Part shown: piece by piece, positions 1 to 64,000 of the stretch
How positions within the stretch are numbered: the first letter of the stretch is position 1
How the letters are laid out: every line of letters starts with the position of its first letter
Assembly: GCA_965215305.1 (NCBI GenBank)
Contig: OZ244041.1
Location: forward strand, 3,177,689 to 3,241,688
From: Alphaproteobacteria bacterium
Lineage (GTDB): Bacteria > Pseudomonadota > Alphaproteobacteria > Bin95
Length of the DNA stretch: 64,000 bases
Direction of reading: 5' to 3'
Program-made: the position numbers and the translations under genes
The notes under the pieces: generated by a model
Seen by the model: only the letters and a program-made list of their open reading frames with translations
Told to the model about the DNA's origin: nothing
The model's database searches: none

Positions 1-756
1 GTCGGCAAGCCCCGTCTCCAGCGCGACCTCGACGAAAATCAATGGCTCGTCCGGCATGCTCGGATGGAAGAAGGCGTAGCATCGGCGGTCCGAATCGAGC
101 CGGTTCTTCAGGTCCTGCCAACTCCGGATGGCATGCACGGCCTCATAGTCGATCAGCTTTTCCAGCAGTGAGGCCGGGGCGTTCCAGTCGATCCGCCTCA
201 ACTCCAGGAAGCCGGCGTCGAACCAGCTCGCCAGCAGGCGCTTCAAATCCTTCTCCAGACCCGAGAGCGCCGCATCCTCACGCGCGAAGCGGATCAGGTC
301 ATAACGCAGATCGACCAGAAACTTCACGCCGTCGGCAAGCGCATTGAATTGCCGCAGCAGGCGTTCGCGCGGGGGGCCGAGAGCATCCCGGAGCGCATCT
401 TCCGCAGCCGCCCGGCCCTCGGGCGCGGCCGCCTCCAGTGCCTTGATCGCCCGACCGACCGCCGCCGGGTCCCGATCGAACTCTGTCGCCAGGATGGACA
501 GGTAGCGGCGGCGTCCCGTCCCGGACAATTGGAGATAGGCCCTGCCGAGATCGACCGCGCGGCTGCGCGCCGAAACTTCACCGCCCCGGCCCTCGAGGCA
601 GGCCCAGAAGCGCTCGCGTATGCGCTCTGCATCGCCTTTTGTCAGATCGGGATCCGGATCGAGGCCGTCGCCGCCGATCAACCCGCGCACGGCCTCCTTC
701 AGCCCCGCAATCGTGCGGTCGAACAGTCTGGAGACTTCTGCTTCGGACCGGCTCAT
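1..756 (-). CDS. Malonyl-CoA decarboxylase (MCD), N-terminal ~250 aa; the gene continues past the window start
   Basis: Manual reverse-strand translation from ATG at 756-754 gives MSRSEAEVSRLFDRTIAGLKEAVRGL...CYAFFHPSMPDEPLIFVEVALETGLAD, the conserved MCD catalytic-region motif. Missing from the ORF track because no stop lies inside the window. The start overlaps the nnr stop (ATGA). Confidence 0.7.
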   Translation of the reverse strand, partial: MSRSEAEVSRLFDRTIAGLKEAVRGLIGGDGLDPDPDLTKGDAERIRERFWACLEGRGGEVSARSRAVDLGRAYLQLSGTGRRRYLSILATEFDRDPAAVGRAIKALEAAAPEGRAAAEDALRDALGPPRERLLRQFNALADGVKFLVDLRYDLIRFAREDAALSGLEKDLKRLLASWFDAGFLELRRIDWNAPASLLEKLIDYEAVHAIRSWQDLKNRLDSDRRCYAFFHPSMPDEPLIFVEVALETGLAD

Positions 757-2225
757 CTCATATGCACCTCGCGCAGAACGGCCGGCAACATGTTCGGCAA
801 GTCCTCCGCAATCAAGCCCGGCCCGAAGGCCGCCGCCGCCTCCCCGTGCAGCCATGTTGCCGCAGCCGCCGCCTCGAAGGCGGCCATGCCCTGCGCCATC
901 AGCCCGACGGCCATGCCGGCCAGCACATCGCCGCTGCCTGCGGTCGCGAGCCAAGGCGGCGCATTCGCCGAAATCGCCGCGCGACCGTCGGGCGCAGCGA
1001 CCACACTGTCAGCGCCCTTGAGCAGCACGGTCCAGCCGCTCGCCGCCGCTGCCGCACGCGCCCTTGCGAGCCGGTCGCCGCCGAATGGAAAGAGGCGCGC
1101 GAATTCGCCGTCATGGGGTGTCAGCAGCCCGGCATCCCCCCGACCCTCGGGCAAATGTTCCGCCATCGCCGTCAGAGCGTCGGCATCGAGCACGACCGCT
1201 CCGGGGCGTGCGCAGGCCGCTTCCACGGCGTCTGCCGTTTCGGGGCCGAGGCCCGCGCCGGGGCCGACCAGCACGGCATTCTTGCGCTTGTCCTCCAGCA
1301 GGCGCCGGAAGTCCTCGGGCCTGCTCCGCCGCACAACCAGCGCGGCGGGCAGCGAGACCGCATAGACCGGCCAGGCTTCGTCCGGCGCGGAAACCGTCAC
1401 CAGACCGGCGCCCGCCCGCATCGCGCCCCGCGCCGCCAGCCGCGCCGCGCCGGTCGTCTCCGCCCCGCCCCAGACGACGGCATGGCCGCGCGTGTATTTG
1501 TGGCTCTCCGGCCCCGGAACGGGCAGCGTCCACAAGTCCGGGCCGTTCTCGAAGGCGGCGGGCGCGATCTCGTCCAGCACCGCCTCCGGAATACCGATAT
1601 CGGCAGTGACGATCTCGCCGCAATGCAGCCGCCCGGGCAGCAGCAGATGGCCCGGCTTCTTGCGGAAGAAGGTGACCGTGAGCGCTGCGCGGGGGGCATG
1701 GCCCAATACCGCGCCGCTGTCTCCGGCAATGCCGCTCGGCAGATCCACCGCGACCAGCGGCAGGCTCGCCGCCGCTTCCAGCACCTCGCGCGCCGCGCCG
1801 GACACAGGCCGTTTCAGCCCGGCCCCGAACAGGGCGTCGATGACCAGACAGGCATCCCGCAGCGCTGCAGGACCGAGCGGCTCGACCGGCCCCCGCCAGT
1901 GTCGCGCCGCCTCGGCCGCATCGCCGGAAAGCGCTGTGCGCCGGCCGAGCAGCGCCACGCGCACCGGCCAGCCGGCGGCTTGCAGCCTTTCCGCCGCGAT
2001 AAAGCCGTCGCCGCCATTATTGCCGGGCCCCGCCAGCACCAGTGCAGGCCGCGGGCTCCAGCGCCGGCGCACTGCCTCGGCGATGGCGGCGCCGGCCCTG
2101 CGCATCAGCTCGAAGCCCGGATGTCCGTGGTCCACCGCCAACCGGTCGGCCCGGCCCATCTCCTCGACCGTCAGCAGCACCGAGCGGCCGCGCATGGCGG
2201 GAGGAACGGCTTCGTTCAGTCCCAT
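753..2225 (-). CDS. nnr: Bifunctional NAD(P)H-hydrate epimerase / ADP-dependent NAD(P)HX dehydratase (YjeF-N + YjeF-C)
   Basis: The 601-aa ORF contains a YjeF-N motif (ALVLAGPGNNGGDGFIAAERL) and a YjeF-C carbohydrate-kinase region (HKYTRGHAVVWGGAETTGAARLAARGAMRAGAGLVTV). I chose the start at MGLNEAVPP (about 2226); upstream of that the frame runs antisense through the nudix gene. Confidence 0.85.
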   Translation of the reverse strand: MGLNEAVPPAMRGRSVLLTVEEMGRADRLAVDHGHPGFELMRRAGAAIAEAVRRRWSPRPALVLAGPGNNGGDGFIAAERLQAAGWPVRVALLGRRTALSGDAAEAARHWRGPVEPLGPAALRDACLVIDALFGAGLKRPVSGAAREVLEAAASLPLVAVDLPSGIAGDSGAVLGHAPRAALTVTFFRKKPGHLLLPGRLHCGEIVTADIGIPEAVLDEIAPAAFENGPDLWTLPVPGPESHKYTRGHAVVWGGAETTGAARLAARGAMRAGAGLVTVSAPDEAWPVYAVSLPAALVVRRSRPEDFRRLLEDKRKNAVLVGPGAGLGPETADAVEAACARPGAVVLDADALTAMAEHLPEGRGDAGLLTPHDGEFARLFPFGGDRLARARAAAAASGWTVLLKGADSVVAAPDGRAAISANAPPWLATAGSGDVLAGMAVGLMAQGMAAFEAAAAATWLHGEAAAAFGPGLIAEDLPNMLPAVLREVHMR

Positions 2226-2887
2226 TCCATGATGCGCTTGCCATAGAGCGTCTTCACGACCGGCACCGGCCGGCTCATGTCGTGCAGCCGGTCTTCGGCG
2301 AGACGGGACTCGATTTCCTTCAGCACGAGCGCCGTGATCGGCCGAAGCTTGAGGCGCTGCGCATCGGCCAGCCGCACCCAGTGCAATTTGAGCAACTCGC
2401 CCGACCCCTCGCTCAAGTCGCCCCGCACATGCTCGGCATCGATCACGAAGAAGCGTGCGTTGAAACGACGCGGTCTCCCAGGCGGCGTTACGGCCCGGTG
2501 GATATAGGTGAGCCTGTCGAGCGCCGGAGCATAGCCGCTCGCGTAGAACTGCCGCCAATCGTCTGACAGGCCGTCGGGCGCAGCGCCGTCCACAGGCTCG
2601 CCCACGATCAGTCCGGCTTCCTCGAAGGTCTCGCGCACCGCTGCCAGCGCCAGCGCCCTGGCCCGCCGCGCTGTCGCGGAGGAGCGCAGCCGTTCCTCGA
2701 CCTCCGGGCGCAATTCGCGCGCCGCCGGCGCATGGCCGTCTTGCGGGTCCACCCTGCCGCCGGGGAAAACATAGTGCTCCGGATAGAAGACATGGCCCCG
2801 CGAACGTTCGCCCATCACAACCTCACCGGTATCCCGGCGGAGGATGACGAGGGTGGCTGCGTCGCGGATCGGCGTTCTAGCCGGCAT
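2216..2887 (-). CDS. NUDIX hydrolase (CoA pyrophosphatase-like)
   Basis: 223-aa ORF with a Nudix box (GGRVDPQDGHAPAARELRPEVEERL...RETFEEAGL). Its 3' end overlaps the nnr start, which suggests an operon. Confidence 0.7.
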   Translation of the reverse strand: MPARTPIRDAATLVILRRDTGEVVMGERSRGHVFYPEHYVFPGGRVDPQDGHAPAARELRPEVEERLRSSATARRARALALAAVRETFEEAGLIVGEPVDGAAPDGLSDDWRQFYASGYAPALDRLTYIHRAVTPPGRPRRFNARFFVIDAEHVRGDLSEGSGELLKLHWVRLADAQRLKLRPITALVLKEIESRLAEDRLHDMSRPVPVVKTLYGKRIMEWD

Positions 2888-2930
2888 CTCTCACAAAGGT
2901 CACGGCCTGCGCCGCGCCCCGGACGGGCCG

Positions 2931-3008
2931 TGGGGTGCCCAACCGGATTTGAACCGGCGACCTCCTGGACCACAACCAGGCGCTCTAACCGACTGAGCTA
3001 TGGGCACC
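2931..3008 (-). tRNA. tRNA-His (anticodon GTG), with G-1 and an encoded CCA
   Basis: The reverse complement reads GGTGCCCATAGCTCAGTCGGTTAGAGCGCCTGGTTGTGGTCCAGGAGGTCGCCGGTTCAAATCCGGTTGGGCACCCCA. It has a cloverleaf with a GTG anticodon loop, a TPsiC arm GGTTCAAATCC, an 8-bp acceptor stem with the His-specific extra 5' G, and a 3' CCA. Confidence 0.9.
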
Positions 3009-3211
3009 ACGCGGACAGCCTCACAAGGAAGAATGCCATCTAGGCCGTCCGCCCCCCGAAGGTCAAGACCGGAGACGCTTGCATCCATAGCCGTCGCGGA
3101 CCCGGCCGGCCGTCGTTTCGTCCAGCGCCTGGCGCCGGTCCGGGCATTGCGGTGGATTTCGGTTTTGGCCATAGTCCCGCGCCGTCCGCAAAAGACAGGA
3201 TACAGGCCGCT

Positions 3212-4375
3212 ATGCTTCGCCTTGCCGACAACCTGAACCGACTGGGAACCGAGACCGCTTTCGAGGTCCTGGCGCGGGCGGCGAAGCTACAGGCCGAAGG
3301 CCGCGACATCATCAATCTCGGCATCGGCCAGCCGGACTTCAAGACGCCGCCGCATGTGGTCGAGGCGGCGGCGCAGGCGCTGCGCGACGGGCATCACGGC
3401 TACACGCCGGCCAACGGCATTCCGGCGCTGCGCGAGGCGGTGGCGGCGGATATTGCACGCTTTCGCGGCGTCGAGGTCGATCCCGACCTGGTGATGATCC
3501 TGCCCGGCGGCAAACCGACCATGTTCTTCGCCATCATGATGTTCGGGGAGCCGGGCGCCGAGATCGTCTATCCCAATCCCGGCTTCCCGATTTACGAGTC
3601 GATGATCGCATATACGGGTGCCACGCCGGTCGCCATGGCGCTGCATGAGGAGAACGGCTTTGCCTTCTCCGCCGATGAGGTGCTGGCGCAGATCCGCCCC
3701 TCCACGCGGCTTCTCATCCTGAACAGTCCCGCGAACCCGACCGGCGGCGTCGCACCGAAGGCGGAGATGGACAGGCTGGTCGCCGGTCTCGAGGACCATC
3801 CGCATGTGGCAATCCTTTCCGACGAAATCTACAGCCGGCTTCTTTACGAGGATAACGAGCATGTCTCGCTGCTCGGCTATGAGAGCCTGCGCGAGCGGAC
3901 CATCCTGCTGGACGGCTGGAGCAAGACCTATGCGATGACGGGCTGGCGGCTCGGCTACAGCGTCTGGCCCAAGGCGCTGTTTCCGCTGGTCGAGCGGCTG
4001 GCGGTAAACTGCCATTCCTGCGTCAACGCCGCCACACAATATGCCGGCATCGCCGCTCTGAACGGACCGCAGGACGCCGTGGAGACCATGCGGCAGGCAT
4101 TCGATGCACGCCGGCGCATCATCGTGCGGGCGCTCAACCAGCTTCCCGGTTTCCGCTGCGTCGATCCGGGTGGCGCATTCTACGCCTTCCCCAATATCGA
4201 GGGCACCGGCATGAGCGCACGCGAACTGCAGAGCCGGATGCTGGAGGAGGCGGGCGTCGCGACCGTGGCCGGAACCAGCTTTGGCGGACATGGCGAGGGC
4301 TTCATCCGCTTTTCCTACGCAGCGAGCGAGGAAGACATAGAACGCGCGGTGGAGCACATCCGCACGGTGCTGTAA
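3212..4375 (+). CDS. PLP-dependent aminotransferase, class I/II (aspartate/aromatic aminotransferase family)
   Basis: 407-aa ORF with a fold-type I aminotransferase signature (NLGIGQPDF..., PANPTG, and the lysine region SFSKTYAMTGWRLGY). Start chosen at MLRLADNLN; the upstream M at 3152 is also possible. Confidence 0.8.
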   Translation: MLRLADNLNRLGTETAFEVLARAAKLQAEGRDIINLGIGQPDFKTPPHVVEAAAQALRDGHHGYTPANGIPALREAVAADIARFRGVEVDPDLVMILPGGKPTMFFAIMMFGEPGAEIVYPNPGFPIYESMIAYTGATPVAMALHEENGFAFSADEVLAQIRPSTRLLILNSPANPTGGVAPKAEMDRLVAGLEDHPHVAILSDEIYSRLLYEDNEHVSLLGYESLRERTILLDGWSKTYAMTGWRLGYSVWPKALFPLVERLAVNCHSCVNAATQYAGIAALNGPQDAVETMRQAFDARRRIIVRALNQLPGFRCVDPGGAFYAFPNIEGTGMSARELQSRMLEEAGVATVAGTSFGGHGEGFIRFSYAASEEDIERAVEHIRTVL

Positions 4376-4411
4376 CCGCCCGTTAGACAGGCAATCGGAA
4401 TGCCTATGAAA

Positions 4412-4436
4412 TGCGCATATGATGCAGATATGCGCA
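4412..4436. promoter_or_regulatory. Perfect 9-bp inverted repeat TGCGCATAT-N7-ATATGCGCA upstream of glnB (possible NtrC-type enhancer or regulator site)
   Basis: The palindrome is read directly from the sequence. It lies about 65-90 bp upstream of a sigma-54-like -24/-12 element. Confidence 0.3.
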
Positions 4437-4458
4437 AATCCTGTCATCGCACGGCTGA

Positions 4459-4896
<438 letters not shown>

Positions 4897-4952
4897 GAAC
4901 AGGAAACCCCGGCGCAAGCGCCGCCCCGGAACAGAGAGGGAGCCTCCAACTC

Positions 4953-6374
4953 ATGTCGCTCAACTGCAAGACGCCCGACGATGTGCTCAGGGCAATCCAG
5001 GACAATGATGTCCAGCATGTGGACCTGCGGTTCACTGATCCGCGGGGGAAATGGCAGCACACCGCCCAGTACAAGACGACCATCGACGAGGATGTCTTCG
5101 TGGATGGCTTCTTCTTCGACGGCTCGTCCATCGCCGGCTGGAAGGACATCAACGAGTCCGACATGATCCTCATGCCGGATCCGACGACAGCGGTGATGGA
5201 CCCGTTCATGGCGGAGAACACCATGGTGCTGTTCTGCGACGTCCATGAGCCGTCCACCGGCATGGCCTATGACCGCTGCCCGCGCTCGGTCGCCAAGAAG
5301 GCGGAGGCCTATATCCAGGAAGCCGGCATAGGTGACACCGCCTATTTCGGCCCGGAAGCCGAGTTCTTTGTGTTCGACGACGTGCGCTTCGACGTGTCGA
5401 TGAACCGGACCTTCTTCAAGATCGACAGCCTGGAAGGCCCCTACAATTCCGGGACCGAGTTCGACGAGGGCAATCCCGGCCACCGGCCGGACGTGAAGGG
5501 CGGCTACTTCCCCGTAGCACCCGTGGACAGCGGCCAGGACATGCGCTCGGAGATGGTCTCAACCATGGCCGAGATGGGCCTTGACATGGAGAAGCACCAT
5601 CACGAGGTGGCGCCTTCCCAGCATGAGCTCGGCCTGAAATTCGGCACGCTGGTCGGCTCCGCCGACGCACTGCAGATCTACAAGTATGTGACCCATATGG
5701 TCGCGCACAGCTACGGCAAGACGGCGACCTTCATGCCGAAGCCGGTGATGGGCGACAACGGGTCCGGCATGCATGTCCACCAGTCGGTCTGGAAAGACGG
5801 CCAGCCGCTCTTCGCCGGCCATGGCTACGCCGACCTCTCGGAGTTCGCGCTGCACTATATCGGCGGCATCATCCGGCATGCGAAGGCCATCAACGCCTTC
5901 TCCAATCCGCTCACCAATTCCTACAAGCGGTTGATCCCGGGCTTCGAGGCGCCGGTGCTGCTGGCCTATTCGAGCCGCAACCGCTCGGCCTCCTGCCGCA
6001 TCCCCTATGTGGCGAGCCCGAACGGCAAGCGCGTCGAGGTCCGCTTCCCCGATCCGGGCGCGAACCCCTATCTCGCCTTCGCGGCGATGCTGATGGCGGG
6101 CATTGACGGCGTCATCAACAAGATCCATCCGGGCGAGCCGATGGACAAGAACCTCTACGACCTGCCGCCGGAGGAATTGCAGGGCGTCCCGACCGTCTGC
6201 GGCTCGCTCCGCGAGGCGCTGGAAAGCCTGGATGCGGACCGGTCCTTCCTCACGCGCGGCGATGTGTTCACTGACGATCTGATCGACGGCTATGTCGACC
6301 TCAAATGGAACGAGGTCTACGCCCTCGAGCACACGCCGCACCCGGTCGAGTTCAAGATGTATTACAGCGTCTGA
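4953..6374 (+). CDS. glnA: Glutamine synthetase type I
   Basis: 473 aa with GS-I motifs ([24 protein letters not shown], and the adenylylation-site region NLYDLPPEE). It sits directly downstream of glnB, the usual arrangement. An RBS (AGAGAGGGAG) precedes the ATG. Confidence 0.92.
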
Positions 6375-6399
6375 CCCGACGGCAGCCTGCAACAAGCGC

Positions 6400-6435
6400 G
6401 AAGCCTCGCCCCCCGGGCGGGGCTTCATCCTTTCC
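6400..6435. terminator. GC-rich 12-bp-stem hairpin between convergent glnA and acyl-CoA synthetase genes (bidirectional terminator-like)
   Basis: GAAGCCTCGCCC-ccc-GGGCGGGGCTTC is a perfect stem-loop 25 nt after the glnA stop. It lacks a strong T-tract, which is common in high-GC genomes. Confidence 0.45.
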
Positions 6436-6449
6436 AGGCAGGGCGGTTC

Positions 6450-7979
6450 TCAGGGGTCGGCCTGCCCCGCTTCCAGGTCACGGAGTTCGGTCTTCACGAC
6501 CTTGCCGTAATTGTTCTTGGGCAACGCCTCGACGAAGCGGTAGGCCTTGGGGCGCTTGAAGCGGGCCATGCGGTCGAGGCAATGGCGATCGAGCGCATCC
6601 GGCGCGGGTCGGGCGCCGGCGGCAACAACATAGGCAATGACAGTCTCGCCCCATTCCGGATCCGGCCGGCCGATCACCGAGACCTCGTCGACGCCCGAGT
6701 GGGTCAGCAGCACCTCCTCGATCTCGCGGGGATAGATATTGACGCCGCCCGAGATAATCATGTCCTTCGAGCGATCCTTGAGCGTCACATAGCCTTCCTC
6801 GTCCAGGATGCCGACATCACCCGTATGCAGCCAGCCGCCCTTCAGCGCCGCTTCCGTCGCCTCCGGGTTATTCCAGTAGCCGTTCATCACGACCTCGCCG
6901 CGCACCTGAATTTCACCGATCTCGCCAGGTGGCAGCGTGCGTTCGTCCCCATCCGCAATACGCACTTCCACATTGGAGAAGGCCCGTCCCGCCGAGGCCA
7001 GCCGTTCCTCGTAGCGCGGATGGTCCACATCCGCGATCTCCTCGCGCCTGAGGCTCGTGATCGTCATCGGGCATTCACCCTGCCCGTAGATCTGGATGAG
7101 CTTGGGTCCCCAGAGTTCGAAGGCGCGCTTGGCGTCGGCCACATACATCGGCCCGCCGCCATAGACGATGGATCGCAGATTCGTAACATCGGCGCTTTCG
7201 GCCGCCGGATGGTCGATCAGCCGCTTCACCATGGTGGGCGCGGCGAAGAAGCTGCTGCCCCTGTAATGGCGGATGAGCGCGAAAATCTCCTCCGGGTCAA
7301 ACCCGCTCTCCGGCACCACCTGCGGGCTTGCCCGCGCGACATGGGGAATGTTGTAGCAGCCGGAGCCGTGGCTCAGCGGTGCCGGGTGCAACGCTGCGTC
7401 GCCCTCGGCGATCTCGTCCACATCGGAGAAATAGCCGAGCGTGCAATGCAGCAGGTTGCGGTGCGAAAGCGCCGCGCCCTTCGGCCGGCCCGTCGTGCCG
7501 CTGGTGTAGAACAGCCAAGCATTGTCTGTCGGCGCGACATCTGCAAGCCCGAGCCGCTCGCCTTCATAGAGCGCCCGGAACGCCGCCTCGCCCGCGACGA
7601 TCATGCGGTCCACATCCGACAGGTCGTCGCAAACGGGAGCAAGCGCATCGGCCAGGTCCGGCGTGACGGCCACGAAACGCGCGCCGGAATTCCCGAAGAT
7701 ATAGGCGAATTCGTTCGGATGGAGCCGCGCATTGACCGGCACGGCGCAGAGGCCCGCATGCCAGATGCCATAGAGCATCTCGATGAATTCGGGGCAATTT
7801 TTCATCGCGATCGCCACGCGGTCGCCGGGCCTGAGGCCAGCGGCGCGCAGCGAGCCGGCAATGGCGGCGACACGGTCGGCGAGTGTGCGGTAGTCGGCAT
7901 GGGGCGCGAAGCCGCGCGCGAGCGCCAGATTATCGGGCCTCGCGCGGGCAGCGCGGATCAACAGGGCGGCCAGGTTCAT
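6450..7979 (-). CDS. AMP-dependent synthetase/ligase (acyl-CoA synthetase family)
   Basis: AMP-binding motif YTSGTTGRPKGA, plus the C-terminal region GWLHTGDVG...DRSKDMIISGGVNIYPREIEEVL. Start chosen at MNLAALLIRAA. Confidence 0.8.
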   Translation of the reverse strand: MNLAALLIRAARARPDNLALARGFAPHADYRTLADRVAAIAGSLRAAGLRPGDRVAIAMKNCPEFIEMLYGIWHAGLCAVPVNARLHPNEFAYIFGNSGARFVAVTPDLADALAPVCDDLSDVDRMIVAGEAAFRALYEGERLGLADVAPTDNAWLFYTSGTTGRPKGAALSHRNLLHCTLGYFSDVDEIAEGDAALHPAPLSHGSGCYNIPHVARASPQVVPESGFDPEEIFALIRHYRGSSFFAAPTMVKRLIDHPAAESADVTNLRSIVYGGGPMYVADAKRAFELWGPKLIQIYGQGECPMTITSLRREEIADVDHPRYEERLASAGRAFSNVEVRIADGDERTLPPGEIGEIQVRGEVVMNGYWNNPEATEAALKGGWLHTGDVGILDEEGYVTLKDRSKDMIISGGVNIYPREIEEVLLTHSGVDEVSVIGRPDPEWGETVIAYVVAAGARPAPDALDRHCLDRMARFKRPKAYRFVEALPKNNYGKVVKTELRDLEAGQADP

Positions 7980-8076
7980 CCGGGGTCTCCGGCAGGGGGT
8001 GGCCACCAGTCAAGCAAGCCTCGCCCTGCCCGTGCAAGCCCCGGTACCGGGGCAGGTGACCGTCCGCCGGAGATCG

Positions 8077-8946
8077 TCAGCAAGCGCCGGCGGCCTCCCT
8101 GAAGCTTGCAAGCGCGCGGATGCGCTCTTCCACGGACTCGACCCTGTAGAGCGGATAGAGCGTCAGCAGGCTCGCGCCGAGCGCCCGCCAGCCCTCTGCT
8201 GCCGCAGCCCATTGCTGCGCATCCGGCGTGTCGGCGCGCATCCAGGCGTCGATGCCGAATGAAGCGGGATCGCGGCCTTCCGCTTCCAGCAGGCCGTGCA
8301 TGGTCTCGACCAGTCGCTTGCCGCTGTCGTCGGGCCGGGCGATGGGAATCCATCCGTCGCCCATCTTCGCCGTGCGGCGCAGCACGGCCGGATGCGTGCC
8401 GCCGAACCAAATCGGGATCGGCCGCTGCACCGGCAGGGGGTTGAGCCCGGCTTGCGAGAAGCCGTGCCAGCGGCCCTCGGTCGTCACCAGCTCCTCGGTC
8501 CAAAGCCGGCGCATCAGCGACACCTGTTCCGCCTGCCGGGCGCCGCGCGTCTCCCAGTCCTCGTTCAGCGCCTCGTATTCGACGAAATTCCAGCCCGTGC
8601 CGATGCCGAGCCGGAGCCGCCCGCCGGAGAGGATATCGACCTCCGCCGCCTGCTTGGCGACCAGCGCCGTCTGGCGCTGCGGCAGGATGAGTACGCCGGA
8701 GGCGAGCCCGATGCGCTCCGTGCAGGCGGCCAGATAGCCCATGGTGACGAAGGTCTCGTGGAACTGGTCGCGATGCGTGTAGGGCGGCTTCCAGCCTTCG
8801 CGCGAAGCAGGGTCGGCGCCAAGCACATGGTCCGGCACGGTGATCCAGTCATAGCCCAGCTCTTCCGCCGCCTGCGCCCAGTCGCGCATGGCAGTGAAGT
8901 CGGAGCCGAAATCCCTGGTCGGAAAAAAGGCGCAAAGCCCGGCCAT
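8077..8946 (-). CDS. LLM-class (luciferase-like) flavin-dependent oxidoreductase
   Basis: Motifs DWITVPDHVLGADP..., ILSGGRLRLGIGTGW and a TIM-barrel LLM signature. Start chosen at MAGLCAFFPT. Confidence 0.7.
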   Translation of the reverse strand: MAGLCAFFPTRDFGSDFTAMRDWAQAAEELGYDWITVPDHVLGADPASREGWKPPYTHRDQFHETFVTMGYLAACTERIGLASGVLILPQRQTALVAKQAAEVDILSGGRLRLGIGTGWNFVEYEALNEDWETRGARQAEQVSLMRRLWTEELVTTEGRWHGFSQAGLNPLPVQRPIPIWFGGTHPAVLRRTAKMGDGWIPIARPDDSGKRLVETMHGLLEAEGRDPASFGIDAWMRADTPDAQQWAAAAEGWRALGASLLTLYPLYRVESVEERIRALASFREAAGAC

Positions 8947-9008
8947 CGCTCGTTCCCGTCGCTTCGAAGCCACCAGTATAGAGCGGCCCTGCCGCGCGCG
9001 CCTGCGGC

Positions 9009-10424
9009 ATGCGGTCGGATGACATCCGGATGATCGGGAACATAGAATCGACCTTCATGACACTTCGGACACAACGCCTCAGGGACCCCGTCCACGGTCT
9101 GATCGTCTTCGAGAAGGATAACGCTCTGGCCCAATTGGCCTGGAAGCTCATAAACACCCCGGAATTCCAACGACTTCGACGGATCAAGCAGCTTGGAGTT
9201 TCGGAGTTCGTCTTCCCCAATGCGGTCCATACCCGCTTCGCCCACTCCATCGGGGTGTTTCATACCGCGCGGGAACTAGTGCACATCATTGAGCGTGAAA
9301 CCGCAGCCGATTCGACTTTCTCTCAACCGCGCGCCGATGTAGCGACCATCGCTGCCCTGTTGCACGATCTGGGCCATGGCCCGTTCAGCCATACCTTCGA
9401 GGGAGTGCAAGAATCTCGCGGCATCGAGAAGCGGCACGAAAAATGGACCGCCGACATCATCCGCAATACGGATGGGGCCATTCGTCCTCTGCTTGAGACG
9501 CATCGTGCCGGCTTAACAGATGAAGTGGCCTCGCTTGTCGCGGCGGAGGACCCGACCGACATCTATCACGCTGTTGTGTCGAGCTCTTTCGATGCGGACC
9601 GCCTGGACTACCTCCGGCGTGATAGGTTGATGACGGGGACCGGCGCGGGCGCCATCGATTTCGACTGGCTGATGGAGCATGTCCGCGTTGCCGAAATCGT
9701 GAGCGACGCTCCAGAAAGGGTTACGGGCGAAGATGCCTCCACAGTGGCGACCTTCTGTCTGGACCCGAAGGCGCTGCCCGCGGCCGAGCAGTTCCTGTTG
9801 TCGCGCTACGCCCTCCACGAGCAGGTCTATCTGCACAAGACGACCCGCTGCATTGAAGCCATGATCGGCAAGCTGTTGAGACAGATCGCAAAGACCGTCG
9901 GGGAGCCCGATACGGCATCGGCTCAAACGGGCCTGGAACCGAACCACGTCCTGCTGCGCTTTTTCGCCCCGGGCGGCGAGACCATCCACAACTATTTGGC
10001 GCTCGATGACCTCGCCATCACTGGTTCGCTGGAGCGAATGCGACAGGGAGACGATCCAATGATCGCTGAGCTGGCGGCGCGGCTTCGCGAACGGCGTCTT
10101 TACAAGACGCTCGACCTTGGTCGCTTCGGGTCCGACTTCGGGAGGCAACGTCAGGCCGCGCGAAGGATCGATCACGAGTTCGAGGTGAAGCTCGGCAACG
10201 GCACGGTAATAAAGGATGAGAACGCCTCGGTTGGCATCTACACGCCGATTGGCGGCGACGAGGACAAGATGCACAATAAACTGCACATCCTCGACGCCGG
10301 TCGGCCCCGCGAAATCACGGAAATGTCGAAGATGATCGAGACACTGGCCAGCAAGCGCCAATTTACGCGATACTACTTTGCCGATGCGGCGGATCGCGAT
10401 ATCGCGGCAGAAAGGGGGCGGTGA
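9009..10424 (+). CDS. HD-domain phosphohydrolase, SAMHD1/dGTPase-like (putative dNTP triphosphohydrolase)
   Basis: Motifs RDPVHGLIVFE, LINTPEFQRLRRIKQLG, FPNAVHTRFAHSIGV (the H...HD metal site), LLHDLGHGPFSH and SSFDADRLDYLRRD match the dNTPase-type HD fold. Local GC is about 55-58% against about 68-70% in the flanks. An alternative start at MTLRTQRL (9057) is possible. Confidence 0.75.
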   Translation: MRSDDIRMIGNIESTFMTLRTQRLRDPVHGLIVFEKDNALAQLAWKLINTPEFQRLRRIKQLGVSEFVFPNAVHTRFAHSIGVFHTARELVHIIERETAADSTFSQPRADVATIAALLHDLGHGPFSHTFEGVQESRGIEKRHEKWTADIIRNTDGAIRPLLETHRAGLTDEVASLVAAEDPTDIYHAVVSSSFDADRLDYLRRDRLMTGTGAGAIDFDWLMEHVRVAEIVSDAPERVTGEDASTVATFCLDPKALPAAEQFLLSRYALHEQVYLHKTTRCIEAMIGKLLRQIAKTVGEPDTASAQTGLEPNHVLLRFFAPGGETIHNYLALDDLAITGSLERMRQGDDPMIAELAARLRERRLYKTLDLGRFGSDFGRQRQAARRIDHEFEVKLGNGTVIKDENASVGIYTPIGGDEDKMHNKLHILDAGRPREITEMSKMIETLASKRQFTRYYFADAADRDIAAERGR

Positions 10425-10954
10425 TGGAACGGGAAGAGATCGTCGCAGCCTTGCTCAAGGCCGCAGGCGGTCAAATCGTCGGCCGCGTTCGTCTTCAGAA
10501 GGTCGCCTATCTTCTGGACCGGTTAGGGCTGGATAGCGGCTTCCAATACCGCTACCACCACTACGGTCCCTTCTCCCGAGACCTCGACAACGCCGTGGCC
10601 GATGCCGAGGCGTTCGAGCTTGTTGAGGAGAAATTCGGTCGCCGGCAGGTCGATGGAGCCCGCTACAGCATCTTCATGCTGACTAACGACGACTTCAGCT
10701 TGCCTTCGAAGATTGGTCGGCTCAACGAGACGGTGCTCAAGCGTCATCTGCAAATGTTTGGAGAGGCCGACGTCACCGTGCTTGAGCTCGCTGCCACGGC
10801 TAACTGGTTGGTGGAGGAAGAAGGGCGGACCGACTGGCAGGAGGCGTTGCGTCGCCGCAAAGGCCCTAAGGTGGAAGGCGGCCGGCTGGACCGGGCCCTG
10901 GCCTTGCTTCGCGAGATCGGCCTGCCTCCGGCGACCGTGGACGCGAACGCTTAG
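10421..10954 (+). CDS. Panacea-domain (DUF4065, SocA-like antitoxin domain) protein
   Basis: The N-terminus (IVAALLKAAGGQIVGRVRLQKVAYLLDRLGLDSGFQYRYHHYGPFSRDLDNAV) matches the Panacea/DUF4065 core (KLQKLLYYAQ...W.YGPV.PEVY). Its start overlaps the HD gene stop (TGATG), implying translational coupling. Confidence 0.5.
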   Translation: MMEREEIVAALLKAAGGQIVGRVRLQKVAYLLDRLGLDSGFQYRYHHYGPFSRDLDNAVADAEAFELVEEKFGRRQVDGARYSIFMLTNDDFSLPSKIGRLNETVLKRHLQMFGEADVTVLELAATANWLVEEEGRTDWQEALRRRKGPKVEGGRLDRALALLREIGLPPATVDANA

Positions 10955-11122
10955 GCGACACAGCGCTCCCCATAGAGGCTGCTCCGGTAGCCCTTCCCGG
11001 TTTCCGTGCAAAAACAACCGCCATACAGACGGTGAAGTCGCTCCGGCCTCTCCATTAGCCGAGGCTCCCACCACCCGTTCGATTGCTGCCATAATGGCCG
11101 CGACGGGACGGGAGGGAGACCG

Positions 11123-11893
11123 ATGGGCGTTCTGGACGGCAGGGCGATTCTGATTACGGGCGCAGGCTCCGGCATCGGCAGGGCAACGGCGATTGCCGCG
11201 GCCAAGGCAGGTGCTTCGGTGCTTGCGACCGATATCGACGAGTCCGGCGGGCGCGAGACCGCCGAGAGCACGGGCGGGCGCTTCATGCACCAGGACGTGA
11301 CCGACGAGGCGCGCTGGCAGGAAGTGGCCGAGACAGCCGGGCCGCTGCACGGGCTGGTCAACAATGCCGGCATCGCCATCGTACGCCCGCTGCTTGAGAC
11401 CAGCCTCGAAGACTGGCGCCGGCAGCAAGCCGTCAATGTCGAGGGGGTGTTTCTCGGCGTGAAGCACATCCTGCCGGTCATCCGCGACTCCGGCGGCGGC
11501 GCCATCGTCAACCTGTCGTCGGTTGCGGGCCTTCGCGGCAACAGCGTCGGCCTTTCCTGCTACAGCGCCACCAAGGGCGCGGTCTGTCTGTTCACCAAGT
11601 CCGCCGCGCTGGAGAGCGCGCGGCGCGGCTGGAATGTGCGGGTGAACTCTGTCCATCCCGGCATTATCGACACGCCGATCTGGGACCGGATGGCGGAAAG
11701 CGGCCCTTCGCCCTTCAACGACCCGAACGCCTCGGCAGACCCCGTGCAGCGCGCCTCGGGCCGGGTGCCGGGTGGGCGTCCCGGAGGGCCGGAGAACATC
11801 GCTGACGGCATCGTGTTCCTGCTCTCCGACGCCTCCTCCTACATGACGGGTTCGGAACTCGTCATCGACCACGGCATGACCGCCGGCACCTGA
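11123..11893 (+). CDS. SDR family oxidoreductase
   Basis: Motifs TGAGSGIGRATA (Rossmann), NNAG, and a catalytic S...Y..K region (SSVAG...YSATKGAV). Confidence 0.85.
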   Translation: MGVLDGRAILITGAGSGIGRATAIAAAKAGASVLATDIDESGGRETAESTGGRFMHQDVTDEARWQEVAETAGPLHGLVNNAGIAIVRPLLETSLEDWRRQQAVNVEGVFLGVKHILPVIRDSGGGAIVNLSSVAGLRGNSVGLSCYSATKGAVCLFTKSAALESARRGWNVRVNSVHPGIIDTPIWDRMAESGPSPFNDPNASADPVQRASGRVPGGRPGGPENIADGIVFLLSDASSYMTGSELVIDHGMTAGT

Positions 11894-11922
11894 CAACCCC
11901 GACCGGGAAGGCCCGACCGACG

Positions 11923-12972
11923 ATGCGTATCCTGACCACCCTGCCGCAGAACGACCTGAACGAAGTGCCCGCCGCTGCGGCTGCGGCCGAGGCCGCCGGC
12001 TTTGACGGCGCGCTCACCATGGAGAATCGCCACGACCCGTTCCTGGCGCTCGGCGTCGCCGCCACCGCGACGCAACGGCTGGCGCTCGGCACAGCCGTCG
12101 CCATCGCCTTTCCGCGCAGCCCGATGGTGGTGGCGAATGCCTGCTGGGACCTGCAGACGGCTTCCAAGGGCCGCTTCGCACTCGGCATCGGGCCGCAGAT
12201 CCGCCCGCATAACGAGAAGCGCTTCTCCGTGCCCTGGTCCGCGCCCGTGCCGCGGCTCAGGGAATATGTGCAGGCGTTGCGCGCAATCTGGCGGAGCTGG
12301 GAGACCGGCGAGCGGCTGCGCTTCGAGGGCGAGCACTACACCTTCACCCTGATGACGCCTAACTTCACTCCGGCATCCACAGGCCAGCCCATGGTGCCGG
12401 TCACCCTCGCGGCGGTCGGCGACTATTCGCTGCGCCTCTCGGGCGAGGTCGCGGACGGCGTGCGGCTCCACGGCTTCTGTACGAGGCGCTACCTGGAGGA
12501 AATCTGCCTGCCGCGCATCGCCGAGGGCATGGCGCGGACAGGGCGCAAGCGCGAATCCTTCGAGGTGACAGGCGGCGGCTTCATCGCCACCGGCGCGAAT
12601 GACGAGGAGGTGGAAAAGGCCGTCGATTGGATACGCTACCGCGTCGCCTTCTACGGCTCGACGCCGGGCTACTGGCCGGTGCTGGACCTGCACGATCTCG
12701 GCGATCTCGGGCGCAAGCTCAACCGCATGACCAAGGAAGGCGCCTGGGACAAGATCGCCGCCGAGGTGGACGACGACACGGTGCGCCTGTTCGCTGCCGT
12801 CGGCCGCCATGACGAGCTTGCCGGCGCCGTCGAGGAACGCTTCGGCGGGGCGGCGGACGCCATATACGCCAGCCTGTCCATGGACATGCGGCCGGAGCTG
12901 CCGCCCGACCTCATCCAGGACATCCGCCGCCTGCCCACCGCGTTCAAGGGCTATGCAACCGCCTGGCAATAA
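11923..12972 (+). CDS. LLM-class F420-dependent or flavin-dependent oxidoreductase
   Basis: AGFDGALTMENRHDPFLALGVAA...FALGIGPQ is the luciferase-like monooxygenase fold family. Confidence 0.7.
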   Translation: MRILTTLPQNDLNEVPAAAAAAEAAGFDGALTMENRHDPFLALGVAATATQRLALGTAVAIAFPRSPMVVANACWDLQTASKGRFALGIGPQIRPHNEKRFSVPWSAPVPRLREYVQALRAIWRSWETGERLRFEGEHYTFTLMTPNFTPASTGQPMVPVTLAAVGDYSLRLSGEVADGVRLHGFCTRRYLEEICLPRIAEGMARTGRKRESFEVTGGGFIATGANDEEVEKAVDWIRYRVAFYGSTPGYWPVLDLHDLGDLGRKLNRMTKEGAWDKIAAEVDDDTVRLFAAVGRHDELAGAVEERFGGAADAIYASLSMDMRPELPPDLIQDIRRLPTAFKGYATAWQ

Positions 12973-13041
12973 CAGCGAAGCCGGGCCGGTGGACCAATGA
13001 GCCAAGCGCCATGCGCCGGCCGCTCGCGGCGGCGCCTCTCC

Positions 13042-14826
13042 ATGTCATGGCTGCTGGCGCTCAGTTTTGGCTCGCTGATTGCGGTCTCGATACTGGTGGT
13101 GCTCGGCTTTGCCGTTTATGGCGCCGCCCAGAATACCGTCGACCTGCTGCGGGACAGGGCCGATCTCGGCACCGCGGCCCTGGCACGGGAAGTGGACAGC
13201 CATTTCAAGTCCGCGCGCGACCAGGCAGGATTCGTCGTCCGCGCCCTGGAAGCCGGGCGGGTCGATCCGGACGACCCGGAGAAAGTCGGCGGCCTGTTGT
13301 TCGGCGCCATGGCGGCGGACTCCGCTATCAGTGCCCTCGTCTATATCCGCAGCGACGGGCAAGCGCTGCTGGCGGAGAGGGCGGACAATCTGGCGCGGGT
13401 GCGGCAGCAGGACCTTTCGCAGGACCAGGGAGCCCAAACGGCGCTCCGACAAGGCCAGGCAGACAGGTCTCCCGTCTGGCCACCGCCGCTCTACCTGCCC
13501 GACTACGATTCGACGATTCTCTTCCTCAGGGTGCCGGTATACCGGAACGACTTGTTCCGCGGCGTACTGATAGCAGCGCTGGGCGTCAGGACCCTCTCCG
13601 AATATCTGGCTGACGCCGGGGACGGTCGGGATACCAACGCCTTCGTACTCTACGGCAGGGACAGGGTGCTGGCTCACAGGCTCATGGCGCCCGGCTATCC
13701 CGGGCTTTCGCTCGAGGAACCTCTGCCTGCAGTTGCCGGCTTCGGAGACGGGATACTCGCCCGCATGTGGAACCAGGACGCCATGCGGCCAGCTGCAATA
13801 ACAGCGCGGCCGCCCCTGAAGAGCCATGTCGTCGAGACGGAGGGGAACCAGTATATATTCCTCTATCGCGAGCTCGCCGCCTATACGGAGGCGTCGCTTA
13901 TTGTCGGAACCTATTTCGATACCGATGTCGTCAGCGGCGAGATCAACCGCCTGTTCAATTCCATCATCGTCGGCCTCGCCGCGCTTGCGCTCGCCATCGG
14001 GCTCGCGCTGTTCATCGGGCGGCGGCTTTCACGGCCCGTGCTGCGCCTCTCCACGGTCGCGCGGCTGATCGGCGAATTGCGCCTGGAAGAAATTCGCGAC
14101 CTGCCTCACAGCAGGGTCAGGGAGCTCGACGAGCAGTCCGGCGCCTTCAACGCCATGACAGGGGCGCTCCGTTGGTTCCAGGCCTATGTGCCGCGCTCGC
14201 TGGTCCATCAGTTGATGCGCGACGGCGACCTCGCCTCACTGGCGTCCGACCGGCGCAATGTCACCGTGATGTTCAGCGACATTGCCGGCTACTCGACGAT
14301 TTCGGAGGGCAAGACCGCGCCCGAGGTCGCCGCCCTGCTCAACCGCCATTTCGGCATATTGACCGCCGCCATCGAGGCAGAGGGCGGCACGGTGGACAAG
14401 TTCATCGGCGACAGTGTGATGGCCTTCTGGGGCGCGCCGGAGAAACAGAAGAACCGGGCCATCCGCGCGTGCCGGGCGGCGCTCGCCATCCGCGCTGGAG
14501 TCGCCGCCGACAACCGCGAGCGGGAAAGCCGGGGCGAGCCGCCCGTTCGCCTGCGCCTCGGCATCCATTCCGGACAGGCGACAGTAGGCAATATCGGCGC
14601 GCCCAGCCGGGTCAACTACACGGTCATCGGCGATGATGTGAACATTGCGCAGCGGCTGGAGCAACTCGGCAAGCAAGTGGCGCCGGATGCCGAAACCGCC
14701 ATCGCCGTCAGCGCCTCGACCGTGGCCGATCTCGACGGGCTGTTCGAGGTGGAGCCGGTGGGCGAAATGGAGGTGAAGGGCCGCGCCGCGCCGGTTGCGG
14801 TCTATCGGCTGGTCGGGTTCGCGTAA
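13042..14826 (+). CDS. Membrane-anchored sensor adenylate/guanylate cyclase (2 TM + periplasmic sensor + HAMP + class III cyclase domain)
   Basis: Two hydrophobic segments flank a periplasmic region of about 280 aa, followed by a HAMP-like segment and a cyclase core (VTVMFSDIAGYSTISE...FIGDSVMAFWGAP...RLRLGIHSGQATVGNIG). Start chosen at MSWLLAL. Confidence 0.8.
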   Translation: MSWLLALSFGSLIAVSILVVLGFAVYGAAQNTVDLLRDRADLGTAALAREVDSHFKSARDQAGFVVRALEAGRVDPDDPEKVGGLLFGAMAADSAISALVYIRSDGQALLAERADNLARVRQQDLSQDQGAQTALRQGQADRSPVWPPPLYLPDYDSTILFLRVPVYRNDLFRGVLIAALGVRTLSEYLADAGDGRDTNAFVLYGRDRVLAHRLMAPGYPGLSLEEPLPAVAGFGDGILARMWNQDAMRPAAITARPPLKSHVVETEGNQYIFLYRELAAYTEASLIVGTYFDTDVVSGEINRLFNSIIVGLAALALAIGLALFIGRRLSRPVLRLSTVARLIGELRLEEIRDLPHSRVRELDEQSGAFNAMTGALRWFQAYVPRSLVHQLMRDGDLASLASDRRNVTVMFSDIAGYSTISEGKTAPEVAALLNRHFGILTAAIEAEGGTVDKFIGDSVMAFWGAPEKQKNRAIRACRAALAIRAGVAADNRERESRGEPPVRLRLGIHSGQATVGNIGAPSRVNYTVIGDDVNIAQRLEQLGKQVAPDAETAIAVSASTVADLDGLFEVEPVGEMEVKGRAAPVAVYRLVGFA

Positions 14827-14906
14827 CGACTGGCGCCTCCCCTGCCCCGCCGTCGCTGTGGTACAGTTGCGGCAAAACATGAGACACGGAAGGGGAAGCA
14901 CGACCC

Positions 14907-15761
14907 ATGCCCGACGATCTTGCGGATATCCGCAGCCATATCGGCACGAGGCAGGCCGATCACGACATGGCGACGGCGGCCCCGGTGCTGCTATTCCAGA
15001 AGACCCTCGGGCGCCGCGATCTGGAGCCGGAAGACGGCGCGGCGATCCCGCCGGGCTGGCATATGCTTTACTTCCTGCCACGCTTCGAACAGCGGGAATT
15101 GGGGCCCGACGGGGCGCCCGTTTCCACCGGCGTCATCCCGGAAATGCCCTTCCCGCGCCGCATGTATGCCGGCACGAGGCTCGCGTTTCACGAGCCTATC
15201 CGTATCGGCGACCGGCTTCACCGCGAGACGGAACTCGTCGATCTCACCGTCAAGGACGGCAGCACCGGGCGCCTTGCCTTCGCGACGGTCGAGAGCCGCA
15301 TTTCCACGCCGCGCGGCCTCGCCGTGGTCGAGCAGCGCGACACGGTCTATCGCGAGGAGACGCCAGCCGGGGCCGTCAACAGGGCGCCGAAGCGTGCCGC
15401 GCCGCCGGAGGATGCGATCTGGGAGGTGGAGGAGCGCCCGGACGAGGTCACGCTCTTCCGCTTCTCGGCGCTTACCTTCAACGCCCACCGGATCCATTAC
15501 GACGCCGTCTGGGCGAAGGAGGTGGAGGGCTATCCGGCACTGGTCGTCCACGGACCGCTCTCGCAGTCCTACCTGATGAACTTCGCCCGCGACTGCATGG
15601 CGCCGAAGCGGATGGCTTCCTTCGACATGCGCGCCCGCGCGCCGCTCTTCATCGACGGGCCGGTGAAACTGGTCGGCAGACCGGCTGAAGGCGGTTGCGA
15701 GGTCTGGGCGGTCACACCCGAGGGCACCATCGCGATGAGCGCAAGGGCGAGCTTTGCCTGA
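14907..15761 (+). CDS. MaoC-like / hotdog-fold acyl dehydratase (double hotdog)
   Basis: 284 aa with an N-terminal FAS1-like dehydratase region and a C-terminal MaoC region (FSALTFNAHRIHYDAVWAKEVEGYPALVVHGPL). Confidence 0.55.
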   Translation: MPDDLADIRSHIGTRQADHDMATAAPVLLFQKTLGRRDLEPEDGAAIPPGWHMLYFLPRFEQRELGPDGAPVSTGVIPEMPFPRRMYAGTRLAFHEPIRIGDRLHRETELVDLTVKDGSTGRLAFATVESRISTPRGLAVVEQRDTVYREETPAGAVNRAPKRAAPPEDAIWEVEERPDEVTLFRFSALTFNAHRIHYDAVWAKEVEGYPALVVHGPLSQSYLMNFARDCMAPKRMASFDMRARAPLFIDGPVKLVGRPAEGGCEVWAVTPEGTIAMSARASFA

Positions 15762-15783
15762 GGCGCGGCAAGAGGAGAGCGAC

Positions 15784-16632
15784 ATGGCAGAACAGCTTCA
15801 CACCCGCCCGCTCGGCGGCGCGCTCGGCCTCGAAGTGACCGGTGTCGATCTGTCGGCGCCGATCGCCGGGGACATATTCGACAAGATCAGGGAGCATTTC
15901 TGGCAAAACCCGGTCCTCGTCTTCCGGAACCAGGATCTCGACGCGCACAGTCTTGCCGCGTTCGGTAAACGCTTCGGGCCGCTACAGCTTCATGTGCTGG
16001 TCGATTACCGCCATGAGGAGGTGCCGGAGGTCTCCTGGCTCACCAATGTGAACAAGGACGGCTCGCTCGACCCTGCGGGCTACAAACGCGCCACGACCTG
16101 GCATTCCGACGGTACCTTCGAGGAGCGTCCGCCGGCGGTCGCCATCCTCCACGCCAAGGAAATCCCGTCCATGGGCGGCGGCACGGTGTTCTGCAACATG
16201 ATCCGCGCCTATGAGGCGCTGCCCGACGAAACACGGGAGCGGATCGGCGGGCTGACGGGCCGGCATTTCTACGGCGCCGGCCCCGGCGGGACCGGCGCCC
16301 TGCCGCTCAAGGACTACCAGGAAGGCACCCTGCCGGAGGTGCACCATCCGGTCGTGCGGACGCATCCGGAGAGCGGGCGCAGGATGCTCTACGTCAACGC
16401 CATCCACACCTTCGGCTTCGTCGAGGTCGAGGGTGAGGAAGGCGAGGCCCTGCTGAGCGATCTGCTGGACCACGCTACGCAGGACGAGTTCGTGTACCAC
16501 CACCGCTGGCGCCACGGCGACGTGGTCATGTGGGATGAGCGCGCCACCATGCACAGAGGCGCCGGAGACTACGACCCGACAGAACGCCGGGTGATGCTGC
16601 GGACCATCTCTTACGGCGAGCGGCCCCGGTGA
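15784..16632 (+). CDS. TauD/TfdA-family Fe(II)/2-oxoglutarate-dependent dioxygenase
   Basis: An H-x-D...H facial triad context (TTWHSDGTFEERPPAVAILHAKEIPSMGGGTVFCNM...ATMHRG). Confidence 0.8.
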   Translation: MAEQLHTRPLGGALGLEVTGVDLSAPIAGDIFDKIREHFWQNPVLVFRNQDLDAHSLAAFGKRFGPLQLHVLVDYRHEEVPEVSWLTNVNKDGSLDPAGYKRATTWHSDGTFEERPPAVAILHAKEIPSMGGGTVFCNMIRAYEALPDETRERIGGLTGRHFYGAGPGGTGALPLKDYQEGTLPEVHHPVVRTHPESGRRMLYVNAIHTFGFVEVEGEEGEALLSDLLDHATQDEFVYHHRWRHGDVVMWDERATMHRGAGDYDPTERRVMLRTISYGERPR

Positions 16633-17492
16633 ATCCGCGCTTTGCCAAGGCCGTCCTGCTGACCGGGGCGGCCGGCGGCCTCGGCGCGGCAATGGCCGAG
16701 GCGCTTGTCGGTGACGGGCACCGCCTGGCGCTTGTGGACCGCAATGAGGAGCGCCTCCAGGCGCTAACAAACCGGCTCTGGCAACAATATGGCGACGGGG
16801 TCCTGCTGCCGCTGGCGCTCGACCTGACCGATGAGGAGGCCTGCGCGGAGGCTGTTGGCCGCGCCGCAGAGCATTTCGGACGGCTGGACATACTGGTCAA
16901 CAATGCCGGCATCGGCATGAGCACGCTGCGCCCGGACTACCACCTCCGCCCGCTCGCCGGCCTTGCGGAGGTCTCTGTCGAGGACTGGCGGCGCTTCGTC
17001 GCCGTCCATGCCACGGCGCCCTTCGTTTTCATGCGCACCGCCCTGCCCTTCATGCGGGAGCGCGGCTGGGGCCGCATCGTCAACATCACCACCTCGCTCT
17101 CGACCATGCTCAGGCCGCAGTTCTTTCCTTACGGCGCCTCGAAGGCTGCGCTTGAGGCGATGTCGTCCCAGTTCGCGGGCGAGCTGGAGGGCAGCGGCGT
17201 CACCGTCAATGTACTCACGCCCGGCGGGCCGACCGACACGCCTATGGTGACGGAGGAGAGCGCGCCCAAGCGGAGCGCCCTGCTCTCCCCCCGGGTGATG
17301 ACTTCGCCTGTCCGGTTCCTCTCTTCCGAGATTTCGGACGGCTTCACCGGGCGGCGCATCATCGCCGCGCTCTGGGACAAGCGCCTCGCGCCCGCGGACG
17401 CCGCCATGAAGGCCGGCGGGCCCATCGGCTGGCCCGGCACGGGGCCCGCCGCCATCTGGCCCGAAACCCTGCCAGGAGGCGAGCGCGCCTGA
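16629..17492 (+). CDS. SDR family oxidoreductase
   Basis: [21 protein letters not shown] and YGASKAAL motifs. Confidence 0.8.
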
Positions 17493-17599
17493 CGCGGCGG
17501 AATGCTGCACCGCAAAAAAGGCCCGCGCCGCTTGACTTGCCCGGCAGGCGAACCCTAAAAGCCGGCCTTGCCCTTCAACCCGAGCCTGCGGAGGTCCCC

Positions 17600-18349
17600 T
17601 TGAAGGTCCTCGTACCCGTCAAGCGCGTCATCGACTACAATGTGAAGATCCGGGTGAAGCCGGACGGCACCGGCGTCGAGACCCGGAATGTGAAAATGTC
17701 GATGAACCCGTTCGACGAAATCTCCGTCGAGCAGGCCATCCGGATGAAGGAAAGCGGCGCGGCCGACGAGATCATCGCGGTTTCCATCGGCGTGCAGCAG
17801 TGCCAGGAGACGATCCGCACGGCGCTCGCCATGGGCGCAGACCGGGGCATCCTGGTCGTCACCGAGGATGAGGTGGAGCCGCTCGCCGTCGCCAAGATGC
17901 TGAAGGCGATCTGCGAGAAGGAAGCGCCGGGCATGGTCATTCTCGGCAAGCAGGCCATCGACGACGACTGCAACCAGACGGGCCAGATGCTTTCCGCACT
18001 TCTCGGCTGGTCGCAGGCGACCTTCGCCTCGGAGGTCGCGATAGACGGCGACAAGGCCCGCATCACACGCGAGGTAGACGGCGGGCTGGAAACAGTCGAA
18101 GTCTCGCTGCCAACCGTGGTGACGGTGGACCTGCGCCTCAACGAGCCGCGCTACGCCTCGCTACCCAACATCATGAAGGCCAAGCGCAAGCCCATCGACC
18201 GCATGGAGCCGGCCGACCTCGGCGTCGATACCGCGCCACGCCTCAAGGTGCTGCATGTCGGCGAGCCGGAGAAGCGCGCCGGCGGCGTCAAGGTCGAGAC
18301 CGTCGAGGAGCTGGTGCAGAAGCTCTCCACCGAAGCGAAGGTGATCTGA
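17600..18349 (+). CDS. etfB: Electron transfer flavoprotein subunit beta
   Basis: [50 protein letters not shown] is canonical EtfB. A TTG start at 17600 follows a GGAGG RBS, and the 250-aa length matches EtfB. Confidence 0.85.
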
Positions 18350-18353
18350 TCCC

Positions 18354-19307
18354 ATGAGCGTTCTCGTCATCGCCGAACACGACAACGCCACGCTCAAAGC
18401 GGCCACGCGCAACGCCGTCGCCGCCGCGGCGGAGATCGACGCGGATGTGCATGTGCTGGTCGCGGGCCAGGGCTGTGGCCCCGCCGCCGAGGCCGCTGCC
18501 CGGGTCGCCGGCGTGGCAAAGGTGTTGGTCGTCGAAGATACAGCCTATGAGCATGCGCTCGCGGAGAATGTCGCGAAGCTCGTGGTCGATCTCGCCGGCG
18601 GCTACAGCCATGTGCTGGCGCCCGCTACCGCCAACGGCAAGAACATCCTGCCCCGCGCCGCCGCGCTGCTGGACGTTGCCCAGATTTCGGACATTACCGA
18701 GGTCGTGTCCGCGGATACTTTCGTCAGGCCGATCTATGCCGGCAACGCGATGGCGAAGGTGCAATCCGGCGATCCGGTCAAGCTCATCACCGTGCGCATG
18801 ACGGCCTTCGACGCCGCTCCCGCCGAGGGCGGCGTCGCGTCGGTCGAGGCGGTCGGCGGCGCCGGCAGCGTCGAACTCTCCAGCTTCGTCGGGCGCCAGC
18901 TCACCAAGTCCGAGCGCCCGGAACTCACCACCGCCGGCATCGTCGTCTCCGGCGGGCGCGGCATGGGCTCGGGCGAGAACTTCAACATCCTGGAGGCACT
19001 CGCAGACCGGCTGGGCGCGGCGGTCGGCGCGTCGCGCGCGGCAGTGGATGCAGGCTATGTGCCGAACGACTACCAAGTCGGCCAGACCGGCAAGGTGGTG
19101 GCACCCGACCTTTATATCGCCGTCGGCATTTCCGGCGCCATCCAGCATCTCGCCGGCATGAAGGACAGCCGGGTGATCGTCGCCATCAACAAGGACGAGG
19201 AAGCGCCGATCTTCCAGGTCGCCGATTACGGCCTCGTCGCGGACCTGTTCAAGGCCGTGCCGGAACTCACCGACGCGGTGGCGGACTACAAGGCGGAAAA
19301 CGATTGA
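18354..19307 (+). CDS. etfA: Electron transfer flavoprotein subunit alpha
   Basis: [11 protein letters not shown]...[39 protein letters not shown] is a canonical EtfA FAD-binding signature. Confidence 0.9.
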
Positions 19308-19312
19308 CCGCC

Positions 19313-20206
19313 ATGCCCAGAGATCTCGAAAGCGGCATCCGCAAGGTCGGCGTCATCGGCGCCGGGCAGATGGGCAGCGGCATCGCGCATGTGGCGGCGC
19401 TGTCCGGCTTCGACGTGCGCCTGGTGGATATCGCGGAACCGGCGTTGGAGCGCAGCCTCGCTATCATCGGCCGCAATATGGACCGGCAATTGCGCCGGGG
19501 CCTGTTCGACGACGCGGCGAAGGCCGAGGCGCTGGCGCGGATCGACGCCGGCTCCGATTACGCCAGCTTCCGGGACTGCGACATCGTGATCGAGGCCGCC
19601 ACGGAAAACGAGGCGGTGAAGCGCGAGGTCTTCAAGGCGCTGCTGCCGCATCTCTCCGAGGGCGCCATCGTCGCCTCCAACACCTCCTCGATCTCGATCA
19701 CGCGGCTGGCGGCCACGACCGACCGACCGGAGCAGTTCATCGGCCTGCATTTCATGAATCCCGTGCCGATGATGACCCTGGTGGAACTCATCCGGGGCAT
19801 CGCGACCGGGGACCGGACCTTCGAGCATGTGAAGCAGTTTGCCGTCTCGCTCGGCAAGACGCCGGTGGCGGCGGAGGACTTTCCGGCCTTTATTGTCAAC
19901 CGCATCCTGCTGCCGATGATCAACGAGGCCGTCTATACGCTCTATGAGGGCGTAGGCTCCGTCGATGCCATCGATACCGGCATGCGGCTTGGCGCCAACC
20001 ACCCGATGGGGCCGCTGGAGCTCGCGGATTTCATCGGCCTCGACACCTGCCTCGCGGTGATGCAGGTGCTCTATGACGGACTGGCAGACAGCAAATACCG
20101 CCCCTGCCCGCTGCTGGTGAAATATGTCGAGGCGGGCTGGATCGGCCGCAAGGCCGGCCGCGGCTTCTACGACTATTCCGGCGACCACCCCGTACCGACG
20201 CGGTAA
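19313..20206 (+). CDS. 3-hydroxybutyryl-CoA / 3-hydroxyacyl-CoA dehydrogenase (NAD-binding)
   Basis: KVGVIGAGQMGSGIAHVAALSGFDVRLVD together with the C-terminal 6PGD-like domain of 3HCDH. The ATG at 19313 is preferred over the track's TTG at 19304. Confidence 0.85.
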   Translation: MPRDLESGIRKVGVIGAGQMGSGIAHVAALSGFDVRLVDIAEPALERSLAIIGRNMDRQLRRGLFDDAAKAEALARIDAGSDYASFRDCDIVIEAATENEAVKREVFKALLPHLSEGAIVASNTSSISITRLAATTDRPEQFIGLHFMNPVPMMTLVELIRGIATGDRTFEHVKQFAVSLGKTPVAAEDFPAFIVNRILLPMINEAVYTLYEGVGSVDAIDTGMRLGANHPMGPLELADFIGLDTCLAVMQVLYDGLADSKYRPCPLLVKYVEAGWIGRKAGRGFYDYSGDHPVPTR

Positions 20207-20249
20207 GGCGGGCGGTGCGGAACAGGCGCAGTCGATAGCGGCTGCTTAC

Positions 20250-21440
20250 TTACACCACCCCCTCGGCCCGTAGTGCCTCGACCGCTGCGCCGTCATAGCC
20301 GAGGGCAGCCAGCACTTCACCCGTATGCTCGCCCTGGTCCGGCGTGTGGATGCGGATATCGGGGCGGCCGCCGCTGCGCGAGAGGGTCGCCGCCTGGCCG
20401 ACGACGCCGACCGTCCCAAGCTCAGGATGCGCCATCGCCTTCTCGATGCCGAGATGGCGGACCTGCGGGTTGGTCATCGTCCTGTCGATGCTGTTGATCG
20501 GCCCGCAGGGCACGCGCGCCTCGTTAAGTGCAATCACCCACTCCTCGCTCGGCCGCCTGGCGGTGTATTCACCCAACACCCTGTTGAGCGCAGCGCGGTT
20601 CTTTGACCTGCTCTCGTCGTCGGCATAATCGGGATGGGAGACGAGCTCCGGGCAGCCGAGCGCCCCGCAGAGACGCCCGAACATGGTATTGCCGGAGGCG
20701 GCGATATTGATATGGCCGTCCGAGGTCGGGAACACGCCGGTCGGGATCGAGGTCGGGTGGTCATTGCCGGCCTGCGGCGCCACCTCGCCCGACACGGTCC
20801 AGCGCGCCGCCTGGAAGTCCAGCATCATGATCTGCGCTTCCAGCAGCGAGGTATGCACCCATTGCCCCTCGCCGGAACGCTCGCGTTCGTAAAGCGCAAG
20901 CAATATGCCCTGCGCCAGATGCAGCCCGGCCGTCAGGTCCGCGATGGGGATGCCGACCCGGACCGGCCCCTGCCCCGGCAGGCCGGTGATCGACATGAGC
21001 CCGCCCATGCCCTGCGCAATCTGGTCCACGCCCGGCCGATCCCGGTAGGGGCCGGACTGGCCGAATCCCGAGATCGAACCATAGACGATGCGTGCATTGA
21101 CGGCCTTCACGGCCTCATAGTCGATGCCGAGCCGGTGCTTTACGCCCGCACGGTAATTCTCGACTACCACATCGGCATGTTTCGCCATCTCCAGGAAAAT
21201 CTCCCGGCCCTTGTCGGCCTTGAGATTGAGCGTCATCGACCGCTTGTTGCGGTGGAGGTTCTGGAAGTCGAAGCCGCGGCGGCTGCCGGACACCACGGAG
21301 CGCGCATCCTCGCCGGGCGGCGCCTCGACCTTGACCACATCCGCCCCCCAGTCGGCGAGCTGGCGCACGGCCGTCGGTCCCGCCCGGGCGCGGGTGAGGT
21401 CAAGGACCCTGATATGGGCGAGAGGCAGCGCGGCGGACAT
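20250..21440 (-). CDS. CoA transferase, family III (CaiB/BaiF)
   Basis: IRVLDLTRARAGPTAVRQLADWGADVVKVE and a conserved Asp region. Start chosen at MSAALPL. Confidence 0.8.
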   Translation of the reverse strand: MSAALPLAHIRVLDLTRARAGPTAVRQLADWGADVVKVEAPPGEDARSVVSGSRRGFDFQNLHRNKRSMTLNLKADKGREIFLEMAKHADVVVENYRAGVKHRLGIDYEAVKAVNARIVYGSISGFGQSGPYRDRPGVDQIAQGMGGLMSITGLPGQGPVRVGIPIADLTAGLHLAQGILLALYERERSGEGQWVHTSLLEAQIMMLDFQAARWTVSGEVAPQAGNDHPTSIPTGVFPTSDGHINIAASGNTMFGRLCGALGCPELVSHPDYADDESRSKNRAALNRVLGEYTARRPSEEWVIALNEARVPCGPINSIDRTMTNPQVRHLGIEKAMAHPELGTVGVVGQAATLSRSGGRPDIRIHTPDQGEHTGEVLAALGYDGAAVEALRAEGVV

Positions 21441-21701
21441 GGCGGCTCGGGCTTTCGTTGCGGGAAAACAGCCATCATTCAAGCACAGCCGACGGCGTCC
21501 CCGCCAGCCTGCCGGTTTTCCGTTCGCCCCGCCCTGACGGCGTGCAATCCGGAAATATCCGCTACGGTGCCCTGCGAAGCGGTGACGTGGATTACTGGCG
21601 TGACACGCTCAACCATGTGCCCGCCCGCGCATTTCGGGAAGGCAAGGTGCTTTATGAGCGACCTTGGCGCATGATCCGTTCAGATTGGATCGCATGCCGG
21701 G

Positions 21702-22457
21702 TCAGTGGAAATAGGCGCCGCCGTCAACGACGAGGGTTTGTCCGGTGACGAAGTCGGACTCCCCGGAGGCAAAGAAGACCACGGCGCCCACGATGTCCGC
21801 CGGATGCTGGTCGCGCTGGAGGACGCGCGCCTGAAGCGAGATATCCCGGAGCGTTTCCAATTGGTGAGAATTCGCGAGCACGCCATCAGAGAGCGTAAAC
21901 CCTGGCGCCACCGCATTGACCCTTATGCCCGCGCCGCCGAGTTCCTTCGCCAGCGCCTTGGTCATCGCATTGACGGCGCCCTTGCTCGCCACATAGTGCA
22001 GCAGGAAGGGAACGCCCTTGAACGGCGTTCCGGACGAAAAATTGACGACCGAACCGCCGCCCTGCCGGCGCATGGCGGGAACGACGGCGCGGGTCGCAAG
22101 CGCCTGCCCGATGACATTAACGTCGAGGATCCGCCGCCATTCCTCGACTTCCAGTTCCTCGAAGGGCCCGGTCTGCAGAGAGGAGTAGATACCGGCATTG
22201 TTGATGAGCACGTCGATACGGCCGAACGCCTCCAGGGCCGCGGCCGCCATAGCCTCGGTGTCTTCCCGGCTCGACACGTCGCAGGCGACTCCGATGACGG
22301 CGTCCCCCGCATTACCGAGCGCCTTTGCGGCCTCCGCAGCGCCCGCACGGTCGGCTATGACGACTTTCGCGCCTTCTGCAAGCAGGCCTTCCGCTACGGC
22401 GCGCCCGATGCCCATCGCGCCGCCGGTGACGATGGCGACCTTTCCGTTGCAACGCAT
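21702..22457 (-). CDS. SDR family oxidoreductase (3-oxoacyl-ACP reductase-like)
   Basis: KVAIVTGGAMGIGRAV, NNAG and YVASKGAV motifs. Confidence 0.8.
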   Translation of the reverse strand: MRCNGKVAIVTGGAMGIGRAVAEGLLAEGAKVVIADRAGAAEAAKALGNAGDAVIGVACDVSSREDTEAMAAAALEAFGRIDVLINNAGIYSSLQTGPFEELEVEEWRRILDVNVIGQALATRAVVPAMRRQGGGSVVNFSSGTPFKGVPFLLHYVASKGAVNAMTKALAKELGGAGIRVNAVAPGFTLSDGVLANSHQLETLRDISLQARVLQRDQHPADIVGAVVFFASGESDFVTGQTLVVDGGAYFH

Positions 22458-22635
22458 GTCCCGTTTCCTCCCGCTTGTCCGCATACCGGGGGCTGTTTAT
22501 GCCGGAGCCATGCTTAAGGCGTCCCGGCGAACACCCGGTTTCAACCACTCACTGCCGCGAAACGGCCTTCGTTCAATCTGGACTGCCGAATCCGGAAACC
22601 TGAAACACGATACCGCAGGAGAAGACGTAACACGC

Positions 22636-25600
22636 TCACCAGCGCGCGCTGATCTCGAACCCGACAGTATGCTCCGGCTTCGCCCCGTCGCTCTCCCTGC
22701 GTGTCGCCTTCAGCCGGAAGGAGATATCGGGCGCATTCCTCGCCGGCGTGAGCCGCCAGCCAAGGCTGTAATCGCGCGCGCCGGTGGCCAGACCGATCCC
22801 CATATGCGGGCTGCTGATGAAGCGCCCCGAAAGGGCCGGGAAGCCATATGCCCCCTCGGCAGACCAGCGACTCCCGGAGGTCGAGCCGGAGCCCGTGCGC
22901 TCACTCAGCGGATCGGCCTGGAACAGCGCGTCGAGCCCGCCCTCGGCCTGTCCGCCCCAGTCCTGGCGCAGCGCGAAGGACAGGCCTCGTTCCGAGGCCG
23001 GGTCGGGATCGAAGGCGAGCGAGGTCGCGAAGCCCCGGTTCTCCAGGTCTCCCGCGTCATGCGCCACAAGCGCCCGACCCGAAAGGTCGAGCGAGAGGCC
23101 GAGACGCGGGTCCATCCAGGCGATGCCGCCGCCGAGTTCGACCCCGAAGCCGGTCTCGGCATCGCCGCCGTCATGGCGCATGCCCATTTCCAGCTTCGGC
23201 GTGATGCTGGCATCGCCCTCCAGCGGCGCCTTCCAGCTGCCCTCCAGACCAAGCCTGAGCCGCGTCACATCGGAATCCGACGCCGCAAGCCCGCGCGTCT
23301 TCTCCGAGGACGTCCCGGCCCACAGCGCGTCCGAGACCAGCGCCAGCCCCGGGCCGCCTGCCCCGGACTCCGATCCAGGGCTCTCCTGCGTTGGCAGCAG
23401 GTCACCGCGCAGGCCCAGGGACGCCATGCTCCACGAGATGTCCGACTTCAGCATCTCGCCCAGCTCGGGTTTGAGCATTACCTCGCCTACGCCGTGGCCG
23501 AGCGCGCCCCAGAGCTTCACACGCTCCGAAGCCTGCAGGGCCAGATAGGGAATCGCCGCCGTCAGCGTGGCCTCCACCTTGCCGCCCGCCCCGCGCCCCG
23601 CACCGCTGCACGGATTGTCCACATCCATGCCCCCGTCGTCATCCAGACAGTGCTGCGCGCCGGTCCCGGAGCCTGCCCCGGACTCCGATCCGGGGTCGGC
23701 ATAGCTGCCCCCGCCCTTGCCGCTGCTCCGCATCAGCGCCATGCCGGCCAGCCATTGGTCCCGCGCATAGTCCGCGCCCAGCATCGCCGTCATCGCCTCG
23801 CCGTCGAGCGAGAAGCGGCCTTCCCGGCCGTCGAAGCCCGACTGCGCCGCCCGGCCCCAGAAGGCGAGGTTGCCGCCAGTGGCGTCCCGTTCTCCCGTCA
23901 GCGTGAAGCGGCTGCCGAGCAACAGGTCCCGCCCGGAAAGTGTCCGTGACCTGTCGGTTGCCCGCTCATCGCCGAACAGCCGGTCGATGTCGGACAGGGA
24001 CAGCCGGGCGCGATCGAACAGGCTTGTCCCGGACAATGAGCCGTGTGGGGACGCCGCCCCGACACCGGTGGAACCACCGAAGGACAGGGCCTGCCCGGCG
24101 ATCATGCCCTGCATGCCGGCCGTCCGCGGCGCCGCGATACGCCCGGCAATGCCGTCCAGCGCCTGCTCGGCGACAGCGCGCCCGAAGCGTGCCAGCCAGG
24201 CCGCCGGCATCGGGTCCGAATTGACGATGGTGCCGATTGCCAGTTCGTCCGCGATGATGGCGCCCTCTGCCTCGGTCAGCACGACGGTGAGGGTCTCCCG
24301 GCCCTCGTCGTGGAAGTCATCGAAGGTCTCGACCCAGAATTCCCCTCGAGTCGACCCCGGGTAAACGGTCACCCGGCTGTCGGCGTAGCGGAAATCCGCG
24401 TGGGGGACCGCCTCCCCGTAGCTCGGCCCGTGGCCGTTTTCGTTGTCGTGGGGGTTCGTCCCAAATCGGGTCTCCCAGTAAACGACTACCTCGTGGTCCA
24501 CCGCATGGGAGAGCGTGAACGTGAAATGCAAATCGTCGCCCTCCGCCGCCTCGACATCATCAATATGGATCGTCGGCAAGGACGGCACTTCGTCGTCGGC
24601 CACCGCGACGGTGGCGCTGGCGTCTGTCGCGTGCGGGGTGTAGCCGGTTCCCGGTTCGACGGTAATGGCGAGGCTGCCGTCGTCTTCAAGCGTCGAGTCG
24701 TCGACGGTCGGGATGTCAACGGTGACGGTGGCGTCCGTGCCGAGCGTCACGGGCCGCGCGCCGAGCTCTCCGTCCCCGGCGAAGGCGCCGCTTTGCGTCA
24801 CGCGCAGGTTCACGGTGATGTCCTGCGAAGGCACAGGGGCGCCTGTCAGCGTGAAGCGCGCAACGCCCCCTTCGGTGATATCGGCACCGCCGGTGATGCG
24901 CACGACGGTCGCCCGAGCGTCATCGTCATCGTCGTTGTCGGCCACCGCCACTGTCGCCGCGGACGGGCTGCCGACCAGGTAGCCGGTTCCGGCCTCCAGC
25001 GTCGCCGACACGCCGCCATTCGCCTCCTTGAGATCGTCATCCGTTGTCGCGAGCGTGTAGGTGGCCGTATCGCTCCCCGCGGCGATCGTGACCGTCTTCG
25101 ATCCCTCCTCGCCATCCATCAGAAAGTCGCTCACCGCGTCGTCGGCAATGGCCAGCGCGATCTCGAGGTCCGACGCCGGCGCGGGACTTGCCTGGACGGT
25201 GAACACGGCGTCGCCGCCTTCGGTGATGTCGCCGCCGGCCGCAATCGTGATCTCGGGATCGGGGTCGGGGGTGTCGCCTATGATCGTGACCCTCGTGTAA
25301 CACAGGGCGGTCGAGGTGCAATGGGCCGCGGCGGCGTTGAATGGGTAGCTCTTCACACCGGGGAAGCCGCGATCCGGGTTGCCGAGCCACTGGAGGCTGT
25401 CCCAGCTGGCAGTGAAGGTTTTGCCCACGGAACCCTTGCACAACTCGATTTCCAGTTCGATCGTGTCGGTATCGATGTCCTCGGCGATGCGCACCAGGGG
25501 TCCGGTTCTCACCATCCCCTCGGGGTAGGAGGGCCAGTGGCCCCAATCGACCACATCCGTTCCAGGTTCCCTGCAATCGCCCCCACCCTGGGCCGTGCCG

Positions 25601-28600
25601 GGGCCCCAATCGAAATAGAAGGCCACATCAATGCCGTGGCCTTTCAGACCCGCCGGCACGGGCATCAGGATCCGGCTGTTTCTGCCGGCATACACCACCG
25701 TGGCCGTCTCAGGTGGCGTGATCCCGCTCACGGGCTCCCGGATCGTGACGACGGCCGTGTCAGGCTCGCCAAGGGTCACGGTGCCCGGTAGTTCGGATGC
25801 CCGGATTGCCAGCTTGAAGGTCTCATTGGGGTCATTCTGGTTGTCGCGTGTGGTCGAAATGCGCGCCTTCCCACTCGTTGTGCCCGCCCGGATCGTGACC
25901 GTCTGCACGCCACCAACGTAGTCCGCGCCGGGTGTCGCGCTGTAGCCGCCCGGGCTGGTCGCCTCCAACTCAATCATCGTATCGGCAGCAGGGGCCTCGG
26001 ACAGGTTGACCGTCACCGAGAGCGAATCGCCCTCCAGCACCTCGTAGCGCGATGTCGAGAGCGAGACCGTGCCCACCGGCCCCGCATTGTCATTGTCCGT
26101 GATGGTGACCGTGGCCGGGGTAATGGTCAGAGCGCCGGAGCTTCCGGTGACCTCGATCGTCTCATCCTCCTCGTGCAGGGCGTCGTCGGTGGGTGTCAGA
26201 TCGAATGTGCCGGTCTCGCTGGCATCGCCCGCAGCGATGGTGATGTCGAAATTCGACACGGCGCCGTAGTCCGTGCCCGAAATGGCCGTGCCCCCGCCCA
26301 CGCTCACCGTCACCGTCCTGGCGTCCACGTAGCGCGTCGTGCCGTTCACGGCGGCCGTCACCGTGATTTGGGTCAACCCATCCCCCTCGTCCAGCGTGGC
26401 GGGCGACACCGAGAGCGTGATGCCGCTGGGCGCCGCGTCATCGTCGGCGATGGTCAGGGTCTGGTCGGTCGGGTTGGTGACGCCCCCGCCGCTGGCGGTG
26501 GCCGAGACCGTCACCGTCTTGTTCGGCGCGTCAATGTCATTGTCCACCGCCGTGATCGTCACCGCGCCGGTGCTGGTGGTCGCTCCAACCGCGATGGTCA
26601 GGGTGGTGCCGCTCAGGGTGAAATCGCCCGCAGCGGTGTTGGCGCCCGCGGCGGCAACCACCGTCAGGGTCACCGCCTCGTTCGACTTGCCCGATAGGGT
26701 GGCGGTCACTGTGCTGGAGTTCGTGGCGCCACTCTCGTTGATGGTGCCTGGCGTCAACATCAGGGTGACCGTCGGCGTGCCCTCGTCGTCCGTAATGGTG
26801 AGCGTCTGGTCGGCCGGGTTCGTCACCCCGCCGCCCGACGCCGCGCCCGACACCACGACCGATGCATTCGGCGCATCCACGTCATTGTCCACCGCCGTGA
26901 TTGTCACCGTGCCGGTGCTGGTCTTCGAGCCCGCCGCGATCGTCAGGGTCGTGTTGCCGCTCAACGTGACCGGGGCATTGTTCGGCACCGAGACCTCCAC
27001 CGTCACCGCCGCACTCGACTCGCCCGACAGCGTCGCCGTCACCGCGCTGGCGTTGCCATTCCCGCTCTCGTTGATGGTCGTTGGATCCAGCGCCAGTGTC
27101 ACCGTGGGCGTGCCTTCGTCATCCGTGATAGTGAGCGTCTGATCAGTCGGGTCGGAAACCCCGCCGCCGCTGGCAGTGGCCGAGACCGTCACGCTCTTGT
27201 TCGGCGCGTCCACATCGTTGTCCACCGCCGTAATCGTCACCGCACCGGTGCTGGTGGTCGCACCCGCCGCGAAGGTCAGGGTCTTGTTGGTGGTCACCGT
27301 GAAATCGGCCGCGACCGTGTCGGCGCCCGCGACGGCGGCCACCGTCAGGGTCACCGCAACGCTCGACTTGCCCGACAGCGTCGCCGTCACCGTGCTGGCG
27401 TTGCCATTCCCGCTCTCGTTGATGGTGGTTGGCGTCAGCACCAGGGTGACCGTCGGCGTGACCTCGTCATCCGTGAGGGTGATGGCCGTCCCGGCGACGG
27501 TGATGCCGGTCAGCGTGCCTTCAATGCTGATGCCCTCACTGGGCTCGTCTATGTCGTCATCGGTGGGCGTGAGCGTGAAGTCCACATAGCCGCTTGAGGA
27601 GCCCGCATCGATCGTGATGCTCTTGCTCTCAACCTCCGTGTAGTCGGTCCCCTCCTCAGCGCCGTCGGCGTCCGCGCCCACCTCCACCGTCACCGTCTTG
27701 GCCTCGGTGAAGGTCGAGCTGCCGCCCAGCGTGGCCGTCACCCGCACCGTCTTCGCACCGCCATCCTCGGCCAGGGAGGTCTGGGTTCCCATCGTGTCCG
27801 TGTCCGCATCCACCGTGAGCGTCAGTGCCGTCGGCGCCGCGTCATCGTCGGTGATGGTGCCGGTGGCCTGGGCCGTGGATATCGTGCCGCCCTCCGCCTC
27901 GGTCAGCTCCACCAGGAAGGTCTCGTTGCCCTCGTGCAGCGTGTCCTCCGTGGTGTCGACCGTGAAGGTCTGTGTGCCCACATCCTTGGCGAAGGTCAGT
28001 GTCCGCGCCGTCGTTACCCGAGTGTAGTCGGTGGCTGATGCCGCGTTCGCCCCATCGCTGGAGTCCGGCTTGGTGTTCCACTTCACCGACACCGCATTGT
28101 CCATGGCGCCGCTGCGGGTCACCGTGAAGGTAATCGCATCGCCCTCCGACGCACTCGCGTCCGCCACGGCGAACGACGGCTGGGTGTCGTCGTTCCTGAT
28201 CGTCCCCGTCGCCGTGCCCTTGCCCGACTCGATGCTCACCCCGGTGCCGGGGTCCCCGTCGGCCAGCGCCGGGGCGCTCAACACCGCCTTGAACGTCTCG
28301 TCCGGCTCGAACAGGTCGTCCTGCGTCGTCTGCACCTCAACCGTCTGGCTGGTGACGCCAGCGGCGAAGTTCAACGTCTGTGCTGTGGCAATAGCGGTGT
28401 AGTCGTCCGTGCCGGCGGCTTTGACGCCGTCACCACTATCCGCCGCCGTCGCGATCTTCACCTCCGCCACGTTGTCTTCGGCCCCGGCGCGGCTTACGGT
28501 GAACGCCACCTTGCCGCCCTCGGTGGCCTCCGCATCGGCAATCGAGAAACTCACCGGGGCGTCGGTGTCGGTAAGGGTGACTGTCGCGGGGGTGATCGTG

Positions 28601-31600
28601 ATGTCGGTGAGCGTGCCGGTGACGTCGATGGTCTCGTCGGACTCGTCGAGGTCGTCGTCCACCGGCGTCACGGTGAAGCTGCCGGTGTGGCTGGCGGCGC
28701 CAGCGGCGATGGTGATGTTGAAGTTGCTCACCGCCGCATAGTCCGCCGGGGAGGCGGCTGTGCCGTCCGCAACGCTTACCGCCACGGTCTTGGCCTCCAC
28801 GTAGCGCGTCGTGCCGTTCACCGTGGCCGTCACCGTCACCACCGTGGCCCCGGCGTCCTCGGCCACCGTGCTCGGCGTGCCCGAGGTCGAACCGTTGGTG
28901 TCCACGCTCAACGTGATGCCGCTGGGCGCCGCGTCGTCGTCATTGATGGTGCCGGTGGCCTGGGCATCGCTGATGATGGCGCCGACCGGCTCGGTCAGCT
29001 CTACCAGGAAGGTCTCGTTGCCCTCGTGCAGCGTGTCTTCCGTGGTAGCGACCGTGAAGGTCTGTGTGCCCACGCCCTTGGCGAAATCCAGCTTCGTCGC
29101 CGTGGGCATCGCGGTGTAGTCGGTGGTCGAGGCCGCGTTCGCCCCGTCGCTGGAGTCCGCCTTGGTGCGCCACTTCACCGACACCGCGTTGTCCATCGCC
29201 CCGCTACGGGTCACCGTGAAGGTGATCGCATCGCCCTCCGACGCACTCGCGTCCGCCACGGCGAACGACGGCCGGGTGTCGTCGTTCTTGATCGTGCCGA
29301 TGGCCGTGCCCTTGCCCGACTCAATGCTTACCCCGGTGCCCGGATCGTCCTCCGCCAGCGCCGGAGCGCTCAGAACCGCCCGGAACGTCTCGTCCGGCTC
29401 GAACAGGTCGTCCTGCGTGGTCTGCACCTCGACCGTCTGGCTGGTGACCCCGTCGGCAAACTTCAATGTCTGCGCTGGAGAAATGGCAGTGTAGTCGTCC
29501 GTGCCGGCGGCTTTGACGCCGTCACCACTATCCGCCGCCGTCGCGATCTTCACCTCCGCCACATTGTCCCCGGCCCCGGCGCGGCTCACGGTGAAGGTCA
29601 CCTTGCCGCCCTCGGTGGCTTCGGCATCGGCAATCGAGAAACTCACCGGGGCGTCGGTGTCGGTAAGGGTGACTGTCGCGGGGGTGATCGTGATGTCGGT
29701 GAGCGTGCCGGTGACGTCGATGGTCTCGTCGGACTCGTCGAGGTCGTCGTCCACCGGCGTCACGGTGAAGCTGCCGGTGTGGCTGGCGGCGCCAGCGGCG
29801 ATGGTGATGTTGAAGTTGCTCACCGCCGCATAGTCCGCCGGGGAGGCGGCTGTGCCGTCCGCAACGCTTACCGCCACGGTCTTGGCCTCCACGTAGCGCG
29901 TCGTGCCGTTCACCGTGGCCGTCACCGTCACCACCGTGGCCCCGGCATCCTCCGCCACCGTGCTCGGCGTGCCCGCGGTCGAACCGTTCGTGTCCACGCT
30001 CAACGTGATGCCACTCGGCGCCGCGTCATCGTCGGTGATGGTGATGGTGGCGTCAGTAAAGGTGATGTTGGCCTGCGTGCCCTCGACGCTGATGGTCTCG
30101 TTCGGCTCGTCCAGCACGTCACTGGTGGGTGTCAGGGTGAAGTCCACATAACCGGTTTGTTCACCCCCGTCGATCGTGATGGTGAGGGTGCCGATCTCGG
30201 TGTAGTCCGTGTCTTCCGTGGCCGAGTCCGCCGACTTGCCCACTTCAAACGTGACCGCCTGGTTGGCCGCAAAGCGCGTGGCGCTGGTGATGGTCGCGGT
30301 GACCCGCACCGTGGTGGCCCCGGCCTCCTCGCCCACACTAGTCGGCGTGCCGTTCCCGCCGGCGTTGGTGTCTACGGCCAGGGTAATAGCGCTGGGCGCA
30401 GCGTCGTCGTCATTGATGGTGATGGTGGCGTCAGTAAAGGTGATATCGGCCTGCGTGCCATGCACGCTGATGGTCTCGTTCGGCTCGTCCAGCACGTCAC
30501 TGGTGGGCGTCAGGGTGAAGTCCACATAGCCGCTGGTTTCACCCCCGTCGATCGTGATGGTGAGGGTGCCCACCTCGGTGTAGTCCGTGCCTTCGGTGGC
30601 CGAGTCCGCCGACTTGCCCACTTCAAACGTGACCGCCTGGTTGGCCGCAAAGCGCGTGGCGCTGGTGATGGTTGCGGTGACCCGCACCGTGGTGGCCGCG
30701 GCCCCCTCAGCCAAAGTGGTCGGCGTGCCGTCCCCTCCGGCGTTGGTGTCCACCGACAACGTAATCGCGCTGGGCGCCGCGTCGTCGTCATTGATGGTGA
30801 TGGAGGAATTGGTGAACGTGACGCCGGTGAGCGTGCCGTCCAGGCTGATGGTCTCGCTTCCCTCAAACAGCACGTCGGTGGTGGGCGTGAGCATGAACTC
30901 CACGTAGCCGCTGGCCGCGCCGATGGGGATTTCGATGCTCTGCTGGTCCACCATGGCGTAGTCCGTGCCTTCCGTTGCGGTGTCCCCATCCTTGCCCACC
31001 GTTACCGTGACCGTCTGCGCGGTGGCAAAGCGCGTCGTGCCGTCAATGGTGGCCGTGACCCGCACCGTCTTGACGCCGCCTTCCTCCGCGATACTGCTCT
31101 GCACATTGTTCGTGCCGGTGTCCGCGTCCACCGACAGGGTGATCGCGCCGGGCGCCGCGTCGTCGTCCGTGATGGTGATGGCGGTATTGGTGAACGTGAC
31201 GTCGGTGAGCGTCCCCTCCACGCTGATGGTCTCGCTTCCCTCGGACAGCACGTCGCTGGTCGGCGTGAGCGGGAAGTCCACATAGGCGCTGGCCGCGCCG
31301 ATGGGGATTTCGATGCTCTGCTCGCCCACCATGGCGTAGTCCGTGCCTTCCGTGGCGGAGTCTCCGTCCTTGCCCACCGTTACCGCGACCGTCTGCGCGG
31401 TGGCAAAGCGCGTCGTGCCGACGATGGTGGCGGTGACCCGCACCGTGGTGGCCCCAGCCTCCTCTCCGATATTTGTCGGCGTGCCCGAGGTCGCACCGTT
31501 GGTATCCACGCTCAACGTGATGCCGCTCGGCGCGTCGTCGTCGTCAGTGATGGTGCCGGTGGCCTCGGCCGTGGATATCGTGCCGCCCTCCGCCCCGGTC

Positions 31601-34600
31601 AGCTCCACCAGGAAGGTCTCGTTACCCTCGGCAAGCACGTCCTCGGTGGTGGCGACCGTGAAGGTCTGTGTGCCCACATCCTTGGCGAAGCTCAGCGTCG
31701 TCGCCGCTGTTACCGGCGTGTAGTCGGTGGCTGACGCCGCGTCCGCTCCGGTGTCCGGCTTGGTGTTCCACTTCACCGACACCGCGTTGTCCATGGCGCC
31801 TGAGCGGGTCACCGTGAAGGTGATGTCGTCGCCTTCCGTGGCACTGGCATCGGCCACGGCGAACGACGGCTCGGTGTCGTCGTTCCTGATCGTGCCGGTG
31901 GCCCTGCCCTTGCCCGCCTCAATGCTTGCCCCGGTGCCCGGGTCCCCGTCGGCCAGCGCCGGGGCGCTCAGCACCGCCTTGAACGTCTCGTCCGGTTCGA
32001 ACAGGTCGTCCTGTGTGGTCTGTACCTCAACCGTCTGACTGGCAACGCCCTTGGCAAAGTTCAATGTCTGCGCCGTGGCGATGGCGGTGTAATCGTCCGC
32101 ATCGGCGGCATTGACCCCATCGCCGCTGTCCGTGGCCGTGGTCACCTTCACCGACGCCACATTGTCTCCGGCCCCGGTGCGGCTCACCATGAAGGTCACC
32201 TTGCCGCCCTCGGTGGCCTCCGCATCGGCAATCGAGAAGCTCACCGGGTCGTCATTGTCGGTGAAGGTCACTGTTGCGCCGGTGATCGTGACGCCGCTCA
32301 CCGTGCCCGTCACGTCGATCGTCTCGTTGGCCTCGTCGAGGTCGTCGTCCACCGGCGTCACGGTGAAACTGCCGGTGTGGCTGGCCGCGCCCGCAGCGAT
32401 GGTGATGTTGAAGCCGCTCACCGCCGCATAGTCCGCCGGCGACGCCGCCGTGCCGTCCACCACGCTCACCGCCACGGTCTTCGCGTCCACGTAGCGCGTC
32501 GTGCCGTTCACCGTGGCTGTCACCGTCACCACCGTCGCCCCGGCGTCCTCTTCTACCGTGCTCGGCGTGCCGTCCTCCGCGCCGTTCGTGTCCACGCTCA
32601 GTGTGATGCCGCTGGGCGCCTCGTCATCGTCCGTGAGCGTAATCTCATCAGGCGTTATCGTGACGCCGGACAGGGTGCCCGTGACGTCGATGGTCTCGTT
32701 GCCTTCGGCCAGCACGTCATTTTCGGGGGTGAGCGTGAAGGTGTTGCTGGCGTCGTCCTCACCCGCGCCGATGGTGATGTCGAAACTGTCCACGGCCGTG
32801 TAGTCCGTGCCCGAAATGGCCGTCCCGCCGCCGACGCTGACCGACACGGTCCTGGCCGCCGCATAGCGGGTGGCGCCGTTCACCGCGGCGGTGACGGTGA
32901 TGGTCTTGGCGCCGCCGTTCTCCGTGACCGAGTCGGGACTCGCCGTGAGCGTGATGCCGCTCGGCGCGGCGTCGTCGTCGGTCACCGTCACGGTCACGCT
33001 CTTGGCGGTTTCGTCTTCGTAGTCCGTGCCGTCGGCGCTCACCGTGTGGGAGATGTCCACCTCGCGCTCGTCGCCCGTATTGTCGATGACGTCGGCCTGG
33101 CCGGTGACGGTCACCGTTTGTGCCATATTCCAGTCGTCGGCATCGAAGACCAGGCTCGCCGTATTGATCCTGGCCACGGATTCATCGCCGCTTGTCAGGT
33201 TGACCGTCACCGCGCCGGTGGGCTGGCTTGTGAGCACCACCTCGTAGGTTTCCTGGTCCTCCCTGGTGGCCGCGGTGCTCGTGTTGTCCGCCTCGGCCAC
33301 GGTCAATGCGGTGGGAGTGACGCTGACGCCGCGGGTATCGTCATCCGTGATCGTCCCGCTGGCGGCGCCCGCGCCTTCGGCCGTCGAGACCGTGGCGTTT
33401 GTCGGCATGCCCAGCGTGACCGTGATCGTTTCGTTTTCCTCATCCACCTCATCGCCGGCCACGGGGATTTCGATATTCGCCTGCGTCATCCCCGCGGTGA
33501 TCGTTACGGAGCGCGGGTCGGGCTCGGTGTAGTCCGTGCCTGCCGTGGCTGTGCCGCCCAGCGTGTAGGGCACCGTCACCTCCAGGCCGCTGACCGCCGA
33601 GAGCGTGACGGCGAAGGTCATGTTGTTGGCGGGATTGGGGGCCGCCACGTCGCCTTCGGTCACCGCCGCGGCGTCGGCGACGGATACCGTGGGCGTGGGG
33701 TCGTTGTCATTGATGGTTCCCGTGCCGTCCAGCGTGGTGGCGCCGCCCGTCAGTGTGGCATTGGAAGGCGAGGACAGGCGCACGACCACCGTCTCGTCGG
33801 GTTCATCGATGTCATCGCCGTTCACGGTGACATCCACGGACTTGCTGGTTTCGCCGGGAGCGAAGGACAGCGTGCCGCCGGCCAGGGTCTCGTAGTCCGG
33901 GCCGCTCACACCCATGCTAGTGGTTGCGGTGCCGGCGCCGGTGTCCGCGTAGTCCACGGTCACCGTGTTGCCGCTTCCGTCTGCCGGCTTCAGTTGCACG
34001 GTGAAGGTGAGCGTCGCCGTGGCGCCGCTGTCCACCTCGGTCACGGACGGACTGTTGATGGACAGCGTCGGCGGGCCATCGTCATCGTTGACCGTGACCG
34101 TCACACCCCTCGCCGTCGCGCCGTCGTAATCCGTCCCCGTGGCGGTCACGGTATGGGTAATCGCCACAGCGCGCCGGTCATTCGGATTGTCGATATTGTC
34201 AGGCACCGCGGTCACGGTCACCGTTTGCGCCACACTCCAGTTGGAGGCGGTGAATGTGAGCACCGCCGGAGCGACCCCGGCGACAGTCGTATCGCCACTG
34301 GCAACCCCTATCGTCACCGTGCCGCCGGAGGGTGCGCTGTCGAGCACCACGGTATAGGTGCCCTCGTCTTCGTCCACGTCCATGGTTGCCGCGTTGTCCG
34401 CCTCATCCAGCGTCAACGTGGCCTTCGACACGGTGATGCCGCGGGTGTCGTCGTCCGTGATCGTGAGGGTCTGGTTCCCCGGCGCCACCAGTTCGTTGCC
34501 GCCGGTGGCGGTGGCGGAAACGGTGACGGTCTTGTCCGCCGCATCCACCTCGTTATCGACCGCGGTAATGGTCACGACCCCGGTGCTGGCTTGCGTGTTG

Positions 34601-35103
34601 GCCGGGATCGTCAGCGTGGTGTTGTCGCTCAGGGCAAGGTCGCCCGCGACTGCGGGGGCGACCGCCGTGGCGGAGACCGTGAGCGTCACGGCGTCGCTGG
34701 ACTCCCCGTCCATGGTGGCCGTCACCGTGCTGGCGTTGGTGGCTCCGCTCTCGTTTATCGATGCCGGCGTCAGCACCAGCGTGACGGTGGGCGTGGCGTC
34801 GTTGTCTTCAATGGTGAAGCTCGTGCCTTTCACCGTCACTCCGGCGAGCTCACCGGCCACGGTGACGGTCTCATCCGGTTCGTCCACCTTGTCGTCATTC
34901 AGGGTGAGTGTCAGGTCGTAGGAGACGTTCTCCTCGCCGGCGGACAGGGTGATGTCGAACTCATCCACCGTGTTGTAGTCGCCGCCGGTTCCCTCGGTGG
35001 CGGTGTCCTCGTCGGAGTCGCCTACGGTGATGGTGATGGTTTGGTCGTCGGCAAACTGGGTGTCGCCGTCAATCGTTGCGGTGATCCGCACTGTGGGTTT
35101 ATC
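22636..35103 (-). pseudogene. C-terminal ~4,150-aa part of a giant Calx-beta-repeat autotransporter-type adhesin, separated from its 5' part by the IS66 insertion
   Basis: A continuous frame carries dozens of Calx-beta-like units (T[AE]GxDY..., D[DE]xxDExxE[TS]), with a C-terminal domain of about 590 aa resembling an autotransporter beta-barrel (NLAFWGRAAQSGFDGREGRFSLDGEAMTAMLGADY...GFEISARW, ending in a terminal aromatic). The apparent N-terminal 190 aa of the track ORF (35133-35685) is chance read-through of IS66 DNA in a high-GC frame. Confidence 0.75.
35096..35103. repeat. Target-site duplication GGTTTATC (left copy)
   Basis: Identical 8-mers immediately flank the IS at 35096-35103 and 37858-37865. 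The 8-bp length is characteristic of the IS66 family. Confidence 0.8.
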
Positions 35104-35132
35104 GTAAGCGCTGCCAGAGAGGCACGCCGCTT

Positions 35133-36974
35133 TCAGCTTGACGGCGGCTTGAAGTGCCCGGGTAGCAGCTCGTCGATGCGGCTGTTTGGATGGCCGGCGG
35201 CGATTTTCTCGAGCGTGTCCTTGAGCCAGGCGTAGGGCTCGATCTGGTTCAGTTTCGCCGTTTCTATCAACGAGGCGATACGTCCCCATGCGGCGGCGCC
35301 TTCGTCGTGGCCGGCGAACAATGCGTTTTTTCTCGACAGGGCAATCGGCCGTGCGAGGTTCTCGACGGCATTGCTGTCCATCTCGACGCGGCCGTCGGCG
35401 AGGAAGAGCTGGAGACCGTCCCAGTGGCGGGCGATATAGGCGAGCTTTTCGCCGAGGCGGGACTTGGGCGAGACGCGGGCGCGCTGTTGCTTCAGCCAGT
35501 CGCTGAAGGCCTGGACCAGGGGCGCGGAACGCGCCCGGCGTTCGGCGAGGCGGCCCTCGGGCGGACAGCCGCGGATATCGGCCTCGATGGCGTAGAGTTC
35601 GGCGATCCGGCGCAAGCCCTCGGCCGCGATCTCCGAGCCGCTGCTGTCGTAGATTTCGCGGAGCCGGCGCCTCGCATGGGACCAACAGTATGCCAGCCGC
35701 AGCGGCGCGCCGCCCTTGCGGCCCGGCTGGGTCAGCCGGTTGTAACCGGCATATCCATCGACTTGCAGGATGCCGTCGAAGCCGTCGAGGAACCTTTCGG
35801 CATGCTCGCCGCCGCGCCCGGGCGCATAGAAGTACATCACGCCCGGCGGATCGGGCCCGCCCCAGGCGCGATCATCGCGGGCAAGCGCCCACAGCCAGCC
35901 GGTCTTGGTCCGGCCGCGGCCCGGCTGGGTCAGCCGGTTGTAACCGGCATATCCATCGACTTGCAGGATGCCGTCGAAGCCGTCGAGGAACCTTTCGGCA
36001 TGCTCGCCGCCGCGCCCGGGCGCATAGAAGTACATCACGCCCGGCGGATCGGGCCCGCCCCAGGCGCGATCATCGCGGGCAAGCGCCCACAGCCAGCCGG
36101 TCTTGGTCCGGCCGCGGCCTGGATCGAGCACCGGCGCGCGCGTCTCGTCCATGAACAGCTTGGAAGAGCGCTTGAGATGCGCCGCCAGCCGGTCGGTCAC
36201 CGGCCTCAGGTGGAACGCCGCCTTGCCGACCCAGCCGGCCAGCGTCGAGCGGTCCAGATCGAGGCCCGAGCGCGCGTAGATCTGCGCCTGACGGTACAAC
36301 GGACAATGATCGGCATACTTCGAGATCAGGACATGGGCGATGGCGCCCTCGGTCGGCAGGCCGCCTTCGATCAGCCAAGCCGGCGCCGGCGCCTGGGTGA
36401 CGCCCTGCTCGCAGGCCCGGCAGGCATATTTCGGGCGCACCGTGACCAGCACCCGGAGCTGCGCCGGCACGATGTCCAGGCGCTCCGTGCGGTCCTCGCC
36501 GATCTTCACCATCTCCCCGCAGCCGCAGGGACAGAGCGTGCTCTCCGGCTCGATCACCTGCTCAATGCGCTTCAGATGTTCCGGCAGATGGCCGATATTG
36601 CGTTCGGCACGAGGCCGTTTCGGCGAGCACGGCGGCGACGGATCGCCAGTCGAGGCCGCCGCCTCCACTTCCGCAGCCGCGCCCTCCAACTCCTCGAACG
36701 CCAGCTGGCGCTCGTCCGCCGTCAACCTCTCCGACCTCTTGCCATACAGCAGGCGGATCAGCTCCAGGTTCAGATGTTCGAGACGGCGGATGCGCGCAAC
36801 TTGCTTCTCGTTGCGGCCCGCCAGCGCATCCTTCTCAATGGCAAGACAGGCTTTCTCTTCCGCCAGCGTCTCGTTCTCGGCCCTCAGCGCCTCCAGCGCC
36901 GCGATCGCCTGCACCGCAGCGTCGCGCTGTTCGGGCGTCAGCGTTCCAAGGTCGATCTGTGCAAGGGCCAGCAT
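35133..36974 (-). CDS. tnpC: IS66-family transposase TnpC (contains an in-frame 66-aa tandem duplication)
   Basis: An N-terminal leucine-zipper/coiled-coil region is followed by a zinc-finger-like CPCGCGEM and a DDE region (LQVDGYAGYN). Start chosen at MLALAQIDLG; the track ORF extends to 37115. Confidence 0.75.
   Translation of the reverse strand: MLALAQIDLGTLTPEQRDAAVQAIAALEALRAENETLAEEKACLAIEKDALAGRNEKQVARIRRLEHLNLELIRLLYGKRSERLTADERQLAFEELEGAAAEVEAAASTGDPSPPCSPKRPRAERNIGHLPEHLKRIEQVIEPESTLCPCGCGEMVKIGEDRTERLDIVPAQLRVLVTVRPKYACRACEQGVTQAPAPAWLIEGGLPTEGAIAHVLISKYADHCPLYRQAQIYARSGLDLDRSTLAGWVGKAAFHLRPVTDRLAAHLKRSSKLFMDETRAPVLDPGRGRTKTGWLWALARDDRAWGGPDPPGVMYFYAPGRGGEHAERFLDGFDGILQVDGYAGYNRLTQPGRGRTKTGWLWALARDDRAWGGPDPPGVMYFYAPGRGGEHAERFLDGFDGILQVDGYAGYNRLTQPGRKGGAPLRLAYCWSHARRRLREIYDSSGSEIAAEGLRRIAELYAIEADIRGCPPEGRLAERRARSAPLVQAFSDWLKQQRARVSPKSRLGEKLAYIARHWDGLQLFLADGRVEMDSNAVENLARPIALSRKNALFAGHDEGAAAWGRIASLIETAKLNQIEPYAWLKDTLEKIAAGHPNSRIDELLPGHFKPPSS
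35718..36113. repeat. Perfect 198-bp tandem duplication (2 copies) inside tnpC
   Basis: The sequences at 35718-35915 and 35916-36113 are identical by direct reading, encoding RGRTKTGWLWALARDDRAWGGPDPPGVMYFYAPGRGGEHAERFLDGFDGILQVDGYAGYNRLTQPG twice. Confidence 0.85.
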
Positions 36975-37029
36975 GGCCCGCTCGATAGCACAGTGTCGGG
37001 GAGCCGGATGACCCGATCCGCCGGCTGAG

Positions 37030-37383
37030 TCATTCCGCCTCAGCCGGGCGCCGCACCGACAGCGCCCGCACGCGCCGCCAGTCCAGGCCGGCGAACAGCG
37101 TCTCGAACTGCGCATGGCTCAGCGACATCACACCGTCGCGGATCGCAGGCCATACAAAGCCCTGCTCCTCCAGACGCTTGTACACCATGACCAACCCGGT
37201 CCCGTCCCAGTAAACCAGCTTCAGCCTGTCAGCTCGCCTCGATCGAAAAACGTATACCGTGCCCGTGAACGGGTCACGGCGCAGCGCGCTCTTCACATAG
37301 GCGACAAGTCCGTCGTGGGCCTTGCGGAAGTCCACGGGCTTCGTCGCCACAACGATCCGCACTCGGTTCGATGGGAAGATCAT
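37030..37383 (-). CDS. tnpB: IS66-family TnpB (IS66 Orf2-like)
   Basis: MIFPSNRVRIVVATKPVDFRKAHDGLVAYVKSALRRDPFTGTVYVFRSRRADRLKLVYWDGTGLVMVYKRLE is a canonical IS66 orf2. Its start overlaps the tnpA stop (ATGA). Confidence 0.8.
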   Translation of the reverse strand: MIFPSNRVRIVVATKPVDFRKAHDGLVAYVKSALRRDPFTGTVYVFRSRRADRLKLVYWDGTGLVMVYKRLEEQGFVWPAIRDGVMSLSHAQFETLFAGLDWRRVRALSVRRPAEAE

Positions 37384-37784
37384 CGCGGCGCGTTCAGCGC
37401 ACAGACAATCTCCGCAAGCCGACAAGCCGGCGTCCCCGCGTCCAGACGCACCGTGACCCTGCCGAGAACCACCTCCAGGCTCTCGCCGCTCGCCTTAGGA
37501 GCTCCGTTCCCCTCCGCCCGGACCACCAGCGGCGCAAACGCCACAGGCGTCTCCGCCGCAGGCAAAACCAGACGGCCGTCCCGCGCCAGCCCACGCCAGG
37601 TCGACACCTGGTTCGGGTTGACAGCCCAACGCCGCGCAACACCCCGGACCGTCGCCCCCGCCTCAAGCGTCTCGGCAACGATCCGCGCCTTCACATCTTC
37701 CGGCCAACGACGACGGCCCGAAGAACCCGGCATCACCTCAACGTTACTGAGAAACTCTGTTGAGACCTTCATTGAGAAACTCAC
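37380..37784 (-). CDS. tnpA: IS66-family TnpA (HTH accessory protein)
   Basis: 134 aa. ARIVAETLEAGATVRGVARRWAVNPNQVSTWR is the HTH typical of IS66 orf1. Confidence 0.7.
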   Translation of the reverse strand: MSFSMKVSTEFLSNVEVMPGSSGRRRWPEDVKARIVAETLEAGATVRGVARRWAVNPNQVSTWRGLARDGRLVLPAAETPVAFAPLVVRAEGNGAPKASGESLEVVLGRVTVRLDAGTPACRLAEIVCALNAPR

Positions 37785-37857
37785 CTCCCGCTCCCTGCAT
37801 AGCGGTGAATCTCAAATCACGCCCTCAACTGGAAGGTGCCCCCCGCGCAGCGCTTAC

Positions 37858-37865
37858 GGTTTATC
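37858..37865. repeat. Target-site duplication GGTTTATC (right copy)
   Basis: See the left copy. Confidence 0.8.
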
Positions 37866-40754
37866 GGCGCCTTCGCTGATCGTGTTCTGGTCATCGGCGG
37901 TATCGGTGTCGGTATCGACCGTGATCTTGAGCGCCGTGGGCGCCTCGTCGTTATCGAGGACGGTGACTTCCACATCCTCGACTGTCTCGTCTTTGTAGTC
38001 CGTGTCTGCGGCGCTGACCGTGTGGGTGATGGTGGTGGTCTTCTGGTTGCCGGTGTCGTCGATAGTGTCGTCTTTGGCGATCATGGTCACCGTCTGCGCC
38101 ATCTCCCAGTTGTCCGCGTCAAACGTCAGGCTGGACGGGTCCGCCGTGGCTACGGTCGGACCCGGGTTGGTAATATCGACCGTTACCGTGCCTCCTTCGG
38201 GTTGGCTGGTAAGTGCCACCTCGTAGGTGCCCTTGTTTTCCTCTTTATCGCTGGTGGCCGGGTTGTCTGCCTCATCGATGGTCAGCGTGGTCGGCGTCAC
38301 GGTGATGCCGCGGGTGTCGTCGTCCTTGATCGTGATGTCGGCTTGGGTGACCGTCATCCCGGTGAGGGCGCCCTCGACGCTTAGCGTCTCGTCGTCTTCA
38401 TCAATCCCGTCGTTGACGGGCGTTAGCTCAAACGTGCCTTTACCGCTTGCCTCTGTTGCCGGGATGGTGATTTCAATCGTGCCAGCAACCTCCGCGTAGT
38501 CCGTGCCCTCGACTGCGCCGTCCCCCTGCTTGCCCACGGTGACGGTCACGGTCTGATCGGTGGCGAACCGCGTGGGGCTGTCGATGGTCGCGGTGACGTG
38601 AACCGTGGTTTTGTCCGCAGCTTCAGCGATGGTGGCTTGGTTGCCGTCGGTGTCGGCGTCGGTATCCACCGTAATCTCAAGTGCCGTAGGAGCGGCGTCG
38701 TCGTCGGTGATGGTGCCGGTGGCCGTGTCGTCCTCAATGCCGGGTTTGGGTTCACCTCCCGTGTCCTTGGCATCGCTCAACATCACCAGGAAAGTTTCGT
38801 TCGGCTCGTCAATGACGTCCTGGATCGTTGTAACCTCGAAGGTCTGCTTCAGTTTGTTTTTTCCGAACTCCAGCATCCCTGAGCGCGTCGCGTAGTCTGA
38901 ACGGGCCGTTGCGGGATCTGTTCCATCGCCGTCATCGGCCGTGGCCACCCGCACCGACAACGTGTTCTCCATTGCACCGGTGCGCTTTACCTCGAAGGCG
39001 AGCGTGCCGCCCTCAGTCGCAGTTACGTCACTGACGGAAAGCATCGGCTGGGGGTCGTTGTCATTAATGGTCAGCGCGAGTTTGCCAGACGTATTAATGT
39101 GGGGGATATTATTTTCATTGGCACGGCGACTCAGACTAATCATGGCCATCTCTGTTGCTTCATACAGATCATCATCCACAACTGTCAGCTCTACCGTGCA
39201 TTTTTTCTTGTCCCAGGACGTACAGTCGCCAGGTATGCTGAGCACTTTTTCCTTAATAGCACCGACCTTATAATCAGATCCATGACTAGCCTTACCCGTG
39301 AAATTGAACACAAATTTAGGATTGGGTTCCACAACATCATATGAGAATGGGGCACCTCCCGAAGGCGGCGCTTTAACAGGACGGCTCATTTCTATTTCGA
39401 ACGTTGCCTTGTTATTCATCGAAGGATCTTCCGACAAAGAGAACGAAGCAGGGGCGCTAAGTGTCACCTTGGTCGGGGTAGTGTCCTCAATGATGACCTC
39501 AAATCTGCTGCGATCTCCCTTCTTGTAGTCGTTCGGCAGTCTACCCTCATCGATTTCAACGGCCAGAAGTGTATAATGTCTATCGTCAGTGGGATTTCTT
39601 GTGGTCTCTAGCCGAACGTTACCAGACTTCTGGCCCGCCTTGATTTGAATTTTGTCAGGTAGAGTAAAGTTATTCCACCCGTCCTCTGCTGGATAAACGG
39701 TCGCCGTTATGGGTATCTCAATATCACTCGATGGCGCTTCACCGACCAATGTCGCAGTGACAGTTGTACCGGTGCCCTCCTCCAACTCGACCTGTGTTCT
39801 TTGATCTCCACCGTGGAGATAGACGATTCTTTTTCCTGGGGAAGGCTGGTCATCGTCCTTGATCGTGACCTTCGATTTTTCCGAGAAATTGCCGCTTTTT
39901 TTGAAATAAACCTTATTGTAATCATTACCTAAAGTGTTACCACTATCTCTGTTGAAGCTCTGAAACTCTAACTCGAATACCTCATCCGGCTCGGCGACGT
40001 TGTCATCGATAGCCGTAATGTCAATAGTGCCCGTTTTAGTATTGGCTTCAATTATCACTTCCTGGAATGACCACGTATAGTCAGCCATTGTTGCGCCGCC
40101 GTCAGGGACATTTCTCGTGGCAGTTCTATGGGAATTGGGGTGATCTACATCATTAATGCCGATTCTCACCTTATGAGGCACTGGCTCACTGAGCGTGAAT
40201 GTGAGTGTCTGTGTTTCTCCCTCTATAATGTTGATAGGATCGGGCGTTAATGTGAGGGTCACCCGATCGTCTTCTTCAATAATTCCCAAGGCATCTACTT
40301 CGAAGTTATTGCCGTTATATATTCCGCTAAGCCTCAGGATGAATTCCTCTTCCTTGGCTTCATATTCGGTATCTTGAATGGTCTGCACGGTAATCGGATT
40401 GGAACCGGTCTCGTTGGCTGCAAATGTTATAATGCCTGAGGTCGCCGTGAAGTCGGCCGGGGAATTTGCACGCTTATAGGACCTATTATGCTCACTATCG
40501 TGCGTCGCATAATTCACAGTGAGGGCCTGCGAGGAATCGTCGCTGCGGGAGACCATAAAGGTAATCGTGCCTCCCTCAGTGATTTTAGCGTTCTGGACCG
40601 AAACCGGGGGATGCTGCGAATTCTGGGCCTTCGCTTCCGGCGGGAGTCCGGCCAGCATCGCCAGCGACAACAATGCTGCCGACAGGAAGCCGCGCCATCT
40701 GCGGAGCCGAGGCGTTCCACACTCGCCACGCGGCGGCATATAGCGCAAACCCAT
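37858..40754 (-). pseudogene. N-terminal ~965-aa part of the same giant adhesin (Sec signal peptide + Calx-beta repeats), cut off by the IS66 insertion
   Basis: A signal peptide MGLRYMPPRG...RLRRWRGFLSAALLSLAMLAGLPPEAKA|QN is followed by Calx-beta units. The stop codon TAA is supplied by the IS end (GTAAGCG). The frame joins seamlessly with 22636-35103 when the IS and one TSD copy are removed. Confidence 0.75.
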
Positions 40755-40997
40755 TACCGCCGGGCAGTAAGGGTGAAGCGTCGGGGGTGCGGGTCAGCAC
40801 CTGCCCGAAAGGCATTCGGGGAATATCGTCGAGGCGGCTGTTCAGACTGCCGGCCTGCAATGACAGAAGGGTTCGGGGCTGGCGGAGGAACCGGGTTGGC
40901 GGCCGGGTGCGGCCCGCCCGCAGCGGTTCGCGCAAACTCAGGCAGGCATGTCCAACGGCGTAACCGGCCCCGCCGCGCGCCGGACGGACTCATCACC

Positions 40998-41037
40998 GGC
41001 GGCTCGGCGGCTCGGCGGCTCGGCGGCTCGGCGGCTC
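40998..41037. repeat. Octanucleotide tandem repeat (GGCGGCTC)x5
   Basis: Read directly from the sequence. It lies about 245-285 bp upstream of the adhesin start codon, in the divergent intergenic region. Confidence 0.85.
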
Positions 41038-41429
41038 ATTTTAACCACCTTATCCGCCGCCAGTGTCAAGAGCCGCCGCAAGGTTCCGGCGCCGCAACAG
41101 AGCGACTCAACGAAATCGCAGCCAGTCGCGGCCATCGGGCCGGCTAGCGGCCCGGTCAACATGCCTGTCATGGTTCCCCCAAACCATTGCCAACGCCCAA
41201 AAAACCGCCGACTGCATAAAATACCGCGCCTCCGGCGGCGGCTCGCCTTCTACATAAAATGTCGTGGCTATGCAATGATGACATAACATTATTGGTGTCC
41301 GGCCCATCATCCAACGACCGGACCCGGTTCCGGGGCGGCGGGTCCCGGTCCGTGCGGGCTTCAAGCGACGGATATCGAGCTGCTGTGAGCGGTCCGGCCA
41401 TGAAGGCCTGCATCGCAAGGGAGGAACAG

Positions 41430-41705
41430 ATGGACAAGCGGGACGCGCCGCAGTCGGCCTCGGCGGCGGAGGAAGCCCTGATCGGCGAGATACCGGCGGT
41501 ATTCGTCAACAAGGTCTTCGTTTCGCCCATGCCGGGCGGGGCAAAGATCACATTTGCGGAAGCGCGCCGGGCGGCGGGCGAGGACGGTGCGGCGCCGCGT
41601 GTGGCGGTCTATCTGCATCATGGCGATCTCGCCGCCTTGCGCCGCCTGCTCGACTGGACGGCGGAAGCGTCCGATGCGCCGCGCTCCGGGGGGTCGCTGC
41701 ACTGA
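41430..41705 (+). CDS. Small hypothetical protein (~91 aa; possibly DUF3467-like)
   Basis: ORF 41259-41705; the internal start MDKRDAPQ is preferred. There is weak resemblance to DUF3467 (IPAVFVNKVFVSP...ITFAE) and no strong motif. Confidence 0.3.
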   Translation: MDKRDAPQSASAAEEALIGEIPAVFVNKVFVSPMPGGAKITFAEARRAAGEDGAAPRVAVYLHHGDLAALRRLLDWTAEASDAPRSGGSLH

Positions 41706-41721
41706 AGCCCGTCCGGGCCGT

Positions 41722-42339
41722 TTATGCCGGAGCCAGGCTTATCGGCGACTCGGCGAAAACCCGGTAGCTCTGCGATTTCGGCCTGTCCCGGTCCTCGTCC
41801 CTGACATAGCGGATGGAGGATGCGCCGAGCAGGGACCGCGGCAGGACCATCGCGCGGATGAAACGGCTCGGAACATCGAGCGACGCCTGCGCGAACACGG
41901 GCTCCGGGCCGCTTTCGAACCAGGCGCCGCCGGGCCCGTAGGACGAGGAGCGGCCCTCCGTGTCGATCCTGATTCCCCCTTCCCGAAGGCATCTGATTCC
42001 CGGGCCCTGATGGGTGTGGAGCAGCGCCGCGCCGCCCGGCGGGAAGGCGACGCTGTCAAGCCGGAGCAGGAGGTCGTCGGCAATCGCGGCCGGATCGAAC
42101 CCATCGGCAAGGCGGAGCATGGCCCGATGGGCGTATGCGGCGGGCCCCTCATTTGCAGGCGCAACCTCCCACCGCCAGACCGTAGCGCCCTCGCCGCCGG
42201 CGCACAGCTGCAGCGCCTCCGCCAGGACGACGCCTTCGTCAGCCGGAATATCCTGTCCATTCACCGAGACGCCGCCAGCGGAAACATAGAGCGCCCTCGG
42301 CAGAGGATCGTCGAACCGGACCTCCTCGCCGCCGAACAG
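41722..42339 (-). CDS. Cupin-domain protein
   Basis: A cupin motif (PGGAALLHTHQGPGIRCLREGGIRI, i.e. G(x)5HxH(x)3-4E(x)6G). Start chosen at MPYEMRLFE so as not to overlap the upstream hydantoinase gene. Confidence 0.5.
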   Translation of the reverse strand: MFGGEEVRFDDPLPRALYVSAGGVSVNGQDIPADEGVVLAEALQLCAGGEGATVWRWEVAPANEGPAAYAHRAMLRLADGFDPAAIADDLLLRLDSVAFPPGGAALLHTHQGPGIRCLREGGIRIDTEGRSSSYGPGGAWFESGPEPVFAQASLDVPSRFIRAMVLPRSLLGASSIRYVRDEDRDRPKSQSYRVFAESPISLAPA

Positions 42340-42383
42340 CACGTCCTCGAACAGCCGCATCTCGTATGGCATGCCCGGCGGCC

Positions 42384-43841
42384 TCACTCGTCCAGTTTCT
42401 TGAGCGCGATGGGGTCGAAGGGGGCGGTGAAGCGGCCGGTGGGGCGGATATAGTCGTAGGGCTCGCGCTTCAGCCACCGCCCGCGCCCCGGTTCGGCCGT
42501 CACCTCGCCGTCGTTCCAGATGACCTCGCCGCGCGAAAGCGTCATCACCGGCCAACCCGTCACCGACATGCCCTCATAGGGGGTGTAGTCGGTCTGCGTG
42601 TGCAGGTCGTCGCTGCGAATGACGACCTCCCGCTCCGCATCCCAGATGGCGATATCGGCGTCGGAGCCGACGGCGATCGTGCCCTTCTGCGGATAGAGGC
42701 CGAACAGCCGCGCCGGATTGGCGGCCGTCAGCGCCACGAACTCGCAAGGGCCGATCCTGCCGGCTGCGACCCCCTCCGAAAACACCAGCGGCAGCCGCGT
42801 TTCCAGCCCGGGCACGCCGTTCGGGATTTCGCTGAAGCGCGCATTGGCGCCGTGCAGCGCCTTCCCTCTCGGGTCGTCGAAGCTGTAGGGCGCGTGGTCC
42901 GAGCTCACAATGCCGAGCGTCCCGTCGGTAAGCGCGCGCCAGATCGCCTCGTGGTCCTCCTCCGTGCGCGGCGCGGGCGAGCAGATGAATTTGGCGCCCT
43001 CGAAGCCGTCCCGGTCCATGTCGTCGGCGGTCAGGGTGAGATATTGCGGGCAGGTCTCGCCAAACACCTTGACACCGCGCGCCTGCGCTCGGCGTATTTC
43101 CTCGGCGGCTTCCGCGCAGGTGACATGGAAGACCTGGATCGGCAGGTCCAGCAGTTCAGCCAGCGCGATCACCCGGTGGACGGCCTCGCGCTCGACGACC
43201 GGCGGCTTCGACCAGGCATGGTAGCGCGGCGAGGTCAGCCCCGCCTCCAGCAGCCGGTCGGTCATCCACATGATGGCGTCGTGGTTTTCCGCATGAACGC
43301 AGACGAATGCCCCGTGCTTCCTGGCGCAGGCGAACACCTTGAGCAGCTGCGCATCGTCCATCCGGTTCGACGGATAGGTCATGAAGACCTTGATCGAGCG
43401 GTGGCCCTCGGCAATCAACGCCGGCAACTCCTCCTCGATCACGGCCTCGGAAGGGTCGTTGACGATGATATGGAAGCAGTAGTCGATGACCGACTTGCGC
43501 GCGAGTTCGGCATAGCCGTCCATCGCTTCGCGCACGCCCCGGCCCCGAACCTGCGGCGAAAAGCTGATCGTGGTGGTGGTGCCGCCGCAGGCCGCCGAGA
43601 TCGACCCGCTGGTGAAGGTGTCCGCATTCGTCCCGCCGGTGGAGCCCGGCTGCTCGATATGGCAGTGGCTGTCCACCCCGCCCGGCATGACGAGCCGGCC
43701 CCCGGCGTCGATCTCCTGCGCGCCGCTGTCCAGGTTCTCGCCGAGCGCCGCGACGCGACCTCCGATAATTCCGATATCGGCCCGGACCATGTCCGACGCG
43801 GTGACCACCGTGCCGCCGCGGATAACCGTATCGTAGGCTGC
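42384..43841 (-). CDS. Dihydropyrimidinase / D-hydantoinase (cyclic amidohydrolase)
   Basis: A metal-binding HxH (GGVDSHCHIEQ) and a carboxylated-lysine region (KVFMTY). Length is about 485 aa. Confidence 0.85.
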   Translation of the reverse strand, partial: AAYDTVIRGGTVVTASDMVRADIGIIGGRVAALGENLDSGAQEIDAGGRLVMPGGVDSHCHIEQPGSTGGTNADTFTSGSISAACGGTTTTISFSPQVRGRGVREAMDGYAELARKSVIDYCFHIIVNDPSEAVIEEELPALIAEGHRSIKVFMTYPSNRMDDAQLLKVFACARKHGAFVCVHAENHDAIMWMTDRLLEAGLTSPRYHAWSKPPVVEREAVHRVIALAELLDLPIQVFHVTCAEAAEEIRRAQARGVKVFGETCPQYLTLTADDMDRDGFEGAKFICSPAPRTEEDHEAIWRALTDGTLGIVSSDHAPYSFDDPRGKALHGANARFSEIPNGVPGLETRLPLVFSEGVAAGRIGPCEFVALTAANPARLFGLYPQKGTIAVGSDADIAIWDAEREVVIRSDDLHTQTDYTPYEGMSVTGWPVMTLSRGEVIWNDGEVTAEPGRGRWLKREPYDYIRPTGRFTAPFDPIALKKLDE

Positions 43842-43861
43842 CATCTCAGGCCCTCCCGTCT

Positions 43862-44581
43862 TCAACTCGCACCCAGAATAACCGAACGGGCGCGCAAGGC
43901 TTCGCCTGAATCGACGAACAGCGTCTCGCCGGTGACCGAGGGCGTCTCGATCAGATAACTGAGCGCGGCGGCGACCTCCTCCGGCCGGACCGCGCGCCGG
44001 AGCGGCAGACGCGCGCCGAGCGCCTCCAGGCGCCCGGGCGTCATGCCGGCGCTTTCATAGACGATGCCGGGCGCGATCGCCGCGATCCGCAGCCGGGGCG
44101 CAAGCTCCGCCGCCAGCGCACGCACCGCGCCCTCCAGCGCCATCTTGGAAAGCGTGTAGGACAGGTAGCCCGCCCCCGGATGGCGGATTTTCTGGTCCAC
44201 GATATTCACCGCAAGCCCTGCCCCGTCCTCGCCGAGCGAGGCGGCGAAGGCCTGGATTGCGAGCAGCGGCGCGCGCAGATTGGTCGCCATATGCGCGTCG
44301 AAAGAGGCGGCGTCGAGCGTGCCGATCCGGTCCGGCTCGAACCGCGCGGCATTGTTGACCAGCACCGAAAGCCCGCCAAGCCGCGCACGCGCCTCCGCCA
44401 CAATCCGCGCCGGCGCTGCCGTGTCGTCCAGATCGCCCCGCAAAACGACGGCATCCAGATCCGCCGGCGGCTCGGTCAGGCGGGTGTGGACCGCCACCCG
44501 GTGCCCTGCCGCCAGCATCGCGCGGGCCAGCGCCAGGCCGAGGCGCCGCGCGCCGCCGGTTATCAATATGCGTTCCGCCAT
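43862..44581 (-). CDS. SDR family oxidoreductase
   Basis: ILITGGARRLGLALARAM, NNAA and YTLSKMAL motifs. Confidence 0.8.
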   Translation of the reverse strand: MAERILITGGARRLGLALARAMLAAGHRVAVHTRLTEPPADLDAVVLRGDLDDTAAPARIVAEARARLGGLSVLVNNAARFEPDRIGTLDAASFDAHMATNLRAPLLAIQAFAASLGEDGAGLAVNIVDQKIRHPGAGYLSYTLSKMALEGAVRALAAELAPRLRIAAIAPGIVYESAGMTPGRLEALGARLPLRRAVRPEEVAAALSYLIETPSVTGETLFVDSGEALRARSVILGAS

Positions 44582-44777
44582 GCCCCTGCCCCGGCCGGTC
44601 GAACCCGGCCTATCCTAGCCGCATGGCCGGGCCGCGAAATCGTTGCGACCAACCGTCCCGCCACCTTCTACCCTGTTCCGCAATGCTCTATATCGTCTTT
44701 CCTTCCTTGGGCGGCGCCCGAACCGGCTCGAGAGGCGGCGGCTCTTTACCAAACGAAACCTGCGGAGGTGACATCCC

Positions 44778-47700
44778 TTGTCTGCGTTGCCACCCAAGCA
44801 GGGACTCTACGACCCGCGCAACGAACATGACAGTTGCGGCGTCGGCTTTGTCGTCGATATCCGGAACCGCAAGTCCCACCGTATCGTCCAGCAGGGGCTC
44901 GAAATCCTGCTGAATCTTGACCACCGGGGCGCGGTCGGCGCAGACCCGCTGGCCGGGGACGGCTCCGGTATCCTGTTGCAGAAGCCCGACACGCTCTTCC
45001 GCGCCGTGGCGCCGGACGCCGGCATCGACCTGCCGGACGAGCCGGACTATGCCGCCGGCTCCGTCTTCCTGCCACGAGCCGACGCGCCGCGCGCCGTCTA
45101 TGAGGCGCTGGTGGAGCGCGTCGTTCGCGAGGAAGACCAACTGGTCGCCGGCTGGCGTACCGTCCCGGTCGCGAGCCGGATCCTGGGGCCGACCGTGGCG
45201 GCCACGGAGCCGGTCGTGCGCCAGATCTTCATCGCGCGCGGCCGCGGCACTGCGGCGGGCGACGCCTTCGAGCGCAAGCTCTTCGTCATCCGCAAGCGGA
45301 TCGAGAACGAAGCCGCGGCGGAGGAAGCGCCCGGCCTCGACGACTTCTATATCGCCTCGCTCTCCTGCCGCACCATCGTTTACAAGGGCATGCTGCTCGC
45401 GCCGCAATTGGGCGACTACTATCTCGACCTTCAGGATGAGCGGATCGAGTCCGCGCTGGCGCTGGTGCATCAGCGCTTCTCCACCAACACCTTCCCCTCC
45501 TGGCGGCTCTCGCATCCCTATCGAATGATCTGCCACAATGGCGAAATCAACACGGTGCGCGGCAATTACAACTGGATGGCGGCGCGCCGGCATGCGACCA
45601 GCTCAAAGCTGTTCGGCGACGACTTGGAGAAGCTCTGGCCGCTGATCCCGCCGGGCCAGTCGGACACGGCCTGCTTCGACAACGCGCTGGAACTGCTGAC
45701 ACGCGGCGGCTATTCGCTGGCGCACGCGATGATGATGCTCATTCCGGAGGCCTGGGCCGGCAACCCGCTGATGGACGAGGAGCGCCGTGCCTTCTACGAG
45801 TATCATGCGGCGCTGATGGAGCCCTGGGACGGGCCGGCTGCCGTGGCCTTCACGGACGGACGGCAGATCGGCGCCACGCTCGACCGCAACGGCCTGCGCC
45901 CGGCCCGTTACCTGGTGACGACCGACGGCCTGGTGGTGATGGCGTCGGAAGTCGGTGTGCTCGACATTCCGCCGGAGCGCATCGCCCGGCAATGGCGGCT
46001 GCAGCCCGGCAAGATGTTCATGATCGACCTGGAACAGCAGCGCATCGTGGACGATGGCGAGCTCAAGACCGAGTTGGCGCGCTCGCATCCCTACGGCCGG
46101 TGGTTGGCCAGCACCCGTTTCCGGCTCGACGACCTCGAGGCGCCGCCGCCCGCGGCCAGCAACCGCCCGCCGACGAACGGCCTGCTCGACCGCCAGCAGG
46201 CCTTCGGATATACGAGCGAGGATCTTGAGGTCTTCCTGCGGCCGATGGGCGAGGGTGGCGACGACCCGGTCGGCTCCATGGGTTCGGACACGCCGATCTC
46301 CGTCCTCTCCGAGCGGCCGAAGCTGCTCTACACCTATTTCAAGCAGCTGTTCGCGCAGGTCACCAACCCGCCCATCGACCCCATCCGCGAGGAACTGGTG
46401 ATGTCGCTGGTCTCGCTGATCGGGCCGCGGCCGAACCTGCTCGACCTGGACAGTGGCGGCGCGCACAGGCGCCTGGAGGTCGCGCAGCCGGTGCTGACCG
46501 ACGAAGACCTCGACAAGATCCGTCATGTGGCCGACCTGGCGGGCGGTGCATTCCTGACCGAAACGCTGGACACCACCTGGGATGCCACCGAGGGCGCGGA
46601 CGGCATGGGACCCGCGCTGGAGCGGCTTTGCGACGAGGCGAAGCAGGCGGTCGAGCAGGGCTTCAACATCCTTATCCTTTCGGACCGCGCGGTCGGGCCG
46701 GACCGGATCGCGCTGCCGGCGCTGCTCGCCTGCTCGGCGGTGCATCACCGGCTGATCCTGGAAGGCTCGCGCACCGGCGCCGGCCTCGTGCTGGAGACCG
46801 GCGAAGCGCGTGAAGTGCATCATTTCTGCGTGCTGGCGGGCTACGGCGCGGAGGCGGTCAATCCCTATCTCGCCTTCGAGACGCTGGACGCGCTCCACGA
46901 GGAGGGCGCCTTCCCCGCGGACTACACCCCCGAGAAGGTCCGCAAGAACTATATCAAGGCCGTCAACAAGGGCTTGCTCAAGGTCATGTCCAAGATGGGC
47001 ATCTCGACCTACCAGTCCTATTGCGGCGCGCAGATCTTCGACGCGGTCGGGCTCTCCAGCGAATTCGTGGAGCGCTATTTCACCGGCACGGCCACCACTG
47101 TGGAAGGCGCCTCGCTCGCCGAGGTGGCGGCCGAGACCGTGGCCCGGCACCGGGCCGCCTGGGGCGACGCGCCGATCTATCGCAACATGCTCGATGTCGG
47201 CGGCGAATACACATACCGGCTGCGCGGCGAACGCCACCAGTGGGAGCCGGACTCGGTCGCCAAGCTGCAGCATGCCTCGCGCGCCAACAATGCCGCGAGC
47301 TTTGAGGAATACGCCGCCATACTAAACGACCGGAGCCGCAGGCTGATGACCTTGCGCGGCCTGTTCGAGTTCCGCGAGGACGGCCATGGCGTGCCGCTGG
47401 AGGAGGTGGAGCCAGCCTCCGAGATCGTGAAGCGCTTCGCCACCGGCGCCATGTCCTTCGGATCTATCTCGCGCGAGGCGCACACCACGCTCGCCATCGC
47501 CATGAACCGCATCGGCGGCAAGTCGAACACCGGCGAAGGCGGCGAGGAGGCCGACCGCTTCCAGCCGATGGCGAACGGCGACAGCATGCGCTCGGCGATC
47601 AAGCAGGTCGCATCCGGGCGTTTCGGCGTCACGGCCGAATATCTCGCCAATTCCAATGACATTCAGATCAAGATGGCCCAGGGCGCCAAGCCCGGCGAGG

Positions 47701-49364
47701 GCGGCCAGTTGCCCGGCCACAAGGTGGATCGCAACATCGCGCGGGTCCGGCATTCGACGCCGGGCGTCGGGCTTATCTCGCCCCCGCCGCATCACGACAT
47801 CTATTCCATCGAGGACCTCGCCCAGCTCATCCACGACCTGAAGAATGTCAATCCGGAGGCGCGGATCAGCGTCAAACTGGTCTCGGAAGTCGGCGTCGGT
47901 ACGGTCGCCGCCGGCGTCTCCAAGGCCAAGGCCGACCATGTCACGATTTCGGGCTTCGAGGGCGGCACAGGCGCGTCGCCGGTCACATCGCTGACGCATG
48001 CCGGCTCGCCCTGGGAGATCGGCCTGTCCGAGACGCACCAGACCCTCGTGCTCAACAGTCTGCGCACCCGCATCGCCGTGCAGGTGGATGGCGGGCTGCG
48101 CACCGGGCGCGATGTCGCCATCGGGGCACTGCTCGGCGCGGACGAGTTCGGCTTCTCTACCGCGCCGCTGATCGCGATGGGCTGCATCATGATGCGCAAA
48201 TGCCATCTGAACACCTGCCCGGTCGGCATCGCTACCCAGGACGAGGAGCTCCGGCAGCGTTTCGCCGGCGCGCCCGAGCATGTCATCAACTTCTTCTTCT
48301 TCATCGCCGAGGAAGTGCGGCAGATCATGGCGCGTCTGGGCTTCCGGCGCTTCAGCGAGATGATCGGGCGCTCGGACCGGCTGGACATGCGCCGCGCCGA
48401 GAACCACTGGAAGGCGCATGGCGTGGACCTCGCCCGGCTGCTGTTCAAGCCGGAGGTCGGGCCGGGCGTCGATATCCACAACAGCGAGAGGCAGGACCAC
48501 GGCCTCGACCGCGCGCTCGACCAGCGCCTGATCGCAGAGGCCGCGCCCGCGCTCGAGCATGGCCGGCCGGTGAAGATCCGGACCGAGGTTCGCAATGTGA
48601 ACCGCACGGTCGGCGCCATGCTGGCCGGCGAGGTCGCCAAGCGGCGCGGCCATGCGGGTCTGCCCGAGGACACGATCGTCATCGAGGCGGAAGGCACGGG
48701 CGGGCAGAGCTTCGGTGCCTGGTCCACGCGCGGCATGGCGATTCATCTGGAAGGCGTGGCCAATGACTATGTCGGCAAGGGCCTTTCCGGCGGCCGGCTG
48801 GTCATCCGCCCGCCCGACGCCGCGCCCTACACGCCAAGCGAGAATATCGTCGTCGGCAACACCGTCCTCTACGGGGCCATCGAGGGCGAATGCTATTTCT
48901 CCGGCGTCGCCGGGGAGCGCTTCGCGGTCCGCAATTCCGGCGCCTGGGCGGTGGTCGAGGGCGTGGGCGATCATGGCTGCGAATACATGACCGGCGGCTG
49001 CGTCGTCGTTCTGGGTCCGACGGGGCGGAATTTCGCCGCCGGCATGAGCGGCGGCATCGCCTATGTCCATGATCCCGACGGCAGTTTCGAGAAGCGGTGC
49101 AATCTCGCCGCCGCGACACTGGAGGCGATCGCCGCTACCGGACGGGATGCGGATGACCTGCAGGACATGATGAACCACGATGAGGCGCGGCTCTACCGCA
49201 TGGTGGAGCGCCACCGCCGCTATACCGGCAGCGCCGTCGCCGCCGCCATGCTGGCCGACTGGGACGCCGCGCGCGCGCAATTCGTCAAGGTCATGCCCGT
49301 GGACTACCGCCGCGCATTGATGGAATTGGCGGCCGCCGACCGGGGGGCGGAGGCGCATGGGTAA
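44778..49364 (+). CDS. gltB: Glutamate synthase (NADPH) large subunit
   Basis: 1528 aa. It has an N-terminal Ntn amidotransferase ([17 protein letters not shown]), an FMN domain, and GXGXG-repeat C-terminal domains. A TTG start follows a GGAGGTG RBS. Confidence 0.92.
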
Positions 49365-50793
49365 GGTCACCGGCTTCCTTGAGCACGGGCGCAGCGAGCG
49401 CCCCTACCGGCCGGTCGGGGAGCGCGTTCGCCACTGGCAGGAATTCGTCGTCCCGCTCGGCGACGAAGGGACAAGGACGCAGGCCGCCCGCTGCATGGAT
49501 TGCGGGATTCCGTTCTGTCACAACGGCTGCCCGGTCAACAACCAGATCCCCGACTGGAACGATCTCGTTTATCGCGATGACTGGCGCGAGGCGCTGGTGA
49601 ATCTGCACTCCACCAACAATTTCCCGGAGTTCACGGGGCGCGTCTGTCCCGCGCCCTGCGAGGAAGCCTGCGTCCTCAACATCAATGACGACCCGGTGAC
49701 CATCAAGACCATCGAATGCGCCATCGTGGACAAGGGCTTCGAAGAGGGCTGGGTGCAGCCGCATCCGCCGGCCGCGCGCAGCGGCAAGCGCGTCGCCGTC
49801 GTCGGCTCCGGGCCGGCAGGCATGGCGGCCGCACAGCAATTGGCCCGTGCCGGCCACGATGTCGTGCTGATGGAAAGGGAAGACCGCATCGGCGGCCTGC
49901 TGCGCTACGGCATTCCCGACTTCAAGATGGAAAAGCACCTGATCGACCGGCGTATGGCGCAGATGGCGGCGGAGGGCGTCGTCTTCCGCACAGGCGCGCA
50001 TGTGGGCGTCAATGTCGATGTCGAGGAACTGGTGGCGACGCATGATGCGGTGGTGCTGACCGGCGGGGCCGAGGCGCCGCGGGACCTGGCCGGCACGCCC
50101 GGGCGCAATCTGGACGGTATCCATTTCGCCATGGATTTCCTGCCGCAGCAGAACCGCATCAATGCGGGCGACCCGGCGCCGGCGGACAGGATCGTCGCCG
50201 CCGGGCGCAAGCTCGTCGTGATTGGCGGCGGCGACACGGGCTCCGACTGCATCGGCACTTCAACCCGCCAAGGCGCGGCGCGCATCGTGCAGCTCGAGAT
50301 TTTCGACGAGCCGGAGGAAAACCCCGACCTCAGCCTGGTCTGGCCCTACTGGCCACGGCGGCTGCGGATTTCCTCCTCGCAGAAGGAAGGCTCCGAGCAG
50401 CGCTACGAAATCGAGACCACGGCGTTTCTCGGCGACGAGGCGGGCCGCGTGCGCGCGCTCGCGACACGGCAGGTGCGTTTCGAGCCCGGCCAGGGCTTCG
50501 TGACCGTCCCCGGCTCCGAAAGCGAGATCGAGGCCGACCTCGTGCTGCTCGCCATGGGATTCACAGGGCCGGTCCGTGCCGGCATGATCGACAGGCTGGG
50601 CCTCGTACTCGACGCCCGCGGCAATGTCGAGGCCGATACGGAGAGCTACAGGACCTCGCGTGACAAGGTGTTCGCGGCGGGGGACATGCGCCGCGGCCAG
50701 TCGCTGGTCGTCTGGGCGATCCGCGAAGGCCGCCAATGCGCCCATGCGGTAGATGCCTTCCTCACCGGCCATCCTTCCGAACTCCCGCGCTGA
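49357..50793 (+). CDS. gltD: Glutamate synthase small subunit (NADPH-dependent)
   Basis: Fe-S cysteine clusters ([15 protein letters not shown]) and an FAD/NAD Rossmann ([14 protein letters not shown]). Its start overlaps the gltB stop. Confidence 0.92.
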
Positions 50794-50836
50794 ATTTTCG
50801 GGGACGAAAAGGCCGGCGCCGGTCGCCTTCCCTCCG

Positions 50837-51007
50837 TCAGTCCAGAAGGTTGGCGCGCCCGCGCTTCAGCTTTCGCACGCGGGAGCCGCACAGCACGAAA
50901 GACAGCCCTTCGTCCTCGATCAGGCGATGCACCCCGTCCAGCAGGGCCGGCACCTTCTGCACCTCATCGATGACGACAGGCCGCGCCTTCTTGCCGGGCG
51001 AAAGCAT
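50837..51007 (-). pseudogene. Remnant of an AAA+ (AAA_14/DUF4143-type) ATPase gene (Walker B region only)
   Basis: The peptide ...[51 protein letters not shown] matches the Walker B and sensor region of AAA_14 ATPases. There is no Walker A upstream, and the upstream part of the ORF is Gly/Arg-rich nonsense. Confidence 0.35.
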
Positions 51008-51087
51008 TGCCTGCCTTGTCGGACTGGCCGAAAACGGGCAATTGGCTGGTCCGTCCGCACCCAAGAGACCGCCTGGGAGCGCCGCCT

Positions 51088-51876
51088 TTGCTGTCTTCGC
51101 CCGCCCGCCGCCGCCTGCTGGGCTTCGCTGCCGGTTTGACATTGTGCCACGGCCTCATCGCGCCCGTCTTCGGGGCAGACGGGGTTACGGTGTTCGCTGC
51201 GGCCAGTCTGAAGAACGCCATGGACGAGATTACGGCCGGCTTCGAGCAGAACGCCGGCCATGCCGCTGTGGTTTCGCTGGCGGGCTCCTCAGCACTTGCG
51301 CGGCAGATCCGCCACGGCGCGCCAGCAGATATCTTCATTTCCGCCAATCCGGGCTGGATGGACGCGCTGGAGCGGGAGGGCCTCATCGACCCGGCAAGCC
51401 GCTTCGACCTGCTGGGCAACAACCTCGTACTGGTCGCGCACGGCCGCGGCGTCGCGCCGGTCCGCGTCGGGCCAGGCCTGGATGTTGCCGCCATGCTGGG
51501 CGAGGGCCGCCTCGCCATGCCTCTCGTCGATGCTGTGCCCGCCGGCATATACGGCAAGGCGGCGCTCGAATGGCTGGGTGCATGGGAGGTCCTCGCGCCG
51601 CGGGTTGCGCAGGCCGACAATGTGCGCGCCGCGCTGGCGCTCGTCGCTTCCGGCGAAGCGCCGCTCGGCATCGTCTATGCAACCGACGCCGCAGCCGATG
51701 ACAATGTCACCGTCATCGGCGCCTTCCCCGCTTCGGCCCACCCGCCCATCGTCTATCCCGCCGCTGCAGTCGCCGCGAGCCGCAACCCGCTCAATCGCCG
51801 CTTCCTCGCCTGGCTGCGCGGCCCGGCGGCGCGACAGGCCTTCGAACGGCAAGGCTTTGTCCCCGTCTTCGACTAG
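51088..51876 (+). CDS. modA: Molybdate ABC transporter substrate-binding protein
   Basis: A signal peptide (RRRLLGFAAGLTLCHGLIAPVFGADG) followed by the ModA fold (VFAAASLKNAMDEI...DIFISANPGWMDAL). A TTG start at 51088 follows a GGGAG RBS; the track's start at 51007 would overlap the upstream remnant. Confidence 0.75.
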   Translation: MLSSPARRRLLGFAAGLTLCHGLIAPVFGADGVTVFAAASLKNAMDEITAGFEQNAGHAAVVSLAGSSALARQIRHGAPADIFISANPGWMDALEREGLIDPASRFDLLGNNLVLVAHGRGVAPVRVGPGLDVAAMLGEGRLAMPLVDAVPAGIYGKAALEWLGAWEVLAPRVAQADNVRAALALVASGEAPLGIVYATDAAADDNVTVIGAFPASAHPPIVYPAAAVAASRNPLNRRFLAWLRGPAARQAFERQGFVPVFD

Positions 51877-51885
51877 ACTCGACGT

Positions 51886-52578
51886 ATGGACTGGTTGAGC
51901 CCCGAAGAATGGCAGGCGGTGGCGCTGTCGCTCCGCGTTGCCCTTTGGGCAACACTCGCGAGCCTGCCGCTCGGCGTGCTGACCGCCTATGCCCTCGCGC
52001 GCTGGCGCTTTCCCGGCAGGCAGGTGCTGAACGGACTGGTGCATCTGCCCCTCATCCTGCCACCGGTGGCGACGGGCTATCTGCTGCTGCTGGCATTCGG
52101 CGCGCGCGGGCCTCTGGGCGGCCTTCTCGCGGAGGTCGGCATCGTCTTCGCCTTCCGCTGGACGGGCGCGGCGCTGGCGGCGGGAGTCATGGCCTTTCCG
52201 CTCATGGTGCGCGCCATTCGCCTGTCAATCGAGGCGGTGGATCCGAAACTGGAACAGGCGGGCGCTACGCTCGGCGCCTCGGGCCCCTGGGTCTTCGCGA
52301 CCGTGACCCTGCCGCTTGTGCTGCCGGGCGTTGTCGCCGGCGCGATTCTCGCCTTCGCCAAGGCAATGGGCGAGTTCGGGGCGACGATCACCTTCGTCTC
52401 GAACATCCCCGGCCAGACGCAGACCCTGCCGACGGCCATCTACGCCTTTCTGCAGACGCCCGGCGGCGAGGCATCCGCGCTGCGCCTGGTGGGCATCGCC
52501 GTCATCGTCTCCATGGCGGCGCTGCTGCTCTCCGAGTTCATCGCCCGGCGGGTGGCGAGACGGGTGGCTGGCGCATGA
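51886..52578 (+). CDS. modB: Molybdate ABC transporter permease
   Basis: 230 aa with an ABC permease EAA-like loop (LAFAKAMGEFGATITF) and five TM segments. Confidence 0.85.
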   Translation: MDWLSPEEWQAVALSLRVALWATLASLPLGVLTAYALARWRFPGRQVLNGLVHLPLILPPVATGYLLLLAFGARGPLGGLLAEVGIVFAFRWTGAALAAGVMAFPLMVRAIRLSIEAVDPKLEQAGATLGASGPWVFATVTLPLVLPGVVAGAILAFAKAMGEFGATITFVSNIPGQTQTLPTAIYAFLQTPGGEASALRLVGIAVIVSMAALLLSEFIARRVARRVAGA

Positions 52579-53672
52579 CGCTCTCCGTCGCCATCCGCCA
52601 CGCCTTCCCCGGCTTCGCGCTCGACATCTCCTTCGAGGCGCCGCCGGGCGTTACCGTGCTATTCGGCCGCTCCGGCTCAGGCAAGACGACCACTGTCAAC
52701 GCCGTTGCAGGGCTTCTCAGGCCGCAGGCCGGTCGCGCAGTGGCGGATGGCTGGGTGCTGTTCGACACGGCCCGCGATGCCTGGCTGCCGCCACACCGCC
52801 GCCGGCTCGGCTACATCTTCCAGGAAGGGCGGCTCTTTCCGCATCTGACCGTGCGACAGAACCTGCTTTACGGGCGCTGGTTAGCGCCGAAGGAAGGCCC
52901 GCGCGAAGACATGGGGCGCATTGTAGACATGCTCGGCGTCGGGCATTTGCTGGGCCGCCGCCCCGGCGCGCTGTCGAGCGGAGAGAAGCAACGGGTCGCG
53001 ATCGGGCGGGCTCTGCTTGCGAGCCCCCGACTTATCCTCGCGGATGAGCCGCTGGCCTCGCTGGACGAGGCGCGCAAGGCGGAAATCCTGCCCTATTTCG
53101 AGCGGCTGAGGGACGAGGTGTCCGTGCCCGTGCTCTATGTCAGCCACTCGGCAGCCGAAGTGGCGCGGCTCGCCACGACTGTCATCGCGCTCAGGGACGG
53201 GCGCGTCCTGCGCCAGGGGCCCGCAGTCGAGGTGCTGGGCGACCCGACAGTCACGCCGCTCGGCGCGCGTGGCGCGGGCGCGGTGCTGGAGGCAACGGTC
53301 GTCCGCCACCATGACGACGGGTTGTCGGAGATCGAGGCCGGCAGTGTGCGCCTGTTCCTGCCGAGGGCGCCACATGCGCCCGGCAGCCGGATCCGGGTCC
53401 GGATCGCAGCGCATGAGGTGCTGCTGTCCAGAGGCAAGCCGGAGGGCCTGTCTGCGCTGAACACCCTGCCCGGCACGGTCGAATCGGTCCGGACGGGAGA
53501 GGGGCCGGGCGCCATCGTTTCCGTTCGCACGGCGGCCGGTACCATCCTGTCCCGTTCGACCCGCCGCTCGACCGAAGCGCTGGGTCTGGCCGAGGGCATG
53601 TCCTGCCACGCCGTCATCAAGACCGTCGCCATCGCCCCGGAAGGCGTTGGTGCGGCCTATGGTGACGAGTGA
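52575..53672 (+). CDS. modC: Molybdate ABC transporter ATP-binding protein
   Basis: Walker A (GRSGSGKTT), the signature LSGGEKQRVAIGRAL, Walker B (ILADEPLASLD) and a C-terminal MOP/TOBE domain. Its start overlaps the modB stop (ATGA). Confidence 0.85.
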   Translation: MTLSVAIRHAFPGFALDISFEAPPGVTVLFGRSGSGKTTTVNAVAGLLRPQAGRAVADGWVLFDTARDAWLPPHRRRLGYIFQEGRLFPHLTVRQNLLYGRWLAPKEGPREDMGRIVDMLGVGHLLGRRPGALSSGEKQRVAIGRALLASPRLILADEPLASLDEARKAEILPYFERLRDEVSVPVLYVSHSAAEVARLATTVIALRDGRVLRQGPAVEVLGDPTVTPLGARGAGAVLEATVVRHHDDGLSEIEAGSVRLFLPRAPHAPGSRIRVRIAAHEVLLSRGKPEGLSALNTLPGTVESVRTGEGPGAIVSVRTAAGTILSRSTRRSTEALGLAEGMSCHAVIKTVAIAPEGVGAAYGDE

Positions 53673-53684
53673 CCCGGCCCGGGC

Positions 53685-54824
53685 CTATCCGCCCGTATCG
53701 GCCGGTCCGGTCCGGCGGTGGCGGCGCAGATAGACGCGCAGCATCTCGGCCGCCAACCCCGCCAGCAGGCCCGCCAGCGCGCCCCAGAATACCGTCGCCA
53801 GCGCGGCCGCAGCGATCACCGGGCGGCAATCCGGGCGGGCATCGAACAGTCTCGGGCTCATCACCAGATCGATCGCCGCATAGACGAGCAGCGCCCCCAC
53901 CGCCGCCGGCGGAATCGCCGTGAGGACACCCATAATCTCCGTGCCCGTGAGCGCCGCGGCACCGCAGCAGGCCGCCATGATTATCGGTGCGCCCATGCCC
54001 CGTGCACCGAAGCGGTGATGCGCGGCGATGCCGCCCGCCCCGTGGCACATCGGCATGGCGCCAAGCGGCGCGAACACGAGGTTCAGCAGCCCGTTGGTCG
54101 CCGCCAGCTTCCGCTCCCCCACAGGCGCGGCGCGTTCCGGAAAGAGTGAGCGCGCGACGGCGGCGGCCACGACCACGGCGTTGAGCAGCGTGAGTGGCAA
54201 TTGCGCCAGTACACCCGATGCCACCGCCTCGACGGAAACATGGCCGTCGGTCGGCATGGACGGAGCAGGCGGCGATCCGGCATGGGGCGCGAGCAGCGCC
54301 GCGCCAACAACCACGACAAGCGCCCAGGGCCCGCGCGGCAGGACGAAGGAAAGAGCAAGCACGGCGAGCGCGAGGGTGGCCACGCCCCAGTCCTGGCTCA
54401 TCAGGCCGAAGGCCACGGCGCCGAGCATGAGGCCGAGCCCCACCTGGAGCCCGGCGACGATCGACTGGGGAATCGCGCGCGCCGCCTTCTCGAACACCGG
54501 AACGGCAGCAAGCAGGAGAAGAACCGCACCGGTGACGGCGCCCGCCCAGGCGGTCTCGACCGCAGTAAGCCCGCCGGCGACAATGACTGCGCCAAGCGCC
54601 TTCATCGGCTGAACGGAAATCGGCAACCTGTAAAGACCGGCCACCAACAGGTAACCGACGGCAAAGCCAGCGAACATCGGCGTCGGGGCCAGAATGCCGG
54701 CGGCTGCAGCCGCAACGACATAGGGCAGCAGCGTGCCGAGATCGCCGAATGCCCCCGACAGCTCCCCACTTGCCGCGCGCAGGCGCTCCAAGCGCCCGGC
54801 GCCTTCTCCTCCGAATCCGGGCAT
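53685..54824 (-). CDS. Polytopic membrane transporter, putative sulfate/molybdate transporter family (MOT/SulP-related)
   Basis: 379 aa, highly hydrophobic, with an N-terminal SGAFGDLGTLLPY motif. The call leans on its position convergent with modABC and is tentative. Confidence 0.4.
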   Translation of the reverse strand: MPGFGGEGAGRLERLRAASGELSGAFGDLGTLLPYVVAAAAAGILAPTPMFAGFAVGYLLVAGLYRLPISVQPMKALGAVIVAGGLTAVETAWAGAVTGAVLLLLAAVPVFEKAARAIPQSIVAGLQVGLGLMLGAVAFGLMSQDWGVATLALAVLALSFVLPRGPWALVVVVGAALLAPHAGSPPAPSMPTDGHVSVEAVASGVLAQLPLTLLNAVVVAAAVARSLFPERAAPVGERKLAATNGLLNLVFAPLGAMPMCHGAGGIAAHHRFGARGMGAPIIMAACCGAAALTGTEIMGVLTAIPPAAVGALLVYAAIDLVMSPRLFDARPDCRPVIAAAALATVFWGALAGLLAGLAAEMLRVYLRRHRRTGPADTGG

Positions 54825-55221
54825 TCTCGCTATCTTGTTGTTTTTGCGCCTGTCCTGTGCGCAAGCCTACAGGCCACAACCATTGCGCGAAAGGCCCTGC
54901 AGTCGCTGCTGCGGCAAGGAACTACCCTTTGGAGCAATGGAACGATCTGGAGCGGAACGTATCGGGCTGTCCGCAGCAAAACGGGCGTTATCAGCGCAGG
55001 CACAAGATGTTGAAGGCGGAGACCCGGGAGCAACAGCAGGTCCGTTTCGACCGCTTTCGCGAGGATTGCAGCCTAACGAGGCGCAGGGCCGACAGCGGCT
55101 GCGGCCTCCTTGCAGTCCTCGCCCGGACCTTGCCCCGAGCGGCTGGCGGGCGAGGCGGTCAGCATCGCCGAGGCCGACAGCGGCTACTGACTCGTGCGCT
55201 TTGCCGATATTGACCTCGGCG

Positions 55222-56133
55222 TCACCCCCGAAAACCGATCTCGTCGAAAAACTCCAGCATCATCCGGCGGCACCGCCTCGGCGCTTCTATCTGGTGCAGA
55301 TGGGAGGTTTCCGGGACGAAGTCGTAGTCCACATGGACCAGTTCCTCCATTCCTTCGCCGGGAAGATAGGTGCCGGCAATCGTCGGGTCCGCGGAGATCG
55401 CCTTGACCGGACAGGGCGCATCTCTTGCCTCCGTTCTGCTCGACCAGGAATAGTGCTCCTCGAACATCCGGGCTTCGTATTCCGGCGGGCAGCGGAGTTC
55501 GACGCCGCCTTCCGGGCAGGGCCTCAGCGTCGTGCGCGCGATCAGCTCGAAATCCTCGGGACGTAGCCGGTTGAATATCGGCATCCGGGCCAGCCGCCTG
55601 GCGAAACTCTCATAGGTCGGGTAGCGGCTTCGGCGCCTTCGCGCGATCCGGGCCAGACGGGCGCCTGCCACTTCGCCGTCCTTGCGGGTCTGTCCCGGCG
55701 GAACCAGGGGCAGGTCGAACGCCACGATCGCGCGGAAGCAGACCAGCCCGTCTATGGCCTGCCGAAGGCCGACCACTCCCGAAAGCGAATGAAACACACC
55801 GACAAGGGGCTTCCGGCCGAACGCGCCCTCAATCGCCTGCACTGTCCGCCGTCCATCATCGACAAGGTTGGCGATACAATGGCCTTCCAGACCGCCCACG
55901 GGATTCCAACCGTGATTGCGAAGGTCGTGTACAAGGATGTCGAACCGGTCGGTCAATCCGCCCCAGAACGGGAAATAGGCGTCCACTGCCATTCCGTTCC
56001 CATGAGTCAGAAGCAGACGCGGCCCGTCGGGAATCCCATGCCGGCGGACATGGATAACGCCTCCATGCCGCGTCCCGATCTTCAGTACATCGATCGGCTC
56101 CGGTATCTCCCAGGCATCGCCCACCCTGCGCAA
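55222..56133 (-). CDS. Alpha/beta-fold hydrolase
   Basis: HG oxyanion region (LLLTHGNG) and a nucleophile elbow (GVFHSLSGVVG). Confidence 0.75.
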   Translation of the reverse strand: MRRVGDAWEIPEPIDVLKIGTRHGGVIHVRRHGIPDGPRLLLTHGNGMAVDAYFPFWGGLTDRFDILVHDLRNHGWNPVGGLEGHCIANLVDDGRRTVQAIEGAFGRKPLVGVFHSLSGVVGLRQAIDGLVCFRAIVAFDLPLVPPGQTRKDGEVAGARLARIARRRRSRYPTYESFARRLARMPIFNRLRPEDFELIARTTLRPCPEGGVELRCPPEYEARMFEEHYSWSSRTEARDAPCPVKAISADPTIAGTYLPGEGMEELVHVDYDFVPETSHLHQIEAPRRCRRMMLEFFDEIGFRG

Positions 56134-56282
56134 CCTCCTTCAATTCCCGTGCCGCCAGACGCTGGAATCCTCCTTGGCTGCTCCTTCTAATCCGTTCTAC
56201 GCTGCGTTTCGAGCCGTCGGGACAACGCGGAAGGCAGGCCCTCCGGAGACGGCGACAAGACGGGGCATCGGGGAGGCAGACA

Positions 56283-57578
56283 GTGGCTTTGGACAAACGT
56301 GGCCTGGAATTGACGGCGGCCGGCGACGAGGCGGCGGCCGCACTGGATGCGGCACTGGACGATTTCCTGGCTTTCGGGCGGGAAGCGGGGCCGTTGCTCA
56401 AGGCAGCATTTGACGCCGATGCCGAAATGCCGATGGCGCATGTTCTCCGGGGCTATTTCTTCCTGCTGATGGGCGTCGGCGCGCTCAGGCCCCGGGCGGC
56501 GAAATCCGGTGCGCAGGCAAGCGGGCTTGCGGCAACGGCGCGCGAGCGCGCCCATGCGGATGCCCTCTCACGCTGGGCCGCCGGCGACACGGCCGGGGCC
56601 GTACGCTGCTTCGAGGGCATTCTGCTGGACCACCCGCGCGACATTCTCGCCATCCGCCTCGCGCATTACCTGCATTTCTATCACGGCGCGCTGGCCCAGC
56701 ACCGGGACAGCGTCGCCCGCGTCCTGCCAGCCTGGGACGAAAGCGTGCCGGGCTACGGCTATGTACTTGGCATGCGCGCCTTCGGGCTGGAGGAAGTCGG
56801 TGACTACGCGCTGGCCGAGGAGTTCGGCCGACGGGCGGTAGCGATTGACCCTTCCGATGCGTGGTCGGTTCACTCCGTCGCCCATGTCATGGAGATGCAG
56901 GGTCGCACCGAGGAAGGCATCGCCTGGGTCCGCGAGAACGAGGCGCACTGGGAAACCAAGATCCACAATTTCCGCCATCATCTCTGGTGGCACCAGGCGC
57001 TGTTCCACCTGGCGCGGGACGAGGACGGTGCAGCGCTCGACCTCTATGACAACCGCTTCCGGACCGACGACGCGAGCGACGATGTGCTCGATATCGCCAA
57101 TGCCGCCTCCATGCTGCTCCGTCTGCATTTCCGGGGCGTCGATGCGGGCGGGCGCTGGGACGAGCTGGCCGGACATTCCGCCTCGCGCATCACGGACGGC
57201 ATCTTCCCCTTCTTCGATGCGCATTACATGGCGGCGCTCGCCATGGCCGGCGACAACGACAATGTGCGCAACCATCTCAACACCATGGCCGGGCGCAGCG
57301 GCGAGGCGACGGCCGACGCCGTCTATGACGAAGTCGGCCGGCCGCTATGTGAGGCTATCGCGGCCTTCGGCGACGGTGAGCCGGGCCGCTGCTTCGACCT
57401 GCTCGAGCCGGTCCGCTATGACTTGGTCCGCCTTGGCGGCAGCCATGCCCAGCGCGACGTCTTCATGCAATTGCTGATCGCGGCCGGCAAGGAGGCCGGC
57501 CGCGAACACGAACTGCGCGCGCTACTGGCTGAGCGCGCCGCCCTCAAGCCGGGCGCGGTGGCGTCCTGGATGAATTAG
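56283..57578 (+). CDS. Tetratricopeptide-repeat protein (TTC38-like family)
   Basis: 431 aa, helical-repeat composition, with conserved HSVAHVMEMQGRTEEGIAW...HHLWWHQALFHL as in the TTC38 family. Confidence 0.55.
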   Translation: MALDKRGLELTAAGDEAAAALDAALDDFLAFGREAGPLLKAAFDADAEMPMAHVLRGYFFLLMGVGALRPRAAKSGAQASGLAATARERAHADALSRWAAGDTAGAVRCFEGILLDHPRDILAIRLAHYLHFYHGALAQHRDSVARVLPAWDESVPGYGYVLGMRAFGLEEVGDYALAEEFGRRAVAIDPSDAWSVHSVAHVMEMQGRTEEGIAWVRENEAHWETKIHNFRHHLWWHQALFHLARDEDGAALDLYDNRFRTDDASDDVLDIANAASMLLRLHFRGVDAGGRWDELAGHSASRITDGIFPFFDAHYMAALAMAGDNDNVRNHLNTMAGRSGEATADAVYDEVGRPLCEAIAAFGDGEPGRCFDLLEPVRYDLVRLGGSHAQRDVFMQLLIAAGKEAGREHELRALLAERAALKPGAVASWMN

Positions 57579-57640
57579 GGTGGCGTCTGCTCGGATCGAT
57601 CGCATAGCCCCTGGTGCCGAAGCGGCGCTTCAGGCGCAAT

Positions 57641-58126
57641 TCAATGCAGGTGGCGGGGCAGGCTTTCGACAGACTGGGAAACCAGCGCGTCGGCGCGAGG
57701 CTTGTCCAGATGGCGTCCGATCAGGGTGCGGGCTGCGGCGGCGGACAAGCGGACGGCATGGGCACGCACCTCGCCAAGGGCTTCCTGCTCCGCCTGGGCG
57801 ATCTTGGCGATGGCCTGTTGCTCGCGGCGCCTGAGCGCATCTCCAAGCGCACGCTCCGCCTCATCTGCCATGCGCGCCGCCTCCTCGCGCGCATGCGCGA
57901 TCACTGCCTCGGCCTCGGCCTGTGCGCCCTGCTGCTTTCTCTCGTAGTCGGCGAGCATAGCTTGCGCCTCCTCGCGGAGCGTCGCCGCATCGTCGATAGA
58001 CGCCTTGATCCCGGTCGCCCGGTCGTCGAGAGCCTTCGTCGCGCTCCGCCAGACGACACGCGCCACCGCAGCGATGAAAATGACGAAGCCGACTGCCGTC
58101 CAGAATGTGGGGTCGGAGAACATCAC
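57641..58126 (-). CDS. atpF: F0F1 ATP synthase subunit b
   Basis: 161 aa with an N-terminal TM (FWTAVGFVIFIAAVARVVW) and a long Ala/Glu/Arg-rich coiled coil. It is the last gene of the F0 operon. Confidence 0.85.
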   Translation of the reverse strand: MMFSDPTFWTAVGFVIFIAAVARVVWRSATKALDDRATGIKASIDDAATLREEAQAMLADYERKQQGAQAEAEAVIAHAREEAARMADEAERALGDALRRREQQAIAKIAQAEQEALGEVRAHAVRLSAAAARTLIGRHLDKPRADALVSQSVESLPRHLH

Positions 58127-58608
58127 GCGCCCGCCTGCCTGGCGGCTGCGGCCGCCTCGTCCGCATCGACATCGACGCCGATCAGCCTCGCCGTCATGGC
58201 CTGGGCAACTTCTCCCGCCGCCGCCTCAATGCCAGCCAGCGCCTGGCGGCGTGCTTCGGTGATCCGGGCCTCGGCCGCGGCAGTATCCTTCGCAAGGCGT
58301 TCGCCGAGCGCCGCATGGCGGGCTGCCGCCTCGGCAGCCGTCGCCTCCTGCTGCTCACGAATGACCCGCCGCGCCTCGGCGCGGGCATCCGCCTGCGCCT
58401 GCTCATAGGCGCGCAGCACGCCCTCGGCCTCGTCGCGAAGCGCCGCCGCCCGGGCGAGGTCGTCATCAATCCGTTCCCGGCGTTCCTGCAGAATGCCCTG
58501 CACGCGCGGCAGCGCGACCTTGAGCATCACAACCAGCAGAATGCCGAAGATGACCGCCAGCCAGAAGATCTGGCTCGCATAGGTGGAGATCTGCTCCAGT
58601 TGCGGCAT
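58123..58608 (-). CDS. F0F1 ATP synthase subunit b' (b-prime)
   Basis: Start at MPQLEQISTYASQIFWLAVIFGILLVVML; one TM plus a coiled coil, about 162 aa. The upstream part of the track ORF is Arg/His-rich nonsense overlapping atpE. Confidence 0.8.
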   Translation of the reverse strand: MPQLEQISTYASQIFWLAVIFGILLVVMLKVALPRVQGILQERRERIDDDLARAAALRDEAEGVLRAYEQAQADARAEARRVIREQQEATAAEAAARHAALGERLAKDTAAAEARITEARRQALAGIEAAAGEVAQAMTARLIGVDVDADEAAAAARQAGA

Positions 58609-58628
58609 GGGCCGGCCCCGGCGCGGCC

Positions 58629-58856
58629 TTAGCCGAACAGGATGACGAGCGCCACGACGAGCGCGAAGAGCGCGATGGCCTCGACGAGAGCAAAGCCCAG
58701 CATGGTCATCGGGAAGACTTCCCCCCGCGCCGACGGGTTGCGCCCGACCGCCTGGATAAAGGAAGCGAAAATATTGCCGATGCCGATGCCGGCGCCGATG
58801 ACGCCGATGACGGCAAGACCCGCGCCGATGACTTTGGCGGCCTCTGTTTCCATGGG
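58629..58856 (-). CDS. atpE: F0F1 ATP synthase subunit c
   Basis: METEAAKVIGAGLAVIGVIGAGIGIGNIFASFIQAVGRNPSARGEVFPMTMLGFALVEAIALFALVVALVILFG is a canonical 75-aa c-subunit, including the conserved carboxylate Glu. Confidence 0.92.
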   Translation of the reverse strand, partial: PMETEAAKVIGAGLAVIGVIGAGIGIGNIFASFIQAVGRNPSARGEVFPMTMLGFALVEAIALFALVVALVILFG

Positions 58857-58888
58857 TTGGTCCCTTCTTCGCGTAGGCGGAAAGCCGG

Positions 58889-59656
58889 TTAGTGGAGGTG
58901 AAGCGCGTCGTTGATGTAGAGGCAGGTGAGGATCGCGAACACATAGGCCTGCAGGAACGCGATGACGATCTCCAGCCCCGTCAGCGCCGAAACGAAGGCG
59001 AGCGGCAAGATGCCGGCAACGCCGAGCGCCGGCACAAAACCGGCGAAGACCTTGAGCAGGGTGTGGCCGGCCAGCATGTTGGCGAAAAGCCGCACCGAAA
59101 GGCTGATCGGCCGGGAGAGGTAGGAGATGATCTCGATCGGGATCAGCAGCGGCCACATGAGCACCGAGACGCCGGGCGGCACGAAGAAGCTGAAGAAGTG
59201 CATGCCGTGCTTGACAAAACCCAGCACAGTGACGCCGATAAAGACCACGGCCGCCATCGCGAAGGTGACCGCGATATGGCTCGTGAAGGTGAAGCTGTAG
59301 GGGATCATGCCGGCGAGATTACCGAACAGGATGAACATGAAGAGCGTGAAGATGAGCGGGAAGTATCTCCGGCCCTCGTCGCCCACCGTGTCGCGCACCA
59401 TGCCGGCGATAAACTCGTAGGCGAGCTCCGCAATCGACTGCAACCGCCCTGGCACCAGGGCGCGCCGGCGCGTCCCGCCGACCATCACCGCGATCACGCC
59501 GGCGGCGGCAACCGCCATCCAGACGGTCGAATTGGTGATGTCCAGCTCGACCCCGGCGACAGGGATATCGACCAGCTCCTTGATCCGGAACTGCTCCAGC
59601 GGACCGTGTGCGTCTCCGGCCACCCGGCTTCCCCCTTCAGCCTTCCTCTCCGTCAT
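58889..59656 (-). CDS. atpB: F0F1 ATP synthase subunit a
   Basis: Motifs SLSVRLFANMLAGH (the essential Arg) and LAFLQAYVFAILTCLYI. Start chosen at MTERKAEGG. Confidence 0.85.
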   Translation of the reverse strand: MTERKAEGGSRVAGDAHGPLEQFRIKELVDIPVAGVELDITNSTVWMAVAAAGVIAVMVGGTRRRALVPGRLQSIAELAYEFIAGMVRDTVGDEGRRYFPLIFTLFMFILFGNLAGMIPYSFTFTSHIAVTFAMAAVVFIGVTVLGFVKHGMHFFSFFVPPGVSVLMWPLLIPIEIISYLSRPISLSVRLFANMLAGHTLLKVFAGFVPALGVAGILPLAFVSALTGLEIVIAFLQAYVFAILTCLYINDALHLH

Positions 59657-59975
59657 GCGGCGGCCGCTCCCGGCGCCAGCCGGGCGCAGCGTCCATGCCA
59701 CTCATATACCGGTACACGTTCATCACCCCGGCCGCCGCCCCGAGTACGAAAAAGGCAACCATCAGCCAAGGTGCCGTATCGAGCCAACGGTCCAAGCCCC
59801 AGCCAATCGCCACGCCGACTCCCAGCGCCGCTACAAGCTCCACCCCGATCCGCATGGCCGCGCCCAACCCCTCTTTCGGGGACGGCTTCGGCGCCGCTTT
59901 GTCCCTGCGACGCCGAGCATCGGCCAGTCTGTCGGAGAAATCGTGAAGGGGGCCGTTCCTGTTGTCTTCGCCCAT
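59637..59975 (-). CDS. atpI: ATP synthase protein I (AtpI/AtpZ-like small membrane protein)
   Basis: A small, two-TM protein (IGVELVAALGVGVAIGWGLDRWLDTAPWLMVAFFVLGAAAGVMNVY) directly upstream of atpB. Start chosen at MGEDNRN. Confidence 0.6.
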   Translation of the reverse strand: MGEDNRNGPLHDFSDRLADARRRRDKAAPKPSPKEGLGAAMRIGVELVAALGVGVAIGWGLDRWLDTAPWLMVAFFVLGAAAGVMNVYRYMSGMDAAPGWRRERPPHDGEEG

Positions 59976-60139
59976 TTTCGCCACGAAACGCCGCCCGGCG
60001 CGGAGCCCGCCCCGGAAGCGCCCGGACACTAGGGGCGGCCAAGCCCCGCTGTCAAGGAACCGCGGAGCCGGTCAAGCCATTGATGCCGCTCTCGAATTCG
60101 CCGCATTTCGGAATATGCGACAGTATGTATCGACACCCC

Positions 60140-61843
60140 TCAACCGCCTGTGAGGACGGTGTCGGAGATCCGTTCGGCCATCATGATGGTCGGGATATTG
60201 GTGTTGGCGCAGGGCACGGCCGGCATGATCGAGGCGTCCACGACCCGGAGCCCGGCGAGCCCGCGTACCCGGCCCTGTTCGTCGGTCACCGCCATCGGGT
60301 CGTCGTCGTGGCCCATGCGATTGGTGCAGGAGGCGTGCCAGACACCGACGGCCGTGGCGCGCACGAACCCCTCGAGGGCCCCGTCGTCCTCCAGTAAGTC
60401 GCTGAGGCGCAGCCCGCCCGTAATCAGCCGGTCGATCAGCGTGCCACGCAGGCCGCCCGCCATATCCAGCACACCACCCACCGCCTTTGAGATCAACTCG
60501 TTGCGCTTTGTCACGCGGCCGATGGCGCGTACCTTCTCGCTGTAGGAGGAAGGGAAAGCGTAGCCGGCGGCACGCGCCACGGCGGGATGCAGGTTGATCG
60601 TCGAGGCGCGCAGGAAGGCGTCCTTCAGGCGGTCGAGGTCGCGTTCGTCGGAAAGCAGGTTGAACTCGACCTCGGGCTCCTCCCGCCAGTCCTTGGAGAC
60701 AAGGCGAACCTCGCCCGTGGAATAGGATTTATTGACGAATACCAGCAGCGAGCCAAGCCGCTCACCAACCGCGTGCCAGCCGGATTTCGACACCTGAACG
60801 ATGAACATGTCCCCCTGCGGCGCATCATGCAGGCCGGAGGAGTAACGCGCGCCGACATGGATATGGCGGGCGTCCTTGCGCGTCATGCGCGACTCGCCCG
60901 GAAGCCAGGTCGAGCAGGCGACCGAGGGGTGGTCCATCAGGTTCTGGCCAACTCCCGGCAGATGATGGCGGACCTCGATGCCCATATCGGCCAAATGGCC
61001 GGCCGGGCCGATGCCGGAGCGGAGCAGATGCGCCGGCGAATGCACGGCCCCGCTGCACAACACCACCTCGCGGGCCATGAATGTCTCGGCCTTGCCGCGC
61101 TGCTCGGCCTTGACGCCCACCGCGCGCAGGCCGTCGAACAGGATTTCCGTGACATGGGTTTCGGAACGAATCTCGAGATTGTCACGGAGCCGTGTCGCCG
61201 GGTCGAGATAGCCGATGGCCGTCGAGACCCTGCGGTCGTAGAGGTTCGAGATTGTGACCGGGAAATGCCCGTCCTCGAAGACGCCGTTCTGGTCGGTGAG
61301 ATACGGGTAGCCGAGGTCTGCCATCGCTTCCGCAACGGCCTTGGCATAAGAGGTCCATTCCTGCTGGAAGATACGCCGGATCGGAATGCGCCCCTCCCGG
61401 CCGTGCAGTTCGCCCTCATAGTCCATGTCGCGTTCGAGCCTGCGGAAATAGGGCAGGCAACTCTGCCAGCTCCAGCCCTTCGCACCCTGGCGCCCCCAGT
61501 CGTCATAGTCGTTCGGCGAGCCCCGGTTGGCCATCTGCCCGTTGATCGATGACCCGCCGCCCATGATCCGCGCCTGCTCGTAATTGCGCAGTTCCGGTTT
61601 CTCGTTCTCGGGCAGGTTCTTGTTCACCGGCTGCAGCCGCACCCGGAGCCTGTTCCAGGTGTAGTCCGGATTGAAATAGGCCGTGCCGGGATAGCTCGAA
61701 TGCACATCCGGCGGGATCGCGCCATGCGGCGTGTCCATGCCCGCCTCCAGCAACAACACCCTGTTGGCGCTCCGGGCCGAAAGCCGATTCGCCATGACCG
61801 AGCCGGCGGACCCGCCACCGACGATGACATAGTCGTACTGCAT
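60140..61843 (-). CDS. GMC-family oxidoreductase (choline dehydrogenase-like)
   Basis: MQYDYVIVGGGSAGSVMANRLS..., the GMC signature GGSSINGQM, and C-terminal active-site His residues. Confidence 0.85.
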   Translation of the reverse strand: MQYDYVIVGGGSAGSVMANRLSARSANRVLLLEAGMDTPHGAIPPDVHSSYPGTAYFNPDYTWNRLRVRLQPVNKNLPENEKPELRNYEQARIMGGGSSINGQMANRGSPNDYDDWGRQGAKGWSWQSCLPYFRRLERDMDYEGELHGREGRIPIRRIFQQEWTSYAKAVAEAMADLGYPYLTDQNGVFEDGHFPVTISNLYDRRVSTAIGYLDPATRLRDNLEIRSETHVTEILFDGLRAVGVKAEQRGKAETFMAREVVLCSGAVHSPAHLLRSGIGPAGHLADMGIEVRHHLPGVGQNLMDHPSVACSTWLPGESRMTRKDARHIHVGARYSSGLHDAPQGDMFIVQVSKSGWHAVGERLGSLLVFVNKSYSTGEVRLVSKDWREEPEVEFNLLSDERDLDRLKDAFLRASTINLHPAVARAAGYAFPSSYSEKVRAIGRVTKRNELISKAVGGVLDMAGGLRGTLIDRLITGGLRLSDLLEDDGALEGFVRATAVGVWHASCTNRMGHDDDPMAVTDEQGRVRGLAGLRVVDASIMPAVPCANTNIPTIMMAERISDTVLTGG

Positions 61844-61908
61844 CGCAAGCCTCCCGGACGCTATGGTGCTATGCGGATGCGGAAATGGGAAGGCTTGCCG
61901 TGAACGGC

Positions 61909-62775
61909 ATGAAACTGAGCCATGTCGCGCTCGCGGTGCGGGGCGTGGAGGAAACCGCAGAAGCGCTGGAACGGGGCTTCGGGCTTTCGAGGCGGGATAT
62001 CGGCGGCGTGCCGTTCCTCGGCATCGGCGAGACGGCGCTGGCGCTGTTCGAGGCGGGCGATCCGGCGCTCGGCGGCGAGGACCGGGCCGGCGTGGACCAT
62101 ATCGCCTTTCGCGTGGAGGACGCGCCGCCCTTCGGCGTTGAAGGCCCGGGCATTGTGGGCGCTGCGGAGTGGCGCGTGGACCCGGCGGAGACCGCCGGCG
62201 TCAGGCTGCGCTTCACCACGCCGCTCGACCTGCCCCGGTCCCGCTCGACCTGGACATCGCGGCTCGACCATATCGGCATCGCCAGCCGCGACAATGCCGA
62301 GGGCAAGGCCGTCTTCGTGGAGCGGCTGGGCTTTCCGCTCGAGAGCGAGCAGACCGATATGGAGACTACGGTCGCCGTCGAGAGTTTCACCTCCGACCGC
62401 TATGGCGTCGTCATGCATACGCGCCCGCCCGTCATCGTGGGCGGGCTGCGCGTCGCCTTCGTCACCGTGGGCGATTGCGAGCTGGAGTTCCTCGCCGACC
62501 TCGATCCCGGCATGGATGCCCGCATCGACCGCGGCCGGGCCGGCGACACCCGCCAGGATCGCAGCGCCATTGCCCGCTATGTCGAGCGGCGCGGCCCCGG
62601 CCTGCACCATCTCGCCTTCCACACGGACGATATCGACGCCAATCTCGCCCGCCTTGCCGAAGCCGGCTTCCGCATGATCGACGGCAAGGGCCGCCCCGGC
62701 TCCCGCCGCGCGCGCATCGGCTTCGTCCATCCCTCCGCACTCGGGGGCGTGCTCGCGCATTTCGTCGACCGGTAG
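61909..62775 (+). CDS. VOC-family protein (two glyoxalase/dioxygenase-like domains; methylmalonyl-CoA epimerase-like)
   Basis: Two beta-alpha-beta-beta-beta modules (MKLSHVALAV...DHIAFRVED; LDHIGIASRD...HHLAFHTDD). Confidence 0.65.
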   Translation: MKLSHVALAVRGVEETAEALERGFGLSRRDIGGVPFLGIGETALALFEAGDPALGGEDRAGVDHIAFRVEDAPPFGVEGPGIVGAAEWRVDPAETAGVRLRFTTPLDLPRSRSTWTSRLDHIGIASRDNAEGKAVFVERLGFPLESEQTDMETTVAVESFTSDRYGVVMHTRPPVIVGGLRVAFVTVGDCELEFLADLDPGMDARIDRGRAGDTRQDRSAIARYVERRGPGLHHLAFHTDDIDANLARLAEAGFRMIDGKGRPGSRRARIGFVHPSALGGVLAHFVDR

Positions 62776-62868
62776 CGGTCGAGCCGCCGGCATGAGAGAA
62801 GCGTTGACATGCTGACGCCAGTAAAACAGAACTTAGGTAAGTAAGAATATCAGGAACCGGGCGGGCAA

Positions 62869-63426
62869 ATGGCTAAGGACCGGGAAGAGCTGATGAGGAA
62901 AGCAGCGGCGCGCGGCAAATACGCCCCGCTCTACCGGCATCTTCTATGGCTCTGGCCCGAGACCGAGTGGCGGGCCGATTTCGCCCGGGTCGAACAGGTG
63001 CTGGGCTTCCGCCTGCCCGATTCGGCGCGCCTGCACCGGCCCTGGTGGGCGAATTCCCGCAAGGGGAGCGGCCATTCCCACGCGCTCGCATGGCAGGCGG
63101 CGGGATGGCGGACAGCGCGGGTCGATCTGGAGGCCGAGACGCTGGTGTTCGAGAAACAGGCGGTCGCGCTCACTGAAACCGAGCCCGTCCGTTACGGGGC
63201 GGGATACGACCAGGTGACCCGGCCTGCGGAAGGCCTTCAGGAGGATCCGGCGACAATGGAGCTGCCTCCGCGTCCGGCGGCGCAGCGCCCCAGGCGGGAC
63301 TTCAACCTCGACCGCGACTTTCCGCCATGGAATGGCGGACCGTGGCCGAAAGGCTTCACGGTAAGCCGTGAGCAGATTTATGACGACATGGGGCGATTGA
63401 CCGGTGGGCGGCAAGCAGGTGCATGA
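62869..63426 (+). CDS. Hypothetical protein (185 aa), Trp/Arg-rich, no recognisable domain
   Basis: The ORF is preceded by an unusually AT-rich segment of about 80 bp. It has no motif I can assign. Confidence 0.35.
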   Translation: MAKDREELMRKAAARGKYAPLYRHLLWLWPETEWRADFARVEQVLGFRLPDSARLHRPWWANSRKGSGHSHALAWQAAGWRTARVDLEAETLVFEKQAVALTETEPVRYGAGYDQVTRPAEGLQEDPATMELPPRPAAQRPRRDFNLDRDFPPWNGGPWPKGFTVSREQIYDDMGRLTGGRQAGA

Positions 63427-63546
63427 CGCCAATATCGTCGCCACCATGCTGGCCTATGGCGAACGACGCCTGCTGACCTTCAATATCCGCGACTTCCGCC
63501 ACTTCGCCGCCCATATCGAGGTCGTGGACCCCGCCGCTGCGGCATA
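63401..63546 (+). pseudogene. C-terminal remnant (~48 aa) of a PIN-domain VapC-type toxin gene
   Basis: The frame from 63401 reads PVGGKQVHDANIVATMLAYGERRLLTFNIRDFRHFAAHIEVVDPAAAA*, a typical VapC C-terminus (D-x-x-IAAtAl.hg.tLvT.N.rDF...v..P). It has no N-terminal half or start. Confidence 0.45.
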
Positions 63547-63556
63547 GGCCGACTCG

Positions 63557-64000
63557 CTACCCGCCGCCGTTCCTCAGCCGGTCCGGCATGGCGAGCCGGC
63601 TCCAGGGCAAGGCATGGACCCGCTCTCGGCCCGGCAGCAGGATGCGCGGCGGGCGGTCGAACAACATGCGGACCGCCGGGTCGTGGACATCGAGACCGCC
63701 CGCAAAGGCGCCGAAAGCGGGCAGCAGCAGGCGCCGCCCGTCTGTGACGAACGCCCGGCCGGAAACCTGCCGCCGGCCCGTCGATACTGTTGCGCGCGAG
63801 TGCAGATGGCCTGCGACCTCTCCCGGCGCCGGGCGCGGATGCGGCTCATGGCGGAAGACCAGCGGCCCGACCCGCCATTCGGCGAGCCCGCGGCCGCCGA
63901 AACCCTGCGGCGCCTCCGGGTCGTGGTTGCCGCGCAGCCAAAGCCAGTCCGCGCCCCGCACAAGCCGGTCGAGCCTGGACGCCGCCTCCCGGTCGAGGCG
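63557..64000 (-). CDS. Metallophosphoesterase (ligase-associated DNA damage response PdeM-like), C-terminal part; the N-terminus lies beyond the window end
   Basis: GNHD and HLHP-type calcineurin-like motifs (WLWLRGNHD...GHLHSRA). No start codon lies inside the window. Confidence 0.5.
   Translation of the reverse strand, partial: RLDREAASRLDRLVRGADWLWLRGNHDPEAPQGFGGRGLAEWRVGPLVFRHEPHPRPAPGEVAGHLHSRATVSTGRRQVSGRAFVTDGRRLLLPAFGAFAGGLDVHDPAVRMLFDRPPRILLPGRERVHALPWSRLAMPDRLRNGGG

Follow-up and report, generated by a model that had tools for sequence, protein, structure and literature searches.

What do two overlapping genes do that lie together between metabolic genes in a 64,000-nucleotide stretch of an alphaproteobacterial genome (contig OZ244041.1, assembly GCA_965215305.1; hereafter the window)? 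The first-pass annotation had proposed a SAMHD1/dGTPase-like HD phosphohydrolase translationally coupled to a Panacea-domain protein, acquired horizontally and possibly acting as a toxin-antitoxin (TA) or antiphage module. Both open reading frames lie on the plus strand where it had placed them (Table 1), and the TGATG overlap of stop and start codons is present in the letters. The translations contain every motif that had been quoted, namely RDPVHG, HTRFAHSIGV, HDLGHGPFSH and DADRLDYLRRD in the HD protein and LQKVAYLL and YHHYGPFSRDL in the small protein. Pfam also bears out the metabolic flanks, identifying a luciferase-like monooxygenase on one side and an SDR on the other.

Table 1. Features of the two-gene locus and its immediate flanks, in window coordinates.
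Feature	Position	Strand	Remark
Luciferase-like monooxygenase (flank)	8077-8973	minus	Pfam
Mobile two-gene cassette	8997-10960	plus	Homology to relatives with unrelated flanks begins and ends about here
Longest HD open reading frame	9009-10424	plus	471 aa
Sigma-70-like promoter match	9019-9048	plus	ATGACA-N18-TAGAAT (10/12); 8 nt before ATG 9057
Predicted HD-domain dNTP triphosphohydrolase, SAMHD1/EF1143 type	9057-10424	plus	455 aa from ATG 9057
Stop/start overlap TGATG	10422-10426	plus	TGA 10422-10424, ATG 10424-10426; one base in common
Small partner gene	10424-10954	plus	176 aa; 177 aa as the open reading frame from 10421
SDR (flank)	11123-11893		Pfam

The HD gene probably starts at ATG 9057 rather than at 9009, because distant relatives start there and the promoter match ends just upstream. 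The promoter search returned one site against 0.5 expected from shuffled sequences and is weak evidence taken by itself; blastn showed that the stretch 8997-9056 is kept in close relatives. The closeness of the promoter match to this ATG suggests a leaderless or near-leaderless transcript. The pair is lower in GC than its surroundings, as had been claimed, but the size of the dip (55-58% against 68-72%) was overstated. The HD gene has 59.6% GC and the small gene 62.0%, compared with about 68-69% in the immediate flanks and a mean of 66.7 ± 3.6% for the genes of the window; the corresponding GC3 values are 72.5% and 75.3% against 81 ± 5.6%. The dip is real, yet amounts to merely 1-2 SD or so. 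Elsewhere in the window, the gene at 37854-40754 has a lower GC content than the pair.

The HD protein scored well above the Pfam cut-offs for both the HD domain, as anticipated (PF01966; 49.6 bits, cut-off 22), and HD_assoc_2 (PF19276; 45.8 bits, cut-off 23.1). It aligned over residues 24-368 with EF1143 (PDB 2o6i; E=1.6e-44) and matched SAMHD1 at E of about 1e-23; its best matches longer than 300 residues are the proven dNTPases EF1143, SAMHD1 and fungal SAMHD1 (9mr6). An extended catalytic set that includes an HE dyad and a VY.H motif is invariant in 34 HD relatives (H58, H103-D104, H107, H112, E115, H127-E128, D179, D181, Y258 and H260, counted from ATG 9057). The Pfam matches, the 2o6i alignment and these residues bear out the proposed identity, and by sequence the protein is an EF1143/SAMHD1-type dNTPase. 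Assignment to the Dgt-type antiphage dGTPases was rejected: the protein reached just 24.5 bits with NF041026 (cut-off 400), and the PADLOC dGTPase model aligned only with the HD core, residues 46-131 (E=7.6e-10). EF1143 hydrolyses all four dNTPs, and some bacterial dNTPases are housekeeping enzymes that have no phage phenotype (PMC12186491).

The small partner consists of an N-terminal winged helix and a C-terminal helical bundle. A single-sequence search against solved structures gave no match and the partner profile reached PDB 7yk3 at E=0.85 only, so that a fold search was needed; this aligned the partner over its full length with the DarG chain of that DarT complex at 16-18% identity. HMM matches were confined to the C-terminal part of DarG, with which the partner shares the motifs QK..Y, YGP.S and EL.A..W. 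The partner is homologous to this C-terminal domain, which binds and inhibits DarT and has been described as an inhibitor that binds protein rather than DNA (PMC13621843). It is not DarG proper, being only 176 aa long, without a macrodomain, and scoring 30.7 bits with NF048014 against a cut-off of 250 in a match that spans model positions 184-309 of 338. Nor is the pair a DarTG system, as the gene upstream of the partner in the loci examined encodes an HD phosphohydrolase and not the DarT ADP-ribosyltransferase.

Membership of the Panacea/DUF4065 family, as originally proposed for the small protein, failed in four tests of the Pfam model PF13274. The model did not match the window partner even at E≤1; it matched one of 33 close relatives (E=0.093), none of 65 diverse relatives at E≤0.01 and none of eight further distant relatives at E≤1. 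UniRef names one relative (P0062) a Panacea-domain protein, and DUF4065 proteins have been stated to be homologous to the DarG C-terminal domain (PMC13621843). On these two grounds, the partner belongs at best to a wider DarG-CTD/Panacea superfamily. With a median pI of 6.3 (range 4.5-10.2), the family is not acidic, which leaves DarG-style mimicry of ssDNA or other nucleic acids unsupported. JGI names many partner homologs "uncharacterized protein YwgA", for which the literature searched describes no function; in B. subtilis, ywgA presumably adjoins ywfO, a gene for an HD phosphohydrolase. A homolog search with a divergent family member returned four metagenomic proteins only, and a fold search of the viral structure library returned only uncharacterised archaeal-virus proteins.

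Essentially all of the 82 loci seeded by the small gene, and likewise of the 80 genome loci examined, have the HD gene directly upstream, and in more than 100 loci with enough upstream sequence the partner's neighbour is of the same HD type. This pairing holds down to about 35% partner identity, and even the most divergent partner relatives follow an HD gene of that type, at odds with the promiscuity of Panacea antitoxins that the annotation had invoked. Viewed from the enzyme, all 23 close HD relatives whose downstream sequence is long enough have the partner, without exception, compared with just 3 of 55 distant HDs; EF1143-like HDs mostly lack it. The partnered HDs form their own group in the tree, apart from EF1143, and HD and partner have diverged together (Mantel r=0.86, a value reached by 0 of 999 permutations). 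Among 83 junctions, 35 are ATGA overlaps and eight are TGATG or TAATG overlaps, and most of the others overlap or leave a gap of at most 15 nt. Because overlap is the rule across these junctions, the TGATG of the window is not a chance arrangement, and it is consistent with translational coupling. Of 74 loci, 14 have a disrupted HD gene; among these are one replacement, deletions, one insertion and some cases from isolate genomes, and the partner is full-length in all 14. This asymmetry resembles that of a TA pair but is only suggestive and carries no statistical weight: choosing loci by their partner match biases the count, and some frameshifts may be assembly errors in metagenome-assembled genomes.

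The pair also moves as a unit. Comparison of the window with related loci (L001 and L003-L008) by blastn placed the left breakpoints at 8990-9056 and the right breakpoints at 10941-10969, and two of these loci (L003 and L005) have only the cassette block in common with the window. Cassette copies remain about 80% identical despite unrelated flanks and tight boundaries, and an actinobacterial copy is nearer to the window copy than are many alphaproteobacterial copies. The pair thus moves horizontally between unrelated contexts and phyla, in agreement with the acquisition that had been proposed from base composition. The conserved pairing, the overlapping junctions and this joint movement likewise uphold the view of a coupled two-gene unit; a bicistronic, coupled pair that is inherited and transferred together is what is expected of a type II TA system. 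Neither convincing terminal repeats nor att-like sites turned up at the ends of the cassette, and no third gene is conserved across the loci, whose neighbourhoods vary.

Occurrence looks patchy, since a pattern-limited scan of 185,579 species genomes returned 202 matching stretches, from scattered genera. Cultured carriers of the family include Azospirillum halopraeferens DSM 3675, Skermanella stibiiresistens SB22 and Mesorhizobium. Classical TA systems and many defence cassettes are common on plasmids and phages. Searches for relatives of the pair returned none from 72,556 plasmids (PLSDB) or 50,697 phage genomes (INPHARED), and a single one of 2.9 million viral contigs in IMG/VR carries it; this absence from plasmids and phages is unusual for a classical TA cassette. 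Most neighbours are housekeeping genes (UvrA, MutS, ArgRS, ABC-F and metabolic enzymes), and only 2 of 119 neighbours are integrases.

A subset of loci has a different setting. About 11 of 80 genome loci lie beside, or in an operon with, defence-type SNF2, DrmMI-like or HNH genes, all of them in one orientation and overlapping or closely spaced. A DrmMI/Type IIG-like methylase gene lies directly upstream of the pair in seven loci, in six of which a DpdE/DrmD-like SNF2 helicase gene is also found upstream, and a restriction-type HNH gene follows the pair in 11 loci. Six loci contain a tight five-gene operon in the order SNF2-methylase-HD-partner-HNH; the five-gene operon occurs, for instance, in Azospirillum halopraeferens DSM 3675 (locus L026). 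The defence-embedded loci may represent few independent events, given their shared synteny, and the window copy itself has no defence-gene neighbours. We rejected an association with MADS, since the PADLOC mad3 and mad8 matches among the neighbours could not be assigned to specific proteins and are probably due to generic ABC/SMC ATPases (UvrA, ABC-F and the like). With a partner that has the fold of a DarG domain, and with one subclade inside restriction/DISARM-like operons, a defence or TA role for the pair is plausible from its sequence and context.

We tentatively favor the reading that the pair is a self-restrained dNTP-depletion module, either type II TA-like or acting by abortive infection, though we hold it with slightly less than even confidence. 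The HD enzyme, whose activity is predicted from its sequence, would hydrolyse dNTPs to deoxynucleosides and triphosphate. Translational coupling implies that both proteins should be made in similar amounts, and the partner would bind the HD enzyme and keep it off. If the partner went missing or were displaced or titrated out, as might happen during phage infection, then the freed enzyme would drain the dNTP pool, thereby stopping phage DNA replication and possibly that of the host as well. Here we infer the binding of HD enzyme and partner, inhibition rather than activation as its outcome, the trigger and the phage phenotype. The wider proposal that partnered SAMHD1-like HDs are widespread immune effectors gated by a protein inhibitor, a DarG-CTD/Panacea relative specialised for one enzyme clade, and that they work alone or as plug-in effectors inside restriction/DISARM-like operons, is more speculative still. 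If it holds, nucleotide depletion would be linked with immunity that targets DNA, and bacteria would have a parallel to regulated SAMHD1.

The pair could instead be a regulated housekeeping enzyme that tunes dNTP pools or sanitises nucleotides, with the partner as an obligate regulatory or targeting subunit and no role in immunity or addiction. Strict monogamous pairing over deep divergence, chromosomal sites mostly amid housekeeping genes and absence from the plasmids and phages searched all fit such an enzyme, and an obligate subunit would show the same one-to-one pairing as an antitoxin. EF1143 itself lies in a housekeeping context, and the Caulobacter dNTPase FssC promotes cell-cycle progression without a phage phenotype (PMC12186491). 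A housekeeping function is harder to reconcile with the patchy occurrence found by the pattern-limited scan, the tight cassette edges between unrelated flanks at about 80% identity, the transfer of the pair across phyla and the frequent loss of the HD gene. Helicase, methylase and HNH genes form operons with some copies, and the sole known structural relative of the partner is an antitoxin domain. We regard housekeeping as doubtful, while giving it appreciable weight.

Two further readings alter the role of one protein only. The partner could be a sensor, an activator or a transcriptional autoregulator and not an inhibitor, its winged-helix half binding DNA or a phage component so that the HD enzyme is switched on or the operon repressed. 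The promoter-like site immediately upstream would suit a regulator, and many type II antitoxins are autoregulators too. We looked for an operator-like palindrome near the promoter and found none, and strict co-occurrence with one enzyme clade favors a protein-protein partnership. Over its full length the partner matches the DarG chain of the DarT complex, and that DarG domain has been described as inhibiting by protein binding (PMC13621843). We consider a sensor or regulator unlikely. As for the enzyme, its substrate might be some other phosphoester (a nucleic acid, an NTP or a signalling nucleotide), in which case the partner would steer or curb that activity. HD-superfamily chemistry is diverse, sequence does not give the substrate with certainty, and for YwfO-like proteins modified nucleotides or RNA 5' ends have been put forward as targets (PMC4993169). 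Yet the best matches longer than 300 residues are to the proven dNTPases EF1143, SAMHD1 and 9mr6, the HD_assoc_2 region is present, and the extended catalytic set with its HE dyad and VY.H is invariant, which makes a substrate other than dNTPs very unlikely.

The first-pass annotation had called the combination of HD dNTPase and Panacea domain not established as a TA or defence architecture. Dataset S1 of Kurata et al. 2022 already lists an HD protein (YdhJ/COG1078) with PanA as the putative toxin cluster pT33/T34 (PMC8832971), so the combination had been recorded before, although as a putative one only; the main text of that paper does not discuss the entry, and the table also holds obvious non-toxins such as carbonic anhydrase. 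Compared by description, pT33/T34 resembles the window pair in its gene order, the HD phosphohydrolase coming first and a small Panacea-type protein second (T|A), with a spacing of -17 to +23 nt. Its five entries come from thermophilic Clostridia and their partners were found with the DUF4065 model, which the window family fails. The resemblance to DarTG extends to the inhibitory domain: DarG has a macrodomain and DarT as its partner, whereas the window protein has no macrodomain and is paired with an HD enzyme.

Among antiphage enzymes, Clover follows the same logic that we propose here. In this two-gene operon, the dNTPase CloA is toxic when its operon partner CloB does not restrain it (PMC12265719). 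The restraint in Clover is a small-molecule signal, p3diT, made by the nucleotidyltransferase CloB, whereas a binding protein is proposed for the window pair. The window partner gave no nucleotidyltransferase match, and its winged helix and helical bundle, in place of a Pol-beta-type fold, rule out membership of Clover. CloA has been aligned with the Shewanella dGTPase (PMC12265719), which barely matches the window HD protein (9p8w; E=8e-4, residues 46-131), and CloA thus belongs to a different HD branch. The closest characterised enzymes are EF1143 and SAMHD1, with the same domains and catalytic residues. EF1143 was rejected as a partnered enzyme because it has no partner gene and lies amid housekeeping genes; its score with the family profile is 277 bits, compared with at least 400 bits for close partnered relatives. 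The stand-alone antiphage dGTPase of Tal et al. 2022 is also an HD enzyme and reportedly defends by depleting a dNTP, but its alignment with the window protein is limited to the HD core (residues 46-131).

Depletion of dNTPs is an antiviral strategy common to animals (SAMHD1) and bacteria (dGTPase, Clover), and how toxic dNTPases are kept safe is only beginning to be understood. The pair points to a third way, in which an antitoxin fold would have supplied a dedicated protein inhibitor; this is distinct both from allosteric regulation and from control by a nucleotide signal. The family has clear limits, its clade always included the partner and cultured strains carry the pair, so a direct test of the idea is feasible. 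Separately, the five-gene helicase-methylase-HD-partner-HNH operon offers a lead on composite defence systems. Should the pair prove to be housekeeping, it would still reveal a new regulatory subunit of bacterial dNTPases.

The HD gene and its small partner form a unit, as judged from two reciprocal surveys, the geometry of their junction and their co-divergence. When loci were seeded with the small protein (80 genome loci plus two from contig look-ups), virtually every one had an HD gene immediately before the small gene in the same orientation; the exceptions were locus L028, where the contig ends, and locus L008, which has an HD remnant only. The reciprocal survey started from the HD protein and covered metagenomes; HDs scoring at least 400 bits against the family profile were counted if at least 387 bp of downstream sequence was available. 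The partner lay immediately downstream in 23/23 of these HDs and was present for only 3 of the 55 HDs below 330 bits; no close HD relative without a partner was found in this metagenome survey. EF1143 of Enterococcus faecalis scores 277 bits against the profile, has no partner gene and is surrounded by housekeeping genes (lipoate ligase, HAD hydrolase and NUDIX, near rpoE and pyrG). Partnered HDs form one group in a neighbour-joining tree, separate from the group that contains EF1143. Three HDs (L129, L160 and L162) cluster with the unpartnered EF1143-like set, yet are followed by a distant homolog of the partner (E=1e-19 to 1e-49); pairing may predate the main clade or extend beyond it.

The junctions are tight. 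Among 83 examined, 35 have an ATGA overlap and eight a TGATG or TAATG overlap, and the remainder mostly overlap or are separated by at most 15 nt. HD and partner divergence are tightly correlated (Mantel r=0.86, 0/999 permutations), and the partners that have diverged furthest (35-39% identity; low-GC organisms) still follow a gene encoding HD and HD_assoc_2 domains, with a 4-nt overlap. The partner is therefore monogamous, the opposite of the promiscuity that defines Panacea.

Coordinates of the pair, its flanks and other features in the window and in numbered loci carrying relatives of the pair
Sequence	Feature	Position	Strand	Remarks
Window	Luciferase-like monooxygenase (LLM), flank of pair	8077-8973	minus	
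Window	Left cassette edge	~8990-8997		comparison with close relatives
Window	HD ORF, longest form	9009..10424	plus	471 aa
Window	Small-protein ORF	10421/10424..10954	plus	177/176 aa
Window	Right cassette edge	~10955-10969		comparison with close relatives
Window	SDR, flank of pair	11123-11893		then second LLM and dCache-cyclase
Window	ORF with at least nine Calx-beta repeats	22636-35685	minus	4,349 aa; Pfam E=2e-90
Window	Calx-beta protein	37854-40754	minus	966 aa; 54% GC, GC3 63%
L001	Terminase_2 (small terminase subunit)	5094-6074	minus	immediately upstream of pair
L007	Region aligned to window 8637-11742	1-3716		~660 additional bp upstream of HD gene
L008	Region of the HD replacement	6084-8000		
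L008	Low-GC ORF in replacement	6974-7600	minus	208 aa
L013, L019, L026, L034, L041, L043	Five-gene cluster	about 100-9400 in each		genes on same strand

The first-pass annotation had described a low-GC module of an HD phosphohydrolase coupled to a Panacea (DUF4065) protein, and a candidate toxin-antitoxin or antiphage system. ORF calls and the sequence confirmed two same-strand genes joined at TGATG, where the HD stop TGA and the partner ATG have the A in common, and all of the quoted motifs were found in the two translations. The true HD start is likely the ATG at 9057, because more distant relatives start there; a sigma-70-like match (ATGACA-N18-TAGAAT) ending at 9048 precedes it, but this is weak evidence with one site observed against 0.5 expected. 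GC content is 59.6% for the HD gene (GC3 72.5%) and 62.0% for the small gene (GC3 75.3%), compared to 66.7 ± 3.6% (GC3 81 ± 5.6%) for the 42 called genes of the window and about 68-69% for the immediate flanks. The dip is thus real, at 1-2 SD below the mean, but its contrast had been overstated. The lowest-GC gene in the window is the 966-aa Calx-beta gene, whose composition is further from the norm than that of the pair; the 4,349-aa Calx-beta ORF probably encodes a giant protein of surface or adhesin type.

The HD protein matches Pfam HD (49.6 bits) and HD_assoc_2 (45.8 bits), each over cut-off, as the annotation had expected for HD. Its best match among solved structures is EF1143 (2o6i, E=1.6e-44, residues 24-368), which hydrolyses all four dNTPs (PMC12186491), followed by two structural-genomics relatives and fungal SAMHD1 (9mr6); mammalian SAMHD1 matches at ~1e-23. 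Across 34 aligned HD relatives, down to 40% identity, neither the metal ligands nor the extended catalytic set varies, which argues that these enzymes are under selection to remain active. Identity with the Dgt-type antiphage dGTPase was rejected: the protein reaches 24.5 bits with NF041026, whose cut-off is 400, and aligns in the HD core alone.

The small protein has no Pfam match even at E≤1, and the predicted hit to Panacea (PF13274) was thus not obtained. PF13274 matched one of 33 close relatives (E=0.093), none of 65 diverse relatives at E≤0.01 and none of eight further distant relatives at E≤1. In PADLOC (E=1.2e-10, positions 165-301 of 329) and in NCBIfam (E=1.9e-7, positions 184-309 of 338), the protein matches only the C-terminal portion of DarG. 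A confident AlphaFold model built with 33 homologs (pLDDT 93.6, pTM 0.90) shows a winged helix (residues 1-86) and then a four-helix bundle (102-165). A 2026 paper (PMC13621843) reports homology between DUF4065 proteins and this DarG domain, and binding and inhibition of DarT by the domain; UniRef names the homolog P0062 a 'SocA-like Panacea domain-containing protein'. The Panacea assignment is therefore probably right at the superfamily level, though the protein lies outside Pfam's definition of the domain. JGI names many homologs 'YwgA'. Uncharacterised Sulfolobus virus proteins of ~130-160 aa have the partner's fold too (Foldseek against BFVD, E=1.6e-4 to 6e-3).

Six loci place the pair in a five-gene cluster with the order SNF2 helicase, methylase, HD, partner and HNH nuclease. 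The helicase matches PADLOC DpdE (2.7e-151) and DrmD (2e-70), the ~1,330-aa methylase DrmMI (1.7e-75) and also Type IIG models, and the nuclease PADLOC HNH (~1e-27). Neighbouring genes lie close together or overlap, as do the methylase stop and HD start in L026 and the partner and HNH genes in L052. L011 has the methylase upstream of the pair, and L018, L028, L036, L052 and L054 have HNH downstream. These loci come from several orders but have synteny in common, and may therefore represent few independent events. To our knowledge, the composite arrangement is not a named system. Cultured strains with the operon include Azospirillum halopraeferens DSM 3675 and Skermanella stibiiresistens SB22. 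Other loci have housekeeping neighbours (e.g. UvrA, MutS, ArgRS, ABC-F and metabolic enzymes) and few integrases, and the window copy lacks defence neighbours. PADLOC matches to mad3 (n=8, best E=1.4e-99) and mad8 (n=5) among neighbours in L003-L082 (alignment A3) probably reflect generic ABC/SMC ATPases (e.g. UvrA and ABC-F), and a MADS association was left out as evidence.

Neighbourhoods are highly variable, and clustering of 1,028 neighbouring ORFs revealed no third gene common to the loci. L003 and L005 have nothing but the pair in common with the window; of the two flanks, only the right one is found in L001, L004 and L008, and L006 carries the pair inverted relative to the left-flank genes. 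In L007 the pair is just 81% identical to that of the window, against 89-93% for both flanks, which suggests that the cassette has evolved faster or undergone allelic replacement at a fixed site. The window HD is 67% identical to a Solirubrobacterales copy, compared to 40-48% for many alphaproteobacterial ones. No terminal repeats were found at the cassette ends. None of 72,556 plasmids and 50,697 phage genomes yielded a relative by tblastn, which counts against a classical mobile toxin-antitoxin cassette, and the pair was on only one of 2.9 million viral contigs. The Terminase_2 gene beside the pair in L001, a relative 78% identical to the window copy, may be a prophage remnant.

The HD gene is disrupted in 14 of the 74 assessable small-protein-seeded loci, including three isolate genomes (L002, L043 and L072), and in 14/14 the partner matched its profile end to end in one reading frame. 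In L008, an IS4/5 transposase fragment and an unrelated ORF take the place of HD from about codon 42 exactly up to the partner's ATG. HD has a 285-bp in-frame deletion in L006, lacks its N-terminal part in L015 and carries an insertion in L072; the rest have frameshifts or a premature stop. The 208-aa ORF in L008 has no Pfam match and a D...E.K-like motif. Toxin-antitoxin function predicts decay of HD beside an intact partner, but this asymmetry is suggestive only, because it is biased by the way loci were sampled and MAG assembly errors may account for some of the frameshifts.

The likeliest reading is that the pair is a dNTPase effector restrained by a binding partner, with binding, inhibition, trigger and enzymatic activity all predicted. 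The partner, derived from an antitoxin fold and made stoichiometrically with the HD dNTPase, would bind HD and hold it inactive, and release would deplete dNTPs. Clover offers a tested precedent for this logic, as its CloA dNTPase is toxic when not restrained by the operon partner CloB (PMC12265719), although CloA belongs to another HD branch and Clover's restraint is a nucleotide signal. DarG-style ssDNA mimicry by the partner is unsupported because its family is not acidic. In the main rival reading the dNTPase is a housekeeping enzyme and the partner its obligate regulatory subunit, which accounts equally well for the strict pairing and for the absence from plasmids and phages, but explains less well the patchy distribution, frequent HD loss and embedding in defence operons. 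A restrained effector could function in addiction or abortive infection, or be plugged into restriction-like operons.

The searched literature contains no discussion of HD toxins paired with Panacea or DarG-like antitoxins, in line with the first-pass view that the architecture is not established. However, Dataset S1 of the Panacea paper lists a putative toxin cluster, pT33/T34 ('HD domain-containing protein, YdhJ'), with PanA, in the order T|A at a spacing of -17 to +23 nt. Its five entries are all from Clostridia and flagged untested, and the table also includes clear non-toxins. The architecture is therefore catalogued, not characterised. New here are a large, mostly alphaproteobacterial family overlooked by the Pfam model, the structural link of the partner to the DarG C-terminal domain, evidence for obligate, clade-defining pairing, and a five-gene defence-operon variant.

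Follow-up and report, generated by a model that had tools for sequence, protein, structure and literature searches.

An IS66-family element splits the gene for a giant Calx-beta protein with a predicted C-terminal outer-membrane barrel in an alphaproteobacterium

Results

An IS66-family element divides a single gene

The window analysed here is a 64,000-nucleotide stretch of alphaproteobacterial DNA, in which two minus-strand segments coding for Calx-beta domains lie on either side of an insertion sequence (IS) (Table 1). The element carries tnpA, tnpB and a tnpC with DDE_Tnp_IS66. Its terminal inverted repeats begin GTAAGCGCTGC at both ends (GTAAGCGCTGCCAGAGAGGCAC at one end and, reverse-complemented, GTAAGCGCTGCGCGGGGGGCAC at the other), and the same 8-bp target sequence, GGTTTATC, stands at both flanks. 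Three ORFs in this order, inverted repeats that start GTAA (GTAAGCG) and an 8-bp target duplication are the features of the IS66 family, to which the element belongs. It departs from the family in tnpC, where 198 bp of the DDE domain are duplicated exactly, in tandem and in frame, and its ability to transpose is suspect because of the 66 amino acids thereby added to TnpC.

Table 1. Features of the split gene and the inserted element, in window coordinates
Feature	Position	Strand	Remarks
Adhesin gene, 5′ part	37866..40754	-	codons 1-963
Predicted Sec-type leader, residues 1-43	40626..40754	-	sequence inspection by eye
Divergent distal "head", residues 1-600	38955..40754	-	~5 Calx-beta-like units
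Target-site duplication copy, 8 bp	37858..37865		GGTTTATC
IS66-family insertion sequence, 2,754 bp	35104..37857	-	same orientation as adhesin gene
IS tnpA	37380..37784	-	HTH_Tnp_1, E=4.7e-15
IS tnpB	37030..37425	-	TnpB_IS66 / IS66 Orf2-like, E=2.2e-36
IS tnpC, 660 aa	35133..37115	-	DDE_Tnp_IS66, E=4.9e-119 (two stretches); zf-IS66, LZ_Tnp_IS66, IS66_C
Exact 2 x 198-bp tandem duplication within tnpC	35718..36113		in frame; +66 aa in DDE domain
Target-site duplication copy, 8 bp	35096..35103		GGTTTATC
Adhesin gene, 3′ part	22636..35103	-	codons 964-5118 and stop
Calx-beta array, 3′ portion, residues 964-4594	24211..35103	-	
Non-repeat Cys-containing insert, 165 aa, residues 4087-4251	25240..25734	-	
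Conserved pre-barrel alpha-helix, residues 4595-4620	24133..24210	-	MPAAWLARFGRAVAEQALDGIAGRIA; pLDDT ~90
C-terminal beta-barrel, ~410 aa, residues 4708-5117, and terminal Trp	22642..23871	-	18 predicted amphipathic strands

Removal of the element joins 40754..37866 to 35103..22636 on the minus strand in an ORF of 15,357 nt, divisible by three and with its sole stop at the end, that encodes 5,118 aa. Across the junction (...SEGADKP joined to TVRITATID...) the product aligns without gaps to an intact ortholog, P0122, with 78% identity over 90 aa, and the alignment of the two proteins is collinear along the whole length. These results confirm the first-pass annotation, which had described one gene cut by an IS66-family element with the target duplication intact and had rejoined its parts in frame; its coordinates were wrong by a few bases at most.

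As also proposed at that stage, the adhesin gene in this genome is a pseudogene. Its present 5′ ORF continues across the target-site copy until a TAA contributed by the end of the IS closes it at 966 aa, and the 3′ part now has neither leader nor start of its own. At most, the gene can yield a 966-aa periplasmic fragment that lacks the barrel.

Misassembly is typical where genes are highly repetitive or IS elements multi-copy, the two 198-bp copies are 100% identical, and other assemblies show the orthologs as split ORF calls. The insertion, or its internal duplication, might then be an assembly artefact and the gene intact in the organism. We consider this highly improbable: the inverted repeats are complete, the 8-bp direct repeat of the target is perfect, and exact removal of the element with one repeat restores both the frame and a residue-for-residue match to the ortholog, an outcome that a chimeric join would not produce.

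The passenger is a Calx-beta array with a divergent head

Matches to Calx-beta (PF03160) occur on both gene parts, with E=5e-91 in 12 stretches on the 3′ part and E=7.6e-25 on the first 1,100 aa, strengths that cannot be due to chance. The Calx-beta passenger described earlier is thus borne out, and a self-derived HMM resolves it into 36 units of ~105-125 aa each, spanning residues 49-4594 (24211..35103 and 37866-40610). Higher-order repeats of ~364 aa within the array are mutually 93-95% identical. The 165-aa insert has no Pfam match and is 98-100% conserved in P0122. A profile search of the 3′ part found no family besides Calx-beta at E<=0.01, and hence no RTX repeats were detected there; in the protein, Pfam gave weak LapA-domain (PF20579) matches and none to RTX (PF00353) or other secretion-related families. 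Judged by its domain families, the array probably binds Ca2+, and the protein would be surface-exposed and adhesive.

The N-terminus looks, by inspection, like the Sec signal that had been called there, with an Arg-rich n-region, a 14-residue hydrophobic core (LSAALLSLAMLAGL) and a cleavage motif between AKA and Q. The first ~26 residues of this leader are kept in P0122. The head is only 27-50% identical to that of P0122, and the protein database yielded just two decent homologs of it. GC3 is 0.49-0.60 in the head vs 0.85-0.90 over the remaining gene.

The C-terminal domain is probably a variant of the autotransporter barrel

The non-repeat C-terminal domain measures 524 aa (residues 4595-5118), not the ~590 aa first given. 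The protein ends ...GFEISARW, with a terminal Trp shared by 40/40 aligned sequences and by nearly all genome loci, in agreement with the earlier assignment as an outer-membrane beta-barrel with an aromatic last residue. Both AlphaFold (AF2) models show 18 long strands over ~410 aa (pLDDT 71 and 81). In the family alignment, hydrophobicity alternates in 18/18 strands, each amphipathic over at least 7 residues.

Residues 4596-5118 of this copy give no Pfam match of any kind at E<=0.1, PF03797 included, and its TIGR01414 score of 13.8 bits lies near but below the cut-off of 16. PF03797 is passed by 4 of 40 close homologs (63-70% identity; 28-38 bits, where the cut-off is 26, best 1.8e-9). By sequence, the barrel is a relative of the autotransporter beta-domain. 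The autotransporter C-terminus of the first-pass annotation stands in so far as these homologs pass, but is not supported for this copy by either profile or by the predicted strand number, 18 and not 12. Absence of PF03797, named beforehand as evidence against it, is found in this copy and not in the four homologs. NCBI labels some family members autotransporter beta-barrel proteins, and the top Foldseek match is BrkA; a profile search among PDB sequences found no autotransporter.

Type V barrels have 12 strands in types Va, Vc and Ve and 16 in types Vb and Vd. Type Va (PF03797, TIGR01414) includes AIDA-I, NalP, Hbp/EspP, BrkA and EstA. Like these, the protein has an N-terminal Sec-type leader, recognised by inspection, and a C-terminal aromatic beta-signal for BAM, the terminal Trp. 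Unlike them, it misses both profile thresholds, and its barrel has ~410 aa and 18 predicted strands, against ~250-280 aa and 12 strands. The type Va helix adjoins strand 1, whereas AlphaFold places the helix here ~85 residues ahead of it, with mostly low-confidence residues between. The passenger, a Calx-beta beta-sandwich array with one insert, also differs from a beta-helix with autochaperone, although that combination is typical of type Va and not universal.

A canonical type Va autotransporter could account for the sequence kinship if it had 12 membrane strands and its extra strands lay outside the membrane barrel, in long loops or an inserted beta-subdomain. This is unlikely given that all 18 strands appear in both models and are amphipathic, and that this copy lacks a PF03797 match. 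The PF03797 alignments in the four homologs span profile positions 1-207 of 255 only, beyond which ~170 aa with 8 further strands remain. Foldseek TM-scores to autotransporter barrels reach only 0.55-0.59. In the higher-confidence barrel-only model, 313-340 residues align to 22-strand barrels vs 188-201 to autotransporter barrels.

That model is closer to VDAC, TonB-dependent receptors and maltoporin (18-22 strands) than to autotransporter barrels. Its likeness to large channel-type barrels, with a helix that is not contiguous with strand 1, would suit a barrel that is only an outer-membrane anchor or channel, the Calx-beta array being periplasmic or the passenger using another export system. 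The N-terminal part stays periplasmic in many outer-membrane proteins with a C-terminal barrel, and PelB, BcsC, LptD and BamA are precedents for this layout. We nevertheless regard such an arrangement as decidedly improbable here. Sequence kinship to the autotransporter beta-domain, combined with 18 predicted strands, points to a variant, non-canonical type Va translocator; the feature is genuine, and we class it as a variant form of type V-like surface display. From the models, the barrel is probably closed, and the helix may sit in its pore.

The barrel family is large and includes sponge-derived members

At 50% identity the barrel family numbers 19,183 clusters at E<=1e-3, 11,614 at E<=1e-10 and 5,108 at E<=1e-30, and we give its size as at least the last of these. 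The barrel is C-terminal in every one of the top 150 listed members. Members are typically 1,000-3,700 aa long, and several exceed 7,000 aa (7,631, 7,300 and 7,203 aa among them). An architecture first thought exceptionally large and atypical recurs in thousands of database proteins, among them P0122 (7,631 aa), from a related metagenome contig. At least 328 loci in GTDB genomes code for a relative, and the 80/80 loci kept are from MAGs of many phyla. Our literature search found no description of the family.

The nearest relatives that could be traced are from sponge metagenomes; the closest one at NCBI, P0001, belongs to WGS LXNI01, the Sarcotragus foetidus sponge metagenome. Two sources, LXNI01 and the SB0677 sample, have a documented sponge origin, which for the remaining sources is suggested by bin names. 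The source organism is probably sponge-associated.

Discussion

Our main reading, to which we assign a probability of about 0.65, is that the locus formerly specified one fibre protein of 5,118 aa on the cell surface of a Gram-negative alphaproteobacterium, exported in a type V-like manner, and was later split by the IS66-family element. The Sec leader would bring the chain to the periplasm, where the ~410-aa barrel would enter the outer membrane by its terminal-Trp beta-signal. Joined to the barrel by the conserved upstream helix, the passenger would then cross the outer membrane as in autotransporters. Its 36 beta-sandwich domains would fold sequentially outside the cell, stiffened by seawater Ca2+, into a stalk of the order of 100+ nm that holds the divergent N-terminal head as a distal binding tip. 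Insertion at codon 963/964 subsequently parted the leader and the first 7-8 domains from the other domains and the barrel.

Sequential folding of Ig-like domains is thought to drive export in type Ve proteins (intimin/invasin), which likewise use an outer-membrane barrel to display Ig-like beta-sandwich domains in tandem, the binding tip being at the distal end. Their barrel is N-terminal with 12 strands and their passenger C-terminal, whereas the barrel here is at the extreme C-terminus, and an inverse autotransporter was rejected on this ground. Very long Ca2+-stiffened arrays of Ig-like or Calx-beta-like domains that project a binding region also occur in the giant repeat adhesins, namely the T1SS RTX adhesins LapA, SiiE and MpIBP and Pseudoalteromonas tunicata BapP (PMC7616799, PMC12153261). 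Unlike the RTX/LapA type, the protein has no RTX repeats, C-terminal T1SS signal or N-terminal retention module; with only Calx-beta and weak LapA-domain matches, a Sec-type leader and a C-terminal barrel, it was not assigned to this type. BapP differs in having no barrel.

The sponge Aggregation Factor uses long tandem Calx-beta arrays in Ca2+-dependent cell adhesion (PMC5400394, PMC11670116). Its likeness to the present protein, in such arrays and in the presumed host phylum, is at the level of the domain family; Aggregation Factors are secreted by eukaryotes as parts of proteoglycans, contain Wreath domains and lack a barrel. Calx-beta has so far been reported in sponge symbionts only as an enriched "eukaryotic-like" domain (PMC9531527, PMC11706023). 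Through the barrel family, this enrichment acquires a defined protein architecture that is probably located on the surface of the symbiont, and the Calx-beta-based Aggregation Factor suggests itself as an obvious host counterpart.

A broader scenario, which we offer as speculation and think rather unlikely, is that the family forms an undescribed type V-like subclass with an expanded ~18-strand autotransporter-derived barrel, a detached plug or linker helix and the capacity to export beta-sandwich passengers of up to ~7,600 aa, and that horizontal transfer has carried it between sponge symbionts of many phyla. Its matrix-like cargo (Calx-beta, Spondin_N, LRR) might mimic or bind the host Aggregation Factor Ca2+-dependently, so that symbionts are recognised, retained or spared phagocytosis, with the swapped low-GC3 head tuning specificity. 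If true, type V secretion would gain a new structural means of exporting very large cargo through the outer membrane, an ~18-strand autotransporter-related barrel whose Ig-like passengers measure 1,000-7,600 aa.

Conspecific and close-relative genomes carry larger versions of the adhesin at the same locus; one genomic locus (L082), with 99.05% nucleotide identity over 11 kb of downstream flank, has an adhesin in the same place. The giant genes are unstable: this copy is disrupted by an IS, changes in repeat number amount to ~2,500 aa among close relatives, and the head has been replaced.

An IS66-family element interrupts a single adhesin gene

Two long ORFs that bracket a block of transposase-like ORFs in the window are the separated parts of one adhesin gene (see table). 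The element between them, whose ends are GTAAGCGCTGCCAGAGAGGCAC and, reverse-complemented, GTAAGCGCTGCGCGGGGGGCAC, is bordered by the direct repeat GGTTTATC, and the Pfam matches of its three ORFs follow the usual tnpA-tnpB-tnpC order of IS66; the 8-bp repeat has the length of target duplication typical of that family. Removal of the element and one repeat copy restores an ORF with one terminal stop, which is collinear over its whole length with the intact ortholog P0122 (7,631 aa). Across the junction, residues 921–1010 of the reconstruction align with P0122 residues 979–1068 at 78% identity and with no gap. The exact restoration of the frame and the gapless junction bear out the first-pass annotation, which had proposed a single giant Calx-beta gene cut by IS66; the feature is real and its structural description was essentially right. 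An exact-match scan of JGI metagenome contigs gave zero matches for the IS-target junction and zero for the restored empty site. Given the clean excision, an assembly artefact is very improbable.

Coordinates of the adhesin gene, the inserted element and associated features in the window
Feature	Position	Strand	Details
3' adhesin ORF	22636-35685	minus	4,349 aa
5' adhesin ORF	37854-40754	minus	966 aa
Restored adhesin ORF	40754..37866 joined to 35103..22636	minus	15,357 nt; 5,118 aa
Inserted element	35104-37857		2,754 bp
Direct repeat copies	35096-35103; 37858-37865
Element ORF (tnpA)		minus	HTH_Tnp_1, 4.7e-15
Element ORF (tnpB)		minus	TnpB_IS66, 2.2e-36
Element ORF (tnpC)		minus	DDE_Tnp_IS66 (4.9e-119), zf-IS66, LZ_Tnp_IS66, IS66_C
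tnpC tandem duplication	35718-36113		2 x 198 bp
Distal head	38955-40754		residues 1-600
Higher-order repeats	26000-32700		~364 aa (~1,092 bp, 3 units)
Tandem array	29985-31563		378-bp period
Non-repeat insert	25240-25734		residues 4087-4251; 165 aa
Cys-pair loop	~23600-23655		between barrel strands 3 and 4
Upstream region	40755-41700		~950 bp

The element and the adhesin gene have the same orientation. The 5' ORF now stops at a TAA created by the IS terminus (...CCG/TAAGCG), leaving a fragment that contains the leader and lacks the barrel, and a 3' remainder that is leaderless. Exact look-ups of the 966-aa product and of the adjacent SDR matched no record. In the ORF list, the 3' frame is carried up to a TTG at 35685, which lies inside tnpC in a different frame and is unlikely to be used as a start. 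The adhesin gene is therefore inactivated in the window. When every ORF in the window was scanned with HMMs, no further gene for a barrel or for Calx-beta domains emerged.

Within tnpC, an exact in-frame tandem duplication adds 66 aa to the DDE domain, the Pfam match to which falls in two stretches. GCGGCC, a short GC-rich microhomology, is found at the borders of the 198-bp repeat. Either this duplication cripples the transposase or it is an assembly artefact; unless the latter holds, the element may have lost the ability to transpose by itself.

Leader and Calx-beta array

By inspection, residues 1–43 look like a Sec leader, with an n-region rich in Arg, a core of LSAALLSLAMLAGL and an AKA/Q site. 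Strong Pfam matches to Calx-beta (PF03160) cover both parts of the gene (for the 3' part, E = 5e-91 over 12 stretches; for the N-terminal 1,100 aa, E = 7.6e-25), confirming the predicted passenger, and an HMM built iteratively from the adhesin's own repeats resolves 36 Calx-beta units across residues 49–4594. The last 524 residues contain no repeats. Part of the array is organized into higher-order repeats that are mutually 93–95% identical. A Cys-containing, non-repeat insert, which has no Pfam or family match and is 98–100% conserved in P0122, interrupts the array three units ahead of the barrel. Besides Calx-beta, Pfam gave only weak LapA-domain matches to the adhesin and no RTX repeats. 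Readings of the protein as a T1SS/RTX adhesin or as an inverse autotransporter were both rejected, as the domain order is wrong and the hallmarks are missing.

An autotransporter-related C-terminal barrel

The C-terminal domain of the adhesin is highly conserved and is matched by over 1,335 clusters (90% identity). The first-pass annotation had labelled it a type Va autotransporter beta-domain, and this label holds only in part. The window copy has no Pfam match at E ≤ 0.1, PF03797 included, and its TIGR01414 score of 13.8 bits falls short of the 16-bit cut-off. Among 40 aligned homologs, four (63–70% identical to the window copy) pass PF03797 at 28–38 bits, always over profile positions 1–207 of 255 and confined to the N-terminal ~224 residues of the barrel region; a few family members are labelled autotransporter beta-barrel by NCBI. 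These matches suggest sequence kinship between the barrel and the autotransporter beta-domain over roughly strands 1–10. A search of PDB sequences with the barrel family profile matched no autotransporter and no barrel; its sole match, to the NCX Calx-beta domain, was weak and came from a few passenger columns.

AlphaFold modelling of 537 aa from protein residue 4582 onwards, with a 40-sequence alignment (pLDDT 71), predicted a confident helix at construct residues 14–39, followed by a small hairpin, ~45 disordered residues and 18 long strands between construct residues 127 and 536. All 18 strands alternate in hydrophobicity across the family alignment, as transmembrane strands do, and the terminal Trp is invariant. 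A second model of the barrel only (433 aa, 71 sequences) was more confident (pLDDT 80.7, pTM 0.71) and again had 18 long strands. In its comparison with known structures, the scores dropped to 12.6 for AIDA-I, 12.3 for BrkA and 11.8 for EstA, with only 188–201 residues aligned. That the first model strongly resembles autotransporters probably stems from its helix-plus-barrel arrangement, and the models point to a barrel of more than 12 strands. In a mean-field DCA of barrel closure, addressing the pairing of strand 1 with strand 18 or 12 (334 barrel sequences, Meff 186), even the adjacent-strand controls rose only slightly above the noise (0.20 vs. a background of 0.13 ± 0.05). A canonical 12-strand type Va autotransporter, at odds with the sub-threshold profile scores and the 18 predicted strands, is an unlikely description.

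Between strands 3 and 4, the window copy has a Cys-pair loop (...HCLDDDGGMDVDNPC...) matching the family consensus C..x..C. This loop is absent from P0122 and from L082, a metagenome contig carrying the same locus, and the DNA alignment to the window breaks there.

We consider a type V-like, self-anchored surface fibre to be the best-supported reading (probability roughly 0.65). The parts themselves are directly seen, and from them we infer the topology, surface exposure, Ca2+ binding and adhesion. The intact protein would be carried into the periplasm by Sec, and its C-terminal barrel inserted by BAM. The passenger would then pass the outer membrane with its C-terminal end first, and the Calx-beta units would fold successively outside the cell, forming a stalk stiffened by Ca2+ with a variable head at its tip. 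It is improbable that the Calx-beta array stays in the periplasm behind the barrel, or that export proceeds via another system.

Related alleles and the distal head

Over 11 kb of flanking sequence downstream, the L082 contig (ENA ERZ25070917, 120 kb) and the window share 99.05% identity. The neighbouring SDR and CoA-transferase genes are shared too, and L082 is thus conspecific with the window. The L082 adhesin (1-12058) is longer than that of the window and is called as three ORFs of 4,511+, 1,121 and 685 aa. On a 3.3-Mb contig (L001), the orthologous gene (1-11086) is called as a 6,944-aa and a 361-aa ORF. Both are long-read metagenome assemblies in which the called ORFs overlap or adjoin, and the split calls are either real frameshifts, indicating recurrent gene decay, or consensus errors in repeats. 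Repeat content differs by ~2,500 aa among close relatives (5,118 vs. 7,631 aa), which implies frequent recombinational expansion and contraction of the array; the higher-order repeats and the 378-bp array are obvious substrates for such length differences.

Identity to P0122 is 86–100% from residue ~1000 on, 64–78% at residues 700–1000, and 27–50% at residues 1–700. Residues 1–600 form a compositional island, with a GC3 of 0.49–0.60 vs. 0.85–0.90 in the remaining 13.5 kb, and have only two decent homologs among 5.8 billion proteins (P0274, 54%; P0275, 40%). Low GC3, low identity to P0122 and the scarcity of homologs together suggest that the distal head was swapped in recently from a source of lower GC.

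GC is lower upstream of the adhesin (0.61 in 40001-42000). The upstream region contains no convincing ORF and no family match, and a promoter scan of it found no sigma-70-like promoter. No clear Shine-Dalgarno sequence precedes the ATG at 40754.

A large barrel family with giant passengers

A full HMMER scan with the barrel profile, run over 1.84 billion cluster representatives (50% identity), returned 19,183, 11,614 and 5,108 matches at E ≤ 1e-3, 1e-10 and 1e-30, respectively. Among the best 150, the barrel is always C-terminal and most proteins are 1,000–3,700 aa long, with giants of 7,300, 7,203, 5,031 and 4,991 aa. Several relatives, P0122 included, exceed the adhesin's 5,118 aa, and the earlier description of the protein as exceptionally large does not stand. 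ORFs taken from stop to stop and ending in the barrel often span 1,500–3,800+ aa, and the 500–900-aa "proteins" of the first search are therefore largely short-contig fragments. Other passengers on the same barrel include Spondin_N (P0108, P0114) and LRR (P0068).

At least 328 loci in GTDB species representatives encode a barrel relative. All 80 loci kept are from MAGs, of Alphaproteobacteria, Binatia, Acidobacteria/Vicinamibacteria, Nitrospirales, Spirochaetia, Gammaproteobacteria, Gemmatimonadota and Paracoccaceae, among others, and several of these genomes have three or more paralogs. Barrel identity to the window copy is 46–64% in MAGs of at least eight phyla or classes, the closest locus (L002) reaching 87%. 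From this distribution, a module displaying extracellular-matrix-like domains seems to have spread horizontally; MAG binning errors may account for part of it. Searches of the literature on Calx-beta, autotransporters and sponges turned up no description of a Calx-beta array joined to an autotransporter-type barrel in such bacteria, and the family is very large and apparently undescribed. The window gene is a disrupted member of this family, which pairs a probably expanded, autotransporter-related barrel with giant Calx-beta passengers.

Probable association with sponges

Calx-beta domains have been reported to be enriched among sponge symbionts of different hosts and phyla (PMC9531527, PMC11706023), and the sponge Aggregation Factor is itself built of them (PMC5400394, PMC11670116). 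The traceable sources of the barrel family are sponge metagenomes. The closest NCBI relative, P0001 (88% identity), is from WGS LXNI01, a metagenome of the sponge Sarcotragus foetidus (PMC5099237), and one barrel locus (L052) comes from sample SB0677, other bins of which are sponge-associated Entoporibacteria (PMC7883664). The bin names of the remaining MAGs (COS/CAR/RHO bins and OZ/OY chromosome-level MAGs) suggest that these may come from sponges as well.
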